This document shows positions 1 to 64,000 of a stretch of DNA of 64,000 nucleotides, one piece after another. Numbering within the stretch: the stretch's first letter is position 1; the number at the start of each line of letters is the position of its first letter. Below the pieces are notes generated by a model. It made no database searches. It was given only the letters and a program-made list of their open reading frames with translations, and was not told the DNA's origin. Made by a program: the position numbers and the translations under genes. The stretch comes from Candidatus Eiseniibacteriota bacterium (GTDB lineage: Bacteria > Eisenbacteria > RBG-16-71-46 > CAIMUX01 > WJJG01): positions 41,375 through 105,374 of the forward strand of contig DAOVQB010000001.1 in assembly GCA_030628905.1 (NCBI GenBank), written 5' to 3'.

Positions 1-1127
1 GATTCGAAGCAGCCAGCAGTGAGCTGCAAGAGGCGCAAAGGGAGATTACCGAGACCAGGGCCCGGATTGACCAGCTCCTTCAAGCCGAAGGTGATCTCAT
101 TGAGCAGCGGGAGGTCCGCAGCGTAGAGGTGGAACGTTTGTCCCAGGAGCATAGCCGCCATGAGGATACGCTGGCGGCCATCGAGAAAGTCCTGCGTGAG
201 AAGCATCGCGAACTCTCTGACATCGAGGAATCCTTGCGCCATGACGAGGTACGGTTCGCCCATTTCGAGTCTGAGAAGCAGCGCTTGATCGACCGGATCG
301 AGGAGCAGCACGGAGTAGATCTGACGACACTTCCTCCGCTGCAGCCGGCAGCGGCAGGGTCGCTGGAGAGGGGTGGGGATGCCCAGGGAGCAGGTGGTGA
401 TCCATTGCAGGGCATGACCGAGGAGGAGGCCGGGGAAAAACTGGAAGCGCTTCGGCGCGACCGCGACCGCCTGGGCCCAGTCAACCAGCTGGCGATCGAG
501 GAGTACGCGAGCAAGCGTGAGCATGTCCACTTTGTCAAGTCGCAGCGTGATGATCTGCTCCAGTCCCGAGAGTCTCTCCTGGCCGCGATCGAGCGGATAA
601 ACTCCGAGGCTCGCAGCCTATTCGAGGACACCTTCGGGAAGGTTCGCGAGAATTTTTCCACGACCTTTGAGACGCTCTTTCCGGGCGGGGAGGCACAGCT
701 GCGGTTGGTGGGAGATGATCCGTTGGAAGCGGACATCGAGATTATGGCCCGGCCGCGTGGCAAGCGGCTTGAGAGCATCCAGCTGCTTTCCAGTGGCGAG
801 CGGGCGCTGACTGCGACCGCGCTTCTCTTCAGCCTCTACCTCGTCAAGCCGTCGCCCTTCTGCGTCCTCGACGAGGTGGATGCGCCTTTGGATGATGCGA
901 ACATCGACCGGTTTCTGGCGCTTCTGAGAGCCTTCAGCAACAAGACGCAGTTCATCGTGATCACCCACAACAAGAGAACCATGGAAATGGCTGACACGCT
1001 ATACGGCGTGACGATGCAAGAGCCGGGTATTTCCAGGATTGTTAGTGTCCGATTGGAAGGTAGTGAACTCATAACCAATGACCCCGACGGCAGGGAAGAG
1101 GCTCTGCCGAAGATGTCGACCTCATAG
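1..1127 (+). CDS. smc: Chromosome segregation protein SMC, C-terminal part (5' end lies outside the window)
   Basis: The translation carries a coiled-coil region followed by the ABC signature and Walker B/D-loop region 'LSSGERALTATALLFSLYLVKPSPFCVLDEVDAPLDDANIDRF...FIVITHNKRTMEMADTLYGVTMQEPGISRIV', typical of the SMC C-terminal head. The reading frame is open from base 1. Confidence 0.9.
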   Translation, partial: FEAASSELQEAQREITETRARIDQLLQAEGDLIEQREVRSVEVERLSQEHSRHEDTLAAIEKVLREKHRELSDIEESLRHDEVRFAHFESEKQRLIDRIEEQHGVDLTTLPPLQPAAAGSLERGGDAQGAGGDPLQGMTEEEAGEKLEALRRDRDRLGPVNQLAIEEYASKREHVHFVKSQRDDLLQSRESLLAAIERINSEARSLFEDTFGKVRENFSTTFETLFPGGEAQLRLVGDDPLEADIEIMARPRGKRLESIQLLSSGERALTATALLFSLYLVKPSPFCVLDEVDAPLDDANIDRFLALLRAFSNKTQFIVITHNKRTMEMADTLYGVTMQEPGISRIVSVRLEGSELITNDPDGREEALPKMSTS

Positions 1128-1129
1128 CG

Positions 1130-2179
1130 ATGAAGGTTCCCAGCTGGCTCGCGAGGATTCGTGATCCCTCGGCCGGGGCCGAGATGTCGTTCCTCGATCA
1201 TCTCGACGAGTTGCGCTCGGTGCTCATCTCTTCTGTAGTGGCGTTGCTCGTACTCGGTATCGGTGGATGGTTCATCTCCGGATGGCTGATGGATTTTCTC
1301 ATCGACCACGCAGGCCTTGGGAAAGCGCAGTTCATCAAGCCGCAGGAAGCATTCTTCACGCGCTTCAAAATCTCATTGGTAGCTGGATTTATTGTCGGTC
1401 TGCCGTATATCGCTCTTCAAGTCTGGAGCTTTGTCGTTCCGGGTCTCCTGAAGCGCGAGAAGCGGGTTGTGCTGCCCTTGGTGTTCTGGTCGACGCTACT
1501 GTTCCTCATGGGTGCGGCCTTTTCATTCCTCATACTGACACCCATCATGTTGCGGTTCCTGTCAGGCTTCGGGACGCCGGTTGTCATAGCCAACCTCGCG
1601 GTTGGCTATGTGCTCGACTTCTACATCAGAATGGCCATCGCGTGCGGGGTTCTATTCCAGCTCCCTCTCGTGGTTGCCGTTCTCAGTTTTTTTGGCATCG
1701 TCACTCCTGGCTTCCTGAAGTCCATGTGGCGACAGGCGATTATCGTGATCCTGATCGCCTCGGCCATTGTGACCCCTGCCGATATGCTCTCGCAGTTGGT
1801 ACTCGGCTTGCCGATCATCCTGCTCTATTTCGCCAGCATCTTCGTCTCGGCCGCAATCTGCAGGGCGAAGGGGGATGGTGAGGATGGAGGGGATGGCGAG
1901 GATGGAGGGGATGGCGAGGATGGAGGGGATGGCGAGGATGGAGAAGGAGAGGCGGACGAAGCTGGGAGAGAGCCGGATGAAGGCTCTGGCGGGGCGCCGG
2001 ATGAAGAGCCTAGTGGAGCTGCGGATGAAGGCTCTGGCGGGGCGCCGGATGAAGGGCCCGGTGGAGCTGGGGTTTCCCCTCGGGATGAGGTGGAGGAAGG
2101 GTCGGAGACAACAGATGCTCGCGATGGCGAGAAGCGCGATCAGAAACACCTTCACCCTCCGGAGGACTGGACCATCTAG
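1130..2179 (+). CDS. tatC: Sec-independent translocase TatC with an unusual ~100-aa acidic (GDGEDG)n C-terminal tail. The true start is probably the internal ATG at ~1184.
   Basis: The N-terminal region 'FLDHLDELRSVLI...' and a six-transmembrane-helix pattern match TatC. The tail is acidic low complexity encoded by an 18-bp x4 DNA repeat at 1871-1945. Confidence 0.85.
   Translation: MKVPSWLARIRDPSAGAEMSFLDHLDELRSVLISSVVALLVLGIGGWFISGWLMDFLIDHAGLGKAQFIKPQEAFFTRFKISLVAGFIVGLPYIALQVWSFVVPGLLKREKRVVLPLVFWSTLLFLMGAAFSFLILTPIMLRFLSGFGTPVVIANLAVGYVLDFYIRMAIACGVLFQLPLVVAVLSFFGIVTPGFLKSMWRQAIIVILIASAIVTPADMLSQLVLGLPIILLYFASIFVSAAICRAKGDGEDGGDGEDGGDGEDGGDGEDGEGEADEAGREPDEGSGGAPDEEPSGAADEGSGGAPDEGPGGAGVSPRDEVEEGSETTDARDGEKRDQKHLHPPEDWTI
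1871..1945 (+). repeat. 18-bp tandem repeat (gggatggcgaggatggag) x4 inside tatC, encoding (GDGEDG)n
   Basis: Direct reading of the DNA. Confidence 0.9.
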
Positions 2180-2217
2180 TCGGAACGGGTGGGAAGGCGT
2201 GCCCGAAAGGAGCCAGC

Positions 2218-3036
2218 ATGTCCGGTCGCAGTAAAGCCAAGGGGCGCAGATCGCTCCCGCGGAAGCAGGATGAGGCGCTGCTCGCGATAGATGTCGGCAA
2301 TACCCAGACCGTTCTGGGTGTATTTGCTGGAGAGCAGCTCATCTCTCTCTGGCGCATGAGTTCGAGGCTCGCTCGAACGGGCGATGAGCTGAGCGTTCTC
2401 GTTGAATCGCTCTGCCGCACGCACCTCGAGGAAATCCGCCGCTCGGGGCGTGTGGTGATCGGCTCTGTGGTGCCGATGCTGACGCAGGAGTTTGAGGCCA
2501 TGACGCATCGCCTGTTCGAGGCCCGGCCGCTGATTGTCACCAACGAGGTACGCTGTGGGGTTCAGTTCGATCTGCCCGATCCGACTTCCATAGGTGCGGA
2601 TCGGATCGCGAATGCAGCTGCTGTGGCCGGCGGATCACTGCCGGCGATTGTAGTTGACCTCGGAACGGCGACAACCTTTGACGTGGTGAATGGCCGCGGG
2701 CATTACATCGGCGGCGCGATCGCTCCCGGGATCCGAACGTCCGCAGACGAGCTGTTCCGGCGTGCTGCAAGGCTGGCGAAGGTGGAGATCCGCAAGCCAC
2801 GGCGTCGCATCGGCCGGACCACAGAGGAAAGCATCCAATCGGGTATCTTCTACAGCGCCGTGGGCACCATCGACGGCATCGTCAGAGAGCTGGAAGCAGA
2901 ACTGCGCTGTTCAGCCCGCGTAATCGCAACCGGGGGACTGGCACCGCTGGTTGCCCCGTCATCCAGGGTCATTCAGGAGGTGGACGAAGCGCTCACCCTC
3001 CGCGGGTTCGCGCGGATCGATTCCTTGAACCGCTGA
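2218..3036 (+). CDS. coaX: Type III pantothenate kinase
   Basis: The motif 'LLAIDVGNTQT' (CoaX N-terminal phosphate-binding motif) is present. Bvg accessory factor / type III PanK family hallmarks 'ATGGLA' and 'DxLTLRG' are at the C-terminus. Confidence 0.85.
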   Translation: MSGRSKAKGRRSLPRKQDEALLAIDVGNTQTVLGVFAGEQLISLWRMSSRLARTGDELSVLVESLCRTHLEEIRRSGRVVIGSVVPMLTQEFEAMTHRLFEARPLIVTNEVRCGVQFDLPDPTSIGADRIANAAAVAGGSLPAIVVDLGTATTFDVVNGRGHYIGGAIAPGIRTSADELFRRAARLAKVEIRKPRRRIGRTTEESIQSGIFYSAVGTIDGIVRELEAELRCSARVIATGGLAPLVAPSSRVIQEVDEALTLRGFARIDSLNR

Positions 3037-4296
3037 TGGTGTGACTTTGAGTGCATCGCGGTACACCTGCTCTACCTCCCCGGCAATGTGCTCCCAGGCA
3101 TAGCGGCGAACATAGGCCTGTCCATTTCTCCCCATGCGTCTCCGGCGCGTGGCATTACCCAATAGAATCTCCAAACGATGCTTGAGTGCAGATGCGGAGC
3201 CGGGCTGGAAATAGACGGCGGCCTCTGCTCCCCTCATCGTCTCGCGGTAGCCGGGAATGTCGGAGGCCACGATCGGCAGCCCACTGGCCATGGCCTCCAG
3301 AAGGGAAATACCGAAGCTCTCGCCGTCAACGGATGGGGCGACGAAGATATCTGCTTCCTGGTAGTAGTGCGGCAGCTCCCGCCGGTCCACAGCTCCGAGG
3401 AAGGTCACAGGAAGGCGTCTGTCTGCCACGAACCTTTCCAGGCCCGCCCGCTCCGGGCCGTCGCCGACGATCGTGAGTCGGGGATCGGGGCGCCCCTGGC
3501 GGGCTGTCACCAACTGCTCTGCCCCACTGCGGCGAAGGCGATCAAAGGCATCGAGTAGCGTGCGGAGCCCCTTGCGGGGGTCCAGGCGGCCTGCATAGAG
3601 GAAGTGCGTCTGACCGGTTGACCGCGAGCCGCTTGATTCCCGGCGCGGCCGGAAGCGGGAGAGATCAATGCCATTTGGTATGACTTTATAGTGCCCAGGG
3701 AAATGCCGTGAGACGTAGTGTGCTGCCACTTGAGAGACGGCGAGCCTGCGCGCCAGTCGGCGAGCAAAGGGCCTGAGCCATGTGGCAAAACCCTGATAGC
3801 CCCAGTGCGGTTTCTCACCCCCCGTGTGAAAGGTCCCGATCTTGACTCCCGGAAGGCGATGGATGGCCCAGAGGGGCAGAAAGGGTTCCAAGGGCGATTG
3901 GACGTGCACGACATCTGGGGATTCCGGCAGCAGGCGTGATAGCTTCGACGACCATCTCCCGCCGAAGGTGATGCATGCCCGCCCGCCATTTGAGGGGACG
4001 CGGACCGTGCGACCCACCCGGAGGACCCGGACATTGGGAGGATCGGGCTCGGGCTGATGACCGTTGCCGAGCGGTGTACCGGTCAGGATGCAAACCCGGT
4101 GGCCACGGGCAGCCAGCGAGGCTGCCAGGTGCCAGACATGCTCTGTGATGCCGCCGTGGAAGGGCAGATATGACTGACTCACGAGACAGATGTGCAGGGC
4201 TCTGTTGGCCACCTCTCCTCCCGCTTGCGTTCGGTCAGAGACCCAATCAAGCCTACGAAGATCGCTTCCCAGCGACAACCTTCTTGTTGCACGCAC
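2959..4296 (-). CDS. Glycosyltransferase family 4 (GT-B, group 1). The start codon is uncertain; a GTG near 4212 is possible.
   Basis: The N-terminal domain reads 'HICLVSQSYLPFHGGITEHVWHLAASLAARGHRVCILTG' and the C-terminal motif is 'EGFGISLLEAMASGLPIVASDIPG' (the E-x7-E region of GT4 enzymes). Confidence 0.8.
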   Translation of the reverse strand: MRATRRLSLGSDLRRLDWVSDRTQAGGEVANRALHICLVSQSYLPFHGGITEHVWHLAASLAARGHRVCILTGTPLGNGHQPEPDPPNVRVLRVGRTVRVPSNGGRACITFGGRWSSKLSRLLPESPDVVHVQSPLEPFLPLWAIHRLPGVKIGTFHTGGEKPHWGYQGFATWLRPFARRLARRLAVSQVAAHYVSRHFPGHYKVIPNGIDLSRFRPRRESSGSRSTGQTHFLYAGRLDPRKGLRTLLDAFDRLRRSGAEQLVTARQGRPDPRLTIVGDGPERAGLERFVADRRLPVTFLGAVDRRELPHYYQEADIFVAPSVDGESFGISLLEAMASGLPIVASDIPGYRETMRGAEAAVYFQPGSASALKHRLEILLGNATRRRRMGRNGQAYVRRYAWEHIAGEVEQVYRDALKVTPSAVQGIDPREPAEGERFVHLLNDPG

Positions 4297-4337
4297 GTGA
4301 TGAGTTTCCTACCTTTTGAAGCGGCTGGAGAGGTTGG

Positions 4338-4736
4338 GTGGGCACCATGGATGTAATTCGATTGAAAGAAATTACGGTCTTCCCGCTCCTCGGGGTGGGG
4401 GTTCTGGAAAAGGCATGGGTGCAGAAAGTTACCCTGGATATAGAACTCCACCTTGACCTCTCGAAGGCTGGCCTGAGTGATGCCATCGAGGATACGATTG
4501 ATTACCAACGCATCTATGAACTCGTCCGTGAGGTAAGCGAAGAGCGCAAGTACCATCTGGTTGAGACCTTGGCCCACCAGATTGCGGCTGCCATCCGTGC
4601 TCACCATAGCGTGGAACGTATCGTGGTCCGCGTGCGCAAGCTGAGCCTTCCTTTTGATGCGCACCTCAACTGTGTCGAGATCGAGATCTCCGAGCCAGGC
4701 AGGTTGCCCGATGGAATCTCCAGTCCGAGCGAATAG
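4338..4736 (+). CDS. folB: Dihydroneopterin aldolase
   Basis: The ~120-aa protein 'MDVIRLKEITVFPLLGVGVLEKAWVQKVTLDIELHLDL...YQRIYELV...' fits the FolB fold family and sits next to folK. Confidence 0.8.
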   Translation: MGTMDVIRLKEITVFPLLGVGVLEKAWVQKVTLDIELHLDLSKAGLSDAIEDTIDYQRIYELVREVSEERKYHLVETLAHQIAAAIRAHHSVERIVVRVRKLSLPFDAHLNCVEIEISEPGRLPDGISSPSE

Positions 4737-4842
4737 CTGGATGTCGATGAGGGTGCCGCGCGCTCATGAGTGAGCAGATCGCGGTCTGTGGCAGGTTGAG
4801 TGGCCTACTGATGGGGTTCGGTGGACCGCCCTTGCCAGCAAC

Positions 4843-5427
4843 TTGCAGGGGAGGCAGATGGACAGGAGGAAGCCCGCGCCTCGAGCGATTCGAGAAGCTG
4901 CGGCGGAGCGGATTGCAGCCGTGGCCCTGGGTAGCAACCTCGGATCGCGCCAGCAGTACTTGAACTTGGCCCGCAGGTCCATCGCCGCCCGGTTGGGAGA
5001 TGTAGTCTGTAGCTCTAGCATTTACGAGACTCAGCCGGTTGGTCCGTCCGGGCAGGGGAAGTATCTGAACCAGGTCGTTGTAATCGACACACCGCGGGAG
5101 CCAGAGGAACTAGTCGAACTGGCCCTGGCCATCGAAAAGGAGCTGGGGCGAAAACGCGGCGTCCGTTGGGGGGGGCGCTGCATCGACTTGGATCTGCTCC
5201 TTCACGGTAGCCGCGTGCGTTCATCGGACGGCCTCACCTTGCCTCACGCAAGGATGCACCAGCGGGCGTTCGTACTCGTTCCCTTGGCGGAGGTACTGCC
5301 CGACTGGCGGCACCCGCTTCTCGATCAGACCGTCTGCCAGATGTGTGCCGCCTGTGGGGACGGCGGCGTCGAGCGCTGGGACTGCGGCAGGGTTCCGCAT
5401 GGGGCACTGACACGGACCGGGGCATGA
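4843..5427 (+). CDS. folK: 2-amino-4-hydroxy-6-hydroxymethyldihydropteridine pyrophosphokinase (HPPK)
   Basis: The translation 'AVALGSNLGSR...SSIYETQPVGP...QYLNQVVVIDT...GGRCIDLDLLL...' is the canonical HPPK motif set. Confidence 0.85.
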   Translation: MQGRQMDRRKPAPRAIREAAAERIAAVALGSNLGSRQQYLNLARRSIAARLGDVVCSSSIYETQPVGPSGQGKYLNQVVVIDTPREPEELVELALAIEKELGRKRGVRWGGRCIDLDLLLHGSRVRSSDGLTLPHARMHQRAFVLVPLAEVLPDWRHPLLDQTVCQMCAACGDGGVERWDCGRVPHGALTRTGA

Positions 5428-6107
5428 TGCCTGGAATGGAGGGTGAACTGGTCGTGAAGGGAGAGCAGAGCACACCGCTTTACTTCATCGCGATCGAGGG
5501 TGTTATCGGCGTTGGCAAAACCTCGCTAGCGAAACGCCTGGCCGATTACCTGGGCGGTTGCTTACTGCTGGAACAGGTTGAGGAGAACCCGTTCCTGCAG
5601 CATTTCTACCAGGATCGACGGGCCTATGCCTTCCAAACGCAGATCTTTTTCCTCCTGTGCCGTTACCGGCAGCAGAGGGAATTCCTGCAACGGGACCTCT
5701 TCCGAGGGCCTGTCGTAAGCGACTACATGTTTCAGAAGGATCGCGTCTTTGCCAACATCAATCTGAGTGATTCCGAGCTTGATATGTACAATCAGATCTT
5801 TACGCTCATGGAGCGCGATCAGCCAAGACCGGATCGCGTGATCTTTCTGAGGGCGACTGTGGATACGCTGCTCGATCGAATCAGTAAGCGTGACCGGGAG
5901 TATGAGAAGGAAATGGACCCTGAGTACCTCGAGACGCTGGCTGAAGCGTATACGTATTTTTTCGCTCACTATACTGGTGCGCCGGTCATGGTCGTGAATT
6001 CGAACGAACTCGATTTCAGACGTGATCTTTCTCTTGTGTCGGATTTGTGGAAGGCGGTTATTGAACACCGGGCGGGAACAGCCGTGTATAATCCGCCTTC
6101 GGATTGA
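5424..6107 (+). CDS. Deoxynucleoside kinase (dGK/dCK family)
   Basis: The P-loop 'IAIEGVIGVGKTSLAKRL', the ERS-like region and a lid region are present. The start ATG overlaps the folK stop (ATGA). Confidence 0.8.
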   Translation: MMPGMEGELVVKGEQSTPLYFIAIEGVIGVGKTSLAKRLADYLGGCLLLEQVEENPFLQHFYQDRRAYAFQTQIFFLLCRYRQQREFLQRDLFRGPVVSDYMFQKDRVFANINLSDSELDMYNQIFTLMERDQPRPDRVIFLRATVDTLLDRISKRDREYEKEMDPEYLETLAEAYTYFFAHYTGAPVMVVNSNELDFRRDLSLVSDLWKAVIEHRAGTAVYNPPSD

Positions 6108-6158
6108 CGCCGTGTTGTTTCTAAGATGCTCCCATGATGTCTAATATGTGGAGGGCAG

Positions 6159-6977
6159 ATGAAAGTGCCAGGTAGGATGACAGCGCGGCGGTTGATCCGG
6201 TGGAAGAAGAAGGCTCGCAAGATCTCCGTGTTGACTTGCTATGACTTCACGATGGCCCGGCTCCTTGATCGTGCGCGGGTGCCGGTCATCTTGGTCGGGG
6301 ACAGCCTGGGACAGGTCGTCCTCGGGTATGATTCGACCCTTCCGGTCACGTTGGACGAGATGATCCTGCACACGCGGGCCGTTGCGCGGGCGAAGCCATG
6401 GGGCATGATCGTAACGGATATGCCGTTTCTGACCTTTCAGGTGAGTGCTGAAAAGGCCCTGGAGGCGGCTGGCAGAATCGTGGCAGAGGGCAGATGCGAT
6501 GCCGTCAAGATCGAGGGCGGGGAACGATCAGTACCGGCGATACGGCGCATAGTTGAGGCAGGCATTCCCGTCATGGGACACCTGGGGCTCACCCCGCAAT
6601 CGATCTTGGCCTTGGGGGGTTACCGCGTGCAGGGACGGAAGAAGGCCGAGCGGGAGGTATTGAAGCGCGACGCCGAGAGGCTGCAGGATGGCGGGTGCTT
6701 TGCAATCGTCCTGGAAGCGATACCGGCAACGCTCGCGGGCGAGATCACGGCTATGTTAAAGATCCCGACAATTGGAATAGGAGCCGGACCGCTCTGTGAC
6801 GGGCAGGTTCTAGTGCTCCACGACATGTTGGGGTTGTTCACGGAATTCGAGCCGCGCTTTGTCCGGCGGTTTATGGAAGGAGCTGTTCTAGTAGAGAAAG
6901 CCTTGCGGGAATACGTAGAAGCGGTCGAAAAGGGTCGCTTTCCAGGACCGGAACACAGCTTCGAAATAGACGATTGA
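6159..6977 (+). CDS. panB: 3-methyl-2-oxobutanoate hydroxymethyltransferase (ketopantoate hydroxymethyltransferase)
   Basis: The translation 'ISVLTCYDFTMARLLD...ILVGDSLGQVVLGYDSTLPVTLDEMILHTRAV...VKIEGG' matches PanB. Confidence 0.9.
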   Translation: MKVPGRMTARRLIRWKKKARKISVLTCYDFTMARLLDRARVPVILVGDSLGQVVLGYDSTLPVTLDEMILHTRAVARAKPWGMIVTDMPFLTFQVSAEKALEAAGRIVAEGRCDAVKIEGGERSVPAIRRIVEAGIPVMGHLGLTPQSILALGGYRVQGRKKAEREVLKRDAERLQDGGCFAIVLEAIPATLAGEITAMLKIPTIGIGAGPLCDGQVLVLHDMLGLFTEFEPRFVRRFMEGAVLVEKALREYVEAVEKGRFPGPEHSFEIDD

Positions 6978-6988
6978 GGGGAAGCACT

Positions 6989-8338
6989 ATGGCGACGGAG
7001 AAGAAGCAACCTAGCAAGATGCGCAAGAAGCAGGCTGGCAAGAAGCAGGCTGGCAAGGAGCAGGCTGGCAAGAAGCAGGCTGGCAAGGAGCAGGCTGGCA
7101 AGAAGCAGGCCGGCAAGAAGCCAACCAAGGAGCGAACGAAGGAGCGAAGGAAGATGCCGACCAAGCAGGCTAATAAGAAAACCACCAAGCAGCCTATCAA
7201 GAAGCGCACGAAACAGGTTACCAAGAAGACCACCAAGAAACCTACCAAGAAGACTACCATGAAGCGCACCACGAAGGCTAAGACTACTGCCACGAGGCTT
7301 GTCAAAAGGGTGAAGACCGCTGTTCGCGGAGCCAAAAGGAAAACCAAGGTAGCTAGGAGAATCGTTGCGGACAAGGCTGGGGCGGGGGTGCAGAGTACCA
7401 CGCGAGGGAGCCCGTCTGCAGTCAAGGCGAGTATCGGCGCTGCGACGACAAAGCGGTTCCAATCGGCGGAATCGCAGCGACGGTTCTCACGCCAGATGTG
7501 TGAAGAGGGCAAAAAGATCGGCTTTGTTCCAACCATGGGCGCCTTTCACGATGGCCACATATCTCTCATGAGGAAAGCGCGCAGCCAGAACGACGTCGTG
7601 GTAGTGAGCATCTTCGTCAATCCGCTGCAGTTCGGCCCGGGGGAAGATTTCAATCGCTATCCAAGGGACCTCGCGCGCGACATGGATCAGGCTCGGGAGG
7701 TTGGGGTAGATGCCGTTTTCGTTCCGGATGTCTCCGAGATGTACCCTCAAGGATTCACAACAGAGGTCATGGTAGGCCCGATGGCCAAGCGGATGTGCGG
7801 CGCGGACAGACTGGGACACTTCAACGGTGTGTGCACAGTGATCATGAAGCTGCTCGGGATTGTGCAACCCGATCGCATGTACTTGGGCCAGAAGGATGCG
7901 CAACAGCTTGTGATCATCCAACGGATGATCGAGGATCTGAGTGTGAATACGAAGGTAGTAGCTGTTGCTACCGTGAGAGAGAAAGATGGCCTTGCAATGA
8001 GTTCGCGCAACGCTCTCCTGAGCTTGGAGGAACGAGCGCAGGCGCCGAGGCTCTACGAGGCGCTGCGGTTGGCCCAGCGCGAGATCCTCCTCGAAGAGGT
8101 GCGTGATCCACGGCAGCTCCAAGCGCGCATGCGCGACCACATTCTGCGGGATGAGGTCTTTAGGATCGATTACATAGCAATGGTGGATCCCGAGACACTC
8201 GTGGATCGCTCAGTTCTGACGGGACGCACCCTGATTGCGCTCGCGGCCCATTTGGGCCAGACCAGGCTGATCGACAATATCCTGATCAATGTTCCCGGAG
8301 GGCGGATGGCCGAGGGGATTGGGGCACTGGGGCGCTGA
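6989..8338 (+). CDS. panC: Pantoate--beta-alanine ligase fused to a ~150-aa lysine-rich, histone-H1-like N-terminal extension
   Basis: The C-terminal ~280 aa 'IGFVPTMGAFHDGHISLMRKA...VVVSIFVNPLQFGPGEDFNRYPRDL...MYLGQKDAQQ...' is PanC, with a HxGH-like 'HDGH' motif. The N-terminus is (QAGKK)n followed by TKK/KKT-rich low complexity. The ORF is continuous, and an SD-like 'gagggga' lies before the ATG at 6989. Confidence 0.85.
   Translation: MATEKKQPSKMRKKQAGKKQAGKEQAGKKQAGKEQAGKKQAGKKPTKERTKERRKMPTKQANKKTTKQPIKKRTKQVTKKTTKKPTKKTTMKRTTKAKTTATRLVKRVKTAVRGAKRKTKVARRIVADKAGAGVQSTTRGSPSAVKASIGAATTKRFQSAESQRRFSRQMCEEGKKIGFVPTMGAFHDGHISLMRKARSQNDVVVVSIFVNPLQFGPGEDFNRYPRDLARDMDQAREVGVDAVFVPDVSEMYPQGFTTEVMVGPMAKRMCGADRLGHFNGVCTVIMKLLGIVQPDRMYLGQKDAQQLVIIQRMIEDLSVNTKVVAVATVREKDGLAMSSRNALLSLEERAQAPRLYEALRLAQREILLEEVRDPRQLQARMRDHILRDEVFRIDYIAMVDPETLVDRSVLTGRTLIALAAHLGQTRLIDNILINVPGGRMAEGIGALGR
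7031..7120 (+). repeat. 15-bp tandem repeat (caggctggcaagRag) x6 inside panC, encoding (QAGKK/E)n
   Basis: Direct reading of the DNA. Confidence 0.9.
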
Positions 8339-8367
8339 GGTAGCCGCCCGAATAGAAGAGGCTTCAG

Positions 8368-9531
8368 ATGCAGGAGCGCGGGCTAGCAGTAGTGATCTTG
8401 GGAGCGGAGCACGGGGCAAAGAAAGTGGTCCCCCTGCAGCAGTTACAGCATCCAGTGAATAGGGAGACGGCTCTGCTGCGTATGCTACGCGTGGCGCGGG
8501 ATTTATCACCCGCGCGCATTCTGGTCGTCCTGAAGGATCGAGAGGATGAAACCCGGGAGGCATTGAAGGGGGAGCAATATGAGATCCTTCTTCAGCGAGA
8601 GCAGTGTGAGCTGGGGGACACCCTCCTCTGGGTTGAGGATGCGCTGCAGGGTTTCACGGGCGATCTGTTAGTTCTTAGCAGCAGTGTTTGCCTGCTTCGG
8701 CCTGAGACTCTCCAGGTGCTGATTGAGATGCATGTTGCTGAAGAGAACGCCGGAACGATCCTAACCACCAGGCTGGATGATCCCACCGGTTACGACCGCA
8801 TCGTGCGCGATGAGAAGGGGCGCGTGAACGCGGTCCGGGAGGAAGCGGATCTAAGGCCTGAAGAGGAGCGGATTACTGAAATCAGCTCAGGGGTTGTGGC
8901 TTTCCAGTGCCGGGCTCTGTTTGAAGCGATCCGCCAGATCGAGCCAGACGACAAGCGGCCGCTGCGGTCCCTCGCCGACGCGGTTGGGATGATGCGCTGC
9001 GGTGGCGGTGGGATCGGCACAGTCGCTCTGAGTGATCCCTGGAAGATCCTGACTGGGAACGTGCCCGACTTGCTACTAGGTGCCAACGGCGTTCATGCCA
9101 TGCGCCAGCATGATGAGGGCGCTGGGCCCGTGGGGTGTAGGAGGTGCCATGGTGCATTCGAGATCAGTGCAGAGACAGGCTTGCTTGTAACCGGTGAGCA
9201 TGCTTGTCTTGGTGTGGAGTCCCCAGAATTCAACAACGGACAGCTCGTGGTTTTCCCTCGGCGGCACATTACAAGCCTCCTCTCTCTGAGTGGCGACGAG
9301 ATTTTGGACGTGAGCCGATTGGTGATCTTGGGAGAGGAGACCTTGCGGAAGATCTATCGCTTCGATGCTCTGAATATTGGCTTCACTTCCGGGGATGGCG
9401 AACATCTGGCGATCCAGGTCATCCCGCGCTGGGTGGGAGACCTCAACTTCCTGCCGCTCGTATCCGGGCTGAAGATCGCACCTGAGTCCCCCGCGCGGGC
9501 TTGGGCGCGTTTCCGCGAGGTGATGTCATGA
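8368..9531 (+). CDS. Two-domain protein: a GlmU-like sugar-phosphate nucleotidyltransferase domain fused to a HIT/GalT/Apa2-like C-terminal domain
   Basis: The N-terminal half aligns to the GlmU/NTP_transferase pattern ('DPTGYDRIVRDEKGRVNAVREEADLRPEEERITEISSGVVAF'). The C-terminal half 'QLVVFPRRHITSLLSLSGDEILDV...NIGFTSGDGEHLAIQVIPRWVGDLNFLP' resembles the HIT-superfamily nucleotidyl-transfer core, but the HxHxQ motif reads 'HLAIQ', so it is degenerate. Confidence 0.55.
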   Translation: MQERGLAVVILGAEHGAKKVVPLQQLQHPVNRETALLRMLRVARDLSPARILVVLKDREDETREALKGEQYEILLQREQCELGDTLLWVEDALQGFTGDLLVLSSSVCLLRPETLQVLIEMHVAEENAGTILTTRLDDPTGYDRIVRDEKGRVNAVREEADLRPEEERITEISSGVVAFQCRALFEAIRQIEPDDKRPLRSLADAVGMMRCGGGGIGTVALSDPWKILTGNVPDLLLGANGVHAMRQHDEGAGPVGCRRCHGAFEISAETGLLVTGEHACLGVESPEFNNGQLVVFPRRHITSLLSLSGDEILDVSRLVILGEETLRKIYRFDALNIGFTSGDGEHLAIQVIPRWVGDLNFLPLVSGLKIAPESPARAWARFREVMS

Positions 9532-10172
9532 AGAGGACTGCCAGCAGGCGACCAGCGCGGTCTGGGGCGTATCGCAGGACCCCACGGCGGAGTAGCAGGA
9601 ACCAGAAGAGGAACCCCCCCGGGCTCTTGGGACGCATTGTACGCTGGGCGGTAGGCTCCATTCTCGTAATCATCCTGCTTCTTTTCTTGGCCTCGGTTTT
9701 CGGGTTCCTGGATTACCCCAGAACGGTAGAGCATGGGCCCGGAACCATGGTCTTCATCTCATCTTCATTGCCCCTCGGGGGAGCGGATTGCCCGGATCGG
9801 TCGGACATCGCACAAGGATGCCTCCCATCGGTCGAGATGATCGATGCGAAACACAAGCCGATCCGTGTACACCTGGCCAACGGCTGTGGCGTCAATCGCC
9901 TGGCCGCTTCGATGCGCGCACCATTGCAGCGGGCTGGCTTTGATGTCTGTGGCCTGGGAGATGCGGACCGGTTCGACTATTGCGAAACTCTAATTGTTGA
10001 CCGCGCGGGTGGAGGAGAAGAGGCCCGCGCGGTTTGTGCCTACTTCCAAGAGCGCTGGCATGTGGGCCGTGTTCTCCTGCAGGCCAGGCTTACCCCCGAG
10101 GCCGACGTCCTGATTGTTCTGGGTCGCGACCTAGCGGACCTCGTGGAATCCGGTAATTCCCCGTCACGATAG
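9528..10172 (+). CDS. LytR_C (LytR cell-envelope-related C-terminal) domain protein with an N-terminal transmembrane anchor
   Basis: A basic N-terminus is followed by a TM helix 'AVGSILVIILLLFLASVFGF'. The C-terminus 'RVHLANGCGVNRLAASMRAPLQRAGFDVCGLGDADRFDYCETLIV' is the LytR_C-like pattern. The start overlaps the previous stop. Confidence 0.55.
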   Translation: MKRTASRRPARSGAYRRTPRRSSRNQKRNPPGLLGRIVRWAVGSILVIILLLFLASVFGFLDYPRTVEHGPGTMVFISSSLPLGGADCPDRSDIAQGCLPSVEMIDAKHKPIRVHLANGCGVNRLAASMRAPLQRAGFDVCGLGDADRFDYCETLIVDRAGGGEEARAVCAYFQERWHVGRVLLQARLTPEADVLIVLGRDLADLVESGNSPSR

Positions 10173-10248
10173 CAGCCGCACCAAGTGTATCGTATGGGAC
10201 GCTCAAGGGCGGAATATCCTATGCGCTGGGAGTACATAGCGAGTAAAC

Positions 10249-10746
10249 TTGTTTGTGTACCCGCCTGCCGGATTCGGAGGAAATACAATGCTAGATCCAT
10301 CAACAAGATCCGGAAATAACCGCACAGCAAGGATCATAAACCATGAGTGGATTCCCGCACTGCTCAGCCTTTTCGTAGCGATTTCTATCGCCGGTCAGGT
10401 TCGCGGCGAGGTTATCAGCATCGATGAGAACCCTTGGCCGGGCGGCATTTCCGTGCGGGCGCAAGGCAGCGATGGCGTAGAGATTTCCTATGAGATGACC
10501 TCCTTTTCCATCGAACCCGTAATGATCAATGGTGCATCGATGCAGATCATCTCCATTCCAGGTATTGTCCTGCCGAGTGATGCCGGGGCTCCAAACCTAC
10601 CGACCCTGGGGCTCTTGCGTCCGGGCAGTACACAAGAGAGTGGGATGGCACGGATGATGGGGAAAAAAGTAGCAGGGGGCATCTATTACTGTCGACTAAG
10701 GCGGGGAGCAGAGCAAGGAAGGGGGATGGTCCTTATACTGCGATAG
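10249..10746 (+). pseudogene. Remnant or chimeric gene: a C25-type N-terminal propeptide-like segment joined directly to a C-terminal sorting domain
   Basis: It has a signal-like N-terminus. A block 'ISIDENPWPGGISVRAQGSDGVEISYEMTSFSIEPVMINGASMQIISIPGIVLPSDAGAPNLPTL' parallels the N-terminal region of the 1701-aa C25 protein at 31258-36363. The end 'GGIYYCRLRRGAEQGRGMVLILR' matches the CTD shared by four other genes. No catalytic domain lies between them. Confidence 0.4.
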
Positions 10747-10798
10747 GGATGCACCTGAGCTAGCGGCCCGAATCGTATCCGGAGAAAGGCATGGCTGC

Positions 10799-12646
10799 AT
10801 GAGATGCGGCATAATGACCGTCAAGATCCTGGCTACGTTACTTGTTATGACGGGTGCCTCCAGTGGATTTCCAGCGCCGTCAGGGACCGAGCTGGATTTA
10901 ATGGGACAGGGCACGGGGCTGGGACACGCGCGAAATGGGACGGATCCTTTGGCGGTACGTATTCGCAGTAGGGTTGTTGACCTCGTTCCTATAATAGTCC
11001 CCGGGGACCTGGACGTGATCGCGCTTCACCCAGGGGAGTGGCTGGATGTCTGGATGCCGAGAGAAAGGATCCCTGAAATCGAGGCGCTGGGCTATAAGAT
11101 AGAGATCCTTCCGGCGCTTCCGCGAAGCGTTCCAGAATACTTTCATCGCTATGAAGAGCTGCTCTCGCTTCTTGAGGCTTACTGCGTGAGTTATCCGGAC
11201 ATCACGTACCTGGAGGACATAGGGGACGGGTGGGGGATGATTTACAATGATCCGGATTATCCTTCCTACGACATTTGGGCCTTGAAGATCTCAGACAATG
11301 CGGATTTCGATGAGGCCGAGCCGGTGATTCTCTACACGGGTGTTCATCACGCGCGAGAGCCGGCCACATTGGAGGTTTGCCTGGGAATCGCCGACCATCT
11401 GCTGACCCGCTATGGAACGGATCCTGAAGTGACAAGCTGGGTTGACGAACATGAAACCTGGATCGTGCCCCTGGTTAATCCAGATGGTCACTGGTGCTGC
11501 ACAGACATGGAATGGATGAGTTGGCGCAAGAATGTCCGTGACAACGATGGCAATGGATACCCATCGGTACCCTTCGGGAGCGAGAACCATTGGTGGTACC
11601 CGGATGGTGTCGATCTGAACCGCAACTACGCCTGGCAATGGGGGGGGACCGGTGCCAGCCACGATCCGCTTGAGGTAACTTACTGCGGCCCGTTTGCCTT
11701 CTCTGAGCCTGAAACCCAGGCGATGCGGGAGCTCTACTATGCCGAACTGCCCGTCTTCACGGTTGATTACCACTCCTACGCCGAGGCTGTGTTGTGGCCC
11801 TATGGCTATGAGAGCTGCGTGAACGCTCCGGATGATGGGACGTTGGAGGAAATCGGTACGGGGATCGCCAGTCTGATTCCCCGTTGGGGCGGCAGCGGAA
11901 CGTATGCATCGATGCGCAGCGGCGCGTTCTATCCAGCAGCGGGCACCTCGAGCGATTGGGAGTATGGGGAGTTGAACGTTTTCGCCTACACAATAGAGAC
12001 GTGTACGTGCCTGTACCCCGGAGAAGAGGAGCTGAATCACGCGATCCAAGGAAATGTCGCTGGCGCACTCTTTTTGCAGGAACGTGTAGACGGTCCTGGC
12101 CTGCGCGGCATCATCAGGGTAGAGGGGTTGCCCGCGCAGGGCACGATCACCATTGTCGGGATAGACAATCCGCCCATGAATATGCCGCGCCGCTCGCACT
12201 CGATCCTCGGGGACTACTACAGGATTCTGTCCCCAGGGACCTATGATATCCGCTATACAGTCCCCGGATGGGAGCCGATCCTATGCGAGGATGTAGTTGT
12301 ACCAGAGACAAGCTATGTCACCCTCGACGTGGATTTCGGTAGCTCGGGCATCGTACGGCGAGGCGGCACAGTGGTGGCTGGCATATCAGTCTCTCCGTGC
12401 CCGGTGCTGTGTGGCAGTGCCGCTACCTTCCGCTGGCCGGCGGGCCTCGATAGATGCCTGCTCCAAGTCATTGACACACAGGGGCGTGTGATAGCTGATC
12501 TGAGCCAGGAGACGCATGGCCGGGGGGCAGTCAGTTGGATTCCTCGGCGTGCTTCAGGCCTTCAGGTGAATGCGGGGATCTATTGCGCGCGTCTGAGAAC
12601 AGATGGTTTGCAAGCCACCTGCCGATTCGTAGTTCTGGGACGCTAA
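10799..12646 (+). CDS. Secreted zinc carboxypeptidase (M14 family) with a C-terminal sorting domain
   Basis: The Zn-binding motif 'HHARE' is present, along with '...LVNPDGHW...'. A signal peptide is present. The CTD is 'GIYCARLRTDGLQATCRFVVLGR'. Confidence 0.8.
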   Translation: MRCGIMTVKILATLLVMTGASSGFPAPSGTELDLMGQGTGLGHARNGTDPLAVRIRSRVVDLVPIIVPGDLDVIALHPGEWLDVWMPRERIPEIEALGYKIEILPALPRSVPEYFHRYEELLSLLEAYCVSYPDITYLEDIGDGWGMIYNDPDYPSYDIWALKISDNADFDEAEPVILYTGVHHAREPATLEVCLGIADHLLTRYGTDPEVTSWVDEHETWIVPLVNPDGHWCCTDMEWMSWRKNVRDNDGNGYPSVPFGSENHWWYPDGVDLNRNYAWQWGGTGASHDPLEVTYCGPFAFSEPETQAMRELYYAELPVFTVDYHSYAEAVLWPYGYESCVNAPDDGTLEEIGTGIASLIPRWGGSGTYASMRSGAFYPAAGTSSDWEYGELNVFAYTIETCTCLYPGEEELNHAIQGNVAGALFLQERVDGPGLRGIIRVEGLPAQGTITIVGIDNPPMNMPRRSHSILGDYYRILSPGTYDIRYTVPGWEPILCEDVVVPETSYVTLDVDFGSSGIVRRGGTVVAGISVSPCPVLCGSAATFRWPAGLDRCLLQVIDTQGRVIADLSQETHGRGAVSWIPRRASGLQVNAGIYCARLRTDGLQATCRFVVLGR

Positions 12647-12671
12647 GCGGGGGGGCGCCAGCGTGAACGTT

Positions 12672-13109
12672 TCACCGAATCGAGCCGCAGCAAGTGTATA
12701 TCCTCCACCAATCAGGCTCTTCGGGATTTCCTGTGGCTGAAGAGACCGCACATCCGAAAATGCGTACGGTTGCATCGTTGCAATCGAAGAATCCCTTTTT
12801 GTAAAGCAGCATTATGGCGTCATCGGTCGCCTCGTACAATGTGAGTAGCCGGCTTTCTGCTTTGTGCAGAGCCGTTTCCGCGCGCTCGACAGCAGCAACA
12901 TCCACGAAGCATTCGAGCAGACAGTCGCGTCCTTTCAGAGTTATTGGAAGCACCGACTTGAGGATGGAGATTTTATTCCCTAAAGAGCGCTCCGAAGACC
13001 TTACGCAAGAGAGAGGAACCCGTATGGTGAGGGGAATGAGATCGGCGCTAACTTCATTATGCTTGGCCCGGGGAGACATATGCTTGGCCCGGGGAGACAT
13101 GGTTCCCAA
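12672..13109 (-). pseudogene. PAS-domain fragment, probably a remnant of a sensor kinase, with a 21-bp tandem duplication near its 5' end
   Basis: The translation 'ERAETALHKAESRLLTLYEATDDAIMLLYKKGFFDCNDATVRIFG' is PAS-like. No kinase domain follows. The duplication is 'atgcttggcccggggagacat' x2 at 13059-13100. Confidence 0.3.
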
Positions 13110-13287
13110 AGAGGCTCAGTTCTTATTCCACGCCGACATGGCCTGCATCAGGTGGGCGGCCCTGCGTTGCGCTTCCGCGGTGGAGAGGTTGCCCTGCCAG
13201 TGAATCATCCACCCTGCAATCAGGCGGTGCACTTCACGTCAACTACCCCGCCATGCGCGCGGGTGAGGTACGCGGCGTGCATGGCCG

Positions 13288-14109
13288 CTAGCCCTGTGGC
13301 GTACATGCGGAGCGCATGGGGGGGGTGCCGGGGCCTCCCTGCGTCTCCAGCCTCAGCGAGAGCTGCTCCTCAAGGCTCGAGAGCAGGTGGAGGCAAAGCG
13401 CGACCTGAAACTCGGCTGTGGCCTGCGGGAAGTCCACCGGTTTCCAGGCCGCAGGAGGATCATCACGTTGGAGCGGATTGAAGCCACGGGACTCAAGCAA
13501 TCCGGCCACTATCAGCTCAGCATATAGCTGCGCGGTTTGGTGATGGGAGACCCCAAAGAGTTCCCGATCTCGTGCTGCTTTGAGAAGCGCGCGCCATTTC
13601 TCTGCACGTGCGCCCAAGGCAATCGCGAGCTGAGAGCTTGGAGCGGCCTTGGTTGCCTCGGCAAGTTCTTGCACAGTGAAGAACTCGGCGAAGCCCTCGG
13701 CGCGTTCAAGGCTGCCCATCGTTTGCCGGCATGTCTCCTCGTCGCTGACCAGGATCACCCACCGCCGCGGGTGCCGGCGGGTCTCTTGCAGAAACGTCTG
13801 AGCGAGTGCGGGAGCGTTTGAGGCAGTACGATCGAGTAGTCGGTGGGCGGGAAAACCGCACTGGCCGACCAGGTACTGCCGCGCCAAGTCATCTGTGGGA
13901 AGGAGCAGGTCACAGTCATTTCGCGCACCTGTTGCGATCGCCTCAGGCCATCCGGGCGGCTGCCGGCGCTCAGCCAGCCGCCGGATGCAAATGGCGCTCA
14001 GGCGAACTCGCCAGCCGGGGATTGACAGGAAATCCAGTCCCAGTGACCGGCGGTGGGTCGTCTCCCGGAGACCCACACCTAGACAAAGTGGAGTATCGCG
14101 TCTGATCAT
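13288..14109 (-). CDS. Hypothetical protein with no recognisable family
   Basis: The call rests on a long ORF on the same strand just downstream of recQ. The composition is Arg/Leu-rich and no motif was recognised. Confidence 0.35.
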   Translation of the reverse strand: MIRRDTPLCLGVGLRETTHRRSLGLDFLSIPGWRVRLSAICIRRLAERRQPPGWPEAIATGARNDCDLLLPTDDLARQYLVGQCGFPAHRLLDRTASNAPALAQTFLQETRRHPRRWVILVSDEETCRQTMGSLERAEGFAEFFTVQELAEATKAAPSSQLAIALGARAEKWRALLKAARDRELFGVSHHQTAQLYAELIVAGLLESRGFNPLQRDDPPAAWKPVDFPQATAEFQVALCLHLLSSLEEQLSLRLETQGGPGTPPMRSACTPQG

Positions 14110-14140
14110 CTCGGATGCCAGTTGACTGTGCTCCGCGGCA

Positions 14141-16270
14141 TCAGGAGGTCACCGGCTCTCCTCCTACGACGTCGGATTGCGCAGGGGAACTCCCGCAATG
14201 GTCCGCGATTGCTTTCAGGAACAGCTCGCCGTACTCGGCTTGCTTCTTGTTTCCCACGCCGTGAACTTGCAGGAAGCCTGCGGGTGTCGAGGGACGGCGG
14301 CGAGCCATATCGCGCAGGGCGGCGTCACTGAATACCACGAACGGCGGAACGCCTTTCTGGCGGGCAAGCCGGAGGCGCAGATTGCGCAGTTCCTGAAACA
14401 GCTCGGAGTCGACATCGTCCCAGGAATCAACAGCAACCTGGGGCTTTCTTTTGTGCTTCTCGGCCGGCTTGAGGAGTCGTGGTTCCTCCTGACCGCGGAT
14501 CACACGCCAACCCTTGGGTGTGACTCTAAGGATGTTGTACTCGCCGTACTTGCGGAGGCATTCCTGGCTGATGAGTTGGTCGATCCAGTCGCGTAGTGTG
14601 CCGTAGCGATACTGTGCTAGCAAGCCATACGTACTAAGGCGATCGTGGTTGTTTTGCAGAATGCGTTTATCTGTTGATCCGGCCACGACCTTCGCCGTGT
14701 AATCGCTGCCAAAACGCTCCTTGAGGCGCAAGACGCAGGACAGGATTTTCTGGGCCGGGACGAGGGAATCATCGACCAGATCGAGATCTCCGAGGCAGAA
14801 GTCGCATGCATCGCACCGCTCCTTGGCCAACTCCTGCCCGAAGTAGTGCAGGATGGTCTTGTGCCTACAGGATACACCCGTACAGTAAGCCAGCATATCA
14901 TGAGCTTTGGCCAGTGCCACCGAGACGGCCTCCTCGGCGGTCTCGCTAGGTCTCTGGGGGGCACCTGCGGTTGTGGCCTCCGCGGATCGGCCGGCGCTTG
15001 CCAGGGGCTCCATGGTCGCTGCCTCCGCAGACCCACTGGCCTTTGCAGAGGCCGTGGCGGTTGCCCCCTCCGTAGGCTTACCCAGGATGCGTTGCCAGAT
15101 GGTGTAGTCCTGGAGTGAGTAGAAAAGGCAGCACTCGGCTTCCAGCCCATCGCGCCCCGCACGACCGCTCTCCTGCTGGTAGTGTTCCAGGGATTTGGGC
15201 ATGCCGGCGTGAATTACGTAGCGCACGTTGGACTTGTCGATCCCCATGCCGAACGCGACAGTGGCAACGATAATGTCGCTTTCTTCGCGGATGAAGGCCT
15301 CCTGGCTGTTCTTGCGCTCGACGGCCTCCATGCCGGCATGATAGGGAAGGCTGCGGTAGCCAAGCTGGCTCAGCTGCCCGCTGAGGAGTTCCACATCCTT
15401 CCTGGTAATGCAATAAATAATGCCTGATTCACCTCGGTGCCGGTCGATAACCTCGCGAAGCTGCTGAATTTTACTGCGGCCGGCATGGCGGCGGGCAACA
15501 CGATAGATCAGATTCGGACGGTCAAAGGAACCCACCAGAACCTCGGGCGAGTCAAGACCCAATTGACGGACGATGTCCGTGCGGACATGTTCCGTAGCTG
15601 TTGCCGTGTAACAGTGGACTGCCTTGCCAGGAAACACTTCCTTCAGGATGCGCAGCTCTCGATATTCGGGGCGGAAATCATGTCCCCACATACTGATGCA
15701 GTGCGCTTCGTCGACCGCGACAAAGGAGAGGTCGGTATTGCGCAGAAAGCCGATGAAGGCGTCTTGGACCAAGCGTTCCGGGGCAACGTAGAGTATTTTC
15801 AACCGGCCGGCGCGCGCTGTGGACATAATCGCGCGGCGTTCTTCAGGGGGGAGGCTGCTATTGAGACAAGCCGCTGCGACACCACACTGAACCAGAGCGT
15901 CCACCTGATCTTTCATCAGCGAGATGAGGGGCGAGACGACGACGGCCATGCCCGGCATCGCCAAGGCGGGAACCTGAAAGCACAGCGATTTGCCTCCACC
16001 CGTGGGCAGAACTACCAGCGAGTCGCGCTTGCGGAGAATGCTGGCCATGGCCTCCCGCTGAAGGGGCAGGAAAGCGCCATAGCCCCAGTAGGCTTTCATG
16101 ACGGCGAGCAGATCCGTCAAGTCACGTTCCTCTGCAATGAAATCGTGGTCTGGTTCCGCGGCAATGAAAACGTGCCCGTGTAACAGGCAGCGGGCGCGGT
16201 CCGTGACGACGATCCAAGATGGAGCACCTGACTCTAGAAGTCCTCCTCTGACTAGCCATAGACGTGCCAA
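14141..16270 (-). CDS. recQ: ATP-dependent DNA helicase RecQ. The true start is possibly the internal Met at ~16099.
   Basis: The helicase motifs 'YWGYGAFLPLQREAM', 'LVVLPTGGGKSLCFQVPA', 'DEAHCISMWGHDFRPEY' are present. The Zn-binding Cys cluster 'CRHKTILHYFGQ...CDACDFC' is present. The C-terminus is an HRDC domain. A low-complexity Ala/Ser/Thr-rich insert lies between the RecQ-Ct and HRDC regions. Confidence 0.9.
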   Translation of the reverse strand: MARLWLVRGGLLESGAPSWIVVTDRARCLLHGHVFIAAEPDHDFIAEERDLTDLLAVMKAYWGYGAFLPLQREAMASILRKRDSLVVLPTGGGKSLCFQVPALAMPGMAVVVSPLISLMKDQVDALVQCGVAAACLNSSLPPEERRAIMSTARAGRLKILYVAPERLVQDAFIGFLRNTDLSFVAVDEAHCISMWGHDFRPEYRELRILKEVFPGKAVHCYTATATEHVRTDIVRQLGLDSPEVLVGSFDRPNLIYRVARRHAGRSKIQQLREVIDRHRGESGIIYCITRKDVELLSGQLSQLGYRSLPYHAGMEAVERKNSQEAFIREESDIIVATVAFGMGIDKSNVRYVIHAGMPKSLEHYQQESGRAGRDGLEAECCLFYSLQDYTIWQRILGKPTEGATATASAKASGSAEAATMEPLASAGRSAEATTAGAPQRPSETAEEAVSVALAKAHDMLAYCTGVSCRHKTILHYFGQELAKERCDACDFCLGDLDLVDDSLVPAQKILSCVLRLKERFGSDYTAKVVAGSTDKRILQNNHDRLSTYGLLAQYRYGTLRDWIDQLISQECLRKYGEYNILRVTPKGWRVIRGQEEPRLLKPAEKHKRKPQVAVDSWDDVDSELFQELRNLRLRLARQKGVPPFVVFSDAALRDMARRRPSTPAGFLQVHGVGNKKQAEYGELFLKAIADHCGSSPAQSDVVGGEPVTS

Positions 16271-16317
16271 TCCAGCTCCGAGAGGAAGAAGACACGCCTG
16301 AACGCATTGTCACCATA

Positions 16318-18162
16318 CTATCGTAGTAGAATCATCCGGGTAGACTCAACCAATCCGCCATTGATCTTGATCCGGCAGAAGTAGGCCCCGGCGGGGAGCG
16401 CAGCACCGTTCTCGGAGCGGCCATCCCACTGGACTACATGATTGCCGGCAGCCTGCAGTCCGACAAGGAGCAAGCGTAGCAAGCGGCCCTGCAGGTCACA
16501 GATTGCAACTTCCACTTGCGCCTGCTCTGCCAGACGGAAATGTATCGCCGCTCCACGGGACCCCTCCGCGCACGGGTTTGGGACGCATCTCAAGAATCCT
16601 GCATTCTGCACTGCGAACAGATCCTCATCTGCAAGACCTCCGGACTCCACATACTCATCCGCGCCCATATCGGGAGTGACCGGATCCCGGAGATCGTAGT
16701 CTATGTCGGTTGTGATCCCCACGAGCGGGGTTCCTGCTTCGATGCATGCGCTACCGGATTCCAGGTGAAGATCCTCCATATTCAAGCCCGGATCCCCAGA
16801 AAGCGAATGCTCATCTCGTGGCGCATATCCAGGGGCAGCCAGCAAGTCAGCAAGTGTATTGTAGAGCTCAGTGCCGATCATGGCCACAAAGCGGTTATCC
16901 AAAGGCTCCTCGGAATTGACACTCAGGAAATTGTAATCGCTTTCGGCGAATGCATCGGCAGCGTTGATCCTCAAGGCGTAGTGCCCGTCATCAGGATCAC
17001 CACCAGTTCTCTCATTGAGGATGATGTTGTTCTTGAGTTCATGATCGGTGAGTTCCCGTGAAGATCTCAAGCAGTAAGACTTTGTTCCCCTCGTATCAAC
17101 TCCTCCCATGTAAAGCGTATTGTAGAGGAAACGGTTGTTTGTGCCGTCACCTGAAGATATGTTAAGGCAAACGCTGCTGTTAGCTGATATTCCAGGAAAC
17201 AGATAAACGATGTTGTCGTAAACAACATTGCCATCGGAATTCCCGTACAAGTAAATCCCTTTTGAGCCGGACAATTCACTGTGCCTAAGATCGTGGATGT
17301 AATTGTGGTGGATATTAGTGCCGCTGTTAGTTCCGCCGACACTTATGCCATAAACTGAACTGCGAGCCATCTCGAAGGTTTGATAGATCTGATTTCCCTC
17401 TATGTCACAATCAACAACATTCGCATCGAGCTTGATCCCCATCTTCTGCCAGTCCCGGATGGTGTTGCCCGCGATGCGGAAATCGCGAAGTTCCATGCCG
17501 GTGTCGCAGTCGAGGAAAACACCGAAGGTGGAGCCTCCAACGATTTCGCAGTTAGAGAGAATGAAGCTATCCATTCCGAGGGATGGCTGGGGTACTTGAT
17601 AAGTGGAGCAATAGACAGGGGTGGACCAACCACTATCGTAGGGTGGCTCGCTGATGCTGTGGATGATTAGATTGTCTAGGCTGCAGTTATCAGAACCGTT
17701 TGATAGCCAGAAGACGAATACATCATCATCGGCGTTGCGATAGCCGCTGACGGTCATGTTCCTGGTATCCTGAACGGATTCATGGGGGCTGCCATTGAAG
17801 GTGATATGGTCAGAATTGTGGATACGGAAGGCAGAACTGAACTCGCCGGTGATGGTTACGTTGATTGCTACGATAGCATCAACATCGGGGCGAAATACCA
17901 CTGGACTCTCCGAGGTGGCATCAACATCAGAAATGATCAGATTGTCGTTCTCTTCGTAGACGCCATCTCGAATCAGAAAGGTAACGCCGCCATCGCCAAC
18001 GCCCTGCGTGTTGAGGTCCGCGATCGCGTCTTCCAGGGTTGCGTAGTGGGGCGATACGCCGCCAATGTACTTGAGCCCTGTGAGTTGAGCCTCTGCATGG
18101 GGAGGCGCCAGAATGACACAGAAGAGTCCAGCCAACAGCAACGCAAGTCTCTGAATATTCAT
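16318..18162 (-). CDS. Secreted right-handed parallel beta-helix repeat protein with a C-terminal sorting domain
   Basis: A signal peptide 'MNIQRLALLLAGLFCVILAPPHAEA' is present. Repeated 'G.N.I.(H/D)N.I' beta-helix rungs occur, for example 'NIHHNYIHDL', 'GNVVYDNIVY'. The CTD is 'GAYFCRIKINGGLVESTRMILLR'. Confidence 0.7.
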   Translation of the reverse strand: MNIQRLALLLAGLFCVILAPPHAEAQLTGLKYIGGVSPHYATLEDAIADLNTQGVGDGGVTFLIRDGVYEENDNLIISDVDATSESPVVFRPDVDAIVAINVTITGEFSSAFRIHNSDHITFNGSPHESVQDTRNMTVSGYRNADDDVFVFWLSNGSDNCSLDNLIIHSISEPPYDSGWSTPVYCSTYQVPQPSLGMDSFILSNCEIVGGSTFGVFLDCDTGMELRDFRIAGNTIRDWQKMGIKLDANVVDCDIEGNQIYQTFEMARSSVYGISVGGTNSGTNIHHNYIHDLRHSELSGSKGIYLYGNSDGNVVYDNIVYLFPGISANSSVCLNISSGDGTNNRFLYNTLYMGGVDTRGTKSYCLRSSRELTDHELKNNIILNERTGGDPDDGHYALRINAADAFAESDYNFLSVNSEEPLDNRFVAMIGTELYNTLADLLAAPGYAPRDEHSLSGDPGLNMEDLHLESGSACIEAGTPLVGITTDIDYDLRDPVTPDMGADEYVESGGLADEDLFAVQNAGFLRCVPNPCAEGSRGAAIHFRLAEQAQVEVAICDLQGRLLRLLLVGLQAAGNHVVQWDGRSENGAALPAGAYFCRIKINGGLVESTRMILLR

Positions 18163-18501
18163 AGCTGCAATCCTTTCCGCCTAGGGCGTTTGATGTAGCT
18201 CAGTGCTGCAGGCTCCACGCTGGCCCAGTGAGGACCAGTAAGACCGCAACATAATTGTACTACAGGGGTAGGGGAGGAGTCCATGAGCTAGCAGAACAGA
18301 TTGTGGTCGCAAGATTTGATCTGTGGCTGAGGCATTTCTGGTCCGGGAGGGCCCCGCCTACTCGGGGAATTCCTGATGGACCAGGTTGCCATTGCGTTAG
18401 CTGCTCTCAAACAGCTGCCGGAACTCGTGCGTCGAGGAGCTGTGCCTGCCGAGGGTCAGGGAGCGCAAGATGCTTTGCTGTATGCCTCAATGGCATGCGG
18501 G

Positions 18502-20130
18502 CTACTGAAGGAGCTCGTTCTTTACAAACAACGTTCTCTCCGTATTTGGAATATTCATCCTCTTCCAGTCGCAGGTCTCATAATTGTGCAAGAAGTCATG
18601 CCACTCGTCATCTTCCAATAATCTCGATTCGTTTTCTAGTTTTGTGCTGACAACAATCATATTTATTCTCTGCTCATCCAAGAATTCTCGGAAAGCATTC
18701 TTTTTAACGTAAACGCCCACACTACGGAATCTATCGCCAAAATAGATATCATACCCAGGCCGGGCCGCAAGGAGTCTGACTTCCTTTGCGATACTAAGTG
18801 ACCTGATTATGTTGATCGTCTCCATGTTGGCCATGCCTGCATTCAGTGTCAAATGACCTGGGGTATTGTACTCGCAGAGAAAAGGAGTAAAAGACAGTAC
18901 TATGAATGCTGTGAAAAGTTGTTTCATGCCGTTGGGATTCTTGGCCGCATTCCGGAGCACGAGAAGCGCTGCTCCACTGATGAGGAGAGTACACGGAAGC
19001 AGAAGGTAGTGAGTGCGGGGGAAAATAATAATACATGAGACAAGTCCTGGTATGGAGCATAATGCAATGTGCAGCAGGAAAATGCTGCGCTCTTGGATGG
19101 CCTTGTTGAGTCCGATGAACCAATCGTTCTTGAACCGCAATAGAAACGCTATCACAACTGCGGGAAATAGGAGACCCTCGGCTATCCAGAAGATCTTTGG
19201 GGTAATAGGCATGATGATGTTATAGTGAGGGAAAAGTAGTTTCGGAATAGTGAGTGGGGTTCGGAGGATGTTGTAACAAAGGTGATAGAGAAAATATAGA
19301 GGATTGGCCACGAAAGAAGAGAAGATGCTGTGAGCATTACCGAAGTGTTCCGAAGAGATAGTATCCCAATGAGTCCAGGGGTTAAGGTTGGAGTCGGTAC
19401 AAGTTGCCCAGTTTACAGAGAAGTGTTGGCGGAATGCCAGAAAGCTCCTATCGGCTTCTCCAGCAAAAGCAGGCAGGCCAAAGATGGCGATGAGAGCCGA
19501 AGAAGAACAAACAAATATGAGCAGAGCTAGCAGTTCTGAAGAAAAGTGAAATTGTCGGAAATTGCGAACAAGAAGGATGATGTAGAGGATGATCAAAAGC
19601 TCGAATGAGAGGATAAGATTAGGGCAGACGAAAGAAGACAGTAGCGAACCGAGAGAAACTAATAGTGTAGCGATAGTGGGCGATCGAAAGTGAGAGGCGA
19701 GAATGAAGAATGGCAGAAGCGTCAGAAGGGAGAAGTGCACGTACTTCGGGCGTAGAGGAAGATTAGAAAAGGAGATGAGGAAGTAGGCGGAGACGAGTAG
19801 GGCGGCAAGCGGGCGCAACTTGTAGGTTCTGAGGAACACGTAGATAAAGAGGGGAATGGCGATGGTGAGGAGACGATAGTTAAGATAAAAGAGGCTAACG
19901 GGGTCGGGCCGAAGTAGGGATAGCACGAAATACCACAGGGAATAGAGAGGTGCGAGTAGAGGGCCGGGAAGTCCGTGAATGGGGATTTGAAGGCCATTTG
20001 ACAGGTAAACACTTTCATCAGCTAGAACGATGTCCATGAAGCTCTCTAGCGCGAAGGTGAATTTGAAACCTGAGACCAGGAGGATTGCGACAGCAAAGAG
20101 ATCAAACCTGAAGGCGTTGGACTGCTTCAT
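18502..20130 (-). CDS. Polytopic integral membrane protein of low GC, possibly an O-antigen-polymerase or glycosyltransferase-like membrane enzyme, carried on an AT-rich island
   Basis: More than 10 hydrophobic segments are present. GC is markedly lower than in neighbouring genes and codon usage is A/T-rich. No soluble catalytic motif was recognised. Confidence 0.55.
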   Translation of the reverse strand: MKQSNAFRFDLFAVAILLVSGFKFTFALESFMDIVLADESVYLSNGLQIPIHGLPGPLLAPLYSLWYFVLSLLRPDPVSLFYLNYRLLTIAIPLFIYVFLRTYKLRPLAALLVSAYFLISFSNLPLRPKYVHFSLLTLLPFFILASHFRSPTIATLLVSLGSLLSSFVCPNLILSFELLIILYIILLVRNFRQFHFSSELLALLIFVCSSSALIAIFGLPAFAGEADRSFLAFRQHFSVNWATCTDSNLNPWTHWDTISSEHFGNAHSIFSSFVANPLYFLYHLCYNILRTPLTIPKLLFPHYNIIMPITPKIFWIAEGLLFPAVVIAFLLRFKNDWFIGLNKAIQERSIFLLHIALCSIPGLVSCIIIFPRTHYLLLPCTLLISGAALLVLRNAAKNPNGMKQLFTAFIVLSFTPFLCEYNTPGHLTLNAGMANMETINIIRSLSIAKEVRLLAARPGYDIYFGDRFRSVGVYVKKNAFREFLDEQRINMIVVSTKLENESRLLEDDEWHDFLHNYETCDWKRMNIPNTERTLFVKNELLQ

Positions 20131-20440
20131 GATCGACCCGAATCCTCAAAAGGCTTCCATGGACTTGCCTTGAAGAGTCAAGGAAGATATGGGCGTAAAG
20201 AAACTCGGGGGCAGACAAGGTACAAGCACTAGTCGCGATCAAAGGGGCCCTGGTGGACAAGGCCGGTGATGCAGGAATCAAAATGAGGTCTCTGACCAGA
20301 TGGAAAATGCCATCCCCAGAGAAATATCCCACGGATTGCCTTTGAGTTCAAGGGAAACAGGAAGCCTGCATTGGAGATGAAAAGGTAAACTATTGATCAT
20401 GACCAGCGGCAAAAGATTGGTGCTGCCGGCCAGATCTCCA

Positions 20441-21451
20441 TTAACGCCGCACTTGCTCGGCGCCGCGAGCCATGAGATCCGGGATGGGCAGGTGATAGGG
20501 ACATTTCTCCAGGCACTCGCCGCATGCCGTGCAGTCGGAATATTTCTTCTCCAGGCCTGCCAATCGTTCGAGGGCCCAATCGATCAGGTCGTAGCGCTCA
20601 TAGTAGGCATGGAGCAGCAGCAGCATCGGGATATGGAGCCCGTTCGGGCAGGGCATGCAGTAGCCGCAGCGGCGGCAGAAGCGGCCACCCCAGCGTTCCT
20701 TCTCACATGCGAGGGCGAGGAGCTCTGCATGGTTCGGTGGCCTGAGCCGCTCGCCGACCGCGGCGTTCTCCTCAACCTGAGCTATGCTGTCCATTCCTGG
20801 GATAACAACATCGATTCCCCGGGTTAGTTCGAAGCGCAGCGCTGCTGGCACATGGGTGAGCGCCCCGCCAGCGGCCGGTTTCATGGCAATGATCCCGACC
20901 CCTGCCTCCGTGGCAGCAGGGATGACATCATCGGACCATTCGATCTCAATCGGGTTGAACGGGTGCTGCACAGTATCGAAGGCGCCCGTCTGGATAGCCG
21001 CTATCAAGGCTGGCCGGCTGTGACTGGTGATGCCCAGGAAACCAACCTTGCCCTGCTCACGCGCTCGCGCCAGGGCTTCGTAAGCCCCACCCGGCGCCAG
21101 CACCTGCGCCAACTCCTTATCTGAGCCTATGGCATGGAGTTGATAGATATCGATGAAGTCCGTTTGAAGGTCGCGCAAGCTCGTCTCGATCTCCTTGGCC
21201 ATACCGGCAGCGTCGCGGGAGAGGGCCTTTGAGGCCAAAATGAACTCGCTGCGCCGGCTGCTCAGCGCGCGGCCGATCTTCTCCTCGCTGTCGGTGTACC
21301 CGCGGGCTGTGTCGATGAAGGTGATCCCGCAATCGAGCGCCTTGTGGAGCACGAGCGCGGAATCATCAAAGCTGAGACCTTGGATCGGAATGCCACCCAG
21401 GCCAACGACGGACACATCCAGGCTGGTCTTGCCCAAGATTCGCGTTTCCAT
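20441..21451 (-). CDS. Aldo/keto reductase with a C-terminal 4Fe-4S cluster-binding domain
   Basis: The AKR core is 'ILGKTSLDVSVVGLGG...FIDTARGY...'. The C-terminal Cys clusters are 'CRRCGYCMPCPNG' and 'CTACGECLEKCP'. Confidence 0.85.
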   Translation of the reverse strand: METRILGKTSLDVSVVGLGGIPIQGLSFDDSALVLHKALDCGITFIDTARGYTDSEEKIGRALSSRRSEFILASKALSRDAAGMAKEIETSLRDLQTDFIDIYQLHAIGSDKELAQVLAPGGAYEALARAREQGKVGFLGITSHSRPALIAAIQTGAFDTVQHPFNPIEIEWSDDVIPAATEAGVGIIAMKPAAGGALTHVPAALRFELTRGIDVVIPGMDSIAQVEENAAVGERLRPPNHAELLALACEKERWGGRFCRRCGYCMPCPNGLHIPMLLLLHAYYERYDLIDWALERLAGLEKKYSDCTACGECLEKCPYHLPIPDLMARGAEQVRR

Positions 21452-21607
21452 GGGGCCATTCTAGTATGCTTCGCCCGGGGAATCGAGGCTTGGAACGGCC
21501 AATCCTCTTGAGGAAGAGATATGGTATCATTAGTAGTTGGGTTGGCTGGTCATCCTGCATGGCTGGCGGTTCCACGGATCCAGGTCACACACCGAGGGGG
21601 AGCTGCG

Positions 21608-24478
21608 ATGATCACGAGACGCCTTTTGCTGTCAGTCATTTCAATCATGCTGCTCGCTGTGCTATTTGCATGGCCGTTCGCGGCCATGGGCAACGCGACG
21701 CCCTGCGAGGCCATGGGAAGCGCGACGCCCTACGAGGCCATCCCAAGCAGCTCACTTCATTCCCACGTCTTGGGCGCCCAAACGACGGCGCCCACCGGGC
21801 GAATTGCCATCAAGTTCACGGACGAGAGCGGCCTGGTGGTGGAAGGGGGTTGTCTCGATCCCTCATCCCCGCATGCACAGCGCATGACTGATTTCCTTGC
21901 GGCTACCGCCCCGGCCTTCAGCCTACAGCGCCACTTCTCGCGCACCACGGCTGAGCTTGAGGCCGAGCGCCTTTTCGCGGAGCAGCGGGTGGGAGGACGG
22001 CTGCCCAACCTCAATCGCTACGCGCACCTCGATCCCACGCGAGCGGTTTCCCGCGCAGAATTGATGGAGACCTTGGAAGCGTTGCTGACCGATCCGGCTA
22101 TTGAGACTGCTTTCCTAGAGCCGGTGGCGGTGCCAGCCGCGCTCGGGTTTGATGCCTTCCATGGCACCTTCGAGCCGGAGATTCACCTGATGAATTCGCC
22201 GTCGGGCCGGACCCCCGACTTCACCGCTCTCCAAGGCTACCTCGGCCCGGCACCCGATGGCGTGGATGCCGAAGGGGTCTGGGGTATTCCAGGCGGTCGC
22301 GGCCAGACCGTCCAGGTGCTCGATATCGAAGGCGCTTGGCTCTGGGAACATGAGGATCTGCCGGATCCTTTCTTCACGGCCGGCGGCGTAGTCGGGGATC
22401 TGGGCTGGCGCAACCATGGCACAGCCGTTGCTGGCGAGATCCGGGGCACCGCCAACGGCTATGGCGTGAGCGGAATCAGCCATGAGGTGCAGATTGGCGG
22501 TGTCTCCATCGCGGAGCTGTGGGTCGCCGATGCGATCAACACGGCTGCCGCCAATCTGGAGTTGGGCGGCATCTACCTAATAGAGCTTCACGCTCCTGGA
22601 CCCAACGCCACTGGCTCAGGTCAGTTTGGCTACGTATGCATGGAATACTGGCAAGACAACTTCGATGCCATCCAGATCGCCACGGCCTGCGGGCGCATCT
22701 GCTGCGAAGCGGCCGGCAATGGGGAACAGGACCTGGATGCCCCGGTCTATCAGGGCCTGTTTGACCGCAACGTGCGCGACTCAGGCGCGATCATCTGCGG
22801 CGCCTCAAACGGAAGTAGTCTCGATCCCGCCTGGTATACGAACTACGGATCGCGCGTGGATCTTCATGGCTGGGGCTACAGCGTGGTCACCTGCGGCTAC
22901 GGAGATCTGCAAGGTGGGGATGAGGAGGAGTGGTATACCGAATCGTTTGCGGGCACCTCGAGTGCCACGCCGATCGTCACCGGATCAGTGGCTTGCATTC
23001 AGGGATTGGTTAAGGATGCCTTTGGGATCTGTCTGGAAGCCAAACTCGCGCGCGATATCCTGGTAGATACCGGCACGCCGCAGACCGGCAGCCAGCATAT
23101 CGGCCCGCGACCGAACCTGACGGCAGCGTGGTCCTTGGCTCAGAACGGCGTTGGGGCGGTCTATGGTGTGATTACCGACCTGAGCACGGGTCTCCCAGTC
23201 CAGGACGTTTCGGTGGTTGCGCAGGAGACAGGGGCGTTTACACAATCGGCCGCTGACGGCAGCTACTGCCTGCCGTTCCTGGTCGGTACCTATGCGCTTG
23301 ACTATGATTCCTTCTTCTACGAGCCGACTAATGAACTCGTGTCAGTGACCTCCGGGGATAGCACTGAGGTGAATGTGGCTCTGGTACGCAGAGCCACTGC
23401 CGAGATCACAGGGAGAGTCCTAGAGGATGATGCCCACACGCCGCTTGCCGATGTGCGCGTGACTCCACTGGATGTACCCCTGCCGGGCACTGTCACGGGC
23501 CCCGGTGGCTACTGGTTGCTGGAGGGTGTCCCGGTGGATCGAACCTATGGCTTCCTGTTCGACGGGCTGCCCCTCTACGGCGCGGATTTCAGGGAGCTGC
23601 ACGTGGAGGAGGGCGATACTGCCATCGTCGACTTCAACGTACAGCTTGCGCATGTTGCGGAGGATTTCGAGCTGGATGACGGTGGCTTTACAGTCACCGG
23701 CGATCCGATATGGGCCCATGGTACGCCGACAGCGGGCGGGCCTGCGTCCGGCTTCAGCGGCGAGAAGTGCTGGGGCGTTGGAATGGACGACAACTACGGT
23801 GACAATGTATACGGATGCCTGATCAGTCCGGCTTTTGATTTCTCCGGAGAGGAAGAACTGCTGCTCAGCTTCCACTACTGGTGTGAAACCGAATCGGGTT
23901 TTGATGGCGCGAATCTGCAGATCTGGGATGCTGGCACATCCGACTGGGTGACACTGATACCCCTGATGGGCTATCCGACGATAACCATGAGCGGGGTAGG
24001 CTATGAGAGTGGATGGTCCGGATCGACCGGCGGTTGGATCGGGACGGTCTTTGACTTGACCGACTACATCTCCGAGGAGGTGACCTTCCGCGTTCAGTTC
24101 GGCTCTGACGGCGGCCTCAATGACCTGGGCTTCTGGGTGGATGATATTGCTTTCGACACAGGTGATGTCTTTTCTGGAGTGCCTGAGACGGTACTTGAGG
24201 TCGGTTTCGGAATCATGGGCCACGCCCCAAACCCGCTGCATTGCACCACCCGCATTACGCTGGCCCTGCCCAGTTCAGGCGAAGTGAGCGTGGCGGTCTT
24301 TGATGCACCGGGACGGCTGATTCGTACACTCTACGATGGGTCTCTACCTGCGGGCCGCTCGGAGTTGATCTGGGACGGCTGCGATGATCGAGGGGCGCTG
24401 GCTGTCAGTGGCGTCTACTTCATCCGGATGGATGCCAATGGGCGCTCTTCGTCGCGACGGGTCATTCTGACCCGTTAG
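21608..24478 (+). CDS. Secreted subtilisin-like serine protease (S8) with carboxypeptidase-regulatory-like and MAM-like domains and a C-terminal sorting domain
   Basis: The catalytic triad context is D 'VQVLDIEG', H 'NHGTAVAG', S 'GTSSATPIVTG'. A signal peptide 'MITRRLLLSVISIMLLAVLFAWPFAAMG' is present. The CTD is 'GVYFIRMDANGRSSSRRVILTR'. A 27-bp in-frame tandem duplication sits at 21683-21736. Confidence 0.85.
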   Translation: MITRRLLLSVISIMLLAVLFAWPFAAMGNATPCEAMGSATPYEAIPSSSLHSHVLGAQTTAPTGRIAIKFTDESGLVVEGGCLDPSSPHAQRMTDFLAATAPAFSLQRHFSRTTAELEAERLFAEQRVGGRLPNLNRYAHLDPTRAVSRAELMETLEALLTDPAIETAFLEPVAVPAALGFDAFHGTFEPEIHLMNSPSGRTPDFTALQGYLGPAPDGVDAEGVWGIPGGRGQTVQVLDIEGAWLWEHEDLPDPFFTAGGVVGDLGWRNHGTAVAGEIRGTANGYGVSGISHEVQIGGVSIAELWVADAINTAAANLELGGIYLIELHAPGPNATGSGQFGYVCMEYWQDNFDAIQIATACGRICCEAAGNGEQDLDAPVYQGLFDRNVRDSGAIICGASNGSSLDPAWYTNYGSRVDLHGWGYSVVTCGYGDLQGGDEEEWYTESFAGTSSATPIVTGSVACIQGLVKDAFGICLEAKLARDILVDTGTPQTGSQHIGPRPNLTAAWSLAQNGVGAVYGVITDLSTGLPVQDVSVVAQETGAFTQSAADGSYCLPFLVGTYALDYDSFFYEPTNELVSVTSGDSTEVNVALVRRATAEITGRVLEDDAHTPLADVRVTPLDVPLPGTVTGPGGYWLLEGVPVDRTYGFLFDGLPLYGADFRELHVEEGDTAIVDFNVQLAHVAEDFELDDGGFTVTGDPIWAHGTPTAGGPASGFSGEKCWGVGMDDNYGDNVYGCLISPAFDFSGEEELLLSFHYWCETESGFDGANLQIWDAGTSDWVTLIPLMGYPTITMSGVGYESGWSGSTGGWIGTVFDLTDYISEEVTFRVQFGSDGGLNDLGFWVDDIAFDTGDVFSGVPETVLEVGFGIMGHAPNPLHCTTRITLALPSSGEVSVAVFDAPGRLIRTLYDGSLPAGRSELIWDGCDDRGALAVSGVYFIRMDANGRSSSRRVILTR

Positions 24479-24645
24479 GGCAGTGTGCATTGCCGAAACC
24501 TCGTCTGCCGTGATTTTACTGGATATGCAGCGACGGGCGAGGTTATGGGGAGACATAGAGGCAGGGCTGTGGCAGGGAACTGATTGGGAAGTCTGGGCTA
24601 CCCGGGGTCCACTCCCTGCTTGACTTCCATCCGGTAATGTACAAT

Positions 24646-24710
24646 CTTTTGCACCGTGCTTTTGCACCGTGCTTTTGCACCGCGCTTTTGCATCGCGCTT
24701 TTGCATCGCG
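24646..24710. repeat. 13-bp tandem repeat (cttttgcaYcgYg) x5, intergenic, ~130 bp upstream of the 24843 gene
   Basis: Direct reading of the DNA. Three variant units differ by 1-2 transitions. Confidence 0.9.
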
Positions 24711-24842
24711 AGCTGGCAGCACCAGATCGATCGCGCGAGCAATGACGTTTGCGCCGAGGATTATAACCGCATCATGGCTGGCACTCAGTCGACCTTTGCG
24801 CGAGAGGACTGATCGTATAATCAGTGGGAAAGGAGTAAGGGT

Positions 24843-25649
24843 ATGAAAACAAGCATCCTTTTGGCTATGGCCTTCTCGTTGCTGTTGGCCTCAAACGCTT
24901 ATGCAGGTTGGATAATTGAATCTAATACTACAATGCAGGATGGAGAGAAGAGCAAGGAGGTTGTCTACATCCAGGACAACAAGATGAAGGTAGTCTCATG
25001 GGAAGGGCAAAGCATCGGGCAAATCATGATTTTCGATATTGAGAAGGGAACTATGTGCGTATGCATGCCTGAGCGAAAGGTCTACTTCTGTAGCACGCCA
25101 GATGAGCTCAAGAAGAGCTCAGAAGAGATGGCCAATAAAATGAAAGAGGCCATGATGGCCAAAATGCCTCCCGAGCAACGGGAGGCCTACAAAAAGATGA
25201 TGGAAATGGAAGCCGGGGAAAAAGAAGCCGCGCCTGAGAAAAAGGCTACTTATAAGGTAAAGAAAACCTCGGAGAAAGCCTACATAGCCGGCTTCTCGAC
25301 GGTAAAGCACCAGGTGTTTATGAACGGGGAACTGGACCAAGAGCTATGGCTCGCCTCCAAGGTGAAAGCTGTAGACGAGTTGGATATGGGCAAGATGATA
25401 AACATGATGAAGGGCATGTCGGATTCAGGAGAGCATGTGTCTTTTTCGTCCACCCAGGAGTGCCTGGAGCTTATGCGCCAGGGTTTTCCGATCAAGACGG
25501 TGCATTATGAAGAGGGTGAACAATCCCAGGTCGAGGAAGCCGTCCGGATTGAAAAAAAGAAGATCCCGGCCTCTGAGCTCAAGCCGCCGGAAGGCTACAA
25601 GGAACTGACCATGGAGGAAGTCTACGGCATGATGAGAGGCGGGCACTGA
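24843..25649 (+). CDS. Secreted or lipoprotein-like protein of low GC, DUF4412-like (Bacteroidota-type), Lys/Glu/Met-rich
   Basis: The signal peptide is 'MKTSILLAMAFSLLLASNAYA'. The mature start 'GWIIESNTTMQDGEK...' resembles DUF4412 lipoproteins. GC is about 45% against a genome background above 60%. Confidence 0.5.
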   Translation: MKTSILLAMAFSLLLASNAYAGWIIESNTTMQDGEKSKEVVYIQDNKMKVVSWEGQSIGQIMIFDIEKGTMCVCMPERKVYFCSTPDELKKSSEEMANKMKEAMMAKMPPEQREAYKKMMEMEAGEKEAAPEKKATYKVKKTSEKAYIAGFSTVKHQVFMNGELDQELWLASKVKAVDELDMGKMINMMKGMSDSGEHVSFSSTQECLELMRQGFPIKTVHYEEGEQSQVEEAVRIEKKKIPASELKPPEGYKELTMEEVYGMMRGGH

Positions 25650-25951
25650 GCCTTTGGATCTTCAGTCCCCGCCGATTGGCGGAATCATGATCCGGCCGGA
25701 AGCAGATGGCTGGTGAGAAATGCGGACTAGACTGGTTTTACGGATACACAGGTGTATGCTTCAGGGAGAATGCGAACGGAACGACGATAGCGCAACGCAC
25801 TGGATGGCCTTGACACTGCGCTGGCTCGAATAGGAACTGACGGGCCGCCGTAAGCGCTGCGTCATGGCCGTTTTCCCCCATCTGGCTTGGGTTTTCCATC
25901 AGGACTGCGAGATGCAGGGAGTTGTTCCTTCGACTGCGCTCAGCGCAGGGC

Positions 25952-27175
25952 TCAGGATAGGTCCTGCGCCAAGGCCCTGAGATCAAAACTCTGGTCCAGC
26001 AGACGATCGCTGTGGGCTGAGACGTCGCGGCCCGCGGAGATCAGCTGCTTCAATGACTGAACGTTGCGCCTGTCGCCCAGTAGGATAGCGCCGATGATCT
26101 TGCCGTCGCGCAGTGTCAACCGCCGGTAGAGACCGCTTGCGGGGTCCGCATCTCGCAGAACGACGAATTCATCAGCCGTGGCCGTCGCCTCTCCCAGGGA
26201 GGTGAGGTCAATGCCGGCGATCTTGAGGGTGGTAGCGGGTACGGTGCCGTTGTAGGTGGCACTGCCGTCAGTGACCATGTTTGCTGCGGCGACCTGGGCT
26301 TGTTGGATGGCAGCGGGGATGATGCCGTAGATGACCCCCTCGAACTCAGTCGCATCGCCGGCTGCGTAGATGTCGGTGGCGCCGGTGCGCAGATGTTCAT
26401 CCACCACTACGCCGCGATTAACTTCCAACCCGGCTTCCCGCGCCAACTCAAGGCGCGAGCGGATGCCGGCGGAGATCAGCACCAGTTCGCCATCCACCAA
26501 GGCCCCGTCCCTGAGCCGCACCCCCGTCGCACGCTCATCGCCTAGAATGGCTTCGATTACAGCGCCGGTCAGGATGCGCATCCCTTGCGCTTGCAAGAGC
26601 GATTGTAGAACCTGCGCTCCCTCTGCGTCCAATTGGCGCGGTAGTAGATGAGGGGCGAACTCGATCACCGTCACCTCCAGGCCGGCGGTGCGCAGCGCCC
26701 GTGCCGTCTCCAGCCCCAGCAGCCCCCCGCCGATGACCGCCGCGGTGGAAGAGTCTTGTGCGCGCTTTCTAATGGCCTGAGCATCGTCCAGCGTGCGCAG
26801 TACAAAAACACCAGCTTTGTCGGCCCCCGCGAAGGGCGGCACAAAGGGCCGGGCGCCGGTCGCGAGCAGCAACCGATCGTAACTGGCGCTGTTTCCGTCG
26901 GCCAACATCAAGCTGTGTTCGGCTGTATCCAACGCGGCCACTTGCGCGCCCAAGTGAACCTGGATGCCTCTGGCTGCGTACCACTCCGGCGGCCGAAAGT
27001 AGAGCGCGCCCGTCTCGATCTGACCGGCGATGAATTCCCACAAGCGGGGGCGCTGATAATATGGCTGAGGCTCTGCACCAAAGATGAGCACCTCGGCTGC
27101 CGGGTCGGCACGCACGATGCTTTGCGCCGCCGTTACGCCCGCGACGCCGTTGCCTATAATGATGTGTCTGCTCAT
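25952..27175 (-). CDS. NAD(P)H:rubredoxin (flavorubredoxin) oxidoreductase, a pyridine nucleotide-disulfide oxidoreductase of the NorW/RdxR type
   Basis: The FAD-binding N-terminus is 'IIIGNGVAGVTAA' and a second dinucleotide-binding motif is 'AAVIGGGLLGLETA'. The stop overlaps the start of the FDP gene. Confidence 0.8.
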   Translation of the reverse strand: MSRHIIIGNGVAGVTAAQSIVRADPAAEVLIFGAEPQPYYQRPRLWEFIAGQIETGALYFRPPEWYAARGIQVHLGAQVAALDTAEHSLMLADGNSASYDRLLLATGARPFVPPFAGADKAGVFVLRTLDDAQAIRKRAQDSSTAAVIGGGLLGLETARALRTAGLEVTVIEFAPHLLPRQLDAEGAQVLQSLLQAQGMRILTGAVIEAILGDERATGVRLRDGALVDGELVLISAGIRSRLELAREAGLEVNRGVVVDEHLRTGATDIYAAGDATEFEGVIYGIIPAAIQQAQVAAANMVTDGSATYNGTVPATTLKIAGIDLTSLGEATATADEFVVLRDADPASGLYRRLTLRDGKIIGAILLGDRRNVQSLKQLISAGRDVSAHSDRLLDQSFDLRALAQDLS

Positions 27176-28359
27176 GGGTGCAAGTCCAGGGTGTTGTGTT
27201 TCTGTGCGATGGCGGTCGCCAACTTGTCCAGCGCCCCGAGATCTTGGTCTTTGGGGTACCCCTGAATCACAACCGGGTCCAACACCTCCGCCTTCAGGTT
27301 GGGGATCATGCCCGCGAGTTGCTGAACCATCTTGCCACCCCAGCCGTAGGACCCGATGATCGATACGAATTTCACCTTGGGCCGCAGGGCGTTCGCCAGG
27401 TAGGTCGCGTGGACGACGGCCGGATGCGCGCCGGTCAGGACGGTGGGCGATCCAATCACGATGGTGGCACAGTCCACCAGCGCCATGGCCAATTCACCAA
27501 TGTCGGTGACGGCCAGGTTGAACAGTTTCACCGTCACCCCTTTATCGACCAGGGCATCCAGCAGGTAGCGAACCATCTCGCGCGTGCTGCCGTGCATCGA
27601 GATGTAGGGCAACACGACGATGTTCTTTGGCTCGTCAAAAACCCAACTGCGGTACGCCTCCAGGATGAATTCGGGCCCATCGTACATCGGGCCGTGGCTG
27701 GGGGCGATGAGAGCGATTTCGTGCCTCTGGACGTTCTCCAGATTCTTTTGGATGATCTTGCGAAACGGCATCATGATTTCGGCATAGTAGCGTTTGGCTG
27801 CTTCATAGGTCAGCCCTTGATCGGTGACGTACAAGTCGGTGGTGGCCAGGTGAGAACCGAATAAGTCGCAGGGAAAGAGGATTTTGTCCTCCCGCAGGTA
27901 GGTTAGCATGGTTTCGGGCCAGTGCACCCACGGCGCGTGGATGAACTCGAGGGTTTTATCGCCCAATGACAATGTTGCGCCATTGTCCACCTTGAGAATG
28001 CGATCTTCCGGGGCCAACCCCATGTCTACCAGCATCCCTTTGCACTTGGGCGTGCAGACAACTTGCGCCTCGCGGTGTCTGGCAAGAATCTGCGGCAGCG
28101 TGCCAGAATGGTCCTGCTCGGCGTGGTTGGCGATGACGTAGTCGATACGCTCCAGGTTCAGGTGGCGTAGACGCTCAAGCAGAACGTGTGACATAGTGGG
28201 ATCAACGGTGTCTATCAGGGCGGTTTTTTCGCTTCCCTGGACCAGGTAGGCGTTGTAACTGGTGCCGTCGGGGAGTGGAGTCAGATCGTCAAACAGCCGA
28301 CGATCCCAGTCAACGGCTCCGACCCAGTAGAGACGGTCCATAATCTTTCTCGGCTTCAT
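27172..28359 (-). CDS. Flavodiiron protein (rubredoxin:oxygen/nitric-oxide oxidoreductase class; metallo-beta-lactamase-like plus flavodoxin domains)
   Basis: The di-iron ligands are 'VIANHAEQDHSG'. The motif 'FPCDLFGSH' is present. The C-terminal flavodoxin-like region is 'IVVLPYISMHGSTREM...SPTVLTGAHP'. Confidence 0.9.
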   Translation of the reverse strand: MKPRKIMDRLYWVGAVDWDRRLFDDLTPLPDGTSYNAYLVQGSEKTALIDTVDPTMSHVLLERLRHLNLERIDYVIANHAEQDHSGTLPQILARHREAQVVCTPKCKGMLVDMGLAPEDRILKVDNGATLSLGDKTLEFIHAPWVHWPETMLTYLREDKILFPCDLFGSHLATTDLYVTDQGLTYEAAKRYYAEIMMPFRKIIQKNLENVQRHEIALIAPSHGPMYDGPEFILEAYRSWVFDEPKNIVVLPYISMHGSTREMVRYLLDALVDKGVTVKLFNLAVTDIGELAMALVDCATIVIGSPTVLTGAHPAVVHATYLANALRPKVKFVSIIGSYGWGGKMVQQLAGMIPNLKAEVLDPVVIQGYPKDQDLGALDKLATAIAQKHNTLDLHP

Positions 28360-28368
28360 GATTGTTCC

Positions 28369-28635
28369 TCACTCTGTTTTCTCGAATATGTCCTTGCCGA
28401 CGCCACATTCGGAACAAACCCAATCATCGGATAGTTCCTGAAATGACGTAGCGAGGACGATACCGCGTGTCCTCGTGGCAAATGCCACGTTGATGACGTC
28501 GAAGCCCTCATCCACCTCGCTCAAGTGGAGAGTGACGGGCCGCCCGGCCCAATTGTGCCAGTAGGCCACGACGATTCGTTCGGGAGCGCATGGGCTCCGG
28601 TAACCAGGCCGAGGCTGCAAAGCAGACTGCAACAA
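28369..28635 (-). CDS. Rubredoxin-like small protein with only the C-terminal CxxCG knuckle conserved
   Basis: The C-terminus '[29 protein letters not shown]' matches the rubredoxin consensus G-I-x-P-G-T-x-F-E-D-L-P-D-D-W-x-C-P-x-C-G-x-x-K-D-x-F. The expected N-terminal CxxCG is replaced ('RPVTL'). The true start is unclear. Confidence 0.4.
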
Positions 28636-28701
28636 GCATGATGCATGATCGCATTGGGGTTTCTCCTGAAATCAGCTACCCCTCGGTGAGCAGCTCATTT
28701 C

Positions 28702-29691
28702 TCACGAGAACTCCACCCCGCACCTGTCGGCGATGCGCCGCGCCAGGACAAGAAAGTCCCTTTCGCAGTCGCGCACAGCCTGCATGTGCGCACCAATTGC
28801 GCGATCGGCAGGCTTCAGGTGAAACATCGGTTTGCGGGCCTCCATGGCGAGCGGCATCAGGCTGCGGTAATGCTTCAGCGTGGCTAGTTTCTGCTCATCC
28901 TGTTCCATGGCCGGCGCATCAGTTGCCCGGTCTCCAAGAACCGAGAACCGATACTCGCCGGGGATGCGATCCATCCAGCGCGAGTAGGCTTGTACCGGAC
29001 GGTCGAGCCGCACCGCGTGCTGTAGCACGACGTAGCCCGCGGGCTGCATCTCGCCCTTCGGTAGGTCCAACTCGGGTTCGGGGTTCTTGTCATAACGCTC
29101 TTGCCACTCCTCACGCCATTTGCGAAGCGTCGGGCCAAGGTTGCGAAGGCCCTGGAGGGAGAAGAGGTCGGGAGCCAAAGGAACCACCACGTGCTCGGCC
29201 GCGATGAGGGCAGCGCGGTTGATGGCGCCCAGGTTCGGGCCGACATCGATCAGGAGCAGATCCGCTTCGCGATCCATTACCGCCATAGCCATCAGACGGT
29301 GGAAGGCCGAAATGACGCGGAATGCGGCTACCTGCCGGTCAAGGCAGTTCGGCCACTCGCGCGAGAGCCGATCCTCGAAGGTGGACAGCCCCAGATCGCC
29401 GATAACGAGCCCCAAGTCATCGGCGATGTCTTCCACATGAGGTAGAGAGACGTCTCCAGTTCCGTCGAGCATCGGCTGTACGGCCCCCAGCACGGTATCG
29501 GGATGCTTTCCGTCCGGCCATAGATCCTCCAGCCGTTCCTCCGCGAGGAACATGGAGCTGAGGTTGGCCTGAGGGTCCAGATCGGCTGCCAGGACCCGGA
29601 CTCCACGGTTCGCGAACATCCATGCCAGGTGGTAGACGAGCGTGGTCTTGCCGACACCACCCTTATTATTGAACAAGGCGATGGTCGTCAT
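28702..29691 (-). CDS. ParA/MinD-superfamily P-loop ATPase with an extended C-terminal region of about 100 aa
   Basis: The deviant Walker A is 'NNKGGVGKTTLVYHLA'. 'ADLDPQANLS' and the Walker B region 'LLLIDVGPNLG' are present. The start ATG overlaps the stop of the upstream AlbA_2 gene (ATGA). Confidence 0.8.
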   Translation of the reverse strand: MTTIALFNNKGGVGKTTLVYHLAWMFANRGVRVLAADLDPQANLSSMFLAEERLEDLWPDGKHPDTVLGAVQPMLDGTGDVSLPHVEDIADDLGLVIGDLGLSTFEDRLSREWPNCLDRQVAAFRVISAFHRLMAMAVMDREADLLLIDVGPNLGAINRAALIAAEHVVVPLAPDLFSLQGLRNLGPTLRKWREEWQERYDKNPEPELDLPKGEMQPAGYVVLQHAVRLDRPVQAYSRWMDRIPGEYRFSVLGDRATDAPAMEQDEQKLATLKHYRSLMPLAMEARKPMFHLKPADRAIGAHMQAVRDCERDFLVLARRIADRCGVEFS

Positions 29692-30869
29692 GGGTGCCTC
29701 CGGATGGTCGTGAGCACTGCCGTGTCCTGGAAATCGAACTCGGGGGGCGGATTGCCATTGTCTGCAAGAGCCTTTCTCGCCATTGGGATGCCCACACCGA
29801 AGCGTTGGATATACCCGAGCACGGCCAGGGCTTCAGCGACGAGGGGATTGCGGTAGTCCGTGACCCCTGTACCGAAGTTCTCCGGCGTAACCTGGCCGTA
29901 TAACCCGCCGGGGCTGTGGATCTCCACTCGGTCGGAAAACCAGTAGACATGCACGGGCGCGTTGCTCGTCTCGTAGTTGCGGTGGACCAGGGCGTTGCGA
30001 ACAAGTTGCTGCAATGCAACGGCCGCATAGTCTGGCTGCCGCTTCTCGCGCGCACCCGAAGTGATATCGGTCGCGACTGAGATGTTCAAATCGATAAGAT
30101 CATCAAGCTGTCGCGCAACCTCGTTCAAGGGGCCAACAAGGCGCTTCTGATGCTTGATTGGATCAGCCAGCTCCGTACCGTCGATGCCAAGAAACTGGAT
30201 ATACGCACTTGGAATCCAGCGGAGAGGGTCTCTCCCCGCCACGAGCACGGCACCATAGCATGGTGTCTCGCCGGTGATGAGTCGAAGTGAGGCAAGCTGC
30301 TGCTTGACGTGCCAGTCGTTCGCTGTCAGGACCTCTTCTGCGAATGCGGAGGGCAAATACTCCCGCTGTAGAAAATTGAGGTCGAGGTCGTCGAGCGTGG
30401 CGTCGAGGGCCCGCCGGCGATCGAAAGGAAGATCCGCCGCGCGCCGTCGCTCGATGAGACGCCGCTCATTGTCGGGCGTTGCTTCACGCGTGCTCGGCCC
30501 CACACGTACCCAGCAACGACCCTGGTAGCGAACAGGTGGGTCGCGCGAGGGGTCCACCTGGACAATCGCCACTTTGCAGCCATCGAGAACTCGCTGGTCG
30601 ACTTCCATCGAGGGAATCGGGAGAATCCCACTGTTGCGCATGTCAGCCAGAAGTTTCAGAAGGTCATCATCGATCTCGATGTTCGCACAGGTTCCGTCAT
30701 TCTCGACGCCGACAAAGACAATGCCCGGTTTGCCATCACCGGGAAGATCATTCGCGAACGCACAAATCGCCTTGCGGATAGCGCTGCGGTCCCCTGCAGT
30801 CCGCTTCCGCTCAGCACTTGGCGATTCCAGGTCCTTCAACAGATCGAGAAGTCGGGCATCGTCAAGCAT
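29688..30869 (-). CDS. AlbA_2 (Schlafen-like 'divergent AAA') plus HATPase_c_4 two-domain protein, a COG2865-type putative transcriptional regulator/ATP-binding protein
   Basis: The N-terminus is 'LLDLLKDLESPSAERKRT...IRKAICAFANDLPGDGKPGIVFVGVENDGT' (AlbA_2). The C-terminus is 'LQQLVRNALVHRNYETSNAPVHVYWFSDRVEIHSPGGL' (HATPase_c_4 / RecG-C-like). Confidence 0.75.
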   Translation of the reverse strand: MLDDARLLDLLKDLESPSAERKRTAGDRSAIRKAICAFANDLPGDGKPGIVFVGVENDGTCANIEIDDDLLKLLADMRNSGILPIPSMEVDQRVLDGCKVAIVQVDPSRDPPVRYQGRCWVRVGPSTREATPDNERRLIERRRAADLPFDRRRALDATLDDLDLNFLQREYLPSAFAEEVLTANDWHVKQQLASLRLITGETPCYGAVLVAGRDPLRWIPSAYIQFLGIDGTELADPIKHQKRLVGPLNEVARQLDDLIDLNISVATDITSGAREKRQPDYAAVALQQLVRNALVHRNYETSNAPVHVYWFSDRVEIHSPGGLYGQVTPENFGTGVTDYRNPLVAEALAVLGYIQRFGVGIPMARKALADNGNPPPEFDFQDTAVLTTIRRHP

Positions 30870-31257
30870 GGCTGGTCTCCCTCCTTGCAGCGCTAGTCAT
30901 CTTAGTGGCCCTCCGTGTTCAAGGCTAGTGGTAGGACCACCCCGGACAGCCTAGTGCGGTGTGTCATGCCTTGAATCATCCAGCGCTCCCCAGGTATTTT
31001 CCAGCCAAATGGTGTGATCCGTAACTATTTGGAAATACAGGGATTACCTCGCATCCTGTGTATTGGATCGGCTGGGAATTGGCTAGGCTGTACCGATTCG
31101 GAGCCAAACGAACCAATCAAGCGATCTGTGTTCTTCGCCGGTTGTCATCACAAGGGTTCCCCCACAGCTCGACCTCAGCCCTACAGCGCCACCAGTCGCT
31201 CTCCGTGGCACGCCAACCACGCCTTGAGGGCCGTGAGTGGCTCGCAGGGCGCGGTTT

Positions 31258-34200
31258 TCAGCGCAGAAACAGCATGCGTTGGCACTGTTGCCGGCCGTCG
31301 GCTTCCAGCACATAGAAATAGACACCGCTGCCCACATGGCGGGCGCCAGCATCGCGGCCGTTCCAGCTACACAGGTGTTGCCCGCGCGGCATGGGGCCGT
31401 GGATCAATGTGCGCAGGAGACGTCCATTGGCATCGAAAACCTGCAGGCGTACGTTCGACGGTCTGGGTAGGTCGAATCGGATGCGTGCACAGGCATCTTC
31501 TGTGCCGAATGGGTTTGGACTGCTCTGGTGCAGCGCCAGGCAGGTAGGTAGCGCGGATGTGTCCCCAACCCCGGCAGCGCCGGGCGTGGAAGTGAAGACT
31601 TGTACATCATCGATGTACCAGCCATCTCCGAAGGCGGCATAGTCGCTCCCGAAACGGAAGCGTAGTTGCACCGTGCCCGTTACGCCCTCGATTGAGAAGC
31701 AGGCTTCCTGCCAGTCGAATGTGCCAGAGTAGAACGGCAACTCGGATGGGAAGGGCCCCGGCCCCTGCGGACGGTTGCGCACGAGGTTCGGATAACCGCC
31801 GACCGGTGAGATGTGTGTCCAGTCGCCGCCATCCACGGATATCTCGATTAGGCCTCCGTCATAGCCATAGGGTGGATACCAGGCACTGTCCTCCGCGTCC
31901 ATCCAGTGCCAGAAGGTCAATTCGCTGTTGCCCGCGAGCGGGAAGGGTTCGCTCACCAGGGCGCCGTCGGCGAAGGGCTCGTAATCACCGCCACTGTCAT
32001 CGCCGAATTTCCAGGCCCAGTTGCCGCCCGGTGTATGGTTCTCCTCCTCTGACAGATGCCATTGGTCCACGAAATCCTCCGTGACCACGTAGTGCGTCCA
32101 GGCGCCGGTCCCGCCTTCCATATCATCCGTGAAGAGCACTGGAAGAATCCAGAAGGCATAGATCTCCTCCGGCGGGTTGGGAGGATCGGTTGAGGCATTG
32201 CCGCCCACGTCGCGACCGCTGAGGTAGTAGTGGACCAAGGTGGTGTAGGGCTGGCCGGGAATGGAAGCCTTGTAGATGTTATCCCCCTGCTCCTCCAGCG
32301 GAATCGTCATCCATCCGCTGCCATTTGCGTTGTAGATCAGTGAGAGCTCTTCGAAATCTGAGTATTCAATGACGGTGGAGTAGATGTCATAGGGCCCTTG
32401 TGTGTCGGGGGTACTCGGGTAGTCAGTCGTTGCGCTGAAGGTTGGCGGCAGGGTGTCCTGGAGTGCGAAATTGATATTCGTCGCTTGCTCTTCGGCGATG
32501 ACAACCGCCCAGGCTGTGTCAGGGGCGAAGCTGGGATGCCGCGCGACTACCGTGTAGGTTCCCACCAGGACGCCGCCGCTATAGATCCCGTTCGAAGCGG
32601 CCGTCAACTGCTCACCGCTTTCAAGAAGATGGACAGTGGCCTGCCCCAAAGGAGTGCCACCGTTGGTATCGTTGGTGATCATCCCGGCGAGAGTTCCTCT
32701 CGGCTGGCAGGTGAGTGTGAGGAACTTGATGGCCCGTCCGCTTTGGATGAGTCTCCCGCCTGCGTTGTAGTAACCATAGTAGCTGTACATCAAGCCGTCG
32801 GTTTGATCTCCATTCTCGATTCCGACCGTACAGTAGTGCTGGATATGGTCGCTGTTGTTGAAGGTATCGTACTGGAAGAGGATGACGCCGTCACCGGTAG
32901 GAGTTGGGTAGTGGATCGGATCGTAGAGGATAGCCTCGAAATTCTGAACGGTGTTGCCTAGACGGTTTTTCACGCGGGCCCATTGAACAATGTAGCGGTG
33001 GTTGTCGGCGTCAAACCAATGATAGACCGTGTTGCTTCCGGAGGGATAGAGATCGTCCCACATGGGTGCGATCATGTAGTTGGGTGCACCGGCTGCCGGG
33101 ATGTTCCAATTGCGGCGATTGGTCAAGTATGTTGAGCCCATGGCCATCCATCCATTCGAGCAGATCGTGGCGCGCGTGAATGTCTCGCCGTAGTAAGTGA
33201 ATGGGAACGGCAGATCGATCGTCTCTGATTTTTCGTCTGTCATCGCCAGGGAGCTCCCGCTGCCCCCGTGGTTGGGATCGAGCTCGATCCATTCATAGGT
33301 GGGTGCTTGAGGGAAGGCGAGATCGGTATCGTCGAAGGCATAGTAGCCATAGGCGTCCGCTCCTGTCGGATCGTCCGCGTTTGGAGTGCCGATAGGCAAG
33401 GCCAAGTGGACCGTGTCCGTGAGCCCGCTGGAGAACTGCAGGGCGAGCACCATGGGAGCGATATGGCCGTTATAGCAGTAATTGGAAACAGTCAGGCCGA
33501 AGCGGTCTGCCGTGTTTTCCCCCACTGAATCCGCAGGGATTATCCCAAAGGATCCGTATCCATCGTCGACCGTCACCCACGGACTTTCGGAAATCAGGGC
33601 TCCGGTAACGCTGCTGGCTCCCGCACCGCCGAGGTTCAGGATCCGCACACTGATCTCCCCAGTCTCTCCCGGATCGATAGTGTCGCCAAAGCCCCATAGA
33701 GTAACGCCGTCGCAAGCGAAGTCGGCCGAAACAACTTGGATTTCGAGGAGTGCATGCCAGCTATCAGCCCCCGACTGCAGCTCCAGTCCCAAACGGATCA
33801 GGTGGCCATGTGGCGCGGCCGGGTCGATATGAATGTCGAAATCATCCTCGCTCCAGGCCGTTTCGCCACTGGGGATGTCACCGAAGGCTTCGGTGGCGTC
33901 GAGAATCGTGGTGTAGGGGTCGCCCGCAGCGGTGAGGGTGCCGGTTACTTCCGTGGCGACTTGAGTGCCGAAGTTCTCGACCAGCACCGGGATCTCAATC
34001 GTCTCGCCTGGATTGGGCACGTGGTCGCGGTTCCCGTTGCTGGATCCGAGCGTGTCATCGTCGATCAGATGTGTGTTGTAGGCGACATGTCTTTCGTGCT
34101 GCGTCACATTGATGGCTGCCAGATAGGGGTGGTGATCATGCTTGGTCACAGTGAGCTTCATCTCGCCCTCGGAGGGCGTGGTGACTGGCAGCTCGATAGA

Positions 34201-36363
34201 GCCGTCGGCGCAGGTGTATCCTCCCACGTGCGTGCATCCCTCCATCCAAAGGCAGACATATGCCTCCTCGCAGGGGAGACCATCGGCCGTGACGTGAATC
34301 GTCACGGTATTCGTTCCGATGGGGAGTTGTGTGGGGTGATCAACCTCGATGGCCTGCGGAACAGCGGTCCAGAGCTCGCCAGCCGAATCGCCCATCAGGT
34401 TGTTCCAATGTGAATAGGTTCGTACAGCCCCCATGTTGGCTTCAGCATAGTTGACATAAAGTTCGTACTTGGCGCGCGTTAGGGCAGCGCCGAAGTGAAA
34501 CATGTTTTCCCAGAAGATGCCCCGCCAAATGCCATAGACCACACAGTTGTTGTAGCGGGTGTGCGTGCCCGTTGTTGCGGTTCCGATACTGGCAATGCCC
34601 CCGGTCGGAGTGTTGGGGGGTACGCCGGCGCGGATCCATGCCTCGCTGCGCGCCAGGCCCTGGTTGAAGGAACCGGTGTCACAGGTAAGATTGACCGCGA
34701 AGGGCATCTTCCAGCCGTTTTGCAAGGCCAGGATGTGTCCCGTGCTGAAGCCGCTCATGTTGTAATAGCCGCGGTAGCTGAAGACAGTGTCGCCGCGATT
34801 AATGCAGTTGCGGATGCCACTGACCCAGGGCGATGTGAAAACAGTGTCAATATCTGCGTAGCCGTAGGAGCTAAGTCGCGTCTTGAGCCACTGCGCGATT
34901 TGAATGCAGGTATATCCGGAATAGGAGGGGTCGCCCACGAGACATGCGCGCGTATACCAATCCGTCTCCGCCATATAGGGAGTGCTTTCATAGCCAACGA
35001 TCTTGGTGACATAAAGCTGCAGGCCATCGACCGAGTCGACGGAGATGCGGCCGATGTGGGCATCGGGGAGCAGATCGTCTCCATCGAGCTTGACATAGGG
35101 GTGGTCGGCCGATCCGCCTCCGTAGAGCCAACAGGGGATCGATATATCGCCATTGGCATCTCCGATAAGTGTGATGTATTCAGGCGGGTTGTCCCAAGTT
35201 GCATAGGCGAACCTGAGCCAGTCTTGAATGTCTTCCTTGCTTGCTCCGGTCTCCGTGGTCGTTACCAGGTGGACTTCGTAGCCCTTGCGTGCACGCCATT
35301 CAACGAGCGGTTCGAGGGCGGCAAGGATTTCGGGGTCATCCGGACAGATGATGACATAGGTTCCCAGGGAGACGACTTGAGCGTTGCGAGAGCCCGTATG
35401 GCTGCAAGAACCCGTATAGTTAACGACCAAGTTGCGGTAGAGCTGATCAAAGGAAGAGGAGAGGACCGGATGAATGCGGGGCGCGCTGTTGCGCACGTCT
35501 TGGCCGGAGAATGTGATCTGGATCTGGATGCGCGTGGCGACCTCGAGGGTTTCTCGGGCAGGGTCATAGCGGACCGGGTGGATGGTGATCGGCACCACCC
35601 GCAGGCCGCGTGCGATTGCCGGGTCCCCCAGGTGCGCCCACTGCGCTGGATGATCGGCCGCAGGAGCATCGGCAGCATAGGCATTGCGATTGATGACGAA
35701 GCCTGATGCCTCATCGGGCTGTACTGGTAGGGGCCGGAAACCGGCAACCTCTGTTGTCTCTAGGCTCACAATCTCAAGGTGGGCGGCAACGCAAGCGGGG
35801 ATCTCAATCAGCCGGGAGAAGGACGGAAGCATCGGTGCACCCACCTGACCGGTGAAACCGCCACCCCCGATCTCCAGGATGGGGAAGCTCCCGGCCTCGA
35901 TCTGCAGGACGTGAAAGGTCTCGCCCGCGATCTCCAGTGGGAGGGCATGTAGGGAGGGCAGCTCGAACTCGAGCACAAGACCCTCTTCTATCGAACCAAG
36001 CGTGTGAATGGAGGGCGTCTCCTGCCGACTTGAAGCCCTGGAGAGAAGTGCAAGTTCCCTGTACTTGGGAGCGGCAGTAACGCGAGGGACAGTTGGGACG
36101 CAGGGCGCGAGCTGCTGCCGCAAGGCGCTTGCAAGCAGCGTCGGGATCTTGGATCCGCCCGGGTCAGTGACCATGGAGTCAGCGTGCGGTGAAGTACCAG
36201 CGTTCACGGACGACCCGCCGGATGCAAGGGTTGTGGTCGTCAGTATGGCAATGGCAAGGGGCGTCAGGCGCCGATGCATGTGTTCCTCCCGAGCGGAAGT
36301 GACCTGGGCCAAAAGGGGGGGAGCAGAAGCCCAGCATGAGCCAAGGCAACCGATTTCATACAA
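31258..36363 (-). CDS. Giant (1701 aa) secreted peptidase C25 (gingipain-like) multidomain protein with a C-terminal sorting domain
   Basis: The signal peptide is 'MHRRLTPLAIAILTTTTLASGGSSVNA'. The C25 core carries 'YITLIGDANGD...GRISVDS', 'YRGYYNMSGFSTGH' (His region) and 'AVNLTCDTGSF' (Cys region). Multiple beta-sandwich-like domains follow. The CTD is 'GVYFYVLEADGRQQCQRMLFLR'. Confidence 0.8.
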   Translation of the reverse strand: MYEIGCLGSCWASAPPLLAQVTSAREEHMHRRLTPLAIAILTTTTLASGGSSVNAGTSPHADSMVTDPGGSKIPTLLASALRQQLAPCVPTVPRVTAAPKYRELALLSRASSRQETPSIHTLGSIEEGLVLEFELPSLHALPLEIAGETFHVLQIEAGSFPILEIGGGGFTGQVGAPMLPSFSRLIEIPACVAAHLEIVSLETTEVAGFRPLPVQPDEASGFVINRNAYAADAPAADHPAQWAHLGDPAIARGLRVVPITIHPVRYDPARETLEVATRIQIQITFSGQDVRNSAPRIHPVLSSSFDQLYRNLVVNYTGSCSHTGSRNAQVVSLGTYVIICPDDPEILAALEPLVEWRARKGYEVHLVTTTETGASKEDIQDWLRFAYATWDNPPEYITLIGDANGDISIPCWLYGGGSADHPYVKLDGDDLLPDAHIGRISVDSVDGLQLYVTKIVGYESTPYMAETDWYTRACLVGDPSYSGYTCIQIAQWLKTRLSSYGYADIDTVFTSPWVSGIRNCINRGDTVFSYRGYYNMSGFSTGHILALQNGWKMPFAVNLTCDTGSFNQGLARSEAWIRAGVPPNTPTGGIASIGTATTGTHTRYNNCVVYGIWRGIFWENMFHFGAALTRAKYELYVNYAEANMGAVRTYSHWNNLMGDSAGELWTAVPQAIEVDHPTQLPIGTNTVTIHVTADGLPCEEAYVCLWMEGCTHVGGYTCADGSIELPVTTPSEGEMKLTVTKHDHHPYLAAINVTQHERHVAYNTHLIDDDTLGSSNGNRDHVPNPGETIEIPVLVENFGTQVATEVTGTLTAAGDPYTTILDATEAFGDIPSGETAWSEDDFDIHIDPAAPHGHLIRLGLELQSGADSWHALLEIQVVSADFACDGVTLWGFGDTIDPGETGEISVRILNLGGAGASSVTGALISESPWVTVDDGYGSFGIIPADSVGENTADRFGLTVSNYCYNGHIAPMVLALQFSSGLTDTVHLALPIGTPNADDPTGADAYGYYAFDDTDLAFPQAPTYEWIELDPNHGGSGSSLAMTDEKSETIDLPFPFTYYGETFTRATICSNGWMAMGSTYLTNRRNWNIPAAGAPNYMIAPMWDDLYPSGSNTVYHWFDADNHRYIVQWARVKNRLGNTVQNFEAILYDPIHYPTPTGDGVILFQYDTFNNSDHIQHYCTVGIENGDQTDGLMYSYYGYYNAGGRLIQSGRAIKFLTLTCQPRGTLAGMITNDTNGGTPLGQATVHLLESGEQLTAASNGIYSGGVLVGTYTVVARHPSFAPDTAWAVVIAEEQATNINFALQDTLPPTFSATTDYPSTPDTQGPYDIYSTVIEYSDFEELSLIYNANGSGWMTIPLEEQGDNIYKASIPGQPYTTLVHYYLSGRDVGGNASTDPPNPPEEIYAFWILPVLFTDDMEGGTGAWTHYVVTEDFVDQWHLSEEENHTPGGNWAWKFGDDSGGDYEPFADGALVSEPFPLAGNSELTFWHWMDAEDSAWYPPYGYDGGLIEISVDGGDWTHISPVGGYPNLVRNRPQGPGPFPSELPFYSGTFDWQEACFSIEGVTGTVQLRFRFGSDYAAFGDGWYIDDVQVFTSTPGAAGVGDTSALPTCLALHQSSPNPFGTEDACARIRFDLPRPSNVRLQVFDANGRLLRTLIHGPMPRGQHLCSWNGRDAGARHVGSGVYFYVLEADGRQQCQRMLFLR

Positions 36364-36469
36364 TTATACCGGTTTGAACCTGACTTCCGAAAGGGCCGGA
36401 TTATTGGTGCATGGCATGTCGGCTGCGGTACTCCACAGGAGATGGAGCCCGCCAGCTCGGGCTGCATGC

Positions 36470-37363
36470 TCAGCGCGACGATTGTCGGCGTTTCGGCGGC
36501 TTGCGCTTGGGTGGCGGTGGCTTCGGATGTGATTTGGCCAACCTCAGTGGCGGCTTCGTGACATGTGGATGGTGGCGCTGATGCCAGATACTGCGCGCCA
36601 ACCGGGGGTGCTGGCCCAGGTAGATACGCCGGGCCCAGACGATCTTGTGAATGCGCGCGTTGCGAGCGGCCCGCAGTTTGTAGGCCCACGAGGCTTTCCA
36701 GAGGCGAGCTCGCGGGTTGTACCAACGCCAGTGGAGATAGAGGCTGCGTGCAAAACGAGGGTGGATCCGCAGATGGTGATAGACCCGCCACCAGGCACGA
36801 TAGAGTGGCGGGTGCGCGGCAAGATAACCCACATAGGCAATCATGACCGGATCGGAACCGGTGTAGGTCGGTTCTACTTCCTCCGCAAAGAGCGCCTCAG
36901 CTTCCTCGGGGTGGCCCTCGAGATAGGCCATCGCCTCTCCATGCGTATCAAGAAGGGATTCGTCCTCTCCGGCCAGACGTTCCACTTCCTCGACTCGCTC
37001 GGCGAAATCGGGGTCGGCCGCCATAAGGCTGTCGAGGGCAGCCATGTGGGTCTCGGCATCAGCTTCCTCTGCGGCCGCTTCATCCAGCTCCGTCTGCCGC
37101 TCCAATAGGACCGGATCTTTCTCGTAGGCCTTGTTCAGAGAAGTCTCCTGCTCGGCGAATTCGGGGTTCGCTTCCAGGGAATCCTCCTCGGCGGGCGAAC
37201 TGGCAGAATCCGAGTAGCAGGCCGCCGGCAGTAGGGCCACTAGCAAGGCCGCCGGCAGTAGGGCCACTAGCAAGGCCGCTGGCAGTAGGGCCACTAGCAA
37301 GGCCGCTGGCCGTAGGACCACCATGATTCCGTGCCTCATTATAATCTCCATCATGATTTTCAT
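36470..37363 (-). CDS. Putative lipoprotein with a tandemly repeated signal-region (LLVALLPAA x3-4), an acidic central region and a basic Trp/Arg/His-rich C-terminus
   Basis: An SD-like 'gggaaag' lies before the ATG at 37363. The lipobox-like sequence is 'LLPAAC'. A 27-bp x ~3.7 DNA repeat sits at 37221-37325. The C-terminus has repeated 'HPR(F/L)ARS' units and a 'KPPPPKRKPPKRR' tail. Confidence 0.5.
   Translation of the reverse strand: MKIMMEIIMRHGIMVVLRPAALLVALLPAALLVALLPAALLVALLPAACYSDSASSPAEEDSLEANPEFAEQETSLNKAYEKDPVLLERQTELDEAAAEEADAETHMAALDSLMAADPDFAERVEEVERLAGEDESLLDTHGEAMAYLEGHPEEAEALFAEEVEPTYTGSDPVMIAYVGYLAAHPPLYRAWWRVYHHLRIHPRFARSLYLHWRWYNPRARLWKASWAYKLRAARNARIHKIVWARRIYLGQHPRLARSIWHQRHHPHVTKPPLRLAKSHPKPPPPKRKPPKRRQSSR
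37221..37325 (-). repeat. 27-bp tandem repeat x ~3.7 within the lipoprotein signal-peptide coding region
   Basis: Direct reading of the DNA: gccgccggcagtagggccactagcaag and variants. Confidence 0.85.
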
Positions 37364-37581
37364 CGTCTTTCCCTGCCAGACTGGAGCCACAGGCGCCCCT
37401 GGAATGTGAAGCCCCCCCCTTGCGGGGTCACCTCTGGTATCGGCCGGCTCTGAGTGCACGATTACGGTGGAGTCCATTGCGGTGCCACTTTTGCGCATGC
37501 ATGGTCGAGCAACGAGTGGTAGTTTCTTTACGGGGTGCCGTGGACTGGGAAATGGGCATCCTTCCTGAAGTTGGAGGTCTC

Positions 37582-39300
37582 ATGATTCGACTCAAGATCC
37601 CTGCACTGTTGATCTGCCTATTTGCTCTCACCCAAGCAGTGGCCCAAACGTCGGAGGCATCGGTCAATCTGCTGGATGTGATGAGTGCAGAACTCGACCG
37701 CTCCATGGAGAATCTGGCCGAGGCATCTGAAGTCCCCATGTATTACCTGCAGTACGCGGTCACGGAGAGGTGCGCCTATGACGTTAGCGTGCAGAATGGG
37801 GGATTCCGTGAACCCCATAGATCGCATCGACGCTATCTGGACGTCAATCTGCGGGTCGGGTCCATGGAATTGGACAATACGCATGAGATCCGCGGGGGGA
37901 GCTGGCGCGACAACTATGCGCCGCGGAGGATGGTTGACTTCCCATTGGACGCAGATCCCCAGAGTATCCGCGCCGCGCTGTGGAACGAGACCGAGTATCA
38001 ATACCGCCAGGCGCAGGAACGCTTCACCAAGGTGCTGAACAACCGGCGAGTAAAAGTAGAGGAGCAGGATCTCTCTAATGACTTCTCTCCCGCCCAGCCG
38101 CAGCAATTCATGGAGCCGGTTGTGGTGACAGAGATCGATGCGGCCCATTGGCGCGGCATCCTGGAGCGTGTGGGCCGCTACCTTGCAGATGTCCCCTTCG
38201 CCCGCACGTCGCGCGCATCCTTCTCGGCCATTGACAAGATCACCTACATGGTCAATAGCGAGGGCTGCAGGCTCCAGCACTTGAATCACTACCTCCGCTT
38301 TTCGTTCTCGATCAGCGGCATGGCTCAAGACGGGATGATCCTCGACCGCTTACAGTCCTATGCCGCAGTCGCGGTGGAGAACCTGCCTGACGAAGCGACC
38401 GTGCTGCAGGATGCCAGACGACTCGTTGCTGAACTCGAGGCCCTGATCGATGCGCCGATTGTAGAGCCATATATCGGTCCCGCGATCCTGCGTGGTCGGG
38501 CGAGCGGCGTCTTCTTCCACGAGATCTTTGGCCATCGGATCGAAAGCCACCGGCAGAAGAGCGAGAACGAGGGCCAGACCTTCACGAAGAAGGTCGGGGA
38601 GCAGATTCTACCAGAGTTCATCAGTGTTTATGACGATGCCACCCTAGCGCAGTTCGAGGGTACCGACCTCAGAGGTTACTATAAGTTTGACGATGAGGGT
38701 ACGCTGGCCGAGCGAGTCACCGTGGTAGAAAAAGGCATCCTGAAGAGCTTTCTGACAACACGCTCCCCGATCGAGAACTTCCCGCGCAGCAACGGCCACG
38801 CCCGGCGGCAAGCGGGTTATAGTGTGGTTGCGCGCCAGGGGAATCTGATCGTGCAGTCCGAGAAGAGCGTGCCTTATGAGGAACTGCGTGCGCTGCTGAT
38901 TGCGGAATGCAAGCAACAGGGCAAGCCGTACGGACTGATCTTCGATGACATCTCCGGTGGGTTCACGATGACCGGCCGCCGGGGCCCGCAGGCCTTCAAG
39001 GTCAAACCACTCCTCGTCTACCGTGTCCATGCCGACGGCAGGCCCGACGAGGTCGTGCGCGGGGTGGATATCGTCGGCACTCCGCTCACGAGCTTTAGCA
39101 AGATTCTGATGGCGGCGCGGGATGATGCTGTCTTCAACGGAACCTGTGGGGCGGAGTCGGGCGGCGTACCGGTCTCAGCGATATCACCGAGCCTTCTCGT
39201 AGCTGAGATCGAGGTGGAGAAGCGTCGGAAGGGTCAGGATAGACCACCTATCTTGCCTCCTCCCGGACACAGTGGTGAGCAGGAAAGGCGGATGCCATGA
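37582..39300 (+). CDS. TldD-family (peptidase U62) metalloprotease with an N-terminal signal peptide
   Basis: The signal is 'MIRLKIPALLICLFALTQAVAQ' with an SD 'ggaggt' upstream. The TldD zinc motif is 'GVFFHEIFGHRIESH' (HExxxH). The C-terminal Gly-rich TldD/PmbA core is 'DDISGGF'. Confidence 0.75.
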   Translation: MIRLKIPALLICLFALTQAVAQTSEASVNLLDVMSAELDRSMENLAEASEVPMYYLQYAVTERCAYDVSVQNGGFREPHRSHRRYLDVNLRVGSMELDNTHEIRGGSWRDNYAPRRMVDFPLDADPQSIRAALWNETEYQYRQAQERFTKVLNNRRVKVEEQDLSNDFSPAQPQQFMEPVVVTEIDAAHWRGILERVGRYLADVPFARTSRASFSAIDKITYMVNSEGCRLQHLNHYLRFSFSISGMAQDGMILDRLQSYAAVAVENLPDEATVLQDARRLVAELEALIDAPIVEPYIGPAILRGRASGVFFHEIFGHRIESHRQKSENEGQTFTKKVGEQILPEFISVYDDATLAQFEGTDLRGYYKFDDEGTLAERVTVVEKGILKSFLTTRSPIENFPRSNGHARRQAGYSVVARQGNLIVQSEKSVPYEELRALLIAECKQQGKPYGLIFDDISGGFTMTGRRGPQAFKVKPLLVYRVHADGRPDEVVRGVDIVGTPLTSFSKILMAARDDAVFNGTCGAESGGVPVSAISPSLLVAEIEVEKRRKGQDRPPILPPPGHSGEQERRMP

Positions 39301-41021
39301 TGAAGACAAGTATGCGAATCCTCTGGCTGCAGATCGCCTTTCTGACCCTTGCGCCTATTGCGATAGGTCACGATTCGGGCGATCCCGTTTTTGAGGCCAT
39401 GGAACTCGAGCTCGACCGCTCCATGGACCAGCTCGTTCTGGGGGGCATGTCGCAACCCTATTTCCTCGGCTATCGGATCCAGGATAGTCAGATGGTAATG
39501 GTGGAGGCGAGATATGGCGCCCTTGTGCAGGCCGAGAGCAACAGGAATCGATATCTCTACATCGACCTCAAAGTGGGCGCTCCGAACTTTGACAACAGCG
39601 GATTCATCGGCAATTGGAGTGATGTGTATAACATGCGCGAAGAGCTTCCCGTGGAAGATGATATCAGGAGTTTGCGCCATCACATCTGGCTTCACACCGA
39701 TCATGCTTACAAGACCGCGCTGGAGAACATGGCGCGCAAGCAGGCGTATCTACAAACCCATCCGGCGAAGGAGGAAATTCCAGATTTCGCGGCGGCTAAC
39801 GGATTCGTCCATATGGATGAACCGGTTGGCTTGGATGTGGATCTGGGGCTCTGTGAGTCGAGAGTCCGTGCCGCGGCCCAAGCCCTGCGGGAGTTCCCGG
39901 GCTTGCAGGATTGGAACGTTCGCTACACGCACGGGGCGGCCAATAACCGCTACCTGAATTCGGAAGGGATCTGCTATCTGAAGGGGATTCAGTTCCAATA
40001 CCTCTTGGTTGCTGCCACCGCGCAAGCACCGGATGGTCAGCGCCTAAGCCATTTTCTGCAGTACGCGCTGAGCAGCGATGACGAATTGCCAGCGCAGGAG
40101 GTCCTGATTGAAGATATCCGCACCATGGCCGGCGAGCTGCAGGCCATGATTGCCGCGCCAACGCTGGATGAGTATGCGGGACCTGTACTGTTCGACGGTT
40201 TCGCTGCGGCGCAGCTGCTCTCCCAGCTATTCGTCAACCAGCTTTCCCCAGCGAGAGAGCCATTGGTCGCGGAGGATTGGATGAAGCAGTACCTGCCCGA
40301 TCCCAAGCTCACCGGGAGACTCAATCGCCGGGTCTTGGCGGACTTCGTGGTGATTACAGACGAACCGAGCCTGAAGAAATGGGAGGGACGCTCTTGCGCC
40401 GGACATCAGAAGGTGGATGACGAGGGTGTGAGATGCCAGGACATCACGCTCGTCAAGGGAGGGCGGCTTCTTGCGCTCCCGATGACGCGCCGCCCGAGCA
40501 AGAAACTGAAGGAATCGAACGGACATGCGCGGATGCTACCCAATCAGATGATCGTGCCTGGGATCACCAACCTGGTGCTTCGAGGTGAGCAGACGAAGAA
40601 GGACCTGCGCAATGAACTCAGGCGGCTGTGCAAGGAGTTTGGCAATGAATATGGCCTGCTGATCACACGACTGGAGGATCCGGAGGTCACACAGCGCTAT
40701 CGGCGGATAGAGCCGGGGCGTGAGGAGCAGGACCTGCTGACGGCCCCGGTGGTCATGTACCGGATCTACGCGGAGGACGGGCGCATGGAACCTGTGCGAG
40801 GTCTGGGGTTCGATGAGGCATCGGTCCGCGCGCTGCGGGATGTGGCTGCGGTGGGCCAGGATGCGAAGGGCACCAACCTCAGGCAACCAAGCGGATTCCG
40901 GGGTCTCTCCTATCCGGCAACGATCATCACTCCCTCGATCCTAATCGAGGAGATGGAGTTCACTGACGCCATCGTGCGCGAACCGCTTCCGCTGAGCGGT
41001 ATTCCGATCATCGAGCAGTAG
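39297..41021 (+). CDS. TldE/PmbA-like partner of the TldD-family protein (lacks HExxxH), with a signal peptide. Its start overlaps the TldD-like stop.
   Basis: It is a paralog of the upstream gene with the same overall length and fold pattern. The signal is 'MMKTSMRILWLQIAFLTLAPIAIG'. There is no metal-binding HExxxH, as in PmbA. Confidence 0.7.
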   Translation: MMKTSMRILWLQIAFLTLAPIAIGHDSGDPVFEAMELELDRSMDQLVLGGMSQPYFLGYRIQDSQMVMVEARYGALVQAESNRNRYLYIDLKVGAPNFDNSGFIGNWSDVYNMREELPVEDDIRSLRHHIWLHTDHAYKTALENMARKQAYLQTHPAKEEIPDFAAANGFVHMDEPVGLDVDLGLCESRVRAAAQALREFPGLQDWNVRYTHGAANNRYLNSEGICYLKGIQFQYLLVAATAQAPDGQRLSHFLQYALSSDDELPAQEVLIEDIRTMAGELQAMIAAPTLDEYAGPVLFDGFAAAQLLSQLFVNQLSPAREPLVAEDWMKQYLPDPKLTGRLNRRVLADFVVITDEPSLKKWEGRSCAGHQKVDDEGVRCQDITLVKGGRLLALPMTRRPSKKLKESNGHARMLPNQMIVPGITNLVLRGEQTKKDLRNELRRLCKEFGNEYGLLITRLEDPEVTQRYRRIEPGREEQDLLTAPVVMYRIYAEDGRMEPVRGLGFDEASVRALRDVAAVGQDAKGTNLRQPSGFRGLSYPATIITPSILIEEMEFTDAIVREPLPLSGIPIIEQ

Positions 41022-41030
41022 GGGACCTGC

Positions 41031-41170
41031 AAGTCTGGCGCCTGGACCACGCGCCTGGCGTCTGGACAGCAAGCCTAGCGCCCGGATCGCGAGCCTAGCG
41101 TCTGGACAGCAAGCCTGGAATCCAGACAGCAAACCTGGCATCTGGATGGCAAGCTCGGTCTGGAGCTGGT
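41031..41170. repeat. Imperfect ~20-bp tandem repeat array (cYRgcRtcYggaYRgcaRRc) x6-7, intergenic between the TldE-like gene and tatA
   Basis: Direct reading of the DNA. Confidence 0.8.
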
Positions 41171-41270
41171 CCTCCAGTCCATGATAGTGTACCCTGCAGT
41201 TGGATGCGCAGCCCCTGAGGGAGGTGTCCGGATACCTCGCCACGGCTGGCGGGCTGCAAGGAGGTAGCGA

Positions 41271-41504
41271 ATGGAATGGAAGATTCCCACACTCTTCTTC
41301 GGCTCACTCGGGATTCAAGAGATTCTGGTAGTGCTGGTGATTCTACTGCTGCTCTTTGGCGGTAGGAAGATCCCCGAGCTGGCGCGAGGACTGGGCCGCG
41401 GGATCACTGAGTTCAAACGAGGGATTCACGAGCCTCCGGAGAAGGATCCCGAAGCACTCCCGACGGAGACAACGCGTTCAAACCACGACACAAAGGATAC
41501 CTAG
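41271..41504 (+). CDS. tatA: Twin-arginine translocase subunit TatA/E
   Basis: A TM helix plus amphipathic helix reads '[39 protein letters not shown]', the TatA consensus. Confidence 0.8.
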
Positions 41505-41632
41505 GTCCGCAATTTCCCACCAACGATCCACTGCCCCGTGCGTATCTGCATGCCCTCACCATCGTCATACGCGTCCCACTGAGCCCCAAAGGTAACCGAG
41601 GAGCCGAGGCGGGGTCTGGTGAGAAGTCCGCC

Positions 41633-42841
41633 CTAAACGAGTGCGGAGCAAAGCACCTTGCGCACCGCCAGGATCACATCCTCCACATCCCGATTGCTCA
41701 AACCCGGCGAAAGCGGAAGCGAAAGCGTACGTTCTCCCACCCACTCGGCATTCGGGAAATCCCCCTCCCCGTAACCGTAGCGCTCGCGGTAGTAGGGGTG
41801 GAGGTGCAGGGCACGGTAATGGACGCCAGTGCCGATGCCCTCTGCGTGAAGCGCTTGGAGCACCTGGTCCCGGCTGATGCGCAGCTGATCCAGATCGAGC
41901 AAGATGATGAAGAGATGCCGTGCGTGGCGATCTCCTTGCGCTGGCTCCGGCGGAATCCGGAGCGGCAGATCCGACAGGCCCTCTGTGTACCGGCGCCAAA
42001 TTTCATCCCGGCGCTTCAGATTCGCCTCGACGCGGGCCAGCTGGTGGATCCCGAGGGCGGCTTGCATATCCGTCATGTTGTACTTGAATCCTGGGAATGT
42101 CACCTCATAGTGCCGGAAGCCTTCGTCCGAGTAGCGCTTCCATGCATCCCGCGAGAGCCCGTGAAGGCCGGCCACCTTGATCCAGTCGGCGATCTGGGGA
42201 TCATCGGTACTTACCATCCCACCTTCGCCGGTGATGACATTCTTGGTTACATAGAAGCTGAAGACCGTGCAATCGCTGATGCTGCCGATCTTGCGTCCCT
42301 GGTGGGCGGCTTCAATGGCATGGGCGGCATCCTCCACGATACGCAGCTTCCGGTCGCGAGCCAGCGCCTGGAGCGCTGTCATGTCTGCCGTCCGCCCAGC
42401 GAAGTGCACGGGGAGTAGCGCGCGTGTGCGCTGGGTCATCTTCTCGCTGGCGCGCTCCGCATCGATACAGAGCGTCTCGCGATCGCAGTCTGCAAAGACC
42501 GGCGTGGCGCCAAGGTGTGTGATGACATTGGCCGTCGAGGCAAAGGTCATCGGGCAAGTGATCACCTCATCACCTGGCTTGACCCCGATTGCGATCATTG
42601 AGAGGTGCAGTCCTGCCGTGCAGGAATTGAGTGCCATGGCGTAGCGCGAGCCCACGTACTCACAGAAGGCTTTCTCAAAGGCAGCTACGCGGGGGCCGGT
42701 GCCCAGCCAGCCGGAGCGGATGGTGGCCTCCACCTCCCGGATTTCCTCTTCGCGGATGTCCGGCTTCCCAAAGATGAGGTACTCGGTCCGCACAGGCCGG
42801 CCACCATCGATCGCCAGTCTCGCGCTGCCATCGTCTGCCAT
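41633..42841 (-). CDS. DegT/DnrJ/EryC1/StrS-family PLP-dependent sugar aminotransferase
   Basis: The translation 'LIFGKPDIREEEIREVEATIRSGWLGTGPRVAAFEKAFCEYVGSRYAMALNSCTAGLHLSMIAIGVKPGDEVI' matches the family, and the Lys-containing 'FSFYVTKNV' is present. The start is taken as the internal Met. The ORF is open up to 42937. Confidence 0.85.
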   Translation of the reverse strand: MADDGSARLAIDGGRPVRTEYLIFGKPDIREEEIREVEATIRSGWLGTGPRVAAFEKAFCEYVGSRYAMALNSCTAGLHLSMIAIGVKPGDEVITCPMTFASTANVITHLGATPVFADCDRETLCIDAERASEKMTQRTRALLPVHFAGRTADMTALQALARDRKLRIVEDAAHAIEAAHQGRKIGSISDCTVFSFYVTKNVITGEGGMVSTDDPQIADWIKVAGLHGLSRDAWKRYSDEGFRHYEVTFPGFKYNMTDMQAALGIHQLARVEANLKRRDEIWRRYTEGLSDLPLRIPPEPAQGDRHARHLFIILLDLDQLRISRDQVLQALHAEGIGTGVHYRALHLHPYYRERYGYGEGDFPNAEWVGERTLSLPLSPGLSNRDVEDVILAVRKVLCSALV

Positions 42842-42984
42842 CTGCGCCTCCTCGTGCTCCTTCCCGCCCGCATGGGGTACACCCTTCTGCCCTGTCCGTT
42901 CCCGCCTGCGTGGAGTACACACTTCTGCCTTGCGCACTACTCGCCCGGCCTCTGCTGTGTTTCTCTGGTTTGCGTCCTCTTCTA

Positions 42985-44007
42985 CTACCCGCGGTCCTCA
43001 CGGAAGGATCGGATCCATTGGGCCAGCCGGTGCACAGGGTCTGTCTTCTCCCAGCGGGCGAAGCGGGTCTTGACTCCGCCGAAGGATTCCTTGAAGGACT
43101 CGACGGCGGCGATCCCCGCGCTCGGGAGCATGTCGTAGATCCTGCATCCGTCTCGGATTGCGTCTTGGATGATCCGATCCTGGATCAACACATTGGGGCG
43201 CAGATTGCGCGCGTCGTGGTCGAAGTAGCCCGCCTGATAGTGCGCGATGCCATTCCAGCAGCACGTGAAAGTGCCCCCGATGACGCGACCCTCGAAGCGC
43301 GCTACATACAGTTTCACTGATTCTCCACCCACGCTCATCATGGCCTGGTAGAAGCCAAGCGGATAGATCAGCCGCGGCCGTTGCTCCCATGTCCGCATGC
43401 GCTTGAGATAGAGTTCATACACGCAGCGCACATCGGCATCCTCGCGTGAAAGCTCCACATGGACACCCTTGCGGGTCAATCTGCGGATATCATTCCGTTT
43501 GCGGGTCGTTAGGATCCCATTCCAGAAGTCCTCGACGGTTCGCGGCAGCTCCAACAGGTGCGTGGTTTCCCAGGCTCGTGAGACACCGGTGCTGGCAGGA
43601 GCGTCCGGGCCTTCAGCCTGAGTCGTGGCATCGGCTCCTTCCTGAAAGGGATTGCCGATCACGACTAGTGATCCAGATTTGCGGGCAAGGTTTCTGATCA
43701 CCGCATCCCACACCAGTGGGGATGTGGTTGGGATCGGGCCTCCATAGAGAAAGGGAAAAGAGCTGTGTAGCGTGCTCAGGAGCCCGCCCAGGCGGCGCCA
43801 CCGGAAGAGAGGCAATGCATATGCCTCGCCATCGATCTCAAGGATCCGGGAGAGGTCGCTCAGTTGAGGGAAGGCCGACGTGAGGATGCGCGCCCACGTG
43901 CGGGTGTGATAAAAAGTGGCCTCCGCGCGGTTCTCGAGGATGTTCTGGAAGCGGGCATCGTCGATTCCCTGCTCCGCGCGCCATTGCCGAGTGCCGCCTC
44001 CACCCAT
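42985..44007 (-). CDS. FemAB-like / GNAT-fold acyltransferase (Acetyltransf_6-like)
   Basis: It is a ~340-aa protein with a duplicated GNAT-like architecture ('...LYVARFEGRVIGGTFTCCWNGIAHYQAGYFD...'). It sits next to a DegT aminotransferase, consistent with amino-sugar N-acylation. Confidence 0.55.
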   Translation of the reverse strand: MGGGGTRQWRAEQGIDDARFQNILENRAEATFYHTRTWARILTSAFPQLSDLSRILEIDGEAYALPLFRWRRLGGLLSTLHSSFPFLYGGPIPTTSPLVWDAVIRNLARKSGSLVVIGNPFQEGADATTQAEGPDAPASTGVSRAWETTHLLELPRTVEDFWNGILTTRKRNDIRRLTRKGVHVELSREDADVRCVYELYLKRMRTWEQRPRLIYPLGFYQAMMSVGGESVKLYVARFEGRVIGGTFTCCWNGIAHYQAGYFDHDARNLRPNVLIQDRIIQDAIRDGCRIYDMLPSAGIAAVESFKESFGGVKTRFARWEKTDPVHRLAQWIRSFREDRG

Positions 44008-44068
44008 GGTTCTCTCCGCGAGGGGCTTCAGGCGGAGCTGACCCTCCGGAAGCGTCCCGCAACGTGGC

Positions 44069-45883
44069 CTACATCGAGGCCACGGAAAGCCGATAGTCCT
44101 CGATTTTCGCGCTGCGCCGCAGGTCGTTCATCCAGGTTCCGAGCAGGCGATTCTGCTTCTCTTGGAGCAATCCCATGCGCGCTTGCTCCTTTGCTTCGGC
44201 AAAAGCGGCCTCGTCGATTTCGGGAAGGCTCAGCGTCTCGACGACAAAGGCGCCCTGGTTGCCCGACACAACATAGGGAACCAGTCCGATCTCGCCGAGC
44301 GCAAAGGCGGCACCGGTGAGCTGAGGCTCACTGCCGAGCCCCCGCAGAAAGCCCAGGGACGTGGCCTCCGCAGCTATGCCGTGGATCGCGAGGGATTCCT
44401 GCGCTGCGGCCTCTTCCAACGACATGCCCTGCCGGCACAACTCCAGGATGGCAACCGCCCTCTGCTCAGCAATCTCCTTGCGTTTTTCAAGCATGCAGGC
44501 GTTCAGCACGCGCAGGCGGACTTCATCGAGCGAAGCAGGCTGCGGTGGCCGGCGTTCGTCCAAGAAGAAGAGGTACCAGGTATCTTTCGTCTGAACCGGC
44601 TTGCTGATCTCGCCCGGTTTGGCACGCAGGGCGAAATCCTTGGCTGCAGCGACATTGGCCAGCCCCCGAATGAATCCTTGGGGGTCAAAGAGTCCCGTAT
44701 TGTGAATGGTAAGATCCATCTTCTCGGCCATAGACGCAAAGCCGTGCACATGGGCGCTGTCGGCCATGTCCGCCATGCGCTCGCGCAGATTGGCGTTGGT
44801 CTGAGTAGACATCTTGAGTGGGATGAAGATGTCAGCGATCTTGACCTTCTCGACGTCGTCCTCCGTGATCCTTTCTTCCACCTTGATCAGATGGAAACCA
44901 TCGGAGGAAGCGATCACCTCACTGACCTCGCCGATGGGGAGACTGAAGGCCGCCTCGGCAACCTCCTTCTGAGAGATCTGTACCTTGGTCAGAAAGGTTG
45001 CCTCTTCGCCGCCCAGCCGGCTGGGGGGAGCAAAGGAGAAAGCCTTGACGAGGATGCCGAAATCCTCACCCCGCTTCAGCTCCGTGTAGGCTTCATTGAT
45101 CTCCATTTGTGCATCAGAGCTGTCCTCAAAGGAGATGGTCTTGTCGATACGGACGTACTGCAACGCAACACGGTCGGGGTGGCTGAAGTCGTCTGGATGC
45201 TCATGCAGATAGGCCTCCAGGGCGGCGTAGTCAGCCTCCTCGGTTTTGATGCTGGTGTACGGAACCTTGATATAGGCCAACTCGATTTTCGCATTCTGAT
45301 CCAGCCAAGACTGCCTGACCTCCTGGGCGGAGACCTTTACCCCGCAGAGCATCTGGAGCTGCAGCTTCTCGAACGCGACCATCTCTCGCTGCTCGGCTTC
45401 CAGCGGTATGGTATTTGTGCGGGGATCGGCCAGCCAGCCCTGGTATTTCTGGATGTCGAAGGCTCCCTCCGTCTGGAAGGCTGGGTTTATGCGGAAGCGG
45501 GGGGGAGGGTTGTTGATCAGGGCGATGGCTACCTCCCGATCAGTCACGCGGATCTTGCAGTCTCTGACTTCCTGCCGAATCAGGGCGCGGTCGACAAGGT
45601 TGTCCCATGTGCGGGATGTGAGCATCAGCTCGATCGAGTCGTCCGGACGCTGCCCGGTTTGCTGTTCGTAGATGACCCGTGCCTGGACGATGGCATCAGA
45701 GAAATCACGAACCATCACTTTCTCGCCATTGATCTTGGCCAGGACACCCTGCTCGCCGCGGCGGCTTCCTCCCTTGGTGGAGAAATCCGCACCCCAGGCC
45801 AGGAAGATGAGGCCGATGAAGGCGACAACTGTAATCCAGAGGATCACCTTCGTGTTTTCACGCATGCTTTCAAAAACCGCCAT
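44069..45883 (-). CDS. ppiD: Periplasmic chaperone / peptidyl-prolyl isomerase PpiD
   Basis: The N-terminal TM anchor is 'KVILWITVVAFIGLIFLAW'. A SurA-like N-domain is present, with a parvulin-like region in the middle. Confidence 0.75.
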   Translation of the reverse strand: MAVFESMRENTKVILWITVVAFIGLIFLAWGADFSTKGGSRRGEQGVLAKINGEKVMVRDFSDAIVQARVIYEQQTGQRPDDSIELMLTSRTWDNLVDRALIRQEVRDCKIRVTDREVAIALINNPPPRFRINPAFQTEGAFDIQKYQGWLADPRTNTIPLEAEQREMVAFEKLQLQMLCGVKVSAQEVRQSWLDQNAKIELAYIKVPYTSIKTEEADYAALEAYLHEHPDDFSHPDRVALQYVRIDKTISFEDSSDAQMEINEAYTELKRGEDFGILVKAFSFAPPSRLGGEEATFLTKVQISQKEVAEAAFSLPIGEVSEVIASSDGFHLIKVEERITEDDVEKVKIADIFIPLKMSTQTNANLRERMADMADSAHVHGFASMAEKMDLTIHNTGLFDPQGFIRGLANVAAAKDFALRAKPGEISKPVQTKDTWYLFFLDERRPPQPASLDEVRLRVLNACMLEKRKEIAEQRAVAILELCRQGMSLEEAAAQESLAIHGIAAEATSLGFLRGLGSEPQLTGAAFALGEIGLVPYVVSGNQGAFVVETLSLPEIDEAAFAEAKEQARMGLLQEKQNRLLGTWMNDLRRSAKIEDYRLSVASM

Positions 45884-46159
45884 AACCAGTTCTCCCTACG
45901 ACATATCCTCGGAAAAGGGCCCGCAGATAAGGCTTGCCCCCAAAACCGGCAAAGGAACATTGTATGGTAACGCTCACGTCTCTGCAAGGCCCGTGACAAG
46001 GGTTGGCGGACTCATTGGCGGGCCCGTACTGGGATTGATCGCCCGCGACAGCGGGTACCCCACCCTCTTCTGGGCGGCGGGGTTGTCTCTGGCACTGCTT
46101 GCCCCCCTGATCTTAGTAGCAGACGGCCTCCTTGACCCTCGCAGGCTGGCTTCCTAGAC

Positions 46160-46290
46160 TCGCAGCGAGGCCGCCCAAGGCTGGGGGCGAGGTCGTGCGA
46201 GGCTGCGCAAGGCCGCCCAAGGCTGGGCGAGGTCGTACGAGGCTGCGCAAGGGCGCGCCAAGTCGCGCGAGGCTGGGCGAGGTCTCGCGC
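46160..46290. repeat. Imperfect ~40-bp tandem repeat x3, intergenic upstream of the CorC/CNNM gene
   Basis: Direct reading: cgaggctgcgcaaggccgcccaaggctgggcgaggtcgt(a/g) repeated. Confidence 0.8.
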
Positions 46291-46349
46291 CAGACCACGG
46301 GAGCAAGGTCCTTAACGATGGGCTCAGGCGCGCGACCATCGCGGCCCGC

Positions 46350-47636
46350 GTGGAGCCGTTGGGGGATAAGGTGAATATCACTCTGCTGGCCCTGATGCTG
46401 GCCCTGGTGCTGCTCTCGGCTTTTTTTTCTGGGTCGGAGGCTGCGCTTTTCTCCGTCACGAGGGTGCAAGTGCACCAGATACGCGCACGCCGGGACAAGC
46501 CCTCCCGCAGGATCCTCGCTCTACTTAACAATCCCAGCCGCACACTGACTACGTTGCTTGTTGGCAACAATCTCGTGAACATCGCTCTGTCTTCGATTTG
46601 CACGGTGTTCTGCCTCATGGTGTTCGAGGACAGGAACAGGGCGGTGGAGATCTCGGCCGTGGCCGTCACGCTGACCGTGCTTCTCTTTGGTGAGACGACC
46701 CCCAAGACCCTGGCCGTGAATTACGCCCTGGGGGGTTCCCGGGTGGTCTCCGGGAGCCTGCTGTTCTTCAGCCGGGTGCTGGGTCCCGTTACCCGGTTCG
46801 TCCACGGTCTCTCTATGTTGGTGCTGCGGGCGCTGGGAATGGAGGAGAGTGTTTCAGTTCCGAGAGCATTGATCTCGCGCGCTGAGCTGCGGGCCGTGCT
46901 TGAGGATGTGGACAAGGAAACCTCGGTGATCACTCGCCGTGAGAGCCGCATGGTTCAGAACATCCTCGATTTCTCCCGCCGTACGGCCGAGCAGATCATG
47001 ACACCACGAGTGGATGTCGTTGACCTCAATATGGCCGAGGCGCCCAAGCGATGTGTAGATCTCATGCGCGAGACACGCCACTCGCGCTATCCTGTTTTCG
47101 ATGAGGATCCGGACAATGTGCTCGGATTCGTCAAGGCCAAGGAGTATCTCCTCAATCCCGACAAGGGGATCCGTGAGCTCCTGCGCCCGGTGGTCTTTTT
47201 CCCCGAGACTGCTCCAGTAGACCGCATCTTCTCGGAGATGCAGAGTTCCCGAACTGCGATGGTGATTGTGGTCAACGAGTACGGGGAGACAGTGGGCTTG
47301 GTCACGCGGGAGGACGTGATCGAGGAGATCGTGGGTGACATATACGACGAGTTCGATCTGGAAGAAGTGCCCATCAGGAAGAAAGGGGAGGGTCTCTATA
47401 TTCTCCGGGGACGATCGGATCTCTCAGACCTCAACGAAGAACTGGGGCTAGAGCTTCCGGACGAGTCATCGGTTACGCTCAACGGCTTTCTGTGCGAGGT
47501 GCACGGAAAGATCCCGCGTCCCGGTACGGTGGTGGCGTGGAGAAACCTGCGCTTCCATGTAATGGAAGTGGCCCGCCATCAGGTGCGCAAGGTTCTCCTG
47601 GAGATCCCGGAGGGGAAGCGGGGGGACGAAGCATGA
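46350..47636 (+). CDS. CNNM/CorC/HlyC-family transporter-associated protein (DUF21 + CBS pair + CorC_HlyC)
   Basis: The DUF21 TM region is 'ITLLALMLALVLLSAFFSGSEAALFS' and 'GETTPKTLA'. The CBS region is 'ITRRESRMVQNILDFSRRTAEQIMTPR'. A C-terminal transporter-associated domain is present. Confidence 0.85.
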   Translation: MEPLGDKVNITLLALMLALVLLSAFFSGSEAALFSVTRVQVHQIRARRDKPSRRILALLNNPSRTLTTLLVGNNLVNIALSSICTVFCLMVFEDRNRAVEISAVAVTLTVLLFGETTPKTLAVNYALGGSRVVSGSLLFFSRVLGPVTRFVHGLSMLVLRALGMEESVSVPRALISRAELRAVLEDVDKETSVITRRESRMVQNILDFSRRTAEQIMTPRVDVVDLNMAEAPKRCVDLMRETRHSRYPVFDEDPDNVLGFVKAKEYLLNPDKGIRELLRPVVFFPETAPVDRIFSEMQSSRTAMVIVVNEYGETVGLVTREDVIEEIVGDIYDEFDLEEVPIRKKGEGLYILRGRSDLSDLNEELGLELPDESSVTLNGFLCEVHGKIPRPGTVVAWRNLRFHVMEVARHQVRKVLLEIPEGKRGDEA

Positions 47637-48895
47637 CGGTTGCAGATATCCTCCGTCATCTGATCCTCATCCTACTGGCCCTCGGAGGATCGGCCTACTT
47701 CTCGGCCGCGGAGATGGCGCTCATCTCTGCCAACCCGCTTCGTGTGCGCCAGCGGGCCAAGGCGGGCGTCTCCTCCGCCCAGCGCGTCCGCCGGCTCCTC
47801 GAACGCCGCGAGCACATATTGATCATGTTCCTGATCGGCCAGGCCGGGTTGAACGTATTGAGTGCGGCCATCACGACGGACCTTGTCGACCGGTGGCTGG
47901 GTCACGGATTGGCTGCTCCGATCATCTCGATTGTCTGTGTCACACTAGTGGTTGTTGTGGTTGCCGAGATCGTGCCGAAGGTGATTGGCAAGCGGGAGGG
48001 TGATCGCCTCCTCATGCAGCAGGTTCGGGTTCTGGAGTTTTTGCACTATCTCTTTCTCCCGCTTACACAGTCTGTACATCTCTATGTCAAGTTCCTGCTG
48101 CGGCTCGTGGGTCGCGGCCGCAGTTCGCCATTTGTCACCCGGGAGGAACTCAAACTCCTCGTGCGCGAGGCGCAGATAGAGGATGAGTCGGCCCACCGAG
48201 AGAAGCGGATGCTCGAATCGATCCTGGAGTTCCGCGAAACCGTGGCGCGGGAGATCATGATCCCCATGAACCAGGTGATCGCACTTGAGAAAGGTACGAC
48301 CTGCGAGGTCTGGCGCGCCATGGTTCGCAGGCACGGCTATACACGCATCCCGATCTACAAGAAGCAGATCGACCATGTGATCGGCGTCGTCAATGTCTTT
48401 GATCTGCTCTACGATGCCGACCCCAAGGATTCCGTGGATGACTATGTCCGTGAGATACCGATTGTGCCCGACTCGAAGCGCATCGATCACCTACTCGTGG
48501 AACTGCAGAAGACGCGCAATCCGATGGCGGTTGTGGTCGATGAGTTCGGATCCTGCGGGGGAGTGGTTACGGTGGAGGACATAGTTGAGGAGATCGTAGG
48601 CGAAATGGCCGACGAGCATGAACGGTCCTTCCGCAAGATCCGTCGGCTGGCGCCTGGGGTCTTCATTGTCGAAGGACTTACTGATATCGACGATTTGAAT
48701 CAGCAGCTCGGCCTGCAGCTGCCCCAGGGGCGCTATGACACAGTGGGGGGTCTCGTGCTCAGTCGGGCGGGACGGATTCCGCGCGAGGGGGAGCGGTTCG
48801 GTTTGCAGAACGTCACCTTCGAGGTGCTTGATGCGGATGCTTACGCTGTTCGCGTGGTCAAGGTGACACTGCCGAAGGAGGATCAATCCCGATGA
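47633..48895 (+). CDS. Second CNNM/CorC/HlyC-family paralog. Its start overlaps the previous stop (ATGA).
   Basis: 'ILRHLILILLALGGSAYFSAAEMALIS', '...AEIVPKVIG...' and 'KRMLESILEFRETVAREIMIP' show the same architecture as the upstream gene. Confidence 0.85.
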   Translation: MTVADILRHLILILLALGGSAYFSAAEMALISANPLRVRQRAKAGVSSAQRVRRLLERREHILIMFLIGQAGLNVLSAAITTDLVDRWLGHGLAAPIISIVCVTLVVVVVAEIVPKVIGKREGDRLLMQQVRVLEFLHYLFLPLTQSVHLYVKFLLRLVGRGRSSPFVTREELKLLVREAQIEDESAHREKRMLESILEFRETVAREIMIPMNQVIALEKGTTCEVWRAMVRRHGYTRIPIYKKQIDHVIGVVNVFDLLYDADPKDSVDDYVREIPIVPDSKRIDHLLVELQKTRNPMAVVVDEFGSCGGVVTVEDIVEEIVGEMADEHERSFRKIRRLAPGVFIVEGLTDIDDLNQQLGLQLPQGRYDTVGGLVLSRAGRIPREGERFGLQNVTFEVLDADAYAVRVVKVTLPKEDQSR

Positions 48896-49956
48896 AGAAG
48901 CGGCAACAACCTACCGCGGCGGCCGGAGCGCGCGGCGGGCGGAATCAAACCGGCGCGATATGGAAGAGAAGCGCAAGCACATTCCAGGTGGGCTTGGCCT
49001 TGCTTATCGCGGCGGCTCTAGCCCCATGGGCTGCAGTTGCTAGCGGTGACACGGCTGACTTCCAGAGCATGGCTGGGAACACAACTGCGGCTGTGGTGGC
49101 AGGCAGTGGTGGGGCCATCTACTACTCCTCCGGTAGCCATGTCACGTTTCAACCCTCTTCTGTTGAGAATCTCGAGGTGGATCTGTGGGGCGCTGCGGAA
49201 AACGGGTCGGGCCGCTTCTTTGTGGTGGGGGATGAGGGGACGATTCTGATCTCCAGCGGCGCTCATGGCGCGGCTTTCATCGCAGAAGCCTCCCCGACCA
49301 ATTACGCCCTCTACTGTGTCGTGGCCTTTGCGAGCTGCATGGTGGCTGCGGGAGATGGGGGCACGCTAGTGCGCAGCACCTCGCTATTGGGGGGTGGCTG
49401 GACCTCTCAGAGCACGGGCACACAGAAAACGCTGTATGATCTGGCCCAAGGCAACTCGGTCGCTGTTGCGGTTGGAGAGGGCGGAACAATCCTCAAGGGG
49501 AGCATCCATGGCACTGGATGGACGCCCGTTCCTGATGCACCGGCTCCTGGGGCGGAGCTGCGCGGCATAACGGTGCTGGGAGATCAGCGGTTTCTGGCCG
49601 TGGGCTTGGGGGGCACGGTGATCCGTGGCCTGGCAGATGGATTGAGCTGGGAGGTTTTGACCTTTCCTCCAGAGTGTGATCTGTATGATGTGGCCGCCAG
49701 ACCAGGTGCACAAGCGTTAGTCGTGGCGGTTGGGGAAGGTGGCATGGTGTTCACATCGAGTGATGCGGGCGAGACCTGGGAGCCGGCCGACTCCCCGGTC
49801 AATCGCACCCTTCGAAGCGTCGTTTACACCGGAAATGATTTCCTTGCCGCCGGAGATCACGGAACCTTGCTCCGCTCACTGTACGGAATCGTCTGGGACG
49901 ATCTGACCCCTATCCGCAAGACGAGCTGGGGAAAACTCAAGGGATTGTTCCGCTGA
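48892..49956 (+). CDS. Secreted BNR/Ycf48-like beta-propeller repeat protein
   Basis: A signal-like N-terminus is present. The 'G(E/D)GGT(I/L)L' + 'D.G.TW' units are repeated at least 5 times. The start overlaps the stop of the preceding gene. Confidence 0.55.
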   Translation: MKKRQQPTAAAGARGGRNQTGAIWKRSASTFQVGLALLIAAALAPWAAVASGDTADFQSMAGNTTAAVVAGSGGAIYYSSGSHVTFQPSSVENLEVDLWGAAENGSGRFFVVGDEGTILISSGAHGAAFIAEASPTNYALYCVVAFASCMVAAGDGGTLVRSTSLLGGGWTSQSTGTQKTLYDLAQGNSVAVAVGEGGTILKGSIHGTGWTPVPDAPAPGAELRGITVLGDQRFLAVGLGGTVIRGLADGLSWEVLTFPPECDLYDVAARPGAQALVVAVGEGGMVFTSSDAGETWEPADSPVNRTLRSVVYTGNDFLAAGDHGTLLRSLYGIVWDDLTPIRKTSWGKLKGLFR

Positions 49957-50088
49957 GAGGGTGTTAGGCATGGCATGCGGATACGCGGCGGCAGCAGATG
50001 GGCAGTTAGTAATGCGGGCTCCCGCAGCGCATCTGAGCGCCACTATACTCGACAGCCACGCCGCGTTTGATGTCGTTGATAGGGAATA

Positions 50089-53000
50089 GTGAGTATGGGG
50101 CGGAAGAAGCGGGTCCCCCGAGTGATGGCGGCCCACAGTGTGGGCGTCCGATGGATCACGCTGATCTACTTCTGTTCGGGGATCTGCTCCCTGATCGATG
50201 AAGTCGTTTGGGTCCGCCTGCTCAAGCTGACTTTGGGCAACACCGTCTACGCCTCGAGCATTGTGATTTCGATGTTTATGGGTGGGCTGGCGCTCGGAGC
50301 CCTCCTGATGACCCGCTTTGCAGATCGAGTCGAGCGACCGCTGCGGCTCTATGCGCTCCTCGAAGTCTGCGCTACGTTCTCGGCCCTGTCGTTGCCGATC
50401 GCCCTGCGCTTTGCCGATCAGGGATACCGCTGGTTCTATACACAGGCCCATCCATCGCCCGCGGGGCTGCTCGCTCTCCAGGTGATCGTGTCAGCCGTCC
50501 TGCTATTGGTGCCGGCGATGGTGATGGGCAGCACCCTGCCACTCCTCAGCCGGTATGTCACCGCGGTGCACGACCGGGTAGGACGCCTGGTCGGGCGCCT
50601 CTATGCGCTGAATATGCTGGGGGCCACGCTCGGCACGTTCCTCGCCGGCTTCGTGCTCATCCGCAGTGTCGGGGTGATGGGCACGCTCTACATTGCCGCG
50701 GGCATCAACCTATTGGTTGCTGTGAGCGGGTGGGTTCTTGCCCGCTCCCAGGCGAGCGTTCCCACGGCACCAGCGGACGCTGGGGGGGGGGGCGAGAGCT
50801 GGTCCCTGGCACGGAGGAGAAAGAACGCAAGCGGCTTCTCCTCATGGCAGCCTTCTTTGTTAGTGGCCTTATCAGCATCGGCTATGAGCTTGTCTGGATG
50901 CGGAGTATTGTCATTCCGATCGGCGGGTACACCTATGTTTTCAGCGCCGTTCTGACGATCTACTTGCTTGGCAATGTGGTCGGGGCTGGGATTGGAAGCT
51001 GGCTATCAAAGCGGCTCGTTTCTCCAGCGACCGGCTTTGGAATCAGTCTGACTTGCGTCGGGCTCTTTGGGATCGTCCACATTCCCTGGCTGGGCACCTG
51101 GCATTTGGACCTCGGTCCCCAGCTTCTAGAGGCTCTCTTCGGCGGCCTGCGCCGGACGTTCAGCTTCCAGGCGATGGGTCTGCCGCTGTTCTACAGCACA
51201 CTGCTCTTCTTCATACCCTCGCTAACGATGGGGGTGGGCTTCCCGCTTGCGCTGCAAGCGTGGAGCAACTACGTGGGCAAGGTAGGACAAACGACCGGCA
51301 CGGTCTACGGCGCCAATACAATTGGATCGGTGCTGGGCGGTGTGATGACCGGCTTCGTGCTCATCCCGCTCCTCGGTGCTCAAGTCGCTATCACGGTCCT
51401 GGGGCTTGCGGGGATCTTGCTCGGCGGAGCACTGATCCAGCTTTTTGCTCCGTGTCTAACGCGGCTACAGCGGGCCGGAATCCTCGCATTGGCGGTAGGC
51501 CTGACGATCACCACGATCTTTATTCCATCCGATCTGTTTGAGCGACGTATCGTGAGCACTCCGGGCGACGTGACGTTGGCGGCCCGGGAAGGGGTCACGA
51601 CAACGGTAGCCGTGAAGCGAACTGCGGACGGCACGCTCATCCTGACGTCGGACGGCGTGCATGTCGCCGGCGATGGCCTCCACCGTTCGGCACAGAAGAT
51701 GCTGGGTCATTTAGGGGTGCTCCTCAACACCACTGCCAGCGATGTATTGACGGTGGGGTTTGGATCTGGTGAGACATCGGACTGCCTAGCGCGGCACGGC
51801 CTGAACTGTATAGATTGTGTTGAGATCGCCCCGGAACTGGTGGAGGTCGCACTGGAGTATTTTGGGCATCTTAATCTGGGTGCGGAGCTTGACCACCACG
51901 TCCGAATGATCTACATGGATGCCAAAAACTATCTTCACCTGACCGATCGGAAGTACGACATCATCATCAACGACGCGGATATCCCCAGCTATGCGGGCAG
52001 CGCGCCTATCTTTGCAAGGGAGCATTTCCAGAGCGCCGCGGACCATCTCAATCCCGGTGGGCTCTTCATTACCAAACTCCATCTGACTGGCATCTCCCTC
52101 TCCAGCTTTGACAGCATCCTGGGCACCCTCCTCCAAGTCTTTCCTTATACAACCGTCTGGTTTCCGACTACGAAGGCATTTTCCTTCTTCTATCTCGTCG
52201 GCGCGCAGCAGGAGCAGATGTTCTCGCCGCGGTATGTTGAGGGGGAGCTGAGTAAGGAGGGCGTGCGCGAGAGCGTTGCCTACCTGAACTACAGTAGTAG
52301 CCACGATCTCTTCAGCTGCTACCTTGGCGACCAGAACGACATCCGCCGGTACCTGCGGGAATACAAGGTCAACAGCGATTACAGGCCGTTTGTGGAGTTT
52401 AATCTCGAGCAACGCGGGTCCGGGCTGCTGGATGCAGTCTATGCGCCGTTCTTGCAGGCTGTCAGGCGCGGTTCGCTGGACCGGCACCTCGACTGGAGTG
52501 GCATGTCAGACGGCGAACGGGAGCAGTGGGAGCGGGATCAGGAACGCCACGACCGCGCCGCGTCCTATCTGCTCAAGCTTCCTCGACGCCAAGACAGCTT
52601 CACCCGTATGGCCAGCATCTGCGATGGCTTGCGCATCATGCCGGATCACCCGGCTCTCCGTGATCAGGAGCGCAAGGGGCTGGTCCTAGCTCAGCAGGCC
52701 GTCATGGGTGGTATGAGTGAGCAGCTGCTGGCGGGGGCCGATGCGTTTTTGGTGGAACGGCCGCAGTGCGGATCCGTTTGGTTGATCAGGTCCTGGGCCT
52801 TGGAACGCCGCGGTGACATCAACGGGGCCCTCAAGGCTTGCGAGCGGGCGGAGCAATATGCGCCCGATCGCTATCTTGTGCATACGCAGCTTGGTCGATT
52901 GCTCTTGCGCCTGGATAATTTGGAGGAGGCGGTCGAGCATTACGAGGTGGCGTTGGAGCTCGAGCCGCAAAGCGCCGCGGGGCACGGAGGTCTGGCGCGC

Positions 53001-53378
53001 GTGCTGGTTCGCCAGCAGCACTTCAGGTCGGCGATAAGCCACTACCGCGAGGCTCTGCGCATCGATCCAGATCGGCTGACGACACTCAATGGTCTCGCCT
53101 GGCTCTTGGCGACCTGCCGGGATGCCAGCTTGCGCGATGCAGCCGAAGCCATCAGATTGTCCGAGCGGGCGTGTGAGCTGGCCCAGGGTGAGTGGATGCA
53201 GCTTGACACCAAGGCGGTAGCCTATGCCGCCGCGGGCCGGTACACTGAGGCCGTGGCGACCGCCGAGGAAGCGATCCGGGAGACGCAGGGCGGGCCCGGT
53301 GTGGAGGCTGTGCGGGAGATGCGCGTGCGTCTCGAGCTGTTCAAGGCCCAACAACCGTATGTCGAGGAACACCCCTAG
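50089..53378 (+). CDS. Fused polytopic membrane domain (internally duplicated) plus spermidine-synthase-like aminopropyltransferase domain plus C-terminal TPR repeats. The reading frame is interrupted by a poly-G tract at ~50782-50792 (frameshift or pseudogene).
   Basis: Frame 1 (50089-50955) encodes a 6-7 TM domain. After the G-run, frame 0 (from ~50800) encodes a second, similar TM domain 'LLLMAAFFVSGLISIGYELVWMRS...', then the PABS-like 'VLTVGFGSGETSDCLARHGLNCIDCVEIAPELVEVALEYFG...DIIINDAD' and TPR repeats. Confidence 0.65.
50782..50792 (+). repeat. Homopolymeric G tract (~11 G) at the frameshift point
   Basis: Direct reading: 'gacgctgggggggggggcgagagc'. Confidence 0.9.
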
Positions 53379-53460
53379 TGAGCGACATCACCTAGCGGCT
53401 CCGCTGTTGCGTGCTCAATTCGGTACAAGCTGCACCAAATAGCTAGTTCAGTCAGCCTCC

Positions 53461-54390
53461 CTACTGGAGCAGGCCCTTGATCCGGTAGGCGACCATGCGG
53501 TCTTCATCCGATGCGAGGAGTAGCTCGATTTCGCCCTTGTCGATCGTGACGACGCCGCAGCTCTCGCAGCGCTCTACCTTGATGCTGTCGAACTCGTGCT
53601 CGGTGAGGTACTCGCCGCACTTGGGACAGGTCATCCAGAAGCCCTCATCCCCCAGTTCGAGTTCCCGGTCCGCGCGCGCTCGGTCCAGTTCACGGCGTCT
53701 TTCGGCGATTCCGGCTACGGGAGTATCCAGGAAGCTCTCTTCTTCATCGAATGTCTCATAGGATAGGTCGGATTCGCAGGGCGGCGATTCCTCGGAGGAT
53801 GATTCCTCTGGGCATACGTTTTCTTCGCCGAGAGATGAATCGGATCCAGCTTCCAGATCCGTGATGGCTGGGGTCGGTTCATCAAGGATGCCTGTATCCA
53901 GAGTGGCGGTGCGTTCGGTTTCCATGGCCCGCAAGCGTTCGCTGGTTTCTTCCAGGCGCTGGAGAGCCTCATCGCGTTGCTGGCGCAACTGCTCAAGGTC
54001 CCGTTGCAGGGCGGCAATCCGTTCCTCGGAGGTCTTGATCCTGGCGGCAGATGCGCTTGTCTGCGGAATCGGCCGCTTGGTAAGGCCCTTGGGGGGCCTT
54101 TTGCGTGCGCCAATCCTCTTGGCGGCGGCCACTTTCCTAGCAGGCGTCTTCCGGGAAGCGGTCCTCTTTGGGGCACTCCTGCGGGCAGCAGAACCCTTGG
54201 GGGGCCTTTTACGCGCGCTAGCAGTCTTGGCGGCGGCTCCCTTGCGGGAAATGGTCTTCCTACGCGCAGAGGACCCTCTTGGAGCGCTCTGGCGCCTGGC
54301 CGGCTTCCCGGCAGCCACCTTCCGGCCGGATGCGCCTGTGGCTTTCCTACCGCTTGCTGAACCCCTGGAACGCCTTACTCCAGTCGCCAT
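53461..54390 (-). CDS. Multipartite protein: a basic Ala/Arg/Lys-rich H1-like N-terminal region, then a coiled coil, then an acidic segment, then a C-terminal double CxxC zinc-ribbon (zf-TFIIB-like)
   Basis: '...RKATGASGRKVAAGKPARRQSAPRGSSARRKTISRKGAAAKTASARKRPPKG...' is followed by 'ALQRDLEQLRQQRDEALQRLEETSERLRAMETE' and ends with 'MTCPKCGEYLTEHEFDSIKVERCESCGVVTIDKGEIELLL'. Confidence 0.5.
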   Translation of the reverse strand: MATGVRRSRGSASGRKATGASGRKVAAGKPARRQSAPRGSSARRKTISRKGAAAKTASARKRPPKGSAARRSAPKRTASRKTPARKVAAAKRIGARKRPPKGLTKRPIPQTSASAARIKTSEERIAALQRDLEQLRQQRDEALQRLEETSERLRAMETERTATLDTGILDEPTPAITDLEAGSDSSLGEENVCPEESSSEESPPCESDLSYETFDEEESFLDTPVAGIAERRRELDRARADRELELGDEGFWMTCPKCGEYLTEHEFDSIKVERCESCGVVTIDKGEIELLLASDEDRMVAYRIKGLLQ

Positions 54391-54413
54391 CGTTCACCTC
54401 CGTCGCCGGCTTG

Positions 54414-54908
54414 CTACCAGCGCATGCTAACCACAGGGATCCGCACCGCCCATCCTCGCCCTAGCTCTGAAGATGCCAGGGACTGCATGGGACCGTCCGC
54501 ATCCGGACCGTGGTACTGCGCACTACTCCTCAAGTCGCCCACCCAGGCAAATGGCTGCGCCGCGCTTGCGGATGCGAGCCCGGGTGCTCTAGTGGCGGCA
54601 AAGAGATCGTCATCCCCGCGCCATGCCGTCCAGACACCAAAGGCAAATCCGCCAAAGGTCCCGGCGACCAGTCCCCAGCGCACCACATCCGATTTGGAAT
54701 CCTCGTCGACAACAAGAGTGAGCGTTCCTCCCAAGACCAACCCTGTCATCCCCCCCAGCAGCATGTTCTTGGCCACCGTAAGCAGCGGTTCACGCGCCCG
54801 TACGGAGGAGGGAACTGCCAAGGTTAGGGCTAGGATCAGGGGAAGAAGCGCGCGAGCCACTCGGAGTGGGGAGCTTCCGTGGTTGCCAAGAACCGTGGCA
54901 TGAGCCAT
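54414..54908 (-). CDS. Hypothetical small membrane or exported protein (glycine-zipper-like)
   Basis: The ORF has a signal/TM-like 'LLPLILALTLAVPSSVRA' and 'LLGGMTGLVLGGTLTLVV'. No family was recognised. Confidence 0.35.
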   Translation of the reverse strand: MAHATVLGNHGSSPLRVARALLPLILALTLAVPSSVRAREPLLTVAKNMLLGGMTGLVLGGTLTLVVDEDSKSDVVRWGLVAGTFGGFAFGVWTAWRGDDDLFAATRAPGLASASAAQPFAWVGDLRSSAQYHGPDADGPMQSLASSELGRGWAVRIPVVSMRW

Positions 54909-55248
54909 GACTTATCTCCCGGGATTGTGTCCATAGCCTAACCGCGGGCATTCTAGGAATTGTGCTGCGAGGGTGTCAATCAGAACGGGGATCCCCTGCC
55001 CTAATTATCTGAGGGAGTGGAACTGACCTGACAGGGTCCAGACCTTGAAGCGCGCAGCGAGAACCGCGGCGCGCGATGCCCGAACAGATTGATATTATTG
55101 CAGATCCGCGCGTCTGTTGATCCAATGTCTGCAACGTGGCGGGTATCGTCTCGCGCTGGCAAGTCTCCAGGGCCGGATTTGATTTTTTCCGCGGGAAAGG
55201 GCATGATCGCAGTGAAATCGGGGCGGGGGCGTTCGGCAAGGTTCCCCG

Positions 55249-58200
55249 ATGTTCGTTTCCGGGAGAGAGAGGCACGAGATCGGGGAGGATTCAGTGGCTG
55301 CGGCGCGCTTCGTCCATCTGCACGTGCATACGCAGTATAGCCTGCTGGATGGGGCCTGCAAGATTGAGGACCTGGCCGCGAAGGTCTCTAGCCAGGGGAT
55401 GCCTGCCCTGGCCATCACGGACCACGGGAATGTCTTTGGGGCCATCGTCTTCTACCGCACCATGCAGGAGGCGGGCATCAAACCCATTCTCGGTATGGAG
55501 GCCTACGTCGCACCGGGATCCAGGCATGATCGCGCCAAGCGCCATGGCAGGACAGCTTATCATCTGGTCCTCCTGGCCAAGGATCTCGCGGGCTATCGAA
55601 ACCTCTGCACTCTGGCCTCCATCGGATACCTCGAGGGCTTCTACTACAAACCCCGGGTCGACATGGAAGTCCTGAGCCGTCACAGCGACGGTCTAATCGC
55701 TCTCTCGGGATGCCTCAACGGCGAATTGAATGTGCTGGTCCGGGCGAACCGCATGGAAGAGGCTGAGAAGGTCGCGCGCCACTTCGCTACCCTTTTCAAG
55801 GACCGGTTCTACATCGAACTCCAGGACCACGGGCTCAAGGAGCAGGCGCTGGCCAATGAGCGTCTGATCGAACTGGCCAAGCGCACAGGCTTGCCGCTGG
55901 TGGCAAGCAATGATGCCCATTATATGGAGCAGGAACATGCGCGGGCCCACGATGTCCTGCTCTGCATCCAGACCAACCACCTTCGGGATGATCCCCGCCG
56001 GCTGCGCTTCAATAGTGACCAACTCTTCTTTCGCAGCCCCGCTGAGATGGAGGCCCTTTTCGGGCACGTCCCGGAGGCGCTGGAGAATACGCTGCGCATC
56101 GCGGACGAATGCAACGTGCAGCTGGAGTTCGGCAATCTGAAGCTTCCCAACTTTCCCCTGCCCGAGGGGTTCGCTAGCCTGGATGCTTACCTGGAGCATC
56201 TGGCCTGGGAAGGCGTCAGGCGCCTCTGCGGTGAGCCGGGCGCGGAGTTGCGGGAGCGCTTGCAGCATGAGATCAGCGTCATTCAGCGCATGGGGTATGC
56301 GGGCTATTTCCTCATCGTGCGGGATTTCATCGAGTTCGCGCGGAGCCGGCAGATTCCTGTGGGGCCCGGGCGCGGTTCAGCGGCTGGGAGTTTGGTATCT
56401 TATGCGATCGGCATAACAGGCATCGACCCCATTAAATATAACCTCCTCTTCGAGCGCTTCCTCAATCCCGAGCGCATCAGTATGCCCGATATCGATGTAG
56501 ATTTCTCCGACCGGGGGCGCGCCGAGGTGATCCGCTACGTGGTGGATCGCTACGGGGCGGAGAATGTCTGCCAGATCATCACTTTCGGAACGATGGCTGC
56601 GCGGGCCGTCGTCCGCGATGTCGGCCGGGTGTTGGGCATGACCTATGCAGACGTGGATCGGATTGCCAAGATGATCCCCGCCGAGCCGAAGATGACGCTC
56701 GCCAAGGCCCTCCAACAGGTGCCCGATCTGAAACAGATGGTAGACCTTGACCCCCGCGTCCGGGAACTCCTGGAGATCGCCCAGGTTCTTGAGGGCCTGA
56801 CGCGCCACGCCTCCACGCACGCGGCTGGTGTAGTGATTACCCCGACCCCTCTTACTGAGCATGTCGCGCTCTACCGAACCAAGGATGATGAGATCACCAC
56901 CCAATTCGACATGAATGCCTGCGATGCGATCGGTCTCCTCAAGATGGATTTCCTCGGCCTGAGAACGCTCACCGTGATCCAGGACACGCTTGCTTTTCTG
57001 CGCCGCAAGGGACTTGAGATCGACATCGACAAGATCCCCTTTGACGATAGCGCTGTCTACGATCTCATGTCCCGCGGCGCGACCGTGGGCGTTTTCCAGT
57101 TCGAAAGCACAGGTATGGTTGAGTACCTGAAGAAGCTCCAACCAAGCAACCTTGAGGATCTGATTGCCATGAACGCGCTGTATCGTCCGGGGCCGCTTGG
57201 CTCGGGTATGGTGGAGCTATTCATCGATCGCAAGCATGGCATCAAAGAGATTACCTACGAGCACCCGAGCTTGGAGCCGATCCTGAAGAGCACCTACGGC
57301 GTGATGGTCTACCAGGAGCAGGTCATGCAGATTGCCTCTGCCATGGGTGGTTGCAGTCTCGGGGAGGCCGATCTGCTCCGCCGGGCGATGGGGAAGAAGA
57401 AACAGGATGTGATGGACAGACAGCGGCACAGGTTCGTCCAAGGAGCGGTTGAGCGCAACGTGCCGGTAGAAGTGGCCGAGCAGGTGTTTGATAAGATGGC
57501 CCACTTCGCAGGCTACGGGTTCAATCGATCCCACAGCGCGGGCTATGCGCTCGTAGCCTACCAGACCGCTTACCTCAAGACTTACTACCCGGTCGAGTTC
57601 ATGGCGGCCAGCCTTTCCTCCGAACTCAATGATACCGACCGGCTCGTGGTGCTGCTGGGTGAATGCCGGAGGATGGGCATACCGGTTTTGCCGCCCGATG
57701 TGAACGAAAGCCAAGAGGGCTTCAGCGTGGAGAAGGGCGCCATCCGCTTTGGCCTTGGGGCGATCAAGGGTCTCGGACACGCTGCCGCGGAGGCCCTCCT
57801 GCAGGCCCGGGAGAAAGAAGGGCAGCTGCGTAGTATCTACCACCTCTGCGAGAGCGTGGACAGCCAGGCGCTCAATAAGAAAGCGCTCGAGGGCCTTGTG
57901 CAGTCCGGTGCGCTCAATTCCATGGAAGGTTCTCGAGAACAGATGATCCTGGCGCTGCCGATGGCACTCGATCGCGCAATCTCTGTGCGGCGCGATCGCG
58001 AGCGGGGGCAGTCATCGCTCTTTGGGGGCGAGCCGGACATGATGAGGGAACCTGTATTGCCTGACGCGGAACCGTGGGACTTTTTCGAGGCGCTCAAGCG
58101 GGAGAAGGAGGCGCTCGGGTTATATCTGAGCCGCCACCCGCTTGATCCCTATCGCGAGATGCTTAAACACCTGATGACGGCTCCTTCACCCGCGATCCCA

Positions 58201-58842
58201 GAGATAACCGACGCAACGCCTGTCAAGGTCGCCGGCCTAGTGACTCGTGTTCGGATGGGGACAACGAAGCGCGGCAAGCCGATGGCCTCTTTTACCCTGG
58301 AGGATTTTCTCGGAGGAGTTGATGCCCTCGTCTTCAGCGAGGCGCTTGAGCAGTGCCGGGAGCAGCTGGTTGTCGACGCGGCGCTTTTGGCCATCGGGAG
58401 GGTTAGCGCCCGCGAAGGTCGGACGCCGGTGATCTTCACAGAGCGACTTGTGCCGCTGAAGACGCTCCAATCAGGCGAGGGACTCAGCCTGCACCTTGCG
58501 GTGGAGGGAGATTTGGCCGATCGGGGGATCACGAACCTGCGCGAGTTGCTCTCGCGCTCGAGCGGCGGCAGGGCGCCCGTGTTTCTGCATGTTGATCCGG
58601 GCACACCGCACGGGATGGTCGTGGCCCTCCGTGAAGTGCACATCCGGCCTGAGGGGAGCCTGCTCGAGGCTCTGGCGGACATGCTGGGTCCTCAATCGGT
58701 GCGACTGGCCTATGGTCGGCCCGAGGGCATGCGCACGCAGGATCTCTTCCCTCGCGCAGCGGGCGTTGGATTGCACGCGCAACGGAAAGGGGGTCCGTGT
58801 CATGGGATCAGTGAGGGGGTGGGAAGTGGCAGAGGGCGCTGA
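55249..58842 (+). CDS. dnaE: DNA polymerase III alpha subunit. The start is probably the GTG at ~55295.
   Basis: The PHP N-terminus is 'FVHLHVHTQYSLLDGA...ALAITDHGNVFGA'. The polymerase core carries '...FERFLNPERISMPDIDVDF...', with an OB-fold towards the C-terminus. Confidence 0.9.
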   Translation: MFVSGRERHEIGEDSVAAARFVHLHVHTQYSLLDGACKIEDLAAKVSSQGMPALAITDHGNVFGAIVFYRTMQEAGIKPILGMEAYVAPGSRHDRAKRHGRTAYHLVLLAKDLAGYRNLCTLASIGYLEGFYYKPRVDMEVLSRHSDGLIALSGCLNGELNVLVRANRMEEAEKVARHFATLFKDRFYIELQDHGLKEQALANERLIELAKRTGLPLVASNDAHYMEQEHARAHDVLLCIQTNHLRDDPRRLRFNSDQLFFRSPAEMEALFGHVPEALENTLRIADECNVQLEFGNLKLPNFPLPEGFASLDAYLEHLAWEGVRRLCGEPGAELRERLQHEISVIQRMGYAGYFLIVRDFIEFARSRQIPVGPGRGSAAGSLVSYAIGITGIDPIKYNLLFERFLNPERISMPDIDVDFSDRGRAEVIRYVVDRYGAENVCQIITFGTMAARAVVRDVGRVLGMTYADVDRIAKMIPAEPKMTLAKALQQVPDLKQMVDLDPRVRELLEIAQVLEGLTRHASTHAAGVVITPTPLTEHVALYRTKDDEITTQFDMNACDAIGLLKMDFLGLRTLTVIQDTLAFLRRKGLEIDIDKIPFDDSAVYDLMSRGATVGVFQFESTGMVEYLKKLQPSNLEDLIAMNALYRPGPLGSGMVELFIDRKHGIKEITYEHPSLEPILKSTYGVMVYQEQVMQIASAMGGCSLGEADLLRRAMGKKKQDVMDRQRHRFVQGAVERNVPVEVAEQVFDKMAHFAGYGFNRSHSAGYALVAYQTAYLKTYYPVEFMAASLSSELNDTDRLVVLLGECRRMGIPVLPPDVNESQEGFSVEKGAIRFGLGAIKGLGHAAAEALLQAREKEGQLRSIYHLCESVDSQALNKKALEGLVQSGALNSMEGSREQMILALPMALDRAISVRRDRERGQSSLFGGEPDMMREPVLPDAEPWDFFEALKREKEALGLYLSRHPLDPYREMLKHLMTAPSPAIPEITDATPVKVAGLVTRVRMGTTKRGKPMASFTLEDFLGGVDALVFSEALEQCREQLVVDAALLAIGRVSAREGRTPVIFTERLVPLKTLQSGEGLSLHLAVEGDLADRGITNLRELLSRSSGGRAPVFLHVDPGTPHGMVVALREVHIRPEGSLLEALADMLGPQSVRLAYGRPEGMRTQDLFPRAAGVGLHAQRKGGPCHGISEGVGSGRGR

Positions 58843-59680
58843 TCTGCACGTTCACTCGAGCGCCTCCGACGGCCGCTTCCCGCCGCGCGAGGTGATCCGC
58901 CGCGCCTACGGAGCGGGCTTGTCCGCAGTTGCCTTGACCGATCACGATACGGTTTCCGGTTTGGAGGAAGCCAAGTGCGAGGCCGACCGGCTGGGGATCA
59001 CATTCGTGCCCGGCTGCGAAATCAGCGTTCATCTCCAGAGCCGGGAGATCCATCTACTGGCCTATTATTTCGACGCCAAGCACCCCGAACTCCTTGGGCT
59101 GCTGAGCACGATTCATGAGATGCGCAAGGAAAGGGTCCGGCGGATCGTGCGGAAGCTCAACGACCTGGGACTGCCATTGCAGACCAGCGATGTAGAGACT
59201 GAGGCTTGCGTTTCCGCATCCATTGGACGCAACCACGTTGCGAAGGCGCTCGTTCGCAAGGGCCTAGTGGCAAGCCGGAGAGAGGCCTTCGCATCCTATC
59301 TTGGCGACGGACGAAGCGCTTGCGTCCCAATGGAAACCCCAAAGCCAACAGCTGTGTTGGACATAGTGTGGTCGGTAGGAGGTGTGCCGGTCATCGCCCA
59401 TCCCGGACTATATGGGCTGGAGGATCCCGAGGCTTTCTTCAGAGATTGGGACCTGGGCGGAGTCGAAGTGGGGCATCCCTCCCAGGCAGCAGACGTGCGC
59501 GCAGTGCTGAAGCAGTGGGCCGCCAAGCGCGGCCTCCTGGTTACTGGTGGCTCGGACTGGCATGGTGACGAGTCTGCGCGGTTGGGGATTGGGTGTGAGA
59601 GAGTGGGGTTGGATCTGCTTGACGCACTTCGCGCTCTCCGCCGCTCCCGGGACGATCCGCACGGTCGCCGGCGGCCCTAG
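58802..59680 (+). CDS. Stand-alone PHP-domain phosphoesterase (TrpH/YciV-like), overlapping the 3' end of dnaE in another frame
   Basis: 'ADLHVHSSASDGRFPPREVIRRAYGAGLSAVALTDHDTVSGLEEA...' and '...VIAHPGLYGL...GGSDWHG' carry the PHP metal-ligand His/Asp motifs. Confidence 0.75.
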   Translation: MGSVRGWEVAEGADLHVHSSASDGRFPPREVIRRAYGAGLSAVALTDHDTVSGLEEAKCEADRLGITFVPGCEISVHLQSREIHLLAYYFDAKHPELLGLLSTIHEMRKERVRRIVRKLNDLGLPLQTSDVETEACVSASIGRNHVAKALVRKGLVASRREAFASYLGDGRSACVPMETPKPTAVLDIVWSVGGVPVIAHPGLYGLEDPEAFFRDWDLGGVEVGHPSQAADVRAVLKQWAAKRGLLVTGGSDWHGDESARLGIGCERVGLDLLDALRALRRSRDDPHGRRRP

Positions 59681-60072
59681 TCGTTTTCTGAATCAACAGT
59701 GCGACCGAGAAAGGGCAGCGAGAACCACCTGCCCACCCTGTGAAAAAGGTGGAGGAAGAGCCCGGAGAAGGACGATCTGGCCCTGGTGTTGAGTGCCGCG
59801 CTGCGGGATTCGGCTTCTGTATCGATGTAGTCGTAGAGCGAGTGGATCGTTTCGTGCAGCTCGGTGCGCTCCTTTCCGAGTTCTTCCATCGCACGGCGGT
59901 CGATGAGGGTGAGCTGGCCACCGCGGTGGATGTCGTTGTAGAGCGAGACGAGGTGCTGCAAGGATACCCGGGAAAGCGGGAAGCGATGTGAGTCGTCGAG
60001 CCTTATGTACCAGCTTTCTTGGCGCTCGTCGAAGAGGATTGTGTAGAGATGTTCCGACTGATCCGATTCCAT
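59677..60072 (-). CDS. Hypothetical protein of ~130 aa
   Basis: The call rests on an ORF only. No motif was recognised, and the start is chosen at an internal Met. Confidence 0.25.
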   Translation of the reverse strand: MESDQSEHLYTILFDERQESWYIRLDDSHRFPLSRVSLQHLVSLYNDIHRGGQLTLIDRRAMEELGKERTELHETIHSLYDYIDTEAESRSAALNTRARSSFSGLFLHLFHRVGRWFSLPFLGRTVDSEND

Positions 60073-60111
60073 GCTAGCGTCTCTCCTCAACACTGGCGTA
60101 CGGTGGGATCT

Positions 60112-60834
60112 ATGGCCATGGTTCTTGCTCTGTGTGTGCCCTCGGGCGCCGGACGGGAGGCAACCGCCTGTGTGTTCGCAGAGCTTCCACTGGAGACCCG
60201 CCATGGTTTCCTGCTGCACGCGTTGAGTTATCGGCAACACGAGCCGGCAACTAGAGCAGCCATCCTTTTACACGACTGGGCTCAGGTGGGATCTTCCTGT
60301 TGGGGTGAGCTGCCGGCCGAACTGTGTGCTCGCGGCTTTGACGTACTGATCCCTGACCTTTGCGGTCAAGGCCCGAGTGAAATGCCTGGAATGCTTTGGC
60401 TCTCACGGAGAGATCTCGCCATGCTTGAATGGCTTGATGTGACCGCCCTCTTGGGATGGGTGGGCAGCTCGGTCGATAGCATTGCAGTCCTATGCGTGGG
60501 ATGGGCCGGATGGGTAGCACCTCAGCTGGTCGGCGAGGATTGGCGCGTGCGGCATGTTGTGTGGATTTGTCCTCAAGGCGAAATAGAGGAGGGGCGCAGG
60601 TGGGATCTTCCACACAGAAGCTCGCTGGAACTACTGCTCGTCAGTTCAGAGAAAGAAATCGAGAGTTCGGCACTTGCGGGGGATCTCTTCTCGCGATTGA
60701 ATCCGGGTGTTGAGCTGCGTCTCTTCAGCCAGAGCGAGAGCGGTTGCTCCATTCTGTCCAAGACCTATTTCCGGACGGGCCTGCTGGATTGGCTGTGCGC
60801 GCAGCCCAAGTTCCAGTCGCCTGGCAGGCAGTAG
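60112..60834 (+). CDS. Alpha/beta-hydrolase-fold-like exported protein, possibly non-catalytic (no GxSxG)
   Basis: A signal-like 'MAMVLALCVPSGAG' is present, with an 'AILLHDW' oxyanion-like region. The nucleophile elbow reads 'VLCVGWAGW'. Confidence 0.35.
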   Translation: MAMVLALCVPSGAGREATACVFAELPLETRHGFLLHALSYRQHEPATRAAILLHDWAQVGSSCWGELPAELCARGFDVLIPDLCGQGPSEMPGMLWLSRRDLAMLEWLDVTALLGWVGSSVDSIAVLCVGWAGWVAPQLVGEDWRVRHVVWICPQGEIEEGRRWDLPHRSSLELLLVSSEKEIESSALAGDLFSRLNPGVELRLFSQSESGCSILSKTYFRTGLLDWLCAQPKFQSPGRQ

Positions 60835-60888
60835 GATGCCGCGGGGGACGCGCACCTCCTTTGCAGAACAGATCGGGGAGGCTGAGAC

Positions 60889-62481
60889 ATGCGTTGGTTG
60901 ATCTTGGCGCTGGCGATCCTGGTGGCGCCGGTCAGCAATGCCGCGCTGCCAGGGGCATGCGACGCCAGGACGGATCCACCTTGGGCCCAGCATGTCCGCC
61001 AGGCCCAGACGGCCTTGGAGCTGGGCGACAGAGATGGATCATTGACTGCCATCGATGCGCTCGATGCGGCGCGCCCATCCAGTCCCCTGCCCCCATACCT
61101 TCGAGCGCGACTTGCCGAGAGTGGTGGGGCCTGGGCTGAGGCGTGCATCTTCTACCAGGAGGTGTTTGCATCACCGGAGCGGGAATCCACCCCGGAATGG
61201 ATCCAGTTGGCTGCGGGCCGCTGGGTGAGGGCCCAGCACAAAATTGGTGAATCCCGACTGCGGGCGGTCATGGCGGAGCCGGATTCCCAAAGGCAGCATG
61301 CTGGCCGCTGCCTTATCCTGCCCCTCGAGCCGCTCATCTTGGGAGAGCAGGATGCATCCCAAGAGGCGCAGCTGCGGGTCCTAGGTGTTGCGGCTGCTGC
61401 GTGGATCAATGCCGCACTGACTCAGATGCCGGGGATGAGCGCCGTCGATATTCACACCGCATCTCTGCTGACCAGGGTGTTGGCCAGTAGGGGTGCCCGA
61501 GTCACCGCAGGGTCTTTTTTGAAACCGCTTATGGAGGAGTGTTCCGCTCCGCCGGTCACGACGACGCTCGGCGTGAGCTATCGCCTTGCCAAGCTCGCGC
61601 CTTCCGCGCCGCCGCCCTGGACGCCAGAGGCGACCAGGCCTGCTCACTACCTCGTGGCCTCGCCTTCTGGGGAGTGGACTGATGAGGCTGCCCGCGCCCT
61701 GGCTCACTTCCAAGCCGAGCATGATCTAGCTCCCACTGGCAATCTAGACCCCCAGACGCGCCTGGCGTTGGAGGGGGCTTATCGTCGGGACAATCAAAGG
61801 CTGCTCGCAACGTCCCCGGGAGGAGGCTGGACCGATCCGGCTCAGGTAGCAGCGCGATTGTTGGGGGCAGAGGCTCTGCTGACGGGAACCTTGGAAGCTG
61901 CCGGAAGCAACGTGATCCGATGGAATGTGGTCTGGGTTTCGCCCGAGGATGGCTCGTCTCTCTCCGCATCGATCGATGGGGTATTGCCGGCCGCTCATTT
62001 TCAGGAAGCTTGGGTCCGAATGGTGCGCATGATCCTAAAAGCCTTACCGGCTTGTGCGGCCCAAGGGGACTGCTCTGATCTGGTGGTGGCGGAAACACCT
62101 GATCATGAAGGCTTGCTGGCATACGGGAACGCCGTGCTGCTCACGGGGGATGAGGAGCACCCAGAGGACGCCGCCTTCTACTTCCGGCAGGCGGCCCGCA
62201 GGGGTGCCGGCGACAGGGCCCGGTGGTATGCGATGGCCTGGTCCGCGACTCCCAAGGCCTTGGACGCTCTGGAGCGGCGCTTAGTGCAGGAGACGATTCT
62301 TGGACGACCCCGGTTCGAAGTGCGTTTCCTGCGCAGCCAGAGCCTCTCGCTGGCTGGGGGCCTGCTTCGCCATCCCCTGCCGGAGCCGGTCTCAGGGCCG
62401 CTGCTTCTGCGGGATCCGGGACTGACCTACTTCCCACGGACCAGTTGGCTCAAGGTGATAGGCAGGGCGGAGGGGCCATGA
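60889..62481 (+). CDS. Exported protein with TPR-like helices and a putative peptidoglycan-binding (PG_binding_1-like) domain
   Basis: The signal is 'MRWLILALAILVAPVSNAA'. 'ARALAHFQAEHDLAPTGNLDPQTRLALEG' matches the PGRP/PG_binding_1 consensus. Confidence 0.5.
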   Translation: MRWLILALAILVAPVSNAALPGACDARTDPPWAQHVRQAQTALELGDRDGSLTAIDALDAARPSSPLPPYLRARLAESGGAWAEACIFYQEVFASPERESTPEWIQLAAGRWVRAQHKIGESRLRAVMAEPDSQRQHAGRCLILPLEPLILGEQDASQEAQLRVLGVAAAAWINAALTQMPGMSAVDIHTASLLTRVLASRGARVTAGSFLKPLMEECSAPPVTTTLGVSYRLAKLAPSAPPPWTPEATRPAHYLVASPSGEWTDEAARALAHFQAEHDLAPTGNLDPQTRLALEGAYRRDNQRLLATSPGGGWTDPAQVAARLLGAEALLTGTLEAAGSNVIRWNVVWVSPEDGSSLSASIDGVLPAAHFQEAWVRMVRMILKALPACAAQGDCSDLVVAETPDHEGLLAYGNAVLLTGDEEHPEDAAFYFRQAARRGAGDRARWYAMAWSATPKALDALERRLVQETILGRPRFEVRFLRSQSLSLAGGLLRHPLPEPVSGPLLLRDPGLTYFPRTSWLKVIGRAEGP

Positions 62482-63683
62482 GGGCAGTGTGCCGGAGATG
62501 TTTGGTCAAAGGCATCGCGCACATGCTTGGTGCGGTCGCCTTCTCTCTCTGCTGCTGTTTCGCCACGGGGTCTGCGAGGGCGGAGGGACCCTCCCCTAGG
62601 TCGGCCGGACTGTGGGTCGATGCGGGGAGCTGGGAAGTCTCCGGAGGGGACATTTCCCAGAGCGTGACCGGCCTGTGGATGAACGTTGCCGTCGGGCCGG
62701 ATCTGGAGGCTCGCATCGAGGCGAGCGGATCGCGGGCGGAGAACGATGCCGCCTCGCGCGGGTTCGGACAGGGCCTGACTGGTGCCTTGCTGGTCCGCTA
62801 TCAACCTCGGGGTGAGGATTGGCTACTGCAACTGGGTGCCGGCCTACCCTCGGGCGGGACCGGTCTGAATTCATCTGAGCTGGCTCTGATTCAGCAGATC
62901 GGCGAGCCTGTGCTTGGTTTTCCGGATGCCGATCCGGTCCGGGGCTGGCGCTACCACATGGGCGGGCTCTATGGCGTGGCCCTCTCTCATTGCATGAGCT
63001 GCTATGCGGGAGCGGGCTACGAATTCGCCGCCAGCTTTGAGCCGGTTGGTGATATTCAGCTGGAGCCGGGAAACCGCCTCTCAGGTCTGCTCGGTCTGGA
63101 AGCTGAGCAGCAGGGGCGCGTTCGGGGTGGGCTGCAGTTCATGGCCAGCGCTGAGGGTGCCGAGAAGGCCGATGGCAGAATTACGCGCGACAGCCGCCGG
63201 TTCCTGAGCGCTCGACTGAGCGGGCAAGCCCATCTTGACCCGCTACTCCTGGACATGGCCTGCCAGTTGGCCTCGACCGGTGCCACGCAGCTGGCCGCAC
63301 TGGACGCGTACGATTCGTTTGTGGATGCGGGTCCAGGACGACTTGGCCAGATTGCCATCTCCATAGCTTCCGTTCGCAGTTTTTCACTTGGCGGCCAGTG
63401 GCGCATCCAGCCGTCCGTGACCTGCGACCACCGGAGTTTTACTTCAGAGGGGCTTGCTTATGGAGAGGGTTGGGCGGCCTCCCTCACACCAGAGCTGCGC
63501 CTGACGGCTAACGAGCGGGAAGCTGTACTCTCAGTAGGGAAATGCTGGGGGAAATGGCGCCCCTGGCTGGGTGAAGAACTGGGTCCCAGAGAAGAGATCG
63601 ATGGTCTGCGGGTAACCCTGGAACTGCTGTGGCGGCTCACCGAGGCGGCCGCGAACACGGCTGCGGACGATACCGGGCAATAG
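62478..63683 (+). CDS. Hypothetical exported protein, possibly an outer-membrane beta-barrel
   Basis: The signal is 'MRAVCRRCLVKGIAHMLGAVAFSLCCCFATGSARA'. Alternating amphipathic beta-like segments are rich in G/S/A with aromatic residues. The start overlaps the previous stop. Confidence 0.4.
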   Translation: MRAVCRRCLVKGIAHMLGAVAFSLCCCFATGSARAEGPSPRSAGLWVDAGSWEVSGGDISQSVTGLWMNVAVGPDLEARIEASGSRAENDAASRGFGQGLTGALLVRYQPRGEDWLLQLGAGLPSGGTGLNSSELALIQQIGEPVLGFPDADPVRGWRYHMGGLYGVALSHCMSCYAGAGYEFAASFEPVGDIQLEPGNRLSGLLGLEAEQQGRVRGGLQFMASAEGAEKADGRITRDSRRFLSARLSGQAHLDPLLLDMACQLASTGATQLAALDAYDSFVDAGPGRLGQIAISIASVRSFSLGGQWRIQPSVTCDHRSFTSEGLAYGEGWAASLTPELRLTANEREAVLSVGKCWGKWRPWLGEELGPREEIDGLRVTLELLWRLTEAAANTAADDTGQ

Positions 63684-63793
63684 ATGCGAGCGGAAACCGC
63701 CCGCGCATGACGAAGGTGAGGGCATGCAGATACGTGGCCGCCGCAGAGGGTTGGTGACAAGTCCGGGCTTGGGCAGACTTCGGGAGGGAAGCG

Positions 63794-64000
63794 ATGCGCG
63801 TCAGAGAAGGCGCCCGGGTGGCTGCATTTCTTCTGTTTAGCGGTGTGCTCTCTGCTGGTCTCTGGCAGTGCACCCGTGAGACGACCAGCAGCGGGTCAGC
63901 GGGACTTCAGATCCTCTTGAGCAGTTCTGGCGCGGACTCCTCCACGACCGATTCGGTGGAGATTGAGGTCAAGCGCTCCGGGTCTATTGTGGCGGCCGAC
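63794..64000 (+). CDS. 5' end of an exported protein gene (continues beyond the window)
   Basis: The signal-like region is 'MRVREGARVAAFLLFSGVLSAGLWQC'. Confidence 0.3.
   Translation, partial: MRVREGARVAAFLLFSGVLSAGLWQCTRETTSSGSAGLQILLSSSGADSSTTDSVEIEVKRSGSIVAAD

Follow-up and report, generated by a model that had tools for sequence, protein, structure and literature searches.

The window, i.e. the whole stretch of 64,000 nucleotides analyzed, carries on its reverse strand a pair of overlapping genes. Gene 1 (29688-30869) encodes a protein of 393 aa, composed of a SLFN_AlbA_2 domain and a GHKL (HATPase_c_4) domain and lacking a C-terminal HTH; gene 2 (28702-29691) encodes a deviant-Walker-A ATPase of the ParA/MinD type, 329 aa long. 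The start of gene 2 and the stop of gene 1 share the tetranucleotide ATGA (29688-29691): the 4-nt overlap noticed in the initial annotation is therefore real. On the same strand, the coupling junction (29688..29701) also includes a GGAGG (29697-29701), located within the end of gene 1, 5 nt ahead of the ParA ATG. Such an overlap is not due to chance, since an NTGA overlap is kept in 73 of 80 related genome loci, in line with the co-translation originally proposed.

On its 5' side gene 1 is preceded by a non-coding leader of 388 bp (30870..31257, reverse strand), corresponding to the gap of about 390 bp already noted, where a Shine-Dalgarno sequence, AAGGAGG (30880-30886), may be read 10 nt ahead of the ATG. 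The promoter of gene 1 presumably lies within this leader; no sigma-70-like site was found there upstream of gene 1, and no Rfam match. The flanking genes are unrelated to the pair, as previously described: a C25 peptidase gene is found on one side, a flavodiiron protein and a NADH:rubredoxin-type oxidoreductase on the other. Neither tRNA or integrase landmarks nor known RNAs were found near the pair, and no repeat arrays are present between 28300 and 31300, where only short, two-copy chance matches occur. Within the 64-kb window, the GC content of the pair equals that of the surrounding genome, with no compositional trace of recent transfer.

Both domains initially assigned to the gene 1 product, an N-terminal AlbA_2 and a C-terminal HATPase_c_4, were confirmed by HMM search, with scores above Pfam's cut-offs. 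The SLFN_AlbA_2 domain (PF04326), a predicted tRNA endonuclease, spans aa 15-130 (30480..30827, reverse strand; E=2e-15; 57.8 bits, the cut-off being 25.3). Within the GHKL domain, HATPase_c_4 (PF13749) covers aa 304-386 (29712..29960, reverse strand; E=3.8e-19). As the latter stops 7 residues before the end of the gene (aa 386 of 393), an HTH is absent. Relatives of gene 1 are counted in thousands, with 57-63% identity and a length of 393-398 aa.

Two motifs of the N-terminal domain, both on the reverse strand, are strongly conserved across homologs. The first is the Ex4ExK catalytic motif, E15-S-P-S-A-E20-R-K22 (30804..30827): in the alignment E15 is found in 149 of 149 and E20 in 151 of 151 homologs, while position 22 is a K in 121, including the clade of the window, and a T in 30. 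The second, C36-A-F-A-N40-D41 (30747..30764), is the SAFAN motif, so named in bioRxiv 10.64898/2026.05.29.728809; in the alignment, N40 is kept in 151, D41 in 150 and C36 in 148 of 151 homologs. The AlphaFold model of aa 1-140 is reliable (pLDDT about 90) and the SLFN domain model matches, by Foldseek, 3lmm, 2kyy, SLFN11/13/14/5/12 and the SAMD9 tRNase domain; the GHKL half, with a pLDDT below 50, is unreliable and was left out of the analysis. Ex4(E/D)xK is an experimentally established tRNase site (PMC13462974; bioRxiv 10.1101/2025.07.24.666596). Judging from its sequence, gene 1 most likely encodes a Schlafen-type endoribonuclease, with tRNA as substrate. The role of DNA-binding adaptor suggested in the initial annotation is not borne out, given the conserved tRNase site and SAFAN motif and the lack of an HTH.

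The family profile of gene 1 also matches the GHKL region of PDB 3lmm. By alignment to this structure (AVREAMLNAMIHRDW), the GHKL N-box was located at aa 285-299 (ALQQLVRNALVHRNY; 29973..30017, reverse strand): Q288 falls at the position of the GHKL catalytic Glu, and N292 at that of the Mg/ATP-binding Asn. N292 is conserved in 155 of 155 homologs, while position 288 is a Q in 125 and an E in 30. In RzAgo, the N-box features E314 and N318, and the catalytic Glu, E314, is needed for ATP hydrolysis (bioRxiv 10.64898/2026.05.29.728809). Because this Glu is replaced by Gln in the clade of the window, its GHKL domain is probably able to bind ATP but poor at hydrolysing it: Q288 speaks against hydrolysis, without telling against either ATP binding or a GHKL fold. 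About 20% of the pairs form a second clade (clade II), featuring T instead of K22 and retaining the GHKL Glu, which indicates that catalytic details vary within the family. The Glu to Gln change, considered as a possible universal mark of ParA-linked Schlafens, was accordingly rejected.

The assignment of gene 2 to the deviant-Walker-A ParA/MinD ATPases was upheld by Pfam, with matches to AAA_31 (E=1.4e-27) and CbiA and the presence of NNKGGVGKTT. All ATPase motifs are found on the reverse strand. The deviant Walker A, N8-N-K10-G-G-V-G-K15-T16 (29644..29670), includes the signature lysine K10 (146 of 152 homologs), the catalytic lysine K15 (149 of 153) and G14 (153 of 153). It is followed by Walker A'/switch I, D37-L-D39-P-Q41 (29569..29583; D37 in 153 and D39 in 152 of 153), and by Walker B, L145-L-L-I-D149-V-G-P-N153 (29233..29259; D149 in 152 of 152), whose strand, E145-150, is seen in the AlphaFold model. 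With motifs about 96-100% conserved and a confident fold model (pLDDT 90.1, pTM 0.90), gene 2 is predicted to encode a catalytically competent ATPase.

Pfam ParA-type models end near residue 197, leaving unmatched the C-terminal half (aa 198-329; 28705..29100, reverse strand), which contains the family-specific motifs GYVxLQHAxRLDRP, HYRSLMP and KPADGAIGAH and had been initially described, in part, as an unusual extension of about 100 aa. This description must be revised: by Foldseek, the model matches 3pg5, Soj, ParA, McdA and MinD at probability 1.00; it aligns over its full length to Soj, ParA and McdA, and best to PDB 3pg5, and the family profile matches 3pg5 over residues 1-320 (E=5e-37), so that aa 198-329 complete the ParA fold. 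The approximately 70 aa in excess of Soj are insertions dispersed through the protein, rather than a terminal add-on domain. Gene 2 is thus one ParA fold with insertions, belonging to a distinct long subfamily (3pg5/DIP2308-like, about 330 aa), whose sole solved member, DIP2308 (3pg5), is uncharacterised. The nearest solved structures for the two proteins, 3pg5 (ParA-like) and 3lmm (Schlafen-GHKL), both come from C. diphtheriae, where they bear neighbouring locus tags (DIP2308 and DIP2311); an ancient linkage was considered, and discarded as coincidence, since about 7 kb and 7 unrelated genes lie between them.

The neighbourhood survey envisaged in the initial annotation found the pair conserved in both directions. 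In 80 of 80 genome loci, representing over 15 phyla, the gene immediately 5' of ParA is a gene 1 homolog or what remains of one; starting from gene 1, a ParA gene follows immediately 3' in each of the 64 metagenome loci that leave enough room. The two genes are essentially obligate partners. The survey found no third conserved gene next to the pair: a 92-aa ORF following ParA, considered for this role, occurs in loci L001-L003 only. In one 731-aa protein (P0384) SLFN_AlbA_2, HATPase_c_4 and the ParA-like domain are joined in a single chain, as a Rosetta-stone fusion. The mirror-tree correlation of the two proteins is only moderate (r=0.39). ParA identity is 56-71% across phyla; the occurrence of the pair is patchy, its chromosomal positions are scattered and the flanks vary at nearly every locus. 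The locus is best read as a self-contained, horizontally mobile two-gene module.

The two genes do not decay alike. In 8 of 80 loci a near full-length ParA match adjoins a gene 1 that is broken or survives as a remnant, while a broken ParA beside an intact gene 1 is found in none of 65 (Fisher p=0.0085). Indel errors in long-read MAGs confound this comparison in part: a conservative count of 5 out of 80 gives p=0.065. This asymmetry is what would be expected if the nuclease were harmful without its partner.

In the wider ParA-like subfamily the effector is swapped: in addition to Schlafen, SIR2 and RES are found. ParA-like genes paired with SIR2 genes, set in mobile or defence surroundings, were identified in Salmonella, Vibrio, Spirosoma and Paeniglutamicibacter, and a ParA-like protein is fused to RES in P0471. 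The SIR2/RES-linked relatives belong to the same long subfamily (26-33% identity, along about 95% of the protein); in some fused versions the P-loop is degenerate. The two SIR2 proteins scanned, from Salmonella and Paeniglutamicibacter, match defence models of the ThsA/Dsr/LmuA type. A 4-nt overlap is present in 3 of the 4 SIR2 loci, with a gene order, ParA first, reversed relative to the Schlafen pair, and the SIR2 effector is a predicted NADase, versus the RNase of the latter. None of 5,426 E. coli genomes contains the Salmonella MTase-ParA-SIR2 region. No description of either the ParA-like/SIR2 modules or the ParA-like-RES fusion was found in the literature searched.

These findings bear on the possibility that the pair serves in DNA partition or positioning, the AlbA_2 protein acting as a ParB-analogue adaptor for the ATPase. 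In its favour, the ParA fold of gene 2 is genuine and its ATPase motifs are intact, AlbA-type domains are able to bind nucleic acid, and weak, sub-threshold "partition protein" matches are found in PHROGs and NCBIfam; the NCBIfam partition models, however, fall far under their cut-offs (e.g. 75 versus 348 bits), and conserved nuclease residues would be pointless in an adaptor. The initial annotation had considered a ParA gene tied to parB or to a centromere: no parB, HTH or RHH partner was found at any locus examined, and no centromere-like repeats near the pair (28300-31300). The close family is, moreover, nearly absent from plasmids (one match at more than 60% identity in 72,556 records) and from viral contigs (one locus only), and on the Vibrio plasmid hosting a related ParA-like/SIR2 pair a separate, canonical ParA-ParB is encoded. 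A partition role is, on the whole, highly improbable.

The association with known defence genes is limited to a minority of the loci. At least 9 of 80 genome and at least 9 of 80 metagenome loci, about 11%, lie inside Hma/DUF499 BREX-related operons, in the order HmaA-pair-HmaB-HmaC, with HmaB beginning 5-15 nt after ParA; the remaining 85-90% or so, this window included, lie among ordinary metabolic, transport and signalling genes. In this contig, none of HmaA helicase, HmaB DUF1156 methylase and HmaC DUF499 ATPase is found within 10 kb on either side of the pair. The initial expectation of a defence-island location is thus confirmed for the Hma/BR operons and not for the copy in the window, which lies among housekeeping genes. 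Schlafen-His-kinase proteins have been described as backup suicidal effectors in BREX-related systems (PMC12839542). An apparent PADLOC enrichment of defence genes among nearest neighbours was discarded: the "AriA/AAA_21" cluster consists mostly of ABC transporters, so the defence-island signal rests mainly on Hma/BR. Neighbour hits to DrmD, BrxH, DpdE, mad2 and mad3, each to as few proteins (4-5) as the hits to HmaA and HmaB, were likewise read as the same Hma helicases and methylases matching several models. PADLOC-DB v2.0.0 contains no model for the pair, only partial matches: gene 1 to Aga_SIR2-PNTD and pAgo, through the common GHKL/SLFN module, and ParA to PDC-M28B, through the P-loop only. 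No description of the pairing was found in the literature searched, in agreement with the initial view that this is not a named system.

The rarity of defence neighbours, together with a GC content equal to the surroundings and the routine annotation of relatives with a C-terminal wHTH as transcriptional regulators, could fit a non-conflict, housekeeping or regulatory pair, such as one for stress RNA turnover or a COG2865-type "regulator" with a positioning ATPase. Gene 1, however, has no such C-terminal HTH, and its nuclease motif residues E15, E20 and N40 do not vary among some 150 homologs. Patchy spread across phyla at high identity with non-syntenic flanks, common pseudogenised copies and the pairing of related ATPases with SIR2 or RES toxin domains also speak against this reading, which appears quite improbable.

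Alternatively, the pair could serve in addiction or stress, in the manner of toxin-antitoxin systems, with no role specifically directed against phages; the Schlafen protein would be the toxin and the ParA-like ATPase its neutraliser, and the pair would persist because its loss, or that of the ATPase, does harm. The tight overlap of the two genes and their solitary position among housekeeping genes in most loci would suit it, as would the loss of the nuclease first, with the ATPase never lost singly, and the coupling of relatives to RES and SIR2, classic toxin domains. An ATPase of 329 aa with intact catalytic motifs would be, on the other hand, an unusually costly antitoxin; the pair is repeatedly and tightly embedded in Hma/BR defence operons, and every prokaryotic Schlafen experimentally characterised to date acts in phage defence. 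A module of this kind is judged unlikely; as toxin-antitoxin modules and abortive infection overlap in practice, the difference would chiefly concern the kind of selection acting on the pair.

A conflict or defence role, as proposed in the initial annotation, is the best-supported reading: it is rather likely that the pair is a conflict module, probably for abortive-infection defence, in which a tRNA nuclease is controlled by a ParA-type ATPase. Pairing, coupling, intact catalytic motifs, three-domain fusion, swapped effectors and Hma/BR embedding are the observed features on which it draws. Through translational coupling the gene 2 protein would be made in fixed proportion to gene 1. As in related proteins, ATP binding to the GHKL domain may drive the assembly of an active nuclease oligomer; the ATPase would form a complex with the nuclease and serve as its switch. 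In the uninfected cell the ATPase would hold the nuclease latent, in an antitoxin- or scaffold-like manner. An infection cue, which could be a phage protein, a nucleotide change, or DNA that is foreign or altered, might be sensed via the ATP-dependent dimer state, and the ATPase would then release or license the nuclease, leading to a halt of translation and to abortive infection. In this scheme we infer the tRNA substrate, the physical complex, the trigger, which protein controls the other, and protection against phages. Of the two proteins, the ParA-like one is the more plausible sensor or regulator, and it may also be the one that binds DNA. Several observations weigh against a defence role: most copies lie among ordinary genes, PADLOC yields partial matches only, phage contigs and plasmids almost never carry the pair, the window bears no compositional trace of recent transfer, few of the pSlfn genes assayed by others were active, the asymmetry of decay is partly confounded, clade II differs in its catalytic residues, and the mirror-tree correlation is moderate.

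More tentatively, the long 3pg5/DIP2308-type ATPases might constitute an unrecognised class of infection sensors or regulators, controlling interchangeable toxic effectors (Schlafen tRNase, SIR2/RES NADases) and perhaps reading the state of DNA or nucleoid; Schlafen plus ParA would then have the widest distribution within a new family of two-gene defence systems. ParA/MinD proteins are known as positioning machines: control of toxic immune effectors, if true, would extend the role of the superfamily, and both the catalogue of defence systems and the tools for annotation would gain a compact two-gene entry.

Schlafen nucleases, an antiviral mechanism that targets tRNA, are common to bacteria and humans, and fusion to GHKL, or "His-kinase", is their commonest bacterial form, from about a third to over half of prokaryotic Schlafens. 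To our knowledge, how a Schlafen-GHKL protein is switched on is known solely for the Argonaute-fused RzAgo; in a large cross-phylum clade, the dedicated ParA-type ATPase that always accompanies the nuclease is a candidate, open to testing, for the sensor or regulator still missing. If cloned without their partner, such Schlafen genes could test negative for that reason. Of the seven pSlfn genes assayed by Taboada et al., two, the DUF262-Slfn and Slfn-Ig fusions, were active (bioRxiv 10.1101/2025.07.24.666596).

Among known systems, gene 1 most closely recalls Schlatpase/pSlfn-HisKinase, a prokaryotic supradomain of Schlafen nuclease and GHKL ATPase that occurs alone or in fusions (such as the SLFN-pAgo RzAgo), with which it shares PF04326 and PF13749, Ex4ExK, SAFAN and the N-box Asn of GHKL. 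In RzAgo, SLFN and GHKL form an ATP-assembled tRNA nuclease effector of phage defence (bioRxiv 10.64898/2026.05.29.728809). The gene 1 clade differs from Schlatpase by its obligate ParA-type partner, unmentioned in bioRxiv 10.64898/2026.05.29.728809 and 10.1101/2025.07.24.666596, and by the lack of wHTH, pAgo, NACHT or RM fusion; it differs from RzAgo in that the GHKL Glu (RzAgo E314) is a Gln in about 80% of the clade, the window copy included. The Schlafen-His-kinase(-wHTH) effectors of BREX/Hma occupy the same niche as about 11% of the pairs, between helicase and methylase (PMC12839542); that effector is, however, a single gene with a wHTH, whereas here the wHTH is absent and a ParA-like gene always follows, and most copies, including that in the window, are solitary, far from BREX/BR genes.

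Gene 2 shares with ParA/Soj, MinD and McdA the fold, the signature-lysine deviant Walker A and the Walker A' and B motifs; by analogy, it presumably forms an ATP-dependent sandwich dimer. In contrast to ParABS, MinDE and McdAB, it lacks both a centromere and a partner of the ParB, MinE or McdB type; its partners are toxin-type effectors. The anticodon nucleases PrrC and RloC resemble the pair, as interpreted here, in being NTPase-regulated tRNA nucleases, which can be embedded in a DNA-modification operon as a second line of defence; in PrrC, however, NTPase and nuclease form one polypeptide, with other folds, while here two genes are found, mostly free of any RM-like system. Finally, PARIS is composed of AriA, an ABC-type ATPase, and AriB, a TOPRIM tRNA nuclease. 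Its logic may be analogous: of the two gene products, one is an ATPase that acts as sensor or scaffold, and the other, under its control, is a latent effector that cleaves tRNA and brings about abortive infection. The folds are unrelated, ABC/AAA_15-21 and TOPRIM in PARIS, ParA/MinD and Schlafen in the pair described here.

The two genes of the pair lie on the (-) strand: gene 1 (29688-30869) is an ORF of 393 aa, gene 2 (28702-29691) an ORF of 329 aa. They overlap at 29688-29691 (-) by ATGA, which contains both the gene 2 ATG and the gene 1 TGA (junction sequence ...GGAGGCACCCATGACG...). A GGAGG is located 5 nt upstream of the gene 2 ATG; gene 1 features its own AAGGAGG, 10 nt before the ATG, closing a 388-bp non-coding leader. 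When analyzed with Pfam, gene 1 is matched by SLFN_AlbA_2 (aa 15-130, E=2e-15) and HATPase_c_4 (aa 304-386, E=3.8e-19), indicated here as the Schlafen and GHKL domains, and gene 2 by AAA_31 (aa 1-197, E=1.4e-27) and also by CbiA. Against the NCBIfam partition models, gene 2 scores far under the cut-offs (for RepA, 75 vs 348 bits).

The pair is flanked upstream by a C25 peptidase and downstream by a flavodiiron protein and a NADH:rubredoxin-type oxidoreductase. No defence or mobility genes are found within 10 kb, GC content does not differ from that of the surroundings, and the flanks are free of repeats, known RNAs and tRNAs. The interval from the ParA gene to the flavodiiron gene contains an 88-aa ORF (28369-28635, (-)), for which the public record has no gene call: its C-terminus is a rubredoxin-like knuckle, while the N-terminal CxxCG half is missing in every frame. 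It may be a rubredoxin gene, truncated by insertion of the two-gene cassette.

Two further features of the window were recorded. The stretch 17000-20100 has a low GC content (0.48-0.51 vs about 0.60 elsewhere), and both GC and AT skew are strong at 19-20 kb. Within the stretch are encoded a 542-aa multi-pass membrane protein (18502-20130, (-)), without Pfam match, and a portion of a 614-aa secreted protein. The stretch may be of foreign origin; alternatively, its composition may simply come from hydrophobic coding. Very large secreted proteins, including an S8 and a C25 peptidase, are encoded at 21521-24478 (+), 31258-36363 (-) and 16318-18162 (-); their C-terminal FlgD_ig/T9SS-type sorting domains suggest a T9SS-bearing uncultured lineage as the source of the contig.

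Relatives of the ParA-like protein number in the thousands (327-350 aa, 64-81% identical to it) and occur in phyla including Planctomycetota, SAR324, KSB1, Chloroflexota, Nitrospirota, Myxococcota, Verrucomicrobiota and Acidobacteriota; grouped at 50% identity, the subfamily comprises 538 clusters (E<=1e-30). Gene 1 shows the same picture, its relatives being 57-63% identical and mostly 393-398 aa long. In three distant ParA homologs inspected, SLFN_AlbA_2/HATPase_c_4 precedes ParA with a 4-nt overlap, in three different surroundings. A tblastn scan of one genome per species (E<=1e-3) gave at least 575 matches, possibly including other ParA families; the best 80, from more than 15 phyla, were analyzed. 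ParA is directly preceded by a gene 1 homolog or remnant in 80 out of 80 (the first threshold gave 79; locus L083, with a short remnant, is the 80th), and an NTGA overlap is present in 73. In the reverse search, gene 1 against metagenome contigs, ParA is directly downstream in all the 64 loci with enough sequence; of the other 16, 15 are ended by the contig edge, and one contains a partial ParA stopping 9 nt short of it. In no case is ParA absent. Between the two proteins, pairwise identity values are moderately correlated (r=0.39 vs a permutation maximum of 0.15). Clustering of all flanking ORFs revealed no third conserved gene. The conserved two-gene module proposed in the initial annotation is thus borne out by these counts.

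In most loci, that of the window included, the pair is solitary amid housekeeping genes, and it is essentially absent from the plasmids and phage contigs searched. Several apparent defence neighbours proved to be ordinary ABC transporters. At least 9 of the 80 genome loci, and at least 9 of the 80 metagenome ones, have the pair inside Hma operons, which are DUF499-centred BREX-related (BR) systems (PMC12839542). The order is HmaA (helicase), pair, HmaB (DUF1156 methylase), HmaC (DUF499 ATPase), HmaB often starting 5-15 nt past ParA. In one Hma operon (L001, 7413-8120 and 6987-7265), two genes are found between the pair and HmaB: an ORF of 92 aa, unique to this locus, and a TIR-domain gene of the CAP12-PCTIR type. 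Three different candidate effectors are stacked within this single operon.

The initial annotation had described a C-terminal extension in the ParA-like ATPase, which did not hold. The family alignment is conserved from end to end, and its final 130 residues carry strong motifs (GYVxLQHAxRLDRP, HYRSLMP, KPADGAIGAH); with PDB 3pg5, the uncharacterised DIP2308 protein of C. diphtheriae, the family profile gives a match spanning residues 1-320 (E=5e-37). The AlphaFold model, predicted with confidence (pLDDT 90.1, pTM 0.90), gives full-length alignments with 3pg5, Soj, ParA, McdA and MinD. Taken together, these results make residues 198-329 the completing part of the ParA fold; the extra length comes from insertions. 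K10, K15, D37, D39 and D149 are about 96-100% conserved (residue conservation was counted over about 150-157 homologs per protein), and on the evidence of these catalytic residues the protein should be an active ATPase.

Every gene 1 homolog scored keeps E15 and E20 of the E-x4-E-x-K motif, as well as the CAFAN(D) residue N40; at position 22, 121 have Lys and 30 have Thr. Experiments have defined Ex4(E/D)xK as the tRNase site of Schlafens, E17/D22/K24 in CbCash (PMC13462974), also reported in the pSlfn survey (bioRxiv 10.1101/2025.07.24.666596); the second Schlafen hallmark is the SAFAN motif (bioRxiv 10.64898/2026.05.29.728809). Structural matches of the Schlafen domain model (pLDDT about 90) include SLFN11/13/14/5/12 and the tRNase domain of SAMD9. 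In the GHKL N-box, N292 is invariant, and the catalytic-Glu position is occupied by Gln in the window's protein and in 125 of 155 homologs; the aligned Glu is that of REAMLN in 3lmm, the C. diphtheriae Schlafen-GHKL structure, and E314 in the SLFN-pAgo RzAgo. RzAgo E314A binds ATP without hydrolysing it (bioRxiv 10.64898/2026.05.29.728809). By analogy with this mutant, and with general GHKL enzymology, proteins of the window's clade probably bind ATP without efficient hydrolysis. In a minority clade (about 30 of 157 ParA-linked Schlafen-GHKL proteins; L021, L033, L018 and L070, among gene 1 homologs L011-L178, are examples), Thr replacing the catalytic Lys (T22, ExxxxERT) is coupled to a retained GHKL Glu, where the main clade has Gln; the ParA partners are equally conserved.

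The association also takes the form of a fusion: P0384 (731 aa) carries SLFN_AlbA_2, HATPase_c_4 and the ParA-like domain in frame in one chain, which by Rosetta-stone reasoning speaks for a physical or functional complex. Distant members of the long ParA-like subfamily, with 26-33% identity to the window's protein across about 95% of the length, have other toxin-type effectors as coupled partners. In Salmonella, Vibrio ponticus and Spirosoma, ParA overlaps a subsequent SIR2 gene by 4 nt, and in Paeniglutamicibacter 80 nt separate the two; the SIR2 proteins of Salmonella and Paeniglutamicibacter, the two that were scanned, hit models of the ThsA/Dsr/LmuA type. The Vibrio plasmid encodes a canonical ParA-ParB in addition. 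P0471 (545 aa) is a ParA-like domain with a degenerate P-loop, fused to a C-terminal RES domain. Conflict systems are typically recognised by an NTPase that stays constant while its effectors are exchanged.

The ParA-like/SIR2 sister module was located at L094 (3905-6916), L179 (4001-5856), L180 (4001-5889) and L098 (8001-9892), in Salmonella, Vibrio, Spirosoma and an actinobacterium: a 330-349 aa ATPase is followed by the SIR2-family protein, with a 4-nt overlap at all but one of the four loci, and a DNA methyltransferase precedes the Salmonella copy. PADLOC v2 contains no model covering the module as a system. In P0371 (595 aa), a ParA-like domain with degenerate P-loop is followed by an unannotated C-terminal region of about 250 aa, with a possible PD-(D/E)xK-like motif.

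The two genes decay asymmetrically. A frameshift, an interruption or reduction to a remnant affects gene 1 beside a nearly full-length ParA match in 8 of 80 loci, while a damaged ParA beside an intact gene 1 is found in 0 of 65 (Fisher p=0.0085); long-read indel errors are possible among the eight, and with a conservative count of 5 out of 80 p becomes 0.065. True remnants are those of L058 and L083. At L058 gene 1 is a 98-aa C-terminal remnant, with ParA intact, and a gene identified by sequence alone as a Cas3-like HD-helicase (6005-8350, (-)) adjoins the locus.

The initial annotation, which suggested the AlbA_2 protein as a possible DNA-sensing or DNA-binding partner of ParA, stands as to a conserved, apparently undescribed two-gene module, with roles that are probably reversed: the Schlafen-GHKL protein is probably the nuclease effector and the ParA-like ATPase the regulator or sensor. 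As a candidate function, the pair would be a form of Schlafen-based abortive-infection or toxin module.

The SLFN+GHKL module was named 'Schlatpase' in 2026, and in RzAgo it is an ATP-assembled tRNase (bioRxiv 10.64898/2026.05.29.728809). pSlfn-HisKinase proteins are 34% of 5,930 prokaryotic Schlafens (Taboada et al., bioRxiv 10.1101/2025.07.24.666596), and ATPase-containing Schlafens are reported near BREX, RM and CRISPR systems (Cash paper, PMC13462974; BREX paper, PMC12839542). A ParA-type partner is unmentioned in these four papers, PADLOC v2 has no model for the pair, and a targeted literature search, with most subscription-journal papers outside its coverage, returned no description of it: the two-gene Schlafen + ParA module is apparently not previously described. 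According to the Schlatpase paper (bioRxiv 10.64898/2026.05.29.728809), the majority of these proteins are small, stand-alone forms, some with an HTH and others lacking it. For BREX and BR loci, PMC12839542 lists Schlafen-His-kinase-wHTH proteins in the role of backup suicidal effectors. In the pair, the ParA-like ATPase may replace the DNA-binding wHTH of other Schlafen-GHKL proteins.

Follow-up and report, generated by a model that had tools for sequence, protein, structure and literature searches.

Two adjacent genes in the 64-kb stretch of DNA analyzed here (the window) are predicted to encode an exported pair of TldD/TldE-like proteins: ORF-A (37582..39300, + strand; 572-aa precursor), the catalytic TldD-like subunit, and ORF-B (39297..41021, + strand; 574-aa precursor), its catalytically dead TldE-like partner. 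The explanation that we favor, and consider reasonably probable, is that a two-gene operon encodes an exported TldD/TldE-like shell which would break down unfolded oligopeptides in the periplasm. TldD/TldE has been treated as a cytoplasmic protease, known for its roles in microcin B17 maturation and CcdA turnover, and our literature searches found no study of an exported TldD/E.

Gene organization

The initial annotation described two paralogs with overlapping stop and start, and the sequence agrees: the end of A and the beginning of B share an ATGA (39297..39300, + strand), an arrangement typical of translational coupling. A Shine-Dalgarno-like GGAGG (37573..37577, + strand), read from the sequence, lies 4 nt 5' of the ATG of ORF-A. 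Gene calls from three independent assemblies of this organism give the same products of 572 and 574 aa, and the protein P0001, 100% identical to ORF-A, is named 'peptidase U62' of Candidatus Eisenbacteria. We show here that A and B read as a two-gene operon in which each product carries a predicted Sec-type, signal-peptidase-I signal.

Fold and active site

Both A and B are confidently predicted to be full-length paralogs with the TldD/TldE (MEROPS M103) fold. The AlphaFold2 models have pLDDT values of 85.8 (A) and 92.1 (B), and all 16 significant Foldseek matches in the PDB are TldD, TldE or PmbA proteins (E 1e-19 to 1e-30, target-normalised TM 0.67-0.76). The best match of A is 5njf_A (E 7.8e-30, TM 0.76), and B matches TldD (5njf_C, 2.1e-25) and PmbA (3qtd_A, 4.0e-25, TM 0.76). 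The whole-chain fold is shared with E. coli TldD/TldE (PmbA; M103, PDB 5NJ5; Foldseek E 1e-23 to 1e-30, TM 0.67-0.76), at 18-19% identity in the structural alignments. The fold is also that of structural-genomics proteins labeled 'putative modulator of DNA gyrase', namely TM0727 (1VL4), BT3649 (1VPB), P. aeruginosa PmbA (3QTD) and T. kodakarensis TldE (6J6A). For B, the matches to 3QTD and 1VL4 are about as good as that to TldD, but these four proteins are only 11-17% identical, about 430-445 aa long and without a described exported function. At the sequence level, A (2.2e-27) and B (4.5e-19) match the Pfam model PmbA_TldD_3rd (PF19289), and neither matches the Pfam models for the N-terminal and middle domains of TldD/TldE.

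The HExxxH motif expected from the initial annotation in the first paralog only is indeed confined to A, as HEIFGH (aa 313-318; 38518..38535, + strand; checked in translation). In a phmmer alignment with E. coli TldD (5nj5_A, 3.9e-13), the HExxxH motif and the distal Cys are aligned, HEIFGH on HEAVGH and GTCGAESG on vCGkeG, so that H313, E314, H318 and C522 of A fall on H262, E263, H267 and C454. Cys522 (codon 39145..39147, + strand) would thus be the third metal ligand, a place that Cys or Asp takes in catalytic subunits of the superfamily; the ligand roles in E. coli TldD are taken from PMC5810440. E270 of the E. coli protein is also retained, as E321, whereas K456 and D272 are replaced by A524 and H323. 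All five residues H313, E314, H318, E321 and C522 are invariant among 74 homologs. The comparison with E. coli TldD/TldE that had been proposed therefore upholds both the fold and the metal ligands of A.

ORF-B has no HExxxH in its translation. Aligned end to end with the A family (hhalign probability 100, 25% identity, 557 columns), it replaces H313, E314 and H318 by S, Q and N and also loses the Cys; the B-family consensus at the metal site is AAAQFISQLF..QL. This supports a pair that would be TldD-like and TldE-like in function, with a catalytic subunit and a second one lacking both the metal ligands and the catalytic Glu, as in E. coli, where HExxxH and the distal Cys are likewise on one subunit and the other has no ligands.

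However, membership in the superfamily does not make these proteins equivalents of the E. coli ones. With the NCBIfam equivalog models of the TldD/PmbA set (NF008006, NF008268), A scores 44.8 bits against a cut-off of 513 for TldD, and A and B score 20.7 and 15.1 bits against a cut-off of 438 for PmbA. As these scores are far below the cut-offs, A and B are, judged by sequence, members of the superfamily and not same-function orthologs of E. coli TldD/PmbA. The best NCBIfam match of A is the archaeal TldD (NF040952; 70 bits, 1.5e-19), which covers the catalytic C-terminal half and is far under its cut-off of 635 bits. Archaeal TldD was described as cytoplasmic and, according to one study, forms an active homodimer (Hu et al. 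2012, as discussed in PMC5810440), whereas the exported family nearly always has a dead paralog as partner.

The initial annotation regarded the pair as the canonical heterodimer arrangement. This holds for the combination of an active paralog and one without ligands, but not for the gene order, since tldD and tldE are unlinked in E. coli and the genes of the exported family are overlapping or fused, nor can B be demonstrated to be a TldE ortholog. In hhalign, the score of the B family is 538 with the A family, 55.1 with E. coli TldE and 46.7 with TldD, and A and B resemble each other (25% identity) far more than either resembles E. coli TldD or TldE (scores 47-104). Moreover, a profile of B homologs searched against PDB sequences found no TldD or TldE. 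B may have arisen from a separate duplication inside the exported clade.

Pairing and natural fusions

In 113 of 122 loci, a B gene comes next after A in the same orientation, and in these 113 loci the projected distance from the A stop to the B start has a median of about 5 nt. The family comprises 1,122 clusters at 50% identity (E<=1e-30) from many phyla and is abundant in Acidobacteriota, Planctomycetota, Elusimicrobiota and Cyanobacteria; this exported branch includes several hundred species representatives. We show here, from gene order and sequence, that A-then-B is inherited as a unit in many phyla. Conservation of the catalytic subunit is unusually high, with 45-50% identity between phyla, which suggests a strongly constrained function in the envelope.

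Many genomes carry A and B fused into a single chain of roughly 1,100 aa; such fusions, 1,006-1,338 aa long, account for 57 of the best 150 representatives of the 50% clusters. Every fusion (57/57) has exactly one HExxxH, always in the N-terminal half, and 51 of the 57 have a hydrophobic N-terminus, while a hydrophobic segment at the A-B junction is present in only 6 of 52. The fusions P0003 and P0004 do not have the signal peptide of B, and the fused chains resume at DDPVF.AM.DEL, the conserved start of mature B. That 57 of these 150 sequences join A and B in one chain, with a single signal peptide and a single HExxxH, argues strongly that A and B would work as one exported unit.

Predicted export

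The predicted Sec signal peptide of A covers aa 1-21 (MIRLKIPALLICLFALTQAVA, followed by QT; 37582..37644, + strand), with a charged n-region (MIRLK), a hydrophobic core and an AXA site, AVA before QT. That of B, predicted from the sequence and a homolog heuristic, covers aa 1-24 (MMKTSMRILWLQIAFLTLAPIAIG, followed by HD; 39297..39368, + strand) and consists of MMKTSMR, a hydrophobic core and AIG before HD. In the AlphaFold2 models, A has a helix at residues 5-22, then a low-confidence linker, with the fold beginning at about aa 29, and B has a helix at residues 2-17 followed by a stretch of low pLDDT at 19-26. When homologs were scored with a simple charge/hydrophobicity heuristic for signal peptides, 100 of 106 A proteins and 91 of 100 B proteins passed, and in the A homologs the signal-peptide character is kept even though the letters vary. 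E. coli TldD and TldE do not align to this segment. E. coli TldD has 481 aa and TldE 450 aa, and the A and B precursors exceed these lengths by about 90-125 aa; in A, the additional residues make up the signal peptide, about 35 aa within the N-terminal domain and a Pro-rich tail (about 23 aa) at the C-terminus.

The signals would be of the general Sec type. None of 112 A homologs and only one of 113 B homologs has a Tat consensus ([ST]RRx[FGAVML][LITMVF] in a long n-region), and RR is absent from both window proteins. For the lipobox ([LVI][ASTVI][GAS]C) the counts are one of 112 A homologs and none of 113 B homologs, and both window proteins lack it. Pfam and NCBIfam detected no C-terminal sorting domain (Por_Secre_tail or FlgD_ig-like) in A or B, both of which end in short Pro-rich tails. 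The signal peptides and the export of both paralogs, as proposed by the initial annotation, are therefore supported by the Sec-like N-termini kept in about 90% of homologs and by the structural models.

Two other readings of the N-termini were considered. The starts could have been mis-called, in which case the hydrophobic N-termini would be unreal and the proteins ordinary cytoplasmic TldD/PmbA. A longer ORF beginning at a TTG (37420) does exist upstream of A, but homologs give it no support, whereas the ATG at 37582 is upheld by the GGAGG placed 4 nt ahead, by the independent gene calls and by homologs, more than 200 of which were compared, with the hydrophobic N-terminus kept in about 90% while the sequences vary. 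The retention of exactly one such segment in the fusions and scores far under the NCBIfam TldD and PmbA cut-offs also speak against this reading, which is extremely improbable; the pattern of N-terminal conservation effectively rules out a mis-called cytoplasmic TldD/PmbA. Alternatively, the single N-terminal hydrophobic helix of each precursor could be an uncleaved signal-anchor, which would hold the complex on the periplasmic side of the inner membrane instead of leaving it soluble. We regard this as unlikely, given that an AXA-type site comes after the hydrophobic core of each protein, that the cores are short (about 12-16 residues), as is typical of cleaved signals, and that the helix of B is dispensable in the fusions.

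Genomic neighborhood

A gene for a C25 peptidase of 1701 aa (31258..36363, - strand), with a propeptide, a CarboxypepD_reg domain and a FlgD_ig/T9SS-like C-terminal domain, lies 1.2 kb upstream of the pair and divergent from it, so the secreted protease described by the initial annotation is present with its domains. The adjacent divergent ORF (284-342 aa) does contain the repeat attributed to it (27 nt, four copies), but its label as a lipoprotein is doubtful, since its LPAAC misfits the lipobox [LVI][ASTVI][GAS]C. On the other side, tatA (41271..41504, + strand; TIGR01411, 57.7 bits) begins 250 nt downstream of the pair, and the sequence between B and tatA shows no promoter or terminator consensus. 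The pair is thus directly upstream of tatA in the window, as had been noted, but this is not a conserved link, because tatA adjoins the pair only in the same organism. In its 64 kb, the window encodes three proteins that have FlgD_ig as their C-terminal domain.

These surroundings had suggested a module that matures sorted cargo proteins such as C25, clearing propeptides or C-terminal sorting domains in connection with the secretion/sorting machinery and tatA. C25 is the only neighbor family of the window that recurs outside this organism: it was found within 10 kb in 6 of 12 close-relative loci (A at least 60% identical), and C25 genes of similar architecture lie directly upstream of the pair in loci L003 (protein 41% identical) and L145 (29% identical, same position). 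Considering C25, M6 and C10 together, a secreted protease lies within 10 kb in 8 of these 12 loci, as a raw count, and in some close relatives it is the immediate neighbor of the pair. However, the closest relative, L085 (76% identical), has no such protease beside the pair, C25 included, and C25 is likewise absent there in L001, L086, L146 and L147; a protease was found within 10 kb in only 1 of 14 loci at 50-60% identity and in 0 of 69 below 50%, and no C25 or CTD neighbors were detected in Acidobacteriota, Planctomycetota, Elusimicrobiota and Cyanobacteria. The pair is therefore not consistently linked to the neighboring giant C25 protease, a lineage-restricted neighbor outside the core module, and the synteny with C25/sorting-domain cargo genes, retained in part among close relatives, is missing from L085 and from the 69 distant loci. 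In addition, A and B lack a CTD or sorting domain, the tatA link is confined to this organism, and the signals are not of the Tat type. Since TldD/E chambers admit only unfolded peptide ends, they would also be poorly suited to trimming folded cargo. Taken together, these data make a role in cargo maturation improbable.

Other neighbors are lineage-specific, among them menaquinone genes, a CDF transporter and a fused LptF/LptG gene directly after B in 14 Bryobacteraceae-type loci. The last of these bears on the alternative of an exported amidase or N-deacetylase, in place of a peptidase, acting on a non-peptide envelope amide (LPS, peptidoglycan or glycan intermediates), as do a DegT aminotransferase and a GNAT/FemAB-like gene encoded downstream of the pair on the other strand in the window, and the title of a study reporting TldD/TldE-type N-deacetylases (Vobruba et al. 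2022, cited in PMC10885120). However, the active-site motif and the fold best match the peptidase TldD, the DegT and GNAT genes do not recur outside this organism, the envelope-gene neighbors are lineage-specific, and no glycan-pathway gene is among the conserved neighbors; we see only a small chance that this alternative is correct.

Proposed function

Breakdown of unfolded peptides in the periplasm appears to us the most likely function of the pair. After export, mature A and B (about 550 aa each) would assemble in the periplasm into a pseudo-symmetric shell like that of TldD/TldE, in which the zinc site of A would face an enclosed chamber closed by B. Only unfolded peptide ends would thread into this chamber, to be cleaved step by step and largely regardless of sequence, in the manner of E. 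coli TldD/E, for which a closed chamber, restriction to unfolded substrates and sequence-independent cutting have been described (PMC10885120, PMC5810440); that A/B share this closed-chamber mechanism is our inference. The role of the shell may be to reduce unfolded oligopeptides, either imported or derived from envelope turnover, to short pieces for uptake. The physiological substrate is proposed by analogy, because beyond the A-B pairing the neighbors are lineage-specific and uninformative.

A similar kind of job is done by pitrilysin (protease III, PtrA; M16), a periplasmic zinc peptidase of E. coli whose chamber encloses small unfolded peptides. It has an unrelated fold, an inverted HxxEH motif and a single chain of two homologous halves, and it is a functional analogue only.

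A more specific substrate has also been considered, namely a secreted periplasmic peptide (a RiPP, bacteriocin or signaling peptide) that the pair would mature or inactivate, comparable to the removal of the microcin B17 leader. RiPP leaders are removed by TldD/E in E. coli, Klebsiella and Yersinia (PMC10885120). However, about 120 loci revealed no recurrent precursor peptide, modification enzyme or exporter, and the 45-50% identity of A between phyla is more in keeping with housekeeping than with a pathway-specific task, which makes such a dedicated role very unlikely.

Within the preferred role in general peptide breakdown, the Eisenbacteria-like lineage may be a special case. There the pair often has large endopeptidases, secreted or at the surface, as neighbors (C25, M6, C10, S8), and it may therefore be, more speculatively, the second stage of a protein-foraging pathway, acting after these enzymes and not as their maturase.

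Significance

The interest of this locus does not lie in the C25 cargo-maturation idea that first drew attention to it, but in a large and apparently unstudied exported branch of TldD/TldE. It is conceivable, although we hold this only tentatively, that this branch is a distinct and ancient envelope-located clade of M103, two-gene or fused, whose dead partner perhaps arose by its own duplication (a convergent pseudoenzyme partner) and which may serve as a central shredder of periplasmic peptides in Acidobacteriota, Planctomycetota, Elusimicrobiota, Eisenbacteria and others. The natural single-chain fusions are ready-made constructs for structural and enzymatic work and, as the carriers include the culturable Bryobacteraceae, Phycisphaera and Melioribacter, the function is directly testable. 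If these proteins are indeed a core periplasmic shredder in phyla abundant in soil and sediment, they would represent an unrecognized step in environmental peptide and nitrogen turnover.

Gene structure and start sites

ORF-A, which encodes the TldD-like subunit A (37582-39300, + strand, 572 aa), has GGAGG 4 nt 5' of its ATG, and ORF-B, which encodes the TldE-like partner B (39297-41021, + strand, 574 aa), overlaps it in an ATGA stop/start. The two genes are translationally coupled in one operon. The window is part of a metagenome-assembled genome of Candidatus Eisenbacteria (Eiseniibacteriota). Both gene calls are found again in three independent assemblies of this organism, and the ORF-A product is 100% identical to the NCBI entry 'peptidase U62 [Candidatus Eisenbacteria sp.]'; database names for the family are generic, such as 'metallopeptidase TldD-related protein'. 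That the starts of A or B were mis-called is given lower weight: a longer frame does exist from TTG 37420, and it has no counterpart among the homologs. Since gene calls, overlap and start were all confirmed, the coordinates and the overlapping stop and start described in the initial annotation are correct. A promoter and terminator consensus scan of 37200-41650 gave no match, such consensus being uninformative for this phylum.

Fold and active site

In Pfam, each protein matches only the C-terminal model of the family, PF19289 (A, 2.2e-27; B, 4.5e-19), and neither comes near the NCBIfam equivalog cut-off for TldD or for PmbA. A aligns with E. coli TldD (5NJ5 chain A, 3.9e-13), with HEIFGH on HEAVGH and GTCGAESG on vCGkeG. 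E. coli TldD binds its metal through H262, H267 and C454, E263 being catalytic (PMC5810440). The counterparts in A (H313, H318, C522 and E314, respectively) are invariant across 74 homologs, as is E321 (E. coli E270), whereas the protein has A524 and H323 in place of E. coli K456 and D272. B, searched against the PDB as a single sequence or as a 21-sequence profile, returned neither TldD nor TldE, and was matched to them only via structure prediction and Foldseek. It is paralogous to A over the full length (hhalign probability 100, 25% identity, 557 columns), and in it the position of the HExxxH reads S-Q-L-F-V-N and the Cys is lost too.

The AlphaFold2 models were confident (pLDDT 85.8 for A and 92.1 for B), and the significant Foldseek matches of both were exclusively TldD, TldE or PmbA structures. 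TldD was the top match of A (7.8e-30, TM 0.76), and B matched TldD (2.1e-25) about as well as Pseudomonas aeruginosa PmbA (4.0e-25, TM 0.76). Both proteins have the TldD/TldE fold, and A alone has an intact metal site. As the ligands are kept in A and replaced in B within a shared fold, A is assigned as the catalytic subunit and B as its dead partner. The E. coli TldD alignment and the A-B hhalign comparison thus agree with the original view of A as TldD-like with HExxxH and B as lacking it, and we regard the identity and architecture of the pair as very probable.

The hhalign scores of B are 55 against TldE, 47 against TldD and 538 against A, and A and B are alike in their gain in size and in their Pro-rich C-terminal tails. 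The dead partner may possibly stem from an independent duplication inside the exported clade. The tails are conserved (KGQEKPPILPPP in A, EPLPxSxNPxF in B) and are absent from the canonical E. coli subunits. A further motif, the nearly invariant LDNTHEIRGGxWRDNY, spans aa 97-113 of ORF-A (window about 37870-37920) in a modelled region of lower confidence, and B has LDNSNFxGxWxD in the same place.

Export signals

Export was judged by four independent lines: N-terminal layout, homolog conservation, AlphaFold2 models and natural single-chain A-B fusions. A begins with MIRLK, a hydrophobic core and AVA/QT, and B with MMKTSMR, a hydrophobic core and AIG/HD (slash, predicted cleavage). A test for charge plus hydrophobicity was passed by 100 of 106 A homologs and 91 of 100 B homologs. 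Among homologs of many phyla the segment varies in sequence and keeps its character, and right after it the mature protein starts with a conserved sequence (A, LLDVMQ.EL.RS; B, DDPVF.AM.DEL.RS). Signal peptides are conserved in the family. In the models of both A and B, an N-terminal helix lies outside the fold and is followed by a low-confidence linker. The fusions keep the signal of A and are missing that of B; the point where one half passes into the other in fusion P0004 reads ...KPPILALPERGDDEQPADDPVFQAMEDEL....

A twin-arginine consensus is essentially absent (0/112 A homologs, 1/113 B homologs), as is a lipobox, and Pfam finds no C-terminal sorting domain in A or B. The simplest reading is export by Sec, cleavage by signal peptidase I and a periplasmic location. 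A membrane-anchored form, in which the hydrophobic segment would stay uncleaved as a signal-anchor, carries less weight. That both proteins are exported, as first proposed, agrees with all four lines.

Distribution of the A-B unit

When one genome of each species was scanned by pattern, at least 588 stretches matched. The matches listed come from Acidobacteriota, Planctomycetota, Elusimicrobiota, Verrucomicrobiota, Myxococcota, Ignavibacteria/Kapabacteria, Calditrichota, Cyanobacteria/Melainabacteria, Eremiobacterota and others; the identity of their A to the window protein is typically 45-68%. When 1.84 billion cluster representatives were searched exhaustively, 1,122 clusters were recovered at E<=1e-30; a metagenome scan returned mostly short contigs and added little synteny. 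Of the 122 loci with room for B, 113 have the B paralog just after A on the same strand (median projected gap ~5 nt), and 57 of the best 150 of the 1,122 representatives are single-chain A-B proteins of 1,006-1,338 aa. All 57 have exactly one HExxxH, always within the first half; the N-terminus is hydrophobic in 51, and a hydrophobic stretch occurs at the junction in only 6 of 52. A-B is inherited as a pair or as a fusion, whereas E. coli tldD and tldE are unlinked. The fusion pattern argues strongly, if indirectly, for A and B forming one complex and being exported as a unit.

The family has many fusions of ~1,100 aa (set P0240-P0388; for example P0240, P0241, P0246 and P0259), and one protein, P0280 (875 aa), has a ~310-aa N-terminal extension ahead of the A domain. 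An Oculatellaceae cyanobacterium (locus L073) carries two head-to-head A-B pairs, at 5451-8911 (-) and 10001-13590 (+), the second A being 41% identical to the window protein.

Gene neighborhood

The initial annotation had noted tatA (41271-41504, + strand) directly downstream of the pair. The adjacency is seen in the same organism only and is therefore incidental, which is consistent with the Sec-type signals of A and B. The divergent repeat ORF and the DegT, GNAT/FemAB and PpiD-like genes were likewise rejected as conserved partners, recurring beside the pair only in the same organism. When the flanking ORFs of 90 loci were clustered all against all, the neighbors obtained were lineage-specific only: a response regulator, LptF/G, menaquinone genes, a CDF transporter and a TonB-type barrel. 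A fused LptF/LptG permease gene (~780 aa) lies directly 3' of ORF-B on the same strand in 14 loci, mostly of Bryobacteraceae (L027, L037, L039, L040, at about 13.4-15.7 kb, L043-L045, L048, L050, L054, L056, L058, L069 and L083).

The 250-nt gap that separates the ORF-B stop from tatA is in large part filled by a 20-nt unit (GCAAGCCTGGCGTCTGGACA) repeated ~6.3 times at 41029-41154 (69% match; alternatively a 40-nt period). A 27-nt x4 tandem repeat (37215-37321, 95% match) lies inside the divergent ORF 36470-37498 (-) and encodes LLVALLPAA repeats in the hydrophobic N-terminus of a 284-342 aa protein, which has no Pfam or NCBIfam match and was found in the same organism only. This product had been described as a repeat-containing lipoprotein; the repeat is there, and its LPAAC deviates from the canonical lipobox. 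An overlapping gene pair adjoining the C25 peptidase gene, 28702-29691 (-) and 29688-30869 (-), encodes a ParA/MinD-like ATPase (AAA_31) and a Schlafen AlbA_2/HATPase_c_4 protein, and could be a defence or mobile-element module.

Secreted proteases near the pair

C25 is the only neighbor family of the window that recurs beyond this organism, and its recurrence is confined to close relatives. We counted C25, M6 or C10 genes within 10 kb in loci with at least 8 kb of flank, using tblastn queries drawn from this clade, so that distant proteases may have escaped. Proteases were found in 8 of the 12 loci with A at least 60% identical to the window protein (C25 in 6), in 1 of 14 at 50-60% and in 0 of 69 below 50%. 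In locus L003 three C25 genes surround the pair, and the product of the one directly upstream is 41% identical to the window C25. In L145 the immediate upstream neighbor is again a C25 gene, with an M6 peptidase gene 27 nt downstream, and in L147 the pair lies between an M6 peptidase (upstream) and an M3 peptidase (downstream). A C10 peptidase lies near the pair in L146; in L086 it is an S8 peptidase that carries a C-terminal sorting domain. The closest relative, L085 (76% identical), and L001 have no secreted-protease neighbor. In L085 (3640-5418) and L086 (6717-8453), neither with a C25 neighbor, an aldehyde:ferredoxin oxidoreductase gene lies upstream of the pair.

The window alone has three proteins with FlgD_ig-type C-terminal domains in 64 kb, at 16318-18162 (-), 21521-24478 (+) and 31258-36363 (-); the C25 protease is one of them and an S8 + CarboxypepD_reg + MAM protease another. 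Sorted secreted proteins thus seem to be densely encoded in this genome, and the background against which the protease neighbors are counted is probably high.

The proposed role in maturation of sorted cargo could draw on the neighbors in close relatives. It does not fit the far wider spread of the module, the absence of a sorting domain from A and B, or the chamber of TldD/E, which admits only unfolded peptide ends and cuts without sequence preference (PMC10885120, PMC5810440). We give lower weight to a cargo maturase, and also to a maturase of a specific peptide.

Relation to known TldD/TldE and proposed role

Signal-bearing TldD/PmbA annotations occur in other phyla too, and the bare fact of export is therefore probably already visible in databases; our literature search for exported TldD/E found no study. 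In fold, active site and the pairing of an active with a dead subunit, A-B matches the known family. An envelope amidase or deacetylase is less favored. The pair differs from the known family in its compartment, its larger subunits with Pro-rich tails, its frequent single-chain fusion, the very strong conservation of A between phyla and the possibly separate origin of the dead partner. Of the original proposal, then, the observation holds and the interpretation stands in part, as an exported active/dead pair and not as a cargo maturation system.

We propose that A and B would both be exported by Sec and then cleaved, would assemble in the periplasm as a TldD/E-like shell with the zinc site of A inside, and would degrade unfolded oligopeptides stepwise. 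Such a general periplasmic peptide-degrading role is plausible, and its coupling to secreted endopeptidases in this lineage is a more tentative suggestion. In this lineage the genes for A and B tend to lie within islands of secreted-protease genes, which would fit a shared role in protein foraging.

Follow-up and report, generated by a model that had tools for sequence, protein, structure and literature searches.

An 11-G homopolymer at the frame break of a gene for a fused MFS, spermidine-synthase-like and TPR protein in Candidatus Eiseniibacteriota

The G tract and the break in reading frame

Two adjoining open reading frames lie on the forward strand of a 64-kb contig segment of a Candidatus Eiseniibacteriota bacterium; this segment is the whole stretch of DNA that was analysed and is referred to here as the window. 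Their deposited annotations read 'fused MFS/spermidine synthase, partial' and 'tetratricopeptide repeat protein, partial'. The first runs from 50089 to 50955 (frame 1, 288 aa), and the frame ending at 53378 is open from 50208. A homopolymer of exactly 11 G at positions 50782–50792 (+ strand) is the only run of at least 9 within the window. A first-pass annotation of the sequence had described a tract of about 11 G with the continuation of a fused protein of about 1090 aa in another frame, and both elements of this description hold. When the joined protein was compared with the window by tblastn, two HSPs meet on the G tract, one covering residues 1–237 in frame 1 (50089–50799) and the other residues 233–1096 in frame 3 (50784–53375). 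Adding one G to the tract (12 G) gives a single 1096-aa ORF, and removing two (9 G) gives a single 1095-aa ORF. The in-frame junction peptide reads …ADAGGGGRELVPGTEEK…, whereas the nonsense-tail peptide reads …GGGGESWSLARRR…. Features of the locus are listed in Table 1.

The upstream frame is held by family conservation up to ...GWVLARS (~50755) and the downstream frame from ...PGTEEK (~50803), and the frame therefore switches inside a stretch of ~48 nt that contains the tract. A run of 11 G is not rare by composition, with 0.16 expected per window and such a run present in 12 of 100 shuffles; its significance comes from sitting at the sole frame break, not from its rarity. Elsewhere in the window, every long ORF that was checked is intact, including those with G8 runs. 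Additional frameshifts in the window were sought as a sign of poor assembly and none was found, the overlapping pair at 4843–5427 and 5343–6107 being complete genes for HPPK and a deoxynucleoside kinase. A promoter and terminator scan of 49700–53600 gave nothing above shuffle expectation.

Table 1. Coordinates of the features at the locus (window positions; residues are those of the 12-G reconstruction)
Feature	Position	Strand	Residues	Remarks
5' gene part	50089–50781	+		Frame 1: N-terminal tail, MFS N-lobe, first half of inter-lobe loop
Candidate start codons	GTG 50089 or ATG 50095	+		
MFS N-lobe, TM1–6	50125–50751	+	13–221	
(G)11 frameshift site	50782–50792	+	232–235	Gly run in the TM6–TM7 loop
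Out-of-frame tail, assembled state	50793–50955	+		54 codons (ESWSLARRRK...SAPF), stop 50953–50955
Rest of loop and MFS C-lobe	50793–51446	+		-1 frame relative to upstream part
MFS C-lobe, TM7–12	50814–51446	+	243–453	
Possible internal start	ATG 50844	+	M253	Inside the C-lobe part
Start of database gene call	ATG 50898	+	M271	
Thirteenth hydrophobic helix	51462–51515	+	459–476	AF2 helix; hydropathy and charge pattern
Spermidine-synthase-fold domain	51570–52367	+	~495–760	N-terminal beta sheet and Rossmann fold
Pfam Spermine_synth	51690–52202	+	535–705	
Cofactor motif GFGSGET	51756–51776	+		SpeE counterpart is GGGDG
C-terminal all-helical/TPR solenoid	52509–53378	+	~808–1086	AF2 helix pairs H808–1086
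Stop codon	53376–53378	+		

Architecture of the reconstructed protein

The locus is one gene, not two, and encodes an inner-membrane protein of ~1096 aa in which a 12-helix MFS fold is followed by a thirteenth helix, a SpeE-fold domain and a TPR solenoid. The 12-G reconstruction scores above the cutoff of NCBIfam NF037959 'fused MFS/spermidine synthase' (133 bits versus 40), and the restored ORF passes Pfam MFS_1 and Spermine_synth. The MFS-type region and the Spermine_synth-type domain are both present, but as assembled they occupy two reading frames, and the single-polypeptide fusion expected of NF037959 is restored only with the tract at 12 or 9 G. Proteins of this type carry the JGI name 'predicted membrane-bound spermidine synthase'. 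The AF2 model of the reconstructed protein is confident overall (pLDDT 92.9); its only segment with pLDDT <50, residues 232–234, sits at the tract.

From the letters alone, the first-pass annotation had proposed a domain of 6–7 TM helices, a second homologous one, a spermidine-synthase-like domain and TPR repeats, and each of these parts is recovered. The upstream domain has six TM helices, and the N- and C-lobe halves are homologous (BLASTP E=7e-15, 26% identity), giving the twelve helices in two homologous six-helix lobes of an MFS fold. A Pfam search matched Spermine_synth, and also placed TPR matches (TPR_2, TPR_1, TPR_8, TPR_16 and others) at residues ~899–1069. The closest MFS systems are the DHA1-like proteins VMAT2 (9kqa), VAChT (8zmr), SotB (6kki) and NorA; at the sequence level phmmer against the PDB, with E up to 1, gave no match to a solved MFS protein. 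Compared with DHA1-like transporters, the protein here has an extra helix 13, which connects the MFS and soluble parts, and a C-terminal module of ~600 residues.

The closest named SpeE (PF01564) systems are those of T. thermophilus (1uir) and T. maritima (1inl/1jq3), and unlike free SpeE, the domain here is fused behind 13 TM helices. It scores below the SpeE equivalog cutoffs (56.2 versus 249.55 for TIGR00417, 67.9 versus 260 for NF002010, and 138.8 versus 472 for NF002956), and METTL13, a SAM-dependent methyltransferase of the same fold, was also matched. In SpeE the Asp of the GGGDG loop selects decarboxylated SAM. This hallmark is replaced here by GFGSG(E), with VGFGSGET aligning to IGGGDGGV of AtSPDS1, so that the Asp for recognition of decarboxylated SAM is absent. 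All 114 aligned family members have G557, G559 and G561, and almost all have E562 and T563. The catalytic or amine-binding stretch DSSDP (D-S-[ST]-D-P) of SpeE corresponds to INDADIP, in which the first Asp aligns and the second is shifted by one position; most family members have the 'ND' of NDADIP, and strict conservation of the stretch is not seen among them. With 13 TM helices before it, the SpeE-like domain would lie outside the cytoplasm and probably faces the periplasm; together with the TPR platform it appears to be on the outer face of the membrane.

Conservation of the gene and origin of the frame break

More than 2,500 homologues were found, and the full-length ones are single ORFs across the junction. 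The family alignment comprises 114 full-length members at 45–56% identity, from MAGs of Planctomycetota, Latescibacterota, Verrucomicrobiota, Fibrobacterota, Spirochaetota and others. The description of the family as little characterised fits well: it has thousands of members and a name, and a literature search on fused MFS/spermidine synthases returned nothing relevant. Comparison with orthologous loci, which the first-pass annotation had envisaged, could be made for 46 homologous loci, all at or below ~59% identity and none of them from a close relative; the genome of the window itself was not among them. A junction-centred protein search found no relative above ~60% identity that covers the loop, only fragments, the closest of which (P0142, 80% identity) ends short of it. 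The frame break is absent from 45 of the 46 loci, and the lone exception breaks at another site. None of the 46 has a homopolymer run of at least 8 in the inter-lobe loop; a C13 run upstream of one homologue (L033) lies next to a gap in the scaffold and was regarded as artefactual.

The inter-lobe loop is most commonly 33 aa long (71 of 114 members), a length given by 12 G, whereas 9 G gives 32 aa. Strongly conserved columns are kept on both sides of the tract, 73 of 76 upstream and 101 of 103 downstream, and the changes are conservative only, which indicates that the break is young. We found no second lesion in the 3.3-kb gene, and neither half has decayed. We consider it improbable that this is a fixed pseudogene, permanently inactivated by a real -1 deletion and heading for decay: the gene keeps 174 of the 179 strongly conserved positions, and a tract of this length would be expected to revert readily. 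Such a pseudogene would agree with the out-of-frame state being the only one ever assembled, and with the lack of an evident operon partner, given that tblastn of nine neighbouring proteins of the window against the 46 related loci gave 0 matches; the neighbourhood likewise offers no clue to a transported substrate. Searches for an in-frame version of the protein found none among 5.8 billion clusters, and the 11-G state is the only one in the databases; no record matches the 286-aa upstream product exactly. In JGI metagenomes, a pattern of exact flanks with a variable gap found no other tract lengths, and the tract flanks are absent there.

We conclude that the break is a homopolymer frameshift of an ordinary kind, arising from genuine slippage or from a miscount in sequencing. 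The first-pass annotation had likewise offered an indel at the homopolymer or a slipped-strand, phase-variable or pseudogenising site, and in that form its reading is supported. The 11 G are identical in three assemblies: the window, an ENA re-assembly (L001) and GCA_023128935.1 (L002). A neighbouring 108-bp repeat has two copies in the window and three in the L001 and L002 assemblies, and the window is therefore an assembly distinct from these. Because the three are 100% identical outside this one repeat, they probably come from one population and may even have reads in common. The source data are Illumina HiSeq X Ten 2x150 reads assembled with MEGAHIT, and not error-prone long reads (PMC9357000).

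The main rival is a technical explanation, which we think somewhat unlikely. The genome would then have (G)12 and an intact gene, with one G dropped by stutter in PCR or cluster amplification or by the path chosen by the assembler. Stutter in PCR-containing Illumina libraries is biased to deletions and rises with repeat length (PMC11878640), which counts in favour of an artefact, as do the restoration by 12 G of both the frame and the modal loop and the lack of decay in either half. GCA_023128935.1 also breaks ~80 nt upstream of the tract, hinting at graph ambiguity or a drop in coverage: one identical fragment (P0136) ends before the tract at ~50700 and L002 starts at 50676. A second family member, from another MAG (L039), is likewise out of frame at a G run, but it needs two extra G's, which is atypical of one-step stutter. 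Against a miscount, the three assemblies come from different pipelines and concur on 11 G, and the G8 runs of the window, at 5168, 11640 and 13318, sit in intact genes. To our knowledge, reversible-terminator chemistry has no intrinsic homopolymer miscount, and a true allele at 11–12 nt normally stays in the majority.

The explanation we favour, with about even confidence, is that a hypermutable tract has recently lost one G by slippage and can regain it; the resulting 11-G 'off' allele would predominate in the sampled cold-seep population. Simple-sequence repeats are indel hotspots that drive on/off switching (PMC3315296; PMC8437040). The frame would be broken by a difference of one base, (G)11 in place of the in-frame (G)12, and since a run of 11–12 G would be unstable in replication, mutating by slipped-strand mispairing, the assembled sequence can be read as a -1 slippage allele. 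The count of 11 G would then be real, and tract length would vary among cells. Extra Gly residues would probably be harmless, as the tract codes only for a low-confidence, disordered cytoplasmic inter-lobe loop. The intact halves and the fit of 12 G to the loop length of the family are equally expected from a technical miscount.

If this slippage allele is expressed, translation from 50089 or 50095 would stop at 50953–50955 and yield the N-lobe with a 54-residue nonsense tail, which overlaps the true downstream frame and has no counterpart in any aligned homologue. The other ~844 residues, comprising the C-lobe, the enzyme-like domain and the TPR part, would be made in three ways only: by initiation at the internal ATG 50844, which has no Shine-Dalgarno sequence nearby, by rare -1 slips of the ribosome on the G run, or by the tract regaining a G. 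A deliberate split, in which an N-lobe gene and a gene for the C-lobe, enzyme-like domain and TPR part yield products that assemble non-covalently, as split MFS permeases can, seems to us scarcely credible. The break does fall exactly in the inter-lobe loop, a start at ATG 50844 would leave TM7 intact, and the downstream part resembles natural membrane 'polyamine aminopropyltransferases' with a single TM domain (NF002956 aligns with residues 243–683). However, the two ORFs overlap by ~110 nt, the first bears the nonsense tail, and ATG 50844 lacks a nearby ribosome-binding site, the only Shine-Dalgarno-like sequence (GGAGGAG) being at 50813–50819, 24 nt before it. None of the 46 homologous loci is split at the junction, and the coincidence with a homopolymer suggests accident rather than design.

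Programmed recoding, in which 11 G is the functional length and the full-length protein arises by -1 ribosomal frameshifting or by addition of a G by RNA polymerase, is very improbable. In its favour, the frame after the tract lies at -1 to the one before it, and tRNA-Gly could re-pair perfectly anywhere in the run. We saw no sign of a stimulatory structure: the RNA fold of 50760–50900 has z = +0.95 against shuffles, the only neat hairpin begins ~21 nt past the run instead of at the stimulatory position 5–9 nt downstream, and an Rfam search gave no match. No shift is needed at the junction in the other homologous loci or aligned homologues, none of which has a run there. Transcriptional slippage, moreover, is documented mainly for A/T runs.

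Comparison with family members and phase-variable loci

The protein shares its order of parts with the long form of NF037959 with C-terminal TPR: an MFS-type TM region, then the SpeE-fold domain, then TPR. The gene here differs from the family in that its ORF is broken at (G)11 and it has the only Gly4 run in the inter-lobe loop among 114 members. The result is thus mainly a point of annotation, in that two adjoining ORFs are one gene broken at a homopolymer. More may be gained from studying the protein family, which has thousands of members in many phyla and pairs a complete MFS fold with a domain of SpeE fold in which the decarboxylated-SAM-specific motif is lost.

We consider it unlikely that (G)11/12 is a selected contingency switch, by which uncultured, free-living cold-seep Eisenbacteria would alternate between two forms, the fused MFS–enzyme–TPR envelope protein and one that is truncated or split. 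Unlike contingency loci with simple-sequence repeats, neither length polymorphism nor an 'on' allele was observed in the three assemblies from one population or in the databases, one tract rather than a set is present in 64 kb, the host is a free-living sediment bacterium, and the tract is not conserved in relatives (46 loci; one Gly4 among 114 loops). Since the window has no other long tract and the homologues no run in the loop, there is no sign of genome- or family-wide switching. Mixed tract lengths would make this a modestly interesting case of on/off switching through a repeat, in a phylum of uncultured sediment bacteria, and a true contingency switch would extend phase variation by simple-sequence repeats beyond host-associated pathogens, to an uncharacterised family of putative envelope-modifying enzymes. 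The likeness to known contingency loci, the poly-G/C genes of Campylobacter, Neisseria, Helicobacter and Haemophilus, is in the form of the site: a G run of at least 8 lies in the first quarter of the coding region, one-base changes in its length toggle the frame, and the gene encodes an envelope protein (PMC3315296; PMC8437040).

The frame break at the G tract

The first-pass annotation had described a run of about 11 G that breaks the frame of a gene for a protein of about 1090 aa, with the continuation in another frame, and both observations hold. A single ORF is regained by adding one G (12 G, 1096 aa) or by removing two (9 G, 1095 aa), and the joined protein aligned to the window by tblastn gives two HSPs (residues 1–237 in frame 1, residues 233–1096 in frame 3) that join on the tract. 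This is the sole homopolymer of at least 9 in the 64-kb window, the remaining long runs being three G8 and one C8. Such a run is unremarkable by base composition (0.16 expected per window; present in 12 of 100 shuffles); it is meaningful because it lies in the ~48-nt interval, about 50755–50803, within which the homologue alignment requires the conserved frame to switch.

Features of the studied gene and its surroundings (residues are those of the 12-G translation, the restored protein)
Feature	Window position	Strand	Residues	Remarks
(G)11 homopolymer	50782–50792	+		exactly 11 G by run scan
Upstream ORF	50089–50955	+		288 aa, one frame
Downstream frame	open from 50208, ends 53378	+		second frame
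MFS_1			44–344	Pfam, above threshold
Spermine_synth			535–705	Pfam
TPR, many models			about 900–1070	Pfam
13th hydrophobic helix	51462–51515	+	459–476	after TM12
Tandem paralogous CNNM/CBS/CorC_HlyC genes	46350–47636, 47492–48895	+		putative divalent-cation efflux; two genes upstream of studied gene
BNR/Ycf48-like beta-propeller gene	48892–49956	+		after CNNM/CBS/CorC_HlyC pair; stop ~130 nt before studied gene
HC2 gene	53461–54390	-		Lys/Arg/Ala-rich HC2 (histone H1-like) N-terminal region, C-terminal zinc ribbon; adjoins studied gene
Large secreted-type proteins	16318–18162, 21521–24478, 31258–36363	-, +, -		FlgD_ig-like C-terminus

Every aligned homologue (two alignments, of 15 and 114 sequences) is continuous across the junction in one frame; ...GGWxLSR and LxxAFFxSGLISIGYELIWMRS flank the unconserved loop that contains it. 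The loop from S218 to L252 has 33 residues in 71 of the 114 family members; here it would have 33 with 12 G and 32 with 9 G. The studied protein alone among the 114 has four consecutive glycines in this loop, and GGG makes up 24% of the Gly codons in the genes of the window. At columns with 95% or higher conservation among the remaining 113 sequences, 73 of 76 residues are kept upstream of the tract and 101 of 103 downstream, and all five departures are conservative. The gene is not decaying, and conservation on both sides makes a fixed pseudogene unlikely. No paralogue was found elsewhere in the 64 kb by tblastn, and neither an in-frame version of the protein nor a relative close enough for orthologous comparison was found in the protein database, the GTDB species genomes or the JGI metagenomes.

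We give roughly an even chance to the reading that this is a single gene, intact but for a hypermutable (G)12/(G)11 tract at which recent slippage has left a reversible -1 allele; a selected contingency locus is suggested by the tract itself and by nothing beyond it. Programmed recoding is very improbable, since folding of the RNA at the tract is no more stable than that of shuffled sequence (z = +0.95), the sole tidy hairpin begins ~21 nt downstream of the tract, an Rfam search of the region gave no match, and no homologue requires a shift at this junction. A deliberate split into two genes would fit a break exactly between the MFS lobes and a downstream part resembling the membrane 'aminopropyltransferases' that occur naturally with a single TM domain (NF002956 alignment over residues 243–683), but we consider it very unlikely: the upstream ORF runs on into a 54-residue nonsense tail and overlaps the downstream one, and the ATG at 50844 has no nearby ribosome-binding site, with a GGAGGAG motif 24 nt upstream. 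Because of where the break falls and what the downstream part resembles, the off state might nonetheless retain some residual function.

The G count across assemblies and loci

The exact downstream product (P0001) is recorded for the ENA re-assembly of SAMN18200505 (L001, a 63-kb scaffold) and a 900-aa partial product (P0121) for GCA_023128935.1, Candidatus Eisenbacteria (L002). Both loci have 11 G and are 100% identical to the window, bar one additional 108-bp in-frame repeat copy in the neighbouring HC2 gene; the window is accordingly a distinct assembly from the same population. The tandem repeat has two copies in the window (54086–54260) and three in the ENA (L001 6185–6471) and GCA_023128935.1 assemblies, either a copy-number polymorphism or a repeat collapse.

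The source project, a South China Sea cold-seep study, used Illumina HiSeq X Ten 2x150 sequencing and assembly with MEGAHIT plus MetaWRAP (PMC9357000). A purely technical under-count of the tract is possible, though we would not call it probable. Repeat units are preferentially lost in PCR-containing Illumina libraries (PMC11878640), and GCA_023128935.1 breaks ~80 nt upstream of the tract (window about 50676–50700), where a contig stops within the gene (P0136, 202 aa) and its successor, beginning at 50676, overlaps it by ~25 nt, perhaps because of an ambiguous assembly graph or lower coverage near the tract. Against an under-count stand the 11 G in both other assemblies, the lack of frame breaks in the 20 long ORFs of the window scanned against Pfam (recognisable domains in 16), and the intact genes containing G8 runs; the remainder of the window looks clean.

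Among 46 homologous loci only one other is out of frame, L039 (CAZDKK010000039.1, uncultured bacterium binchicken_co66_46), the closest relative among them (59% identity in the best segment). Its tblastn HSPs change from frame 2 to frame 3 at a G8 (5687–5694) within the cofactor motif VGFG(S/G)GET (GFGxGET), which is invariant, and lengthening the run to G10 would bring the motif back to the family length. This G8 and the (G)11 tract are the two G runs of at least 8 inside family genes at 47 loci, and both are out of frame; G runs thus recur as trouble spots in these GC-rich genomes, be the cause biological or technical. In a Verrucomicrobia MAG (L033, JABGQM010000019.1), a C13 run (3837–3849) just upstream of the family homologue is likely a scaffolding artefact because it directly abuts a scaffold gap (NNNNNNNNN). 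Within 3920–9675 of that locus, a second long ORF (7189–9675) lies directly 3' of the homologue and matches the studied protein solely in its TPR-like C-terminal part.

Family, fold and surroundings

Against NCBIfam NF037959, 'fused MFS/spermidine synthase', the restored protein scores 133 bits, above the cutoff of 40, and a Pfam search recovered the spermidine-synthase-like domain and TPRs proposed from the sequence. More than 2,556 relatives are present in the large protein database; where the source gives a name, it is 'fused MFS/spermidine synthase' or 'spermidine synthase'. The best full-length ones (1000–1100 aa, 45–56% identity) come from Planctomycetota, Latescibacterota, Verrucomicrobiota, Fibrobacterota, Spirochaetota and other MAGs. 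The SpeE fold is present, but we did not adopt a spermidine synthase identity: in HMM searches the protein falls below the cutoffs of all bona fide SpeE equivalog models, GFGSGET (51756–51776, residues 557–563) replaces the SpeE hallmark GGGDG here and in the whole family, with the Asp absent, and METTL13, a SAM-dependent methyltransferase sharing the fold, also matches the domain. The domain may be something other than an aminopropyltransferase.

The AlphaFold2 model, computed from the alignment of 114 sequences, has very high confidence (mean pLDDT 92.9, pTM 0.90). Residues 222–242 have no secondary structure, and the sole segment with pLDDT below 50 is the tract-encoded Gly run (residues 232–234); the tract sits in the central TM6–TM7 loop. 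The TM halves are homologous to each other (E=7e-15), and the annotated 'duplicated polytopic domain' is, on this model, the N- and C-lobe of a single 12-helix MFS fold. The charge pattern, conserved across the 114 members, is compatible with the usual MFS N-in topology, and, given the 13th helix, under such a topology the SpeE-like and TPR module (to 53375) would lie outside the cytoplasm, facing the periplasm. Neither SAM nor decarboxylated SAM is expected in the periplasm, yet that is the predicted site of the SpeE-like module.

Elsewhere in the window, several large secreted-type proteins (a C25 gingipain-like peptidase of 1701 aa, an S8 subtilase of 985 aa and a 614-aa protein) have in common a FlgD_ig-like C-terminal domain, which in this lineage may serve as a shared tag for sorting or secretion.

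The frame break is real, and its first interpretation was essentially right. The biology of the fused MFS/spermidine synthase family is a more interesting loose end than the frameshift; homopolymer frameshifts and this protein family are both of kinds already known.
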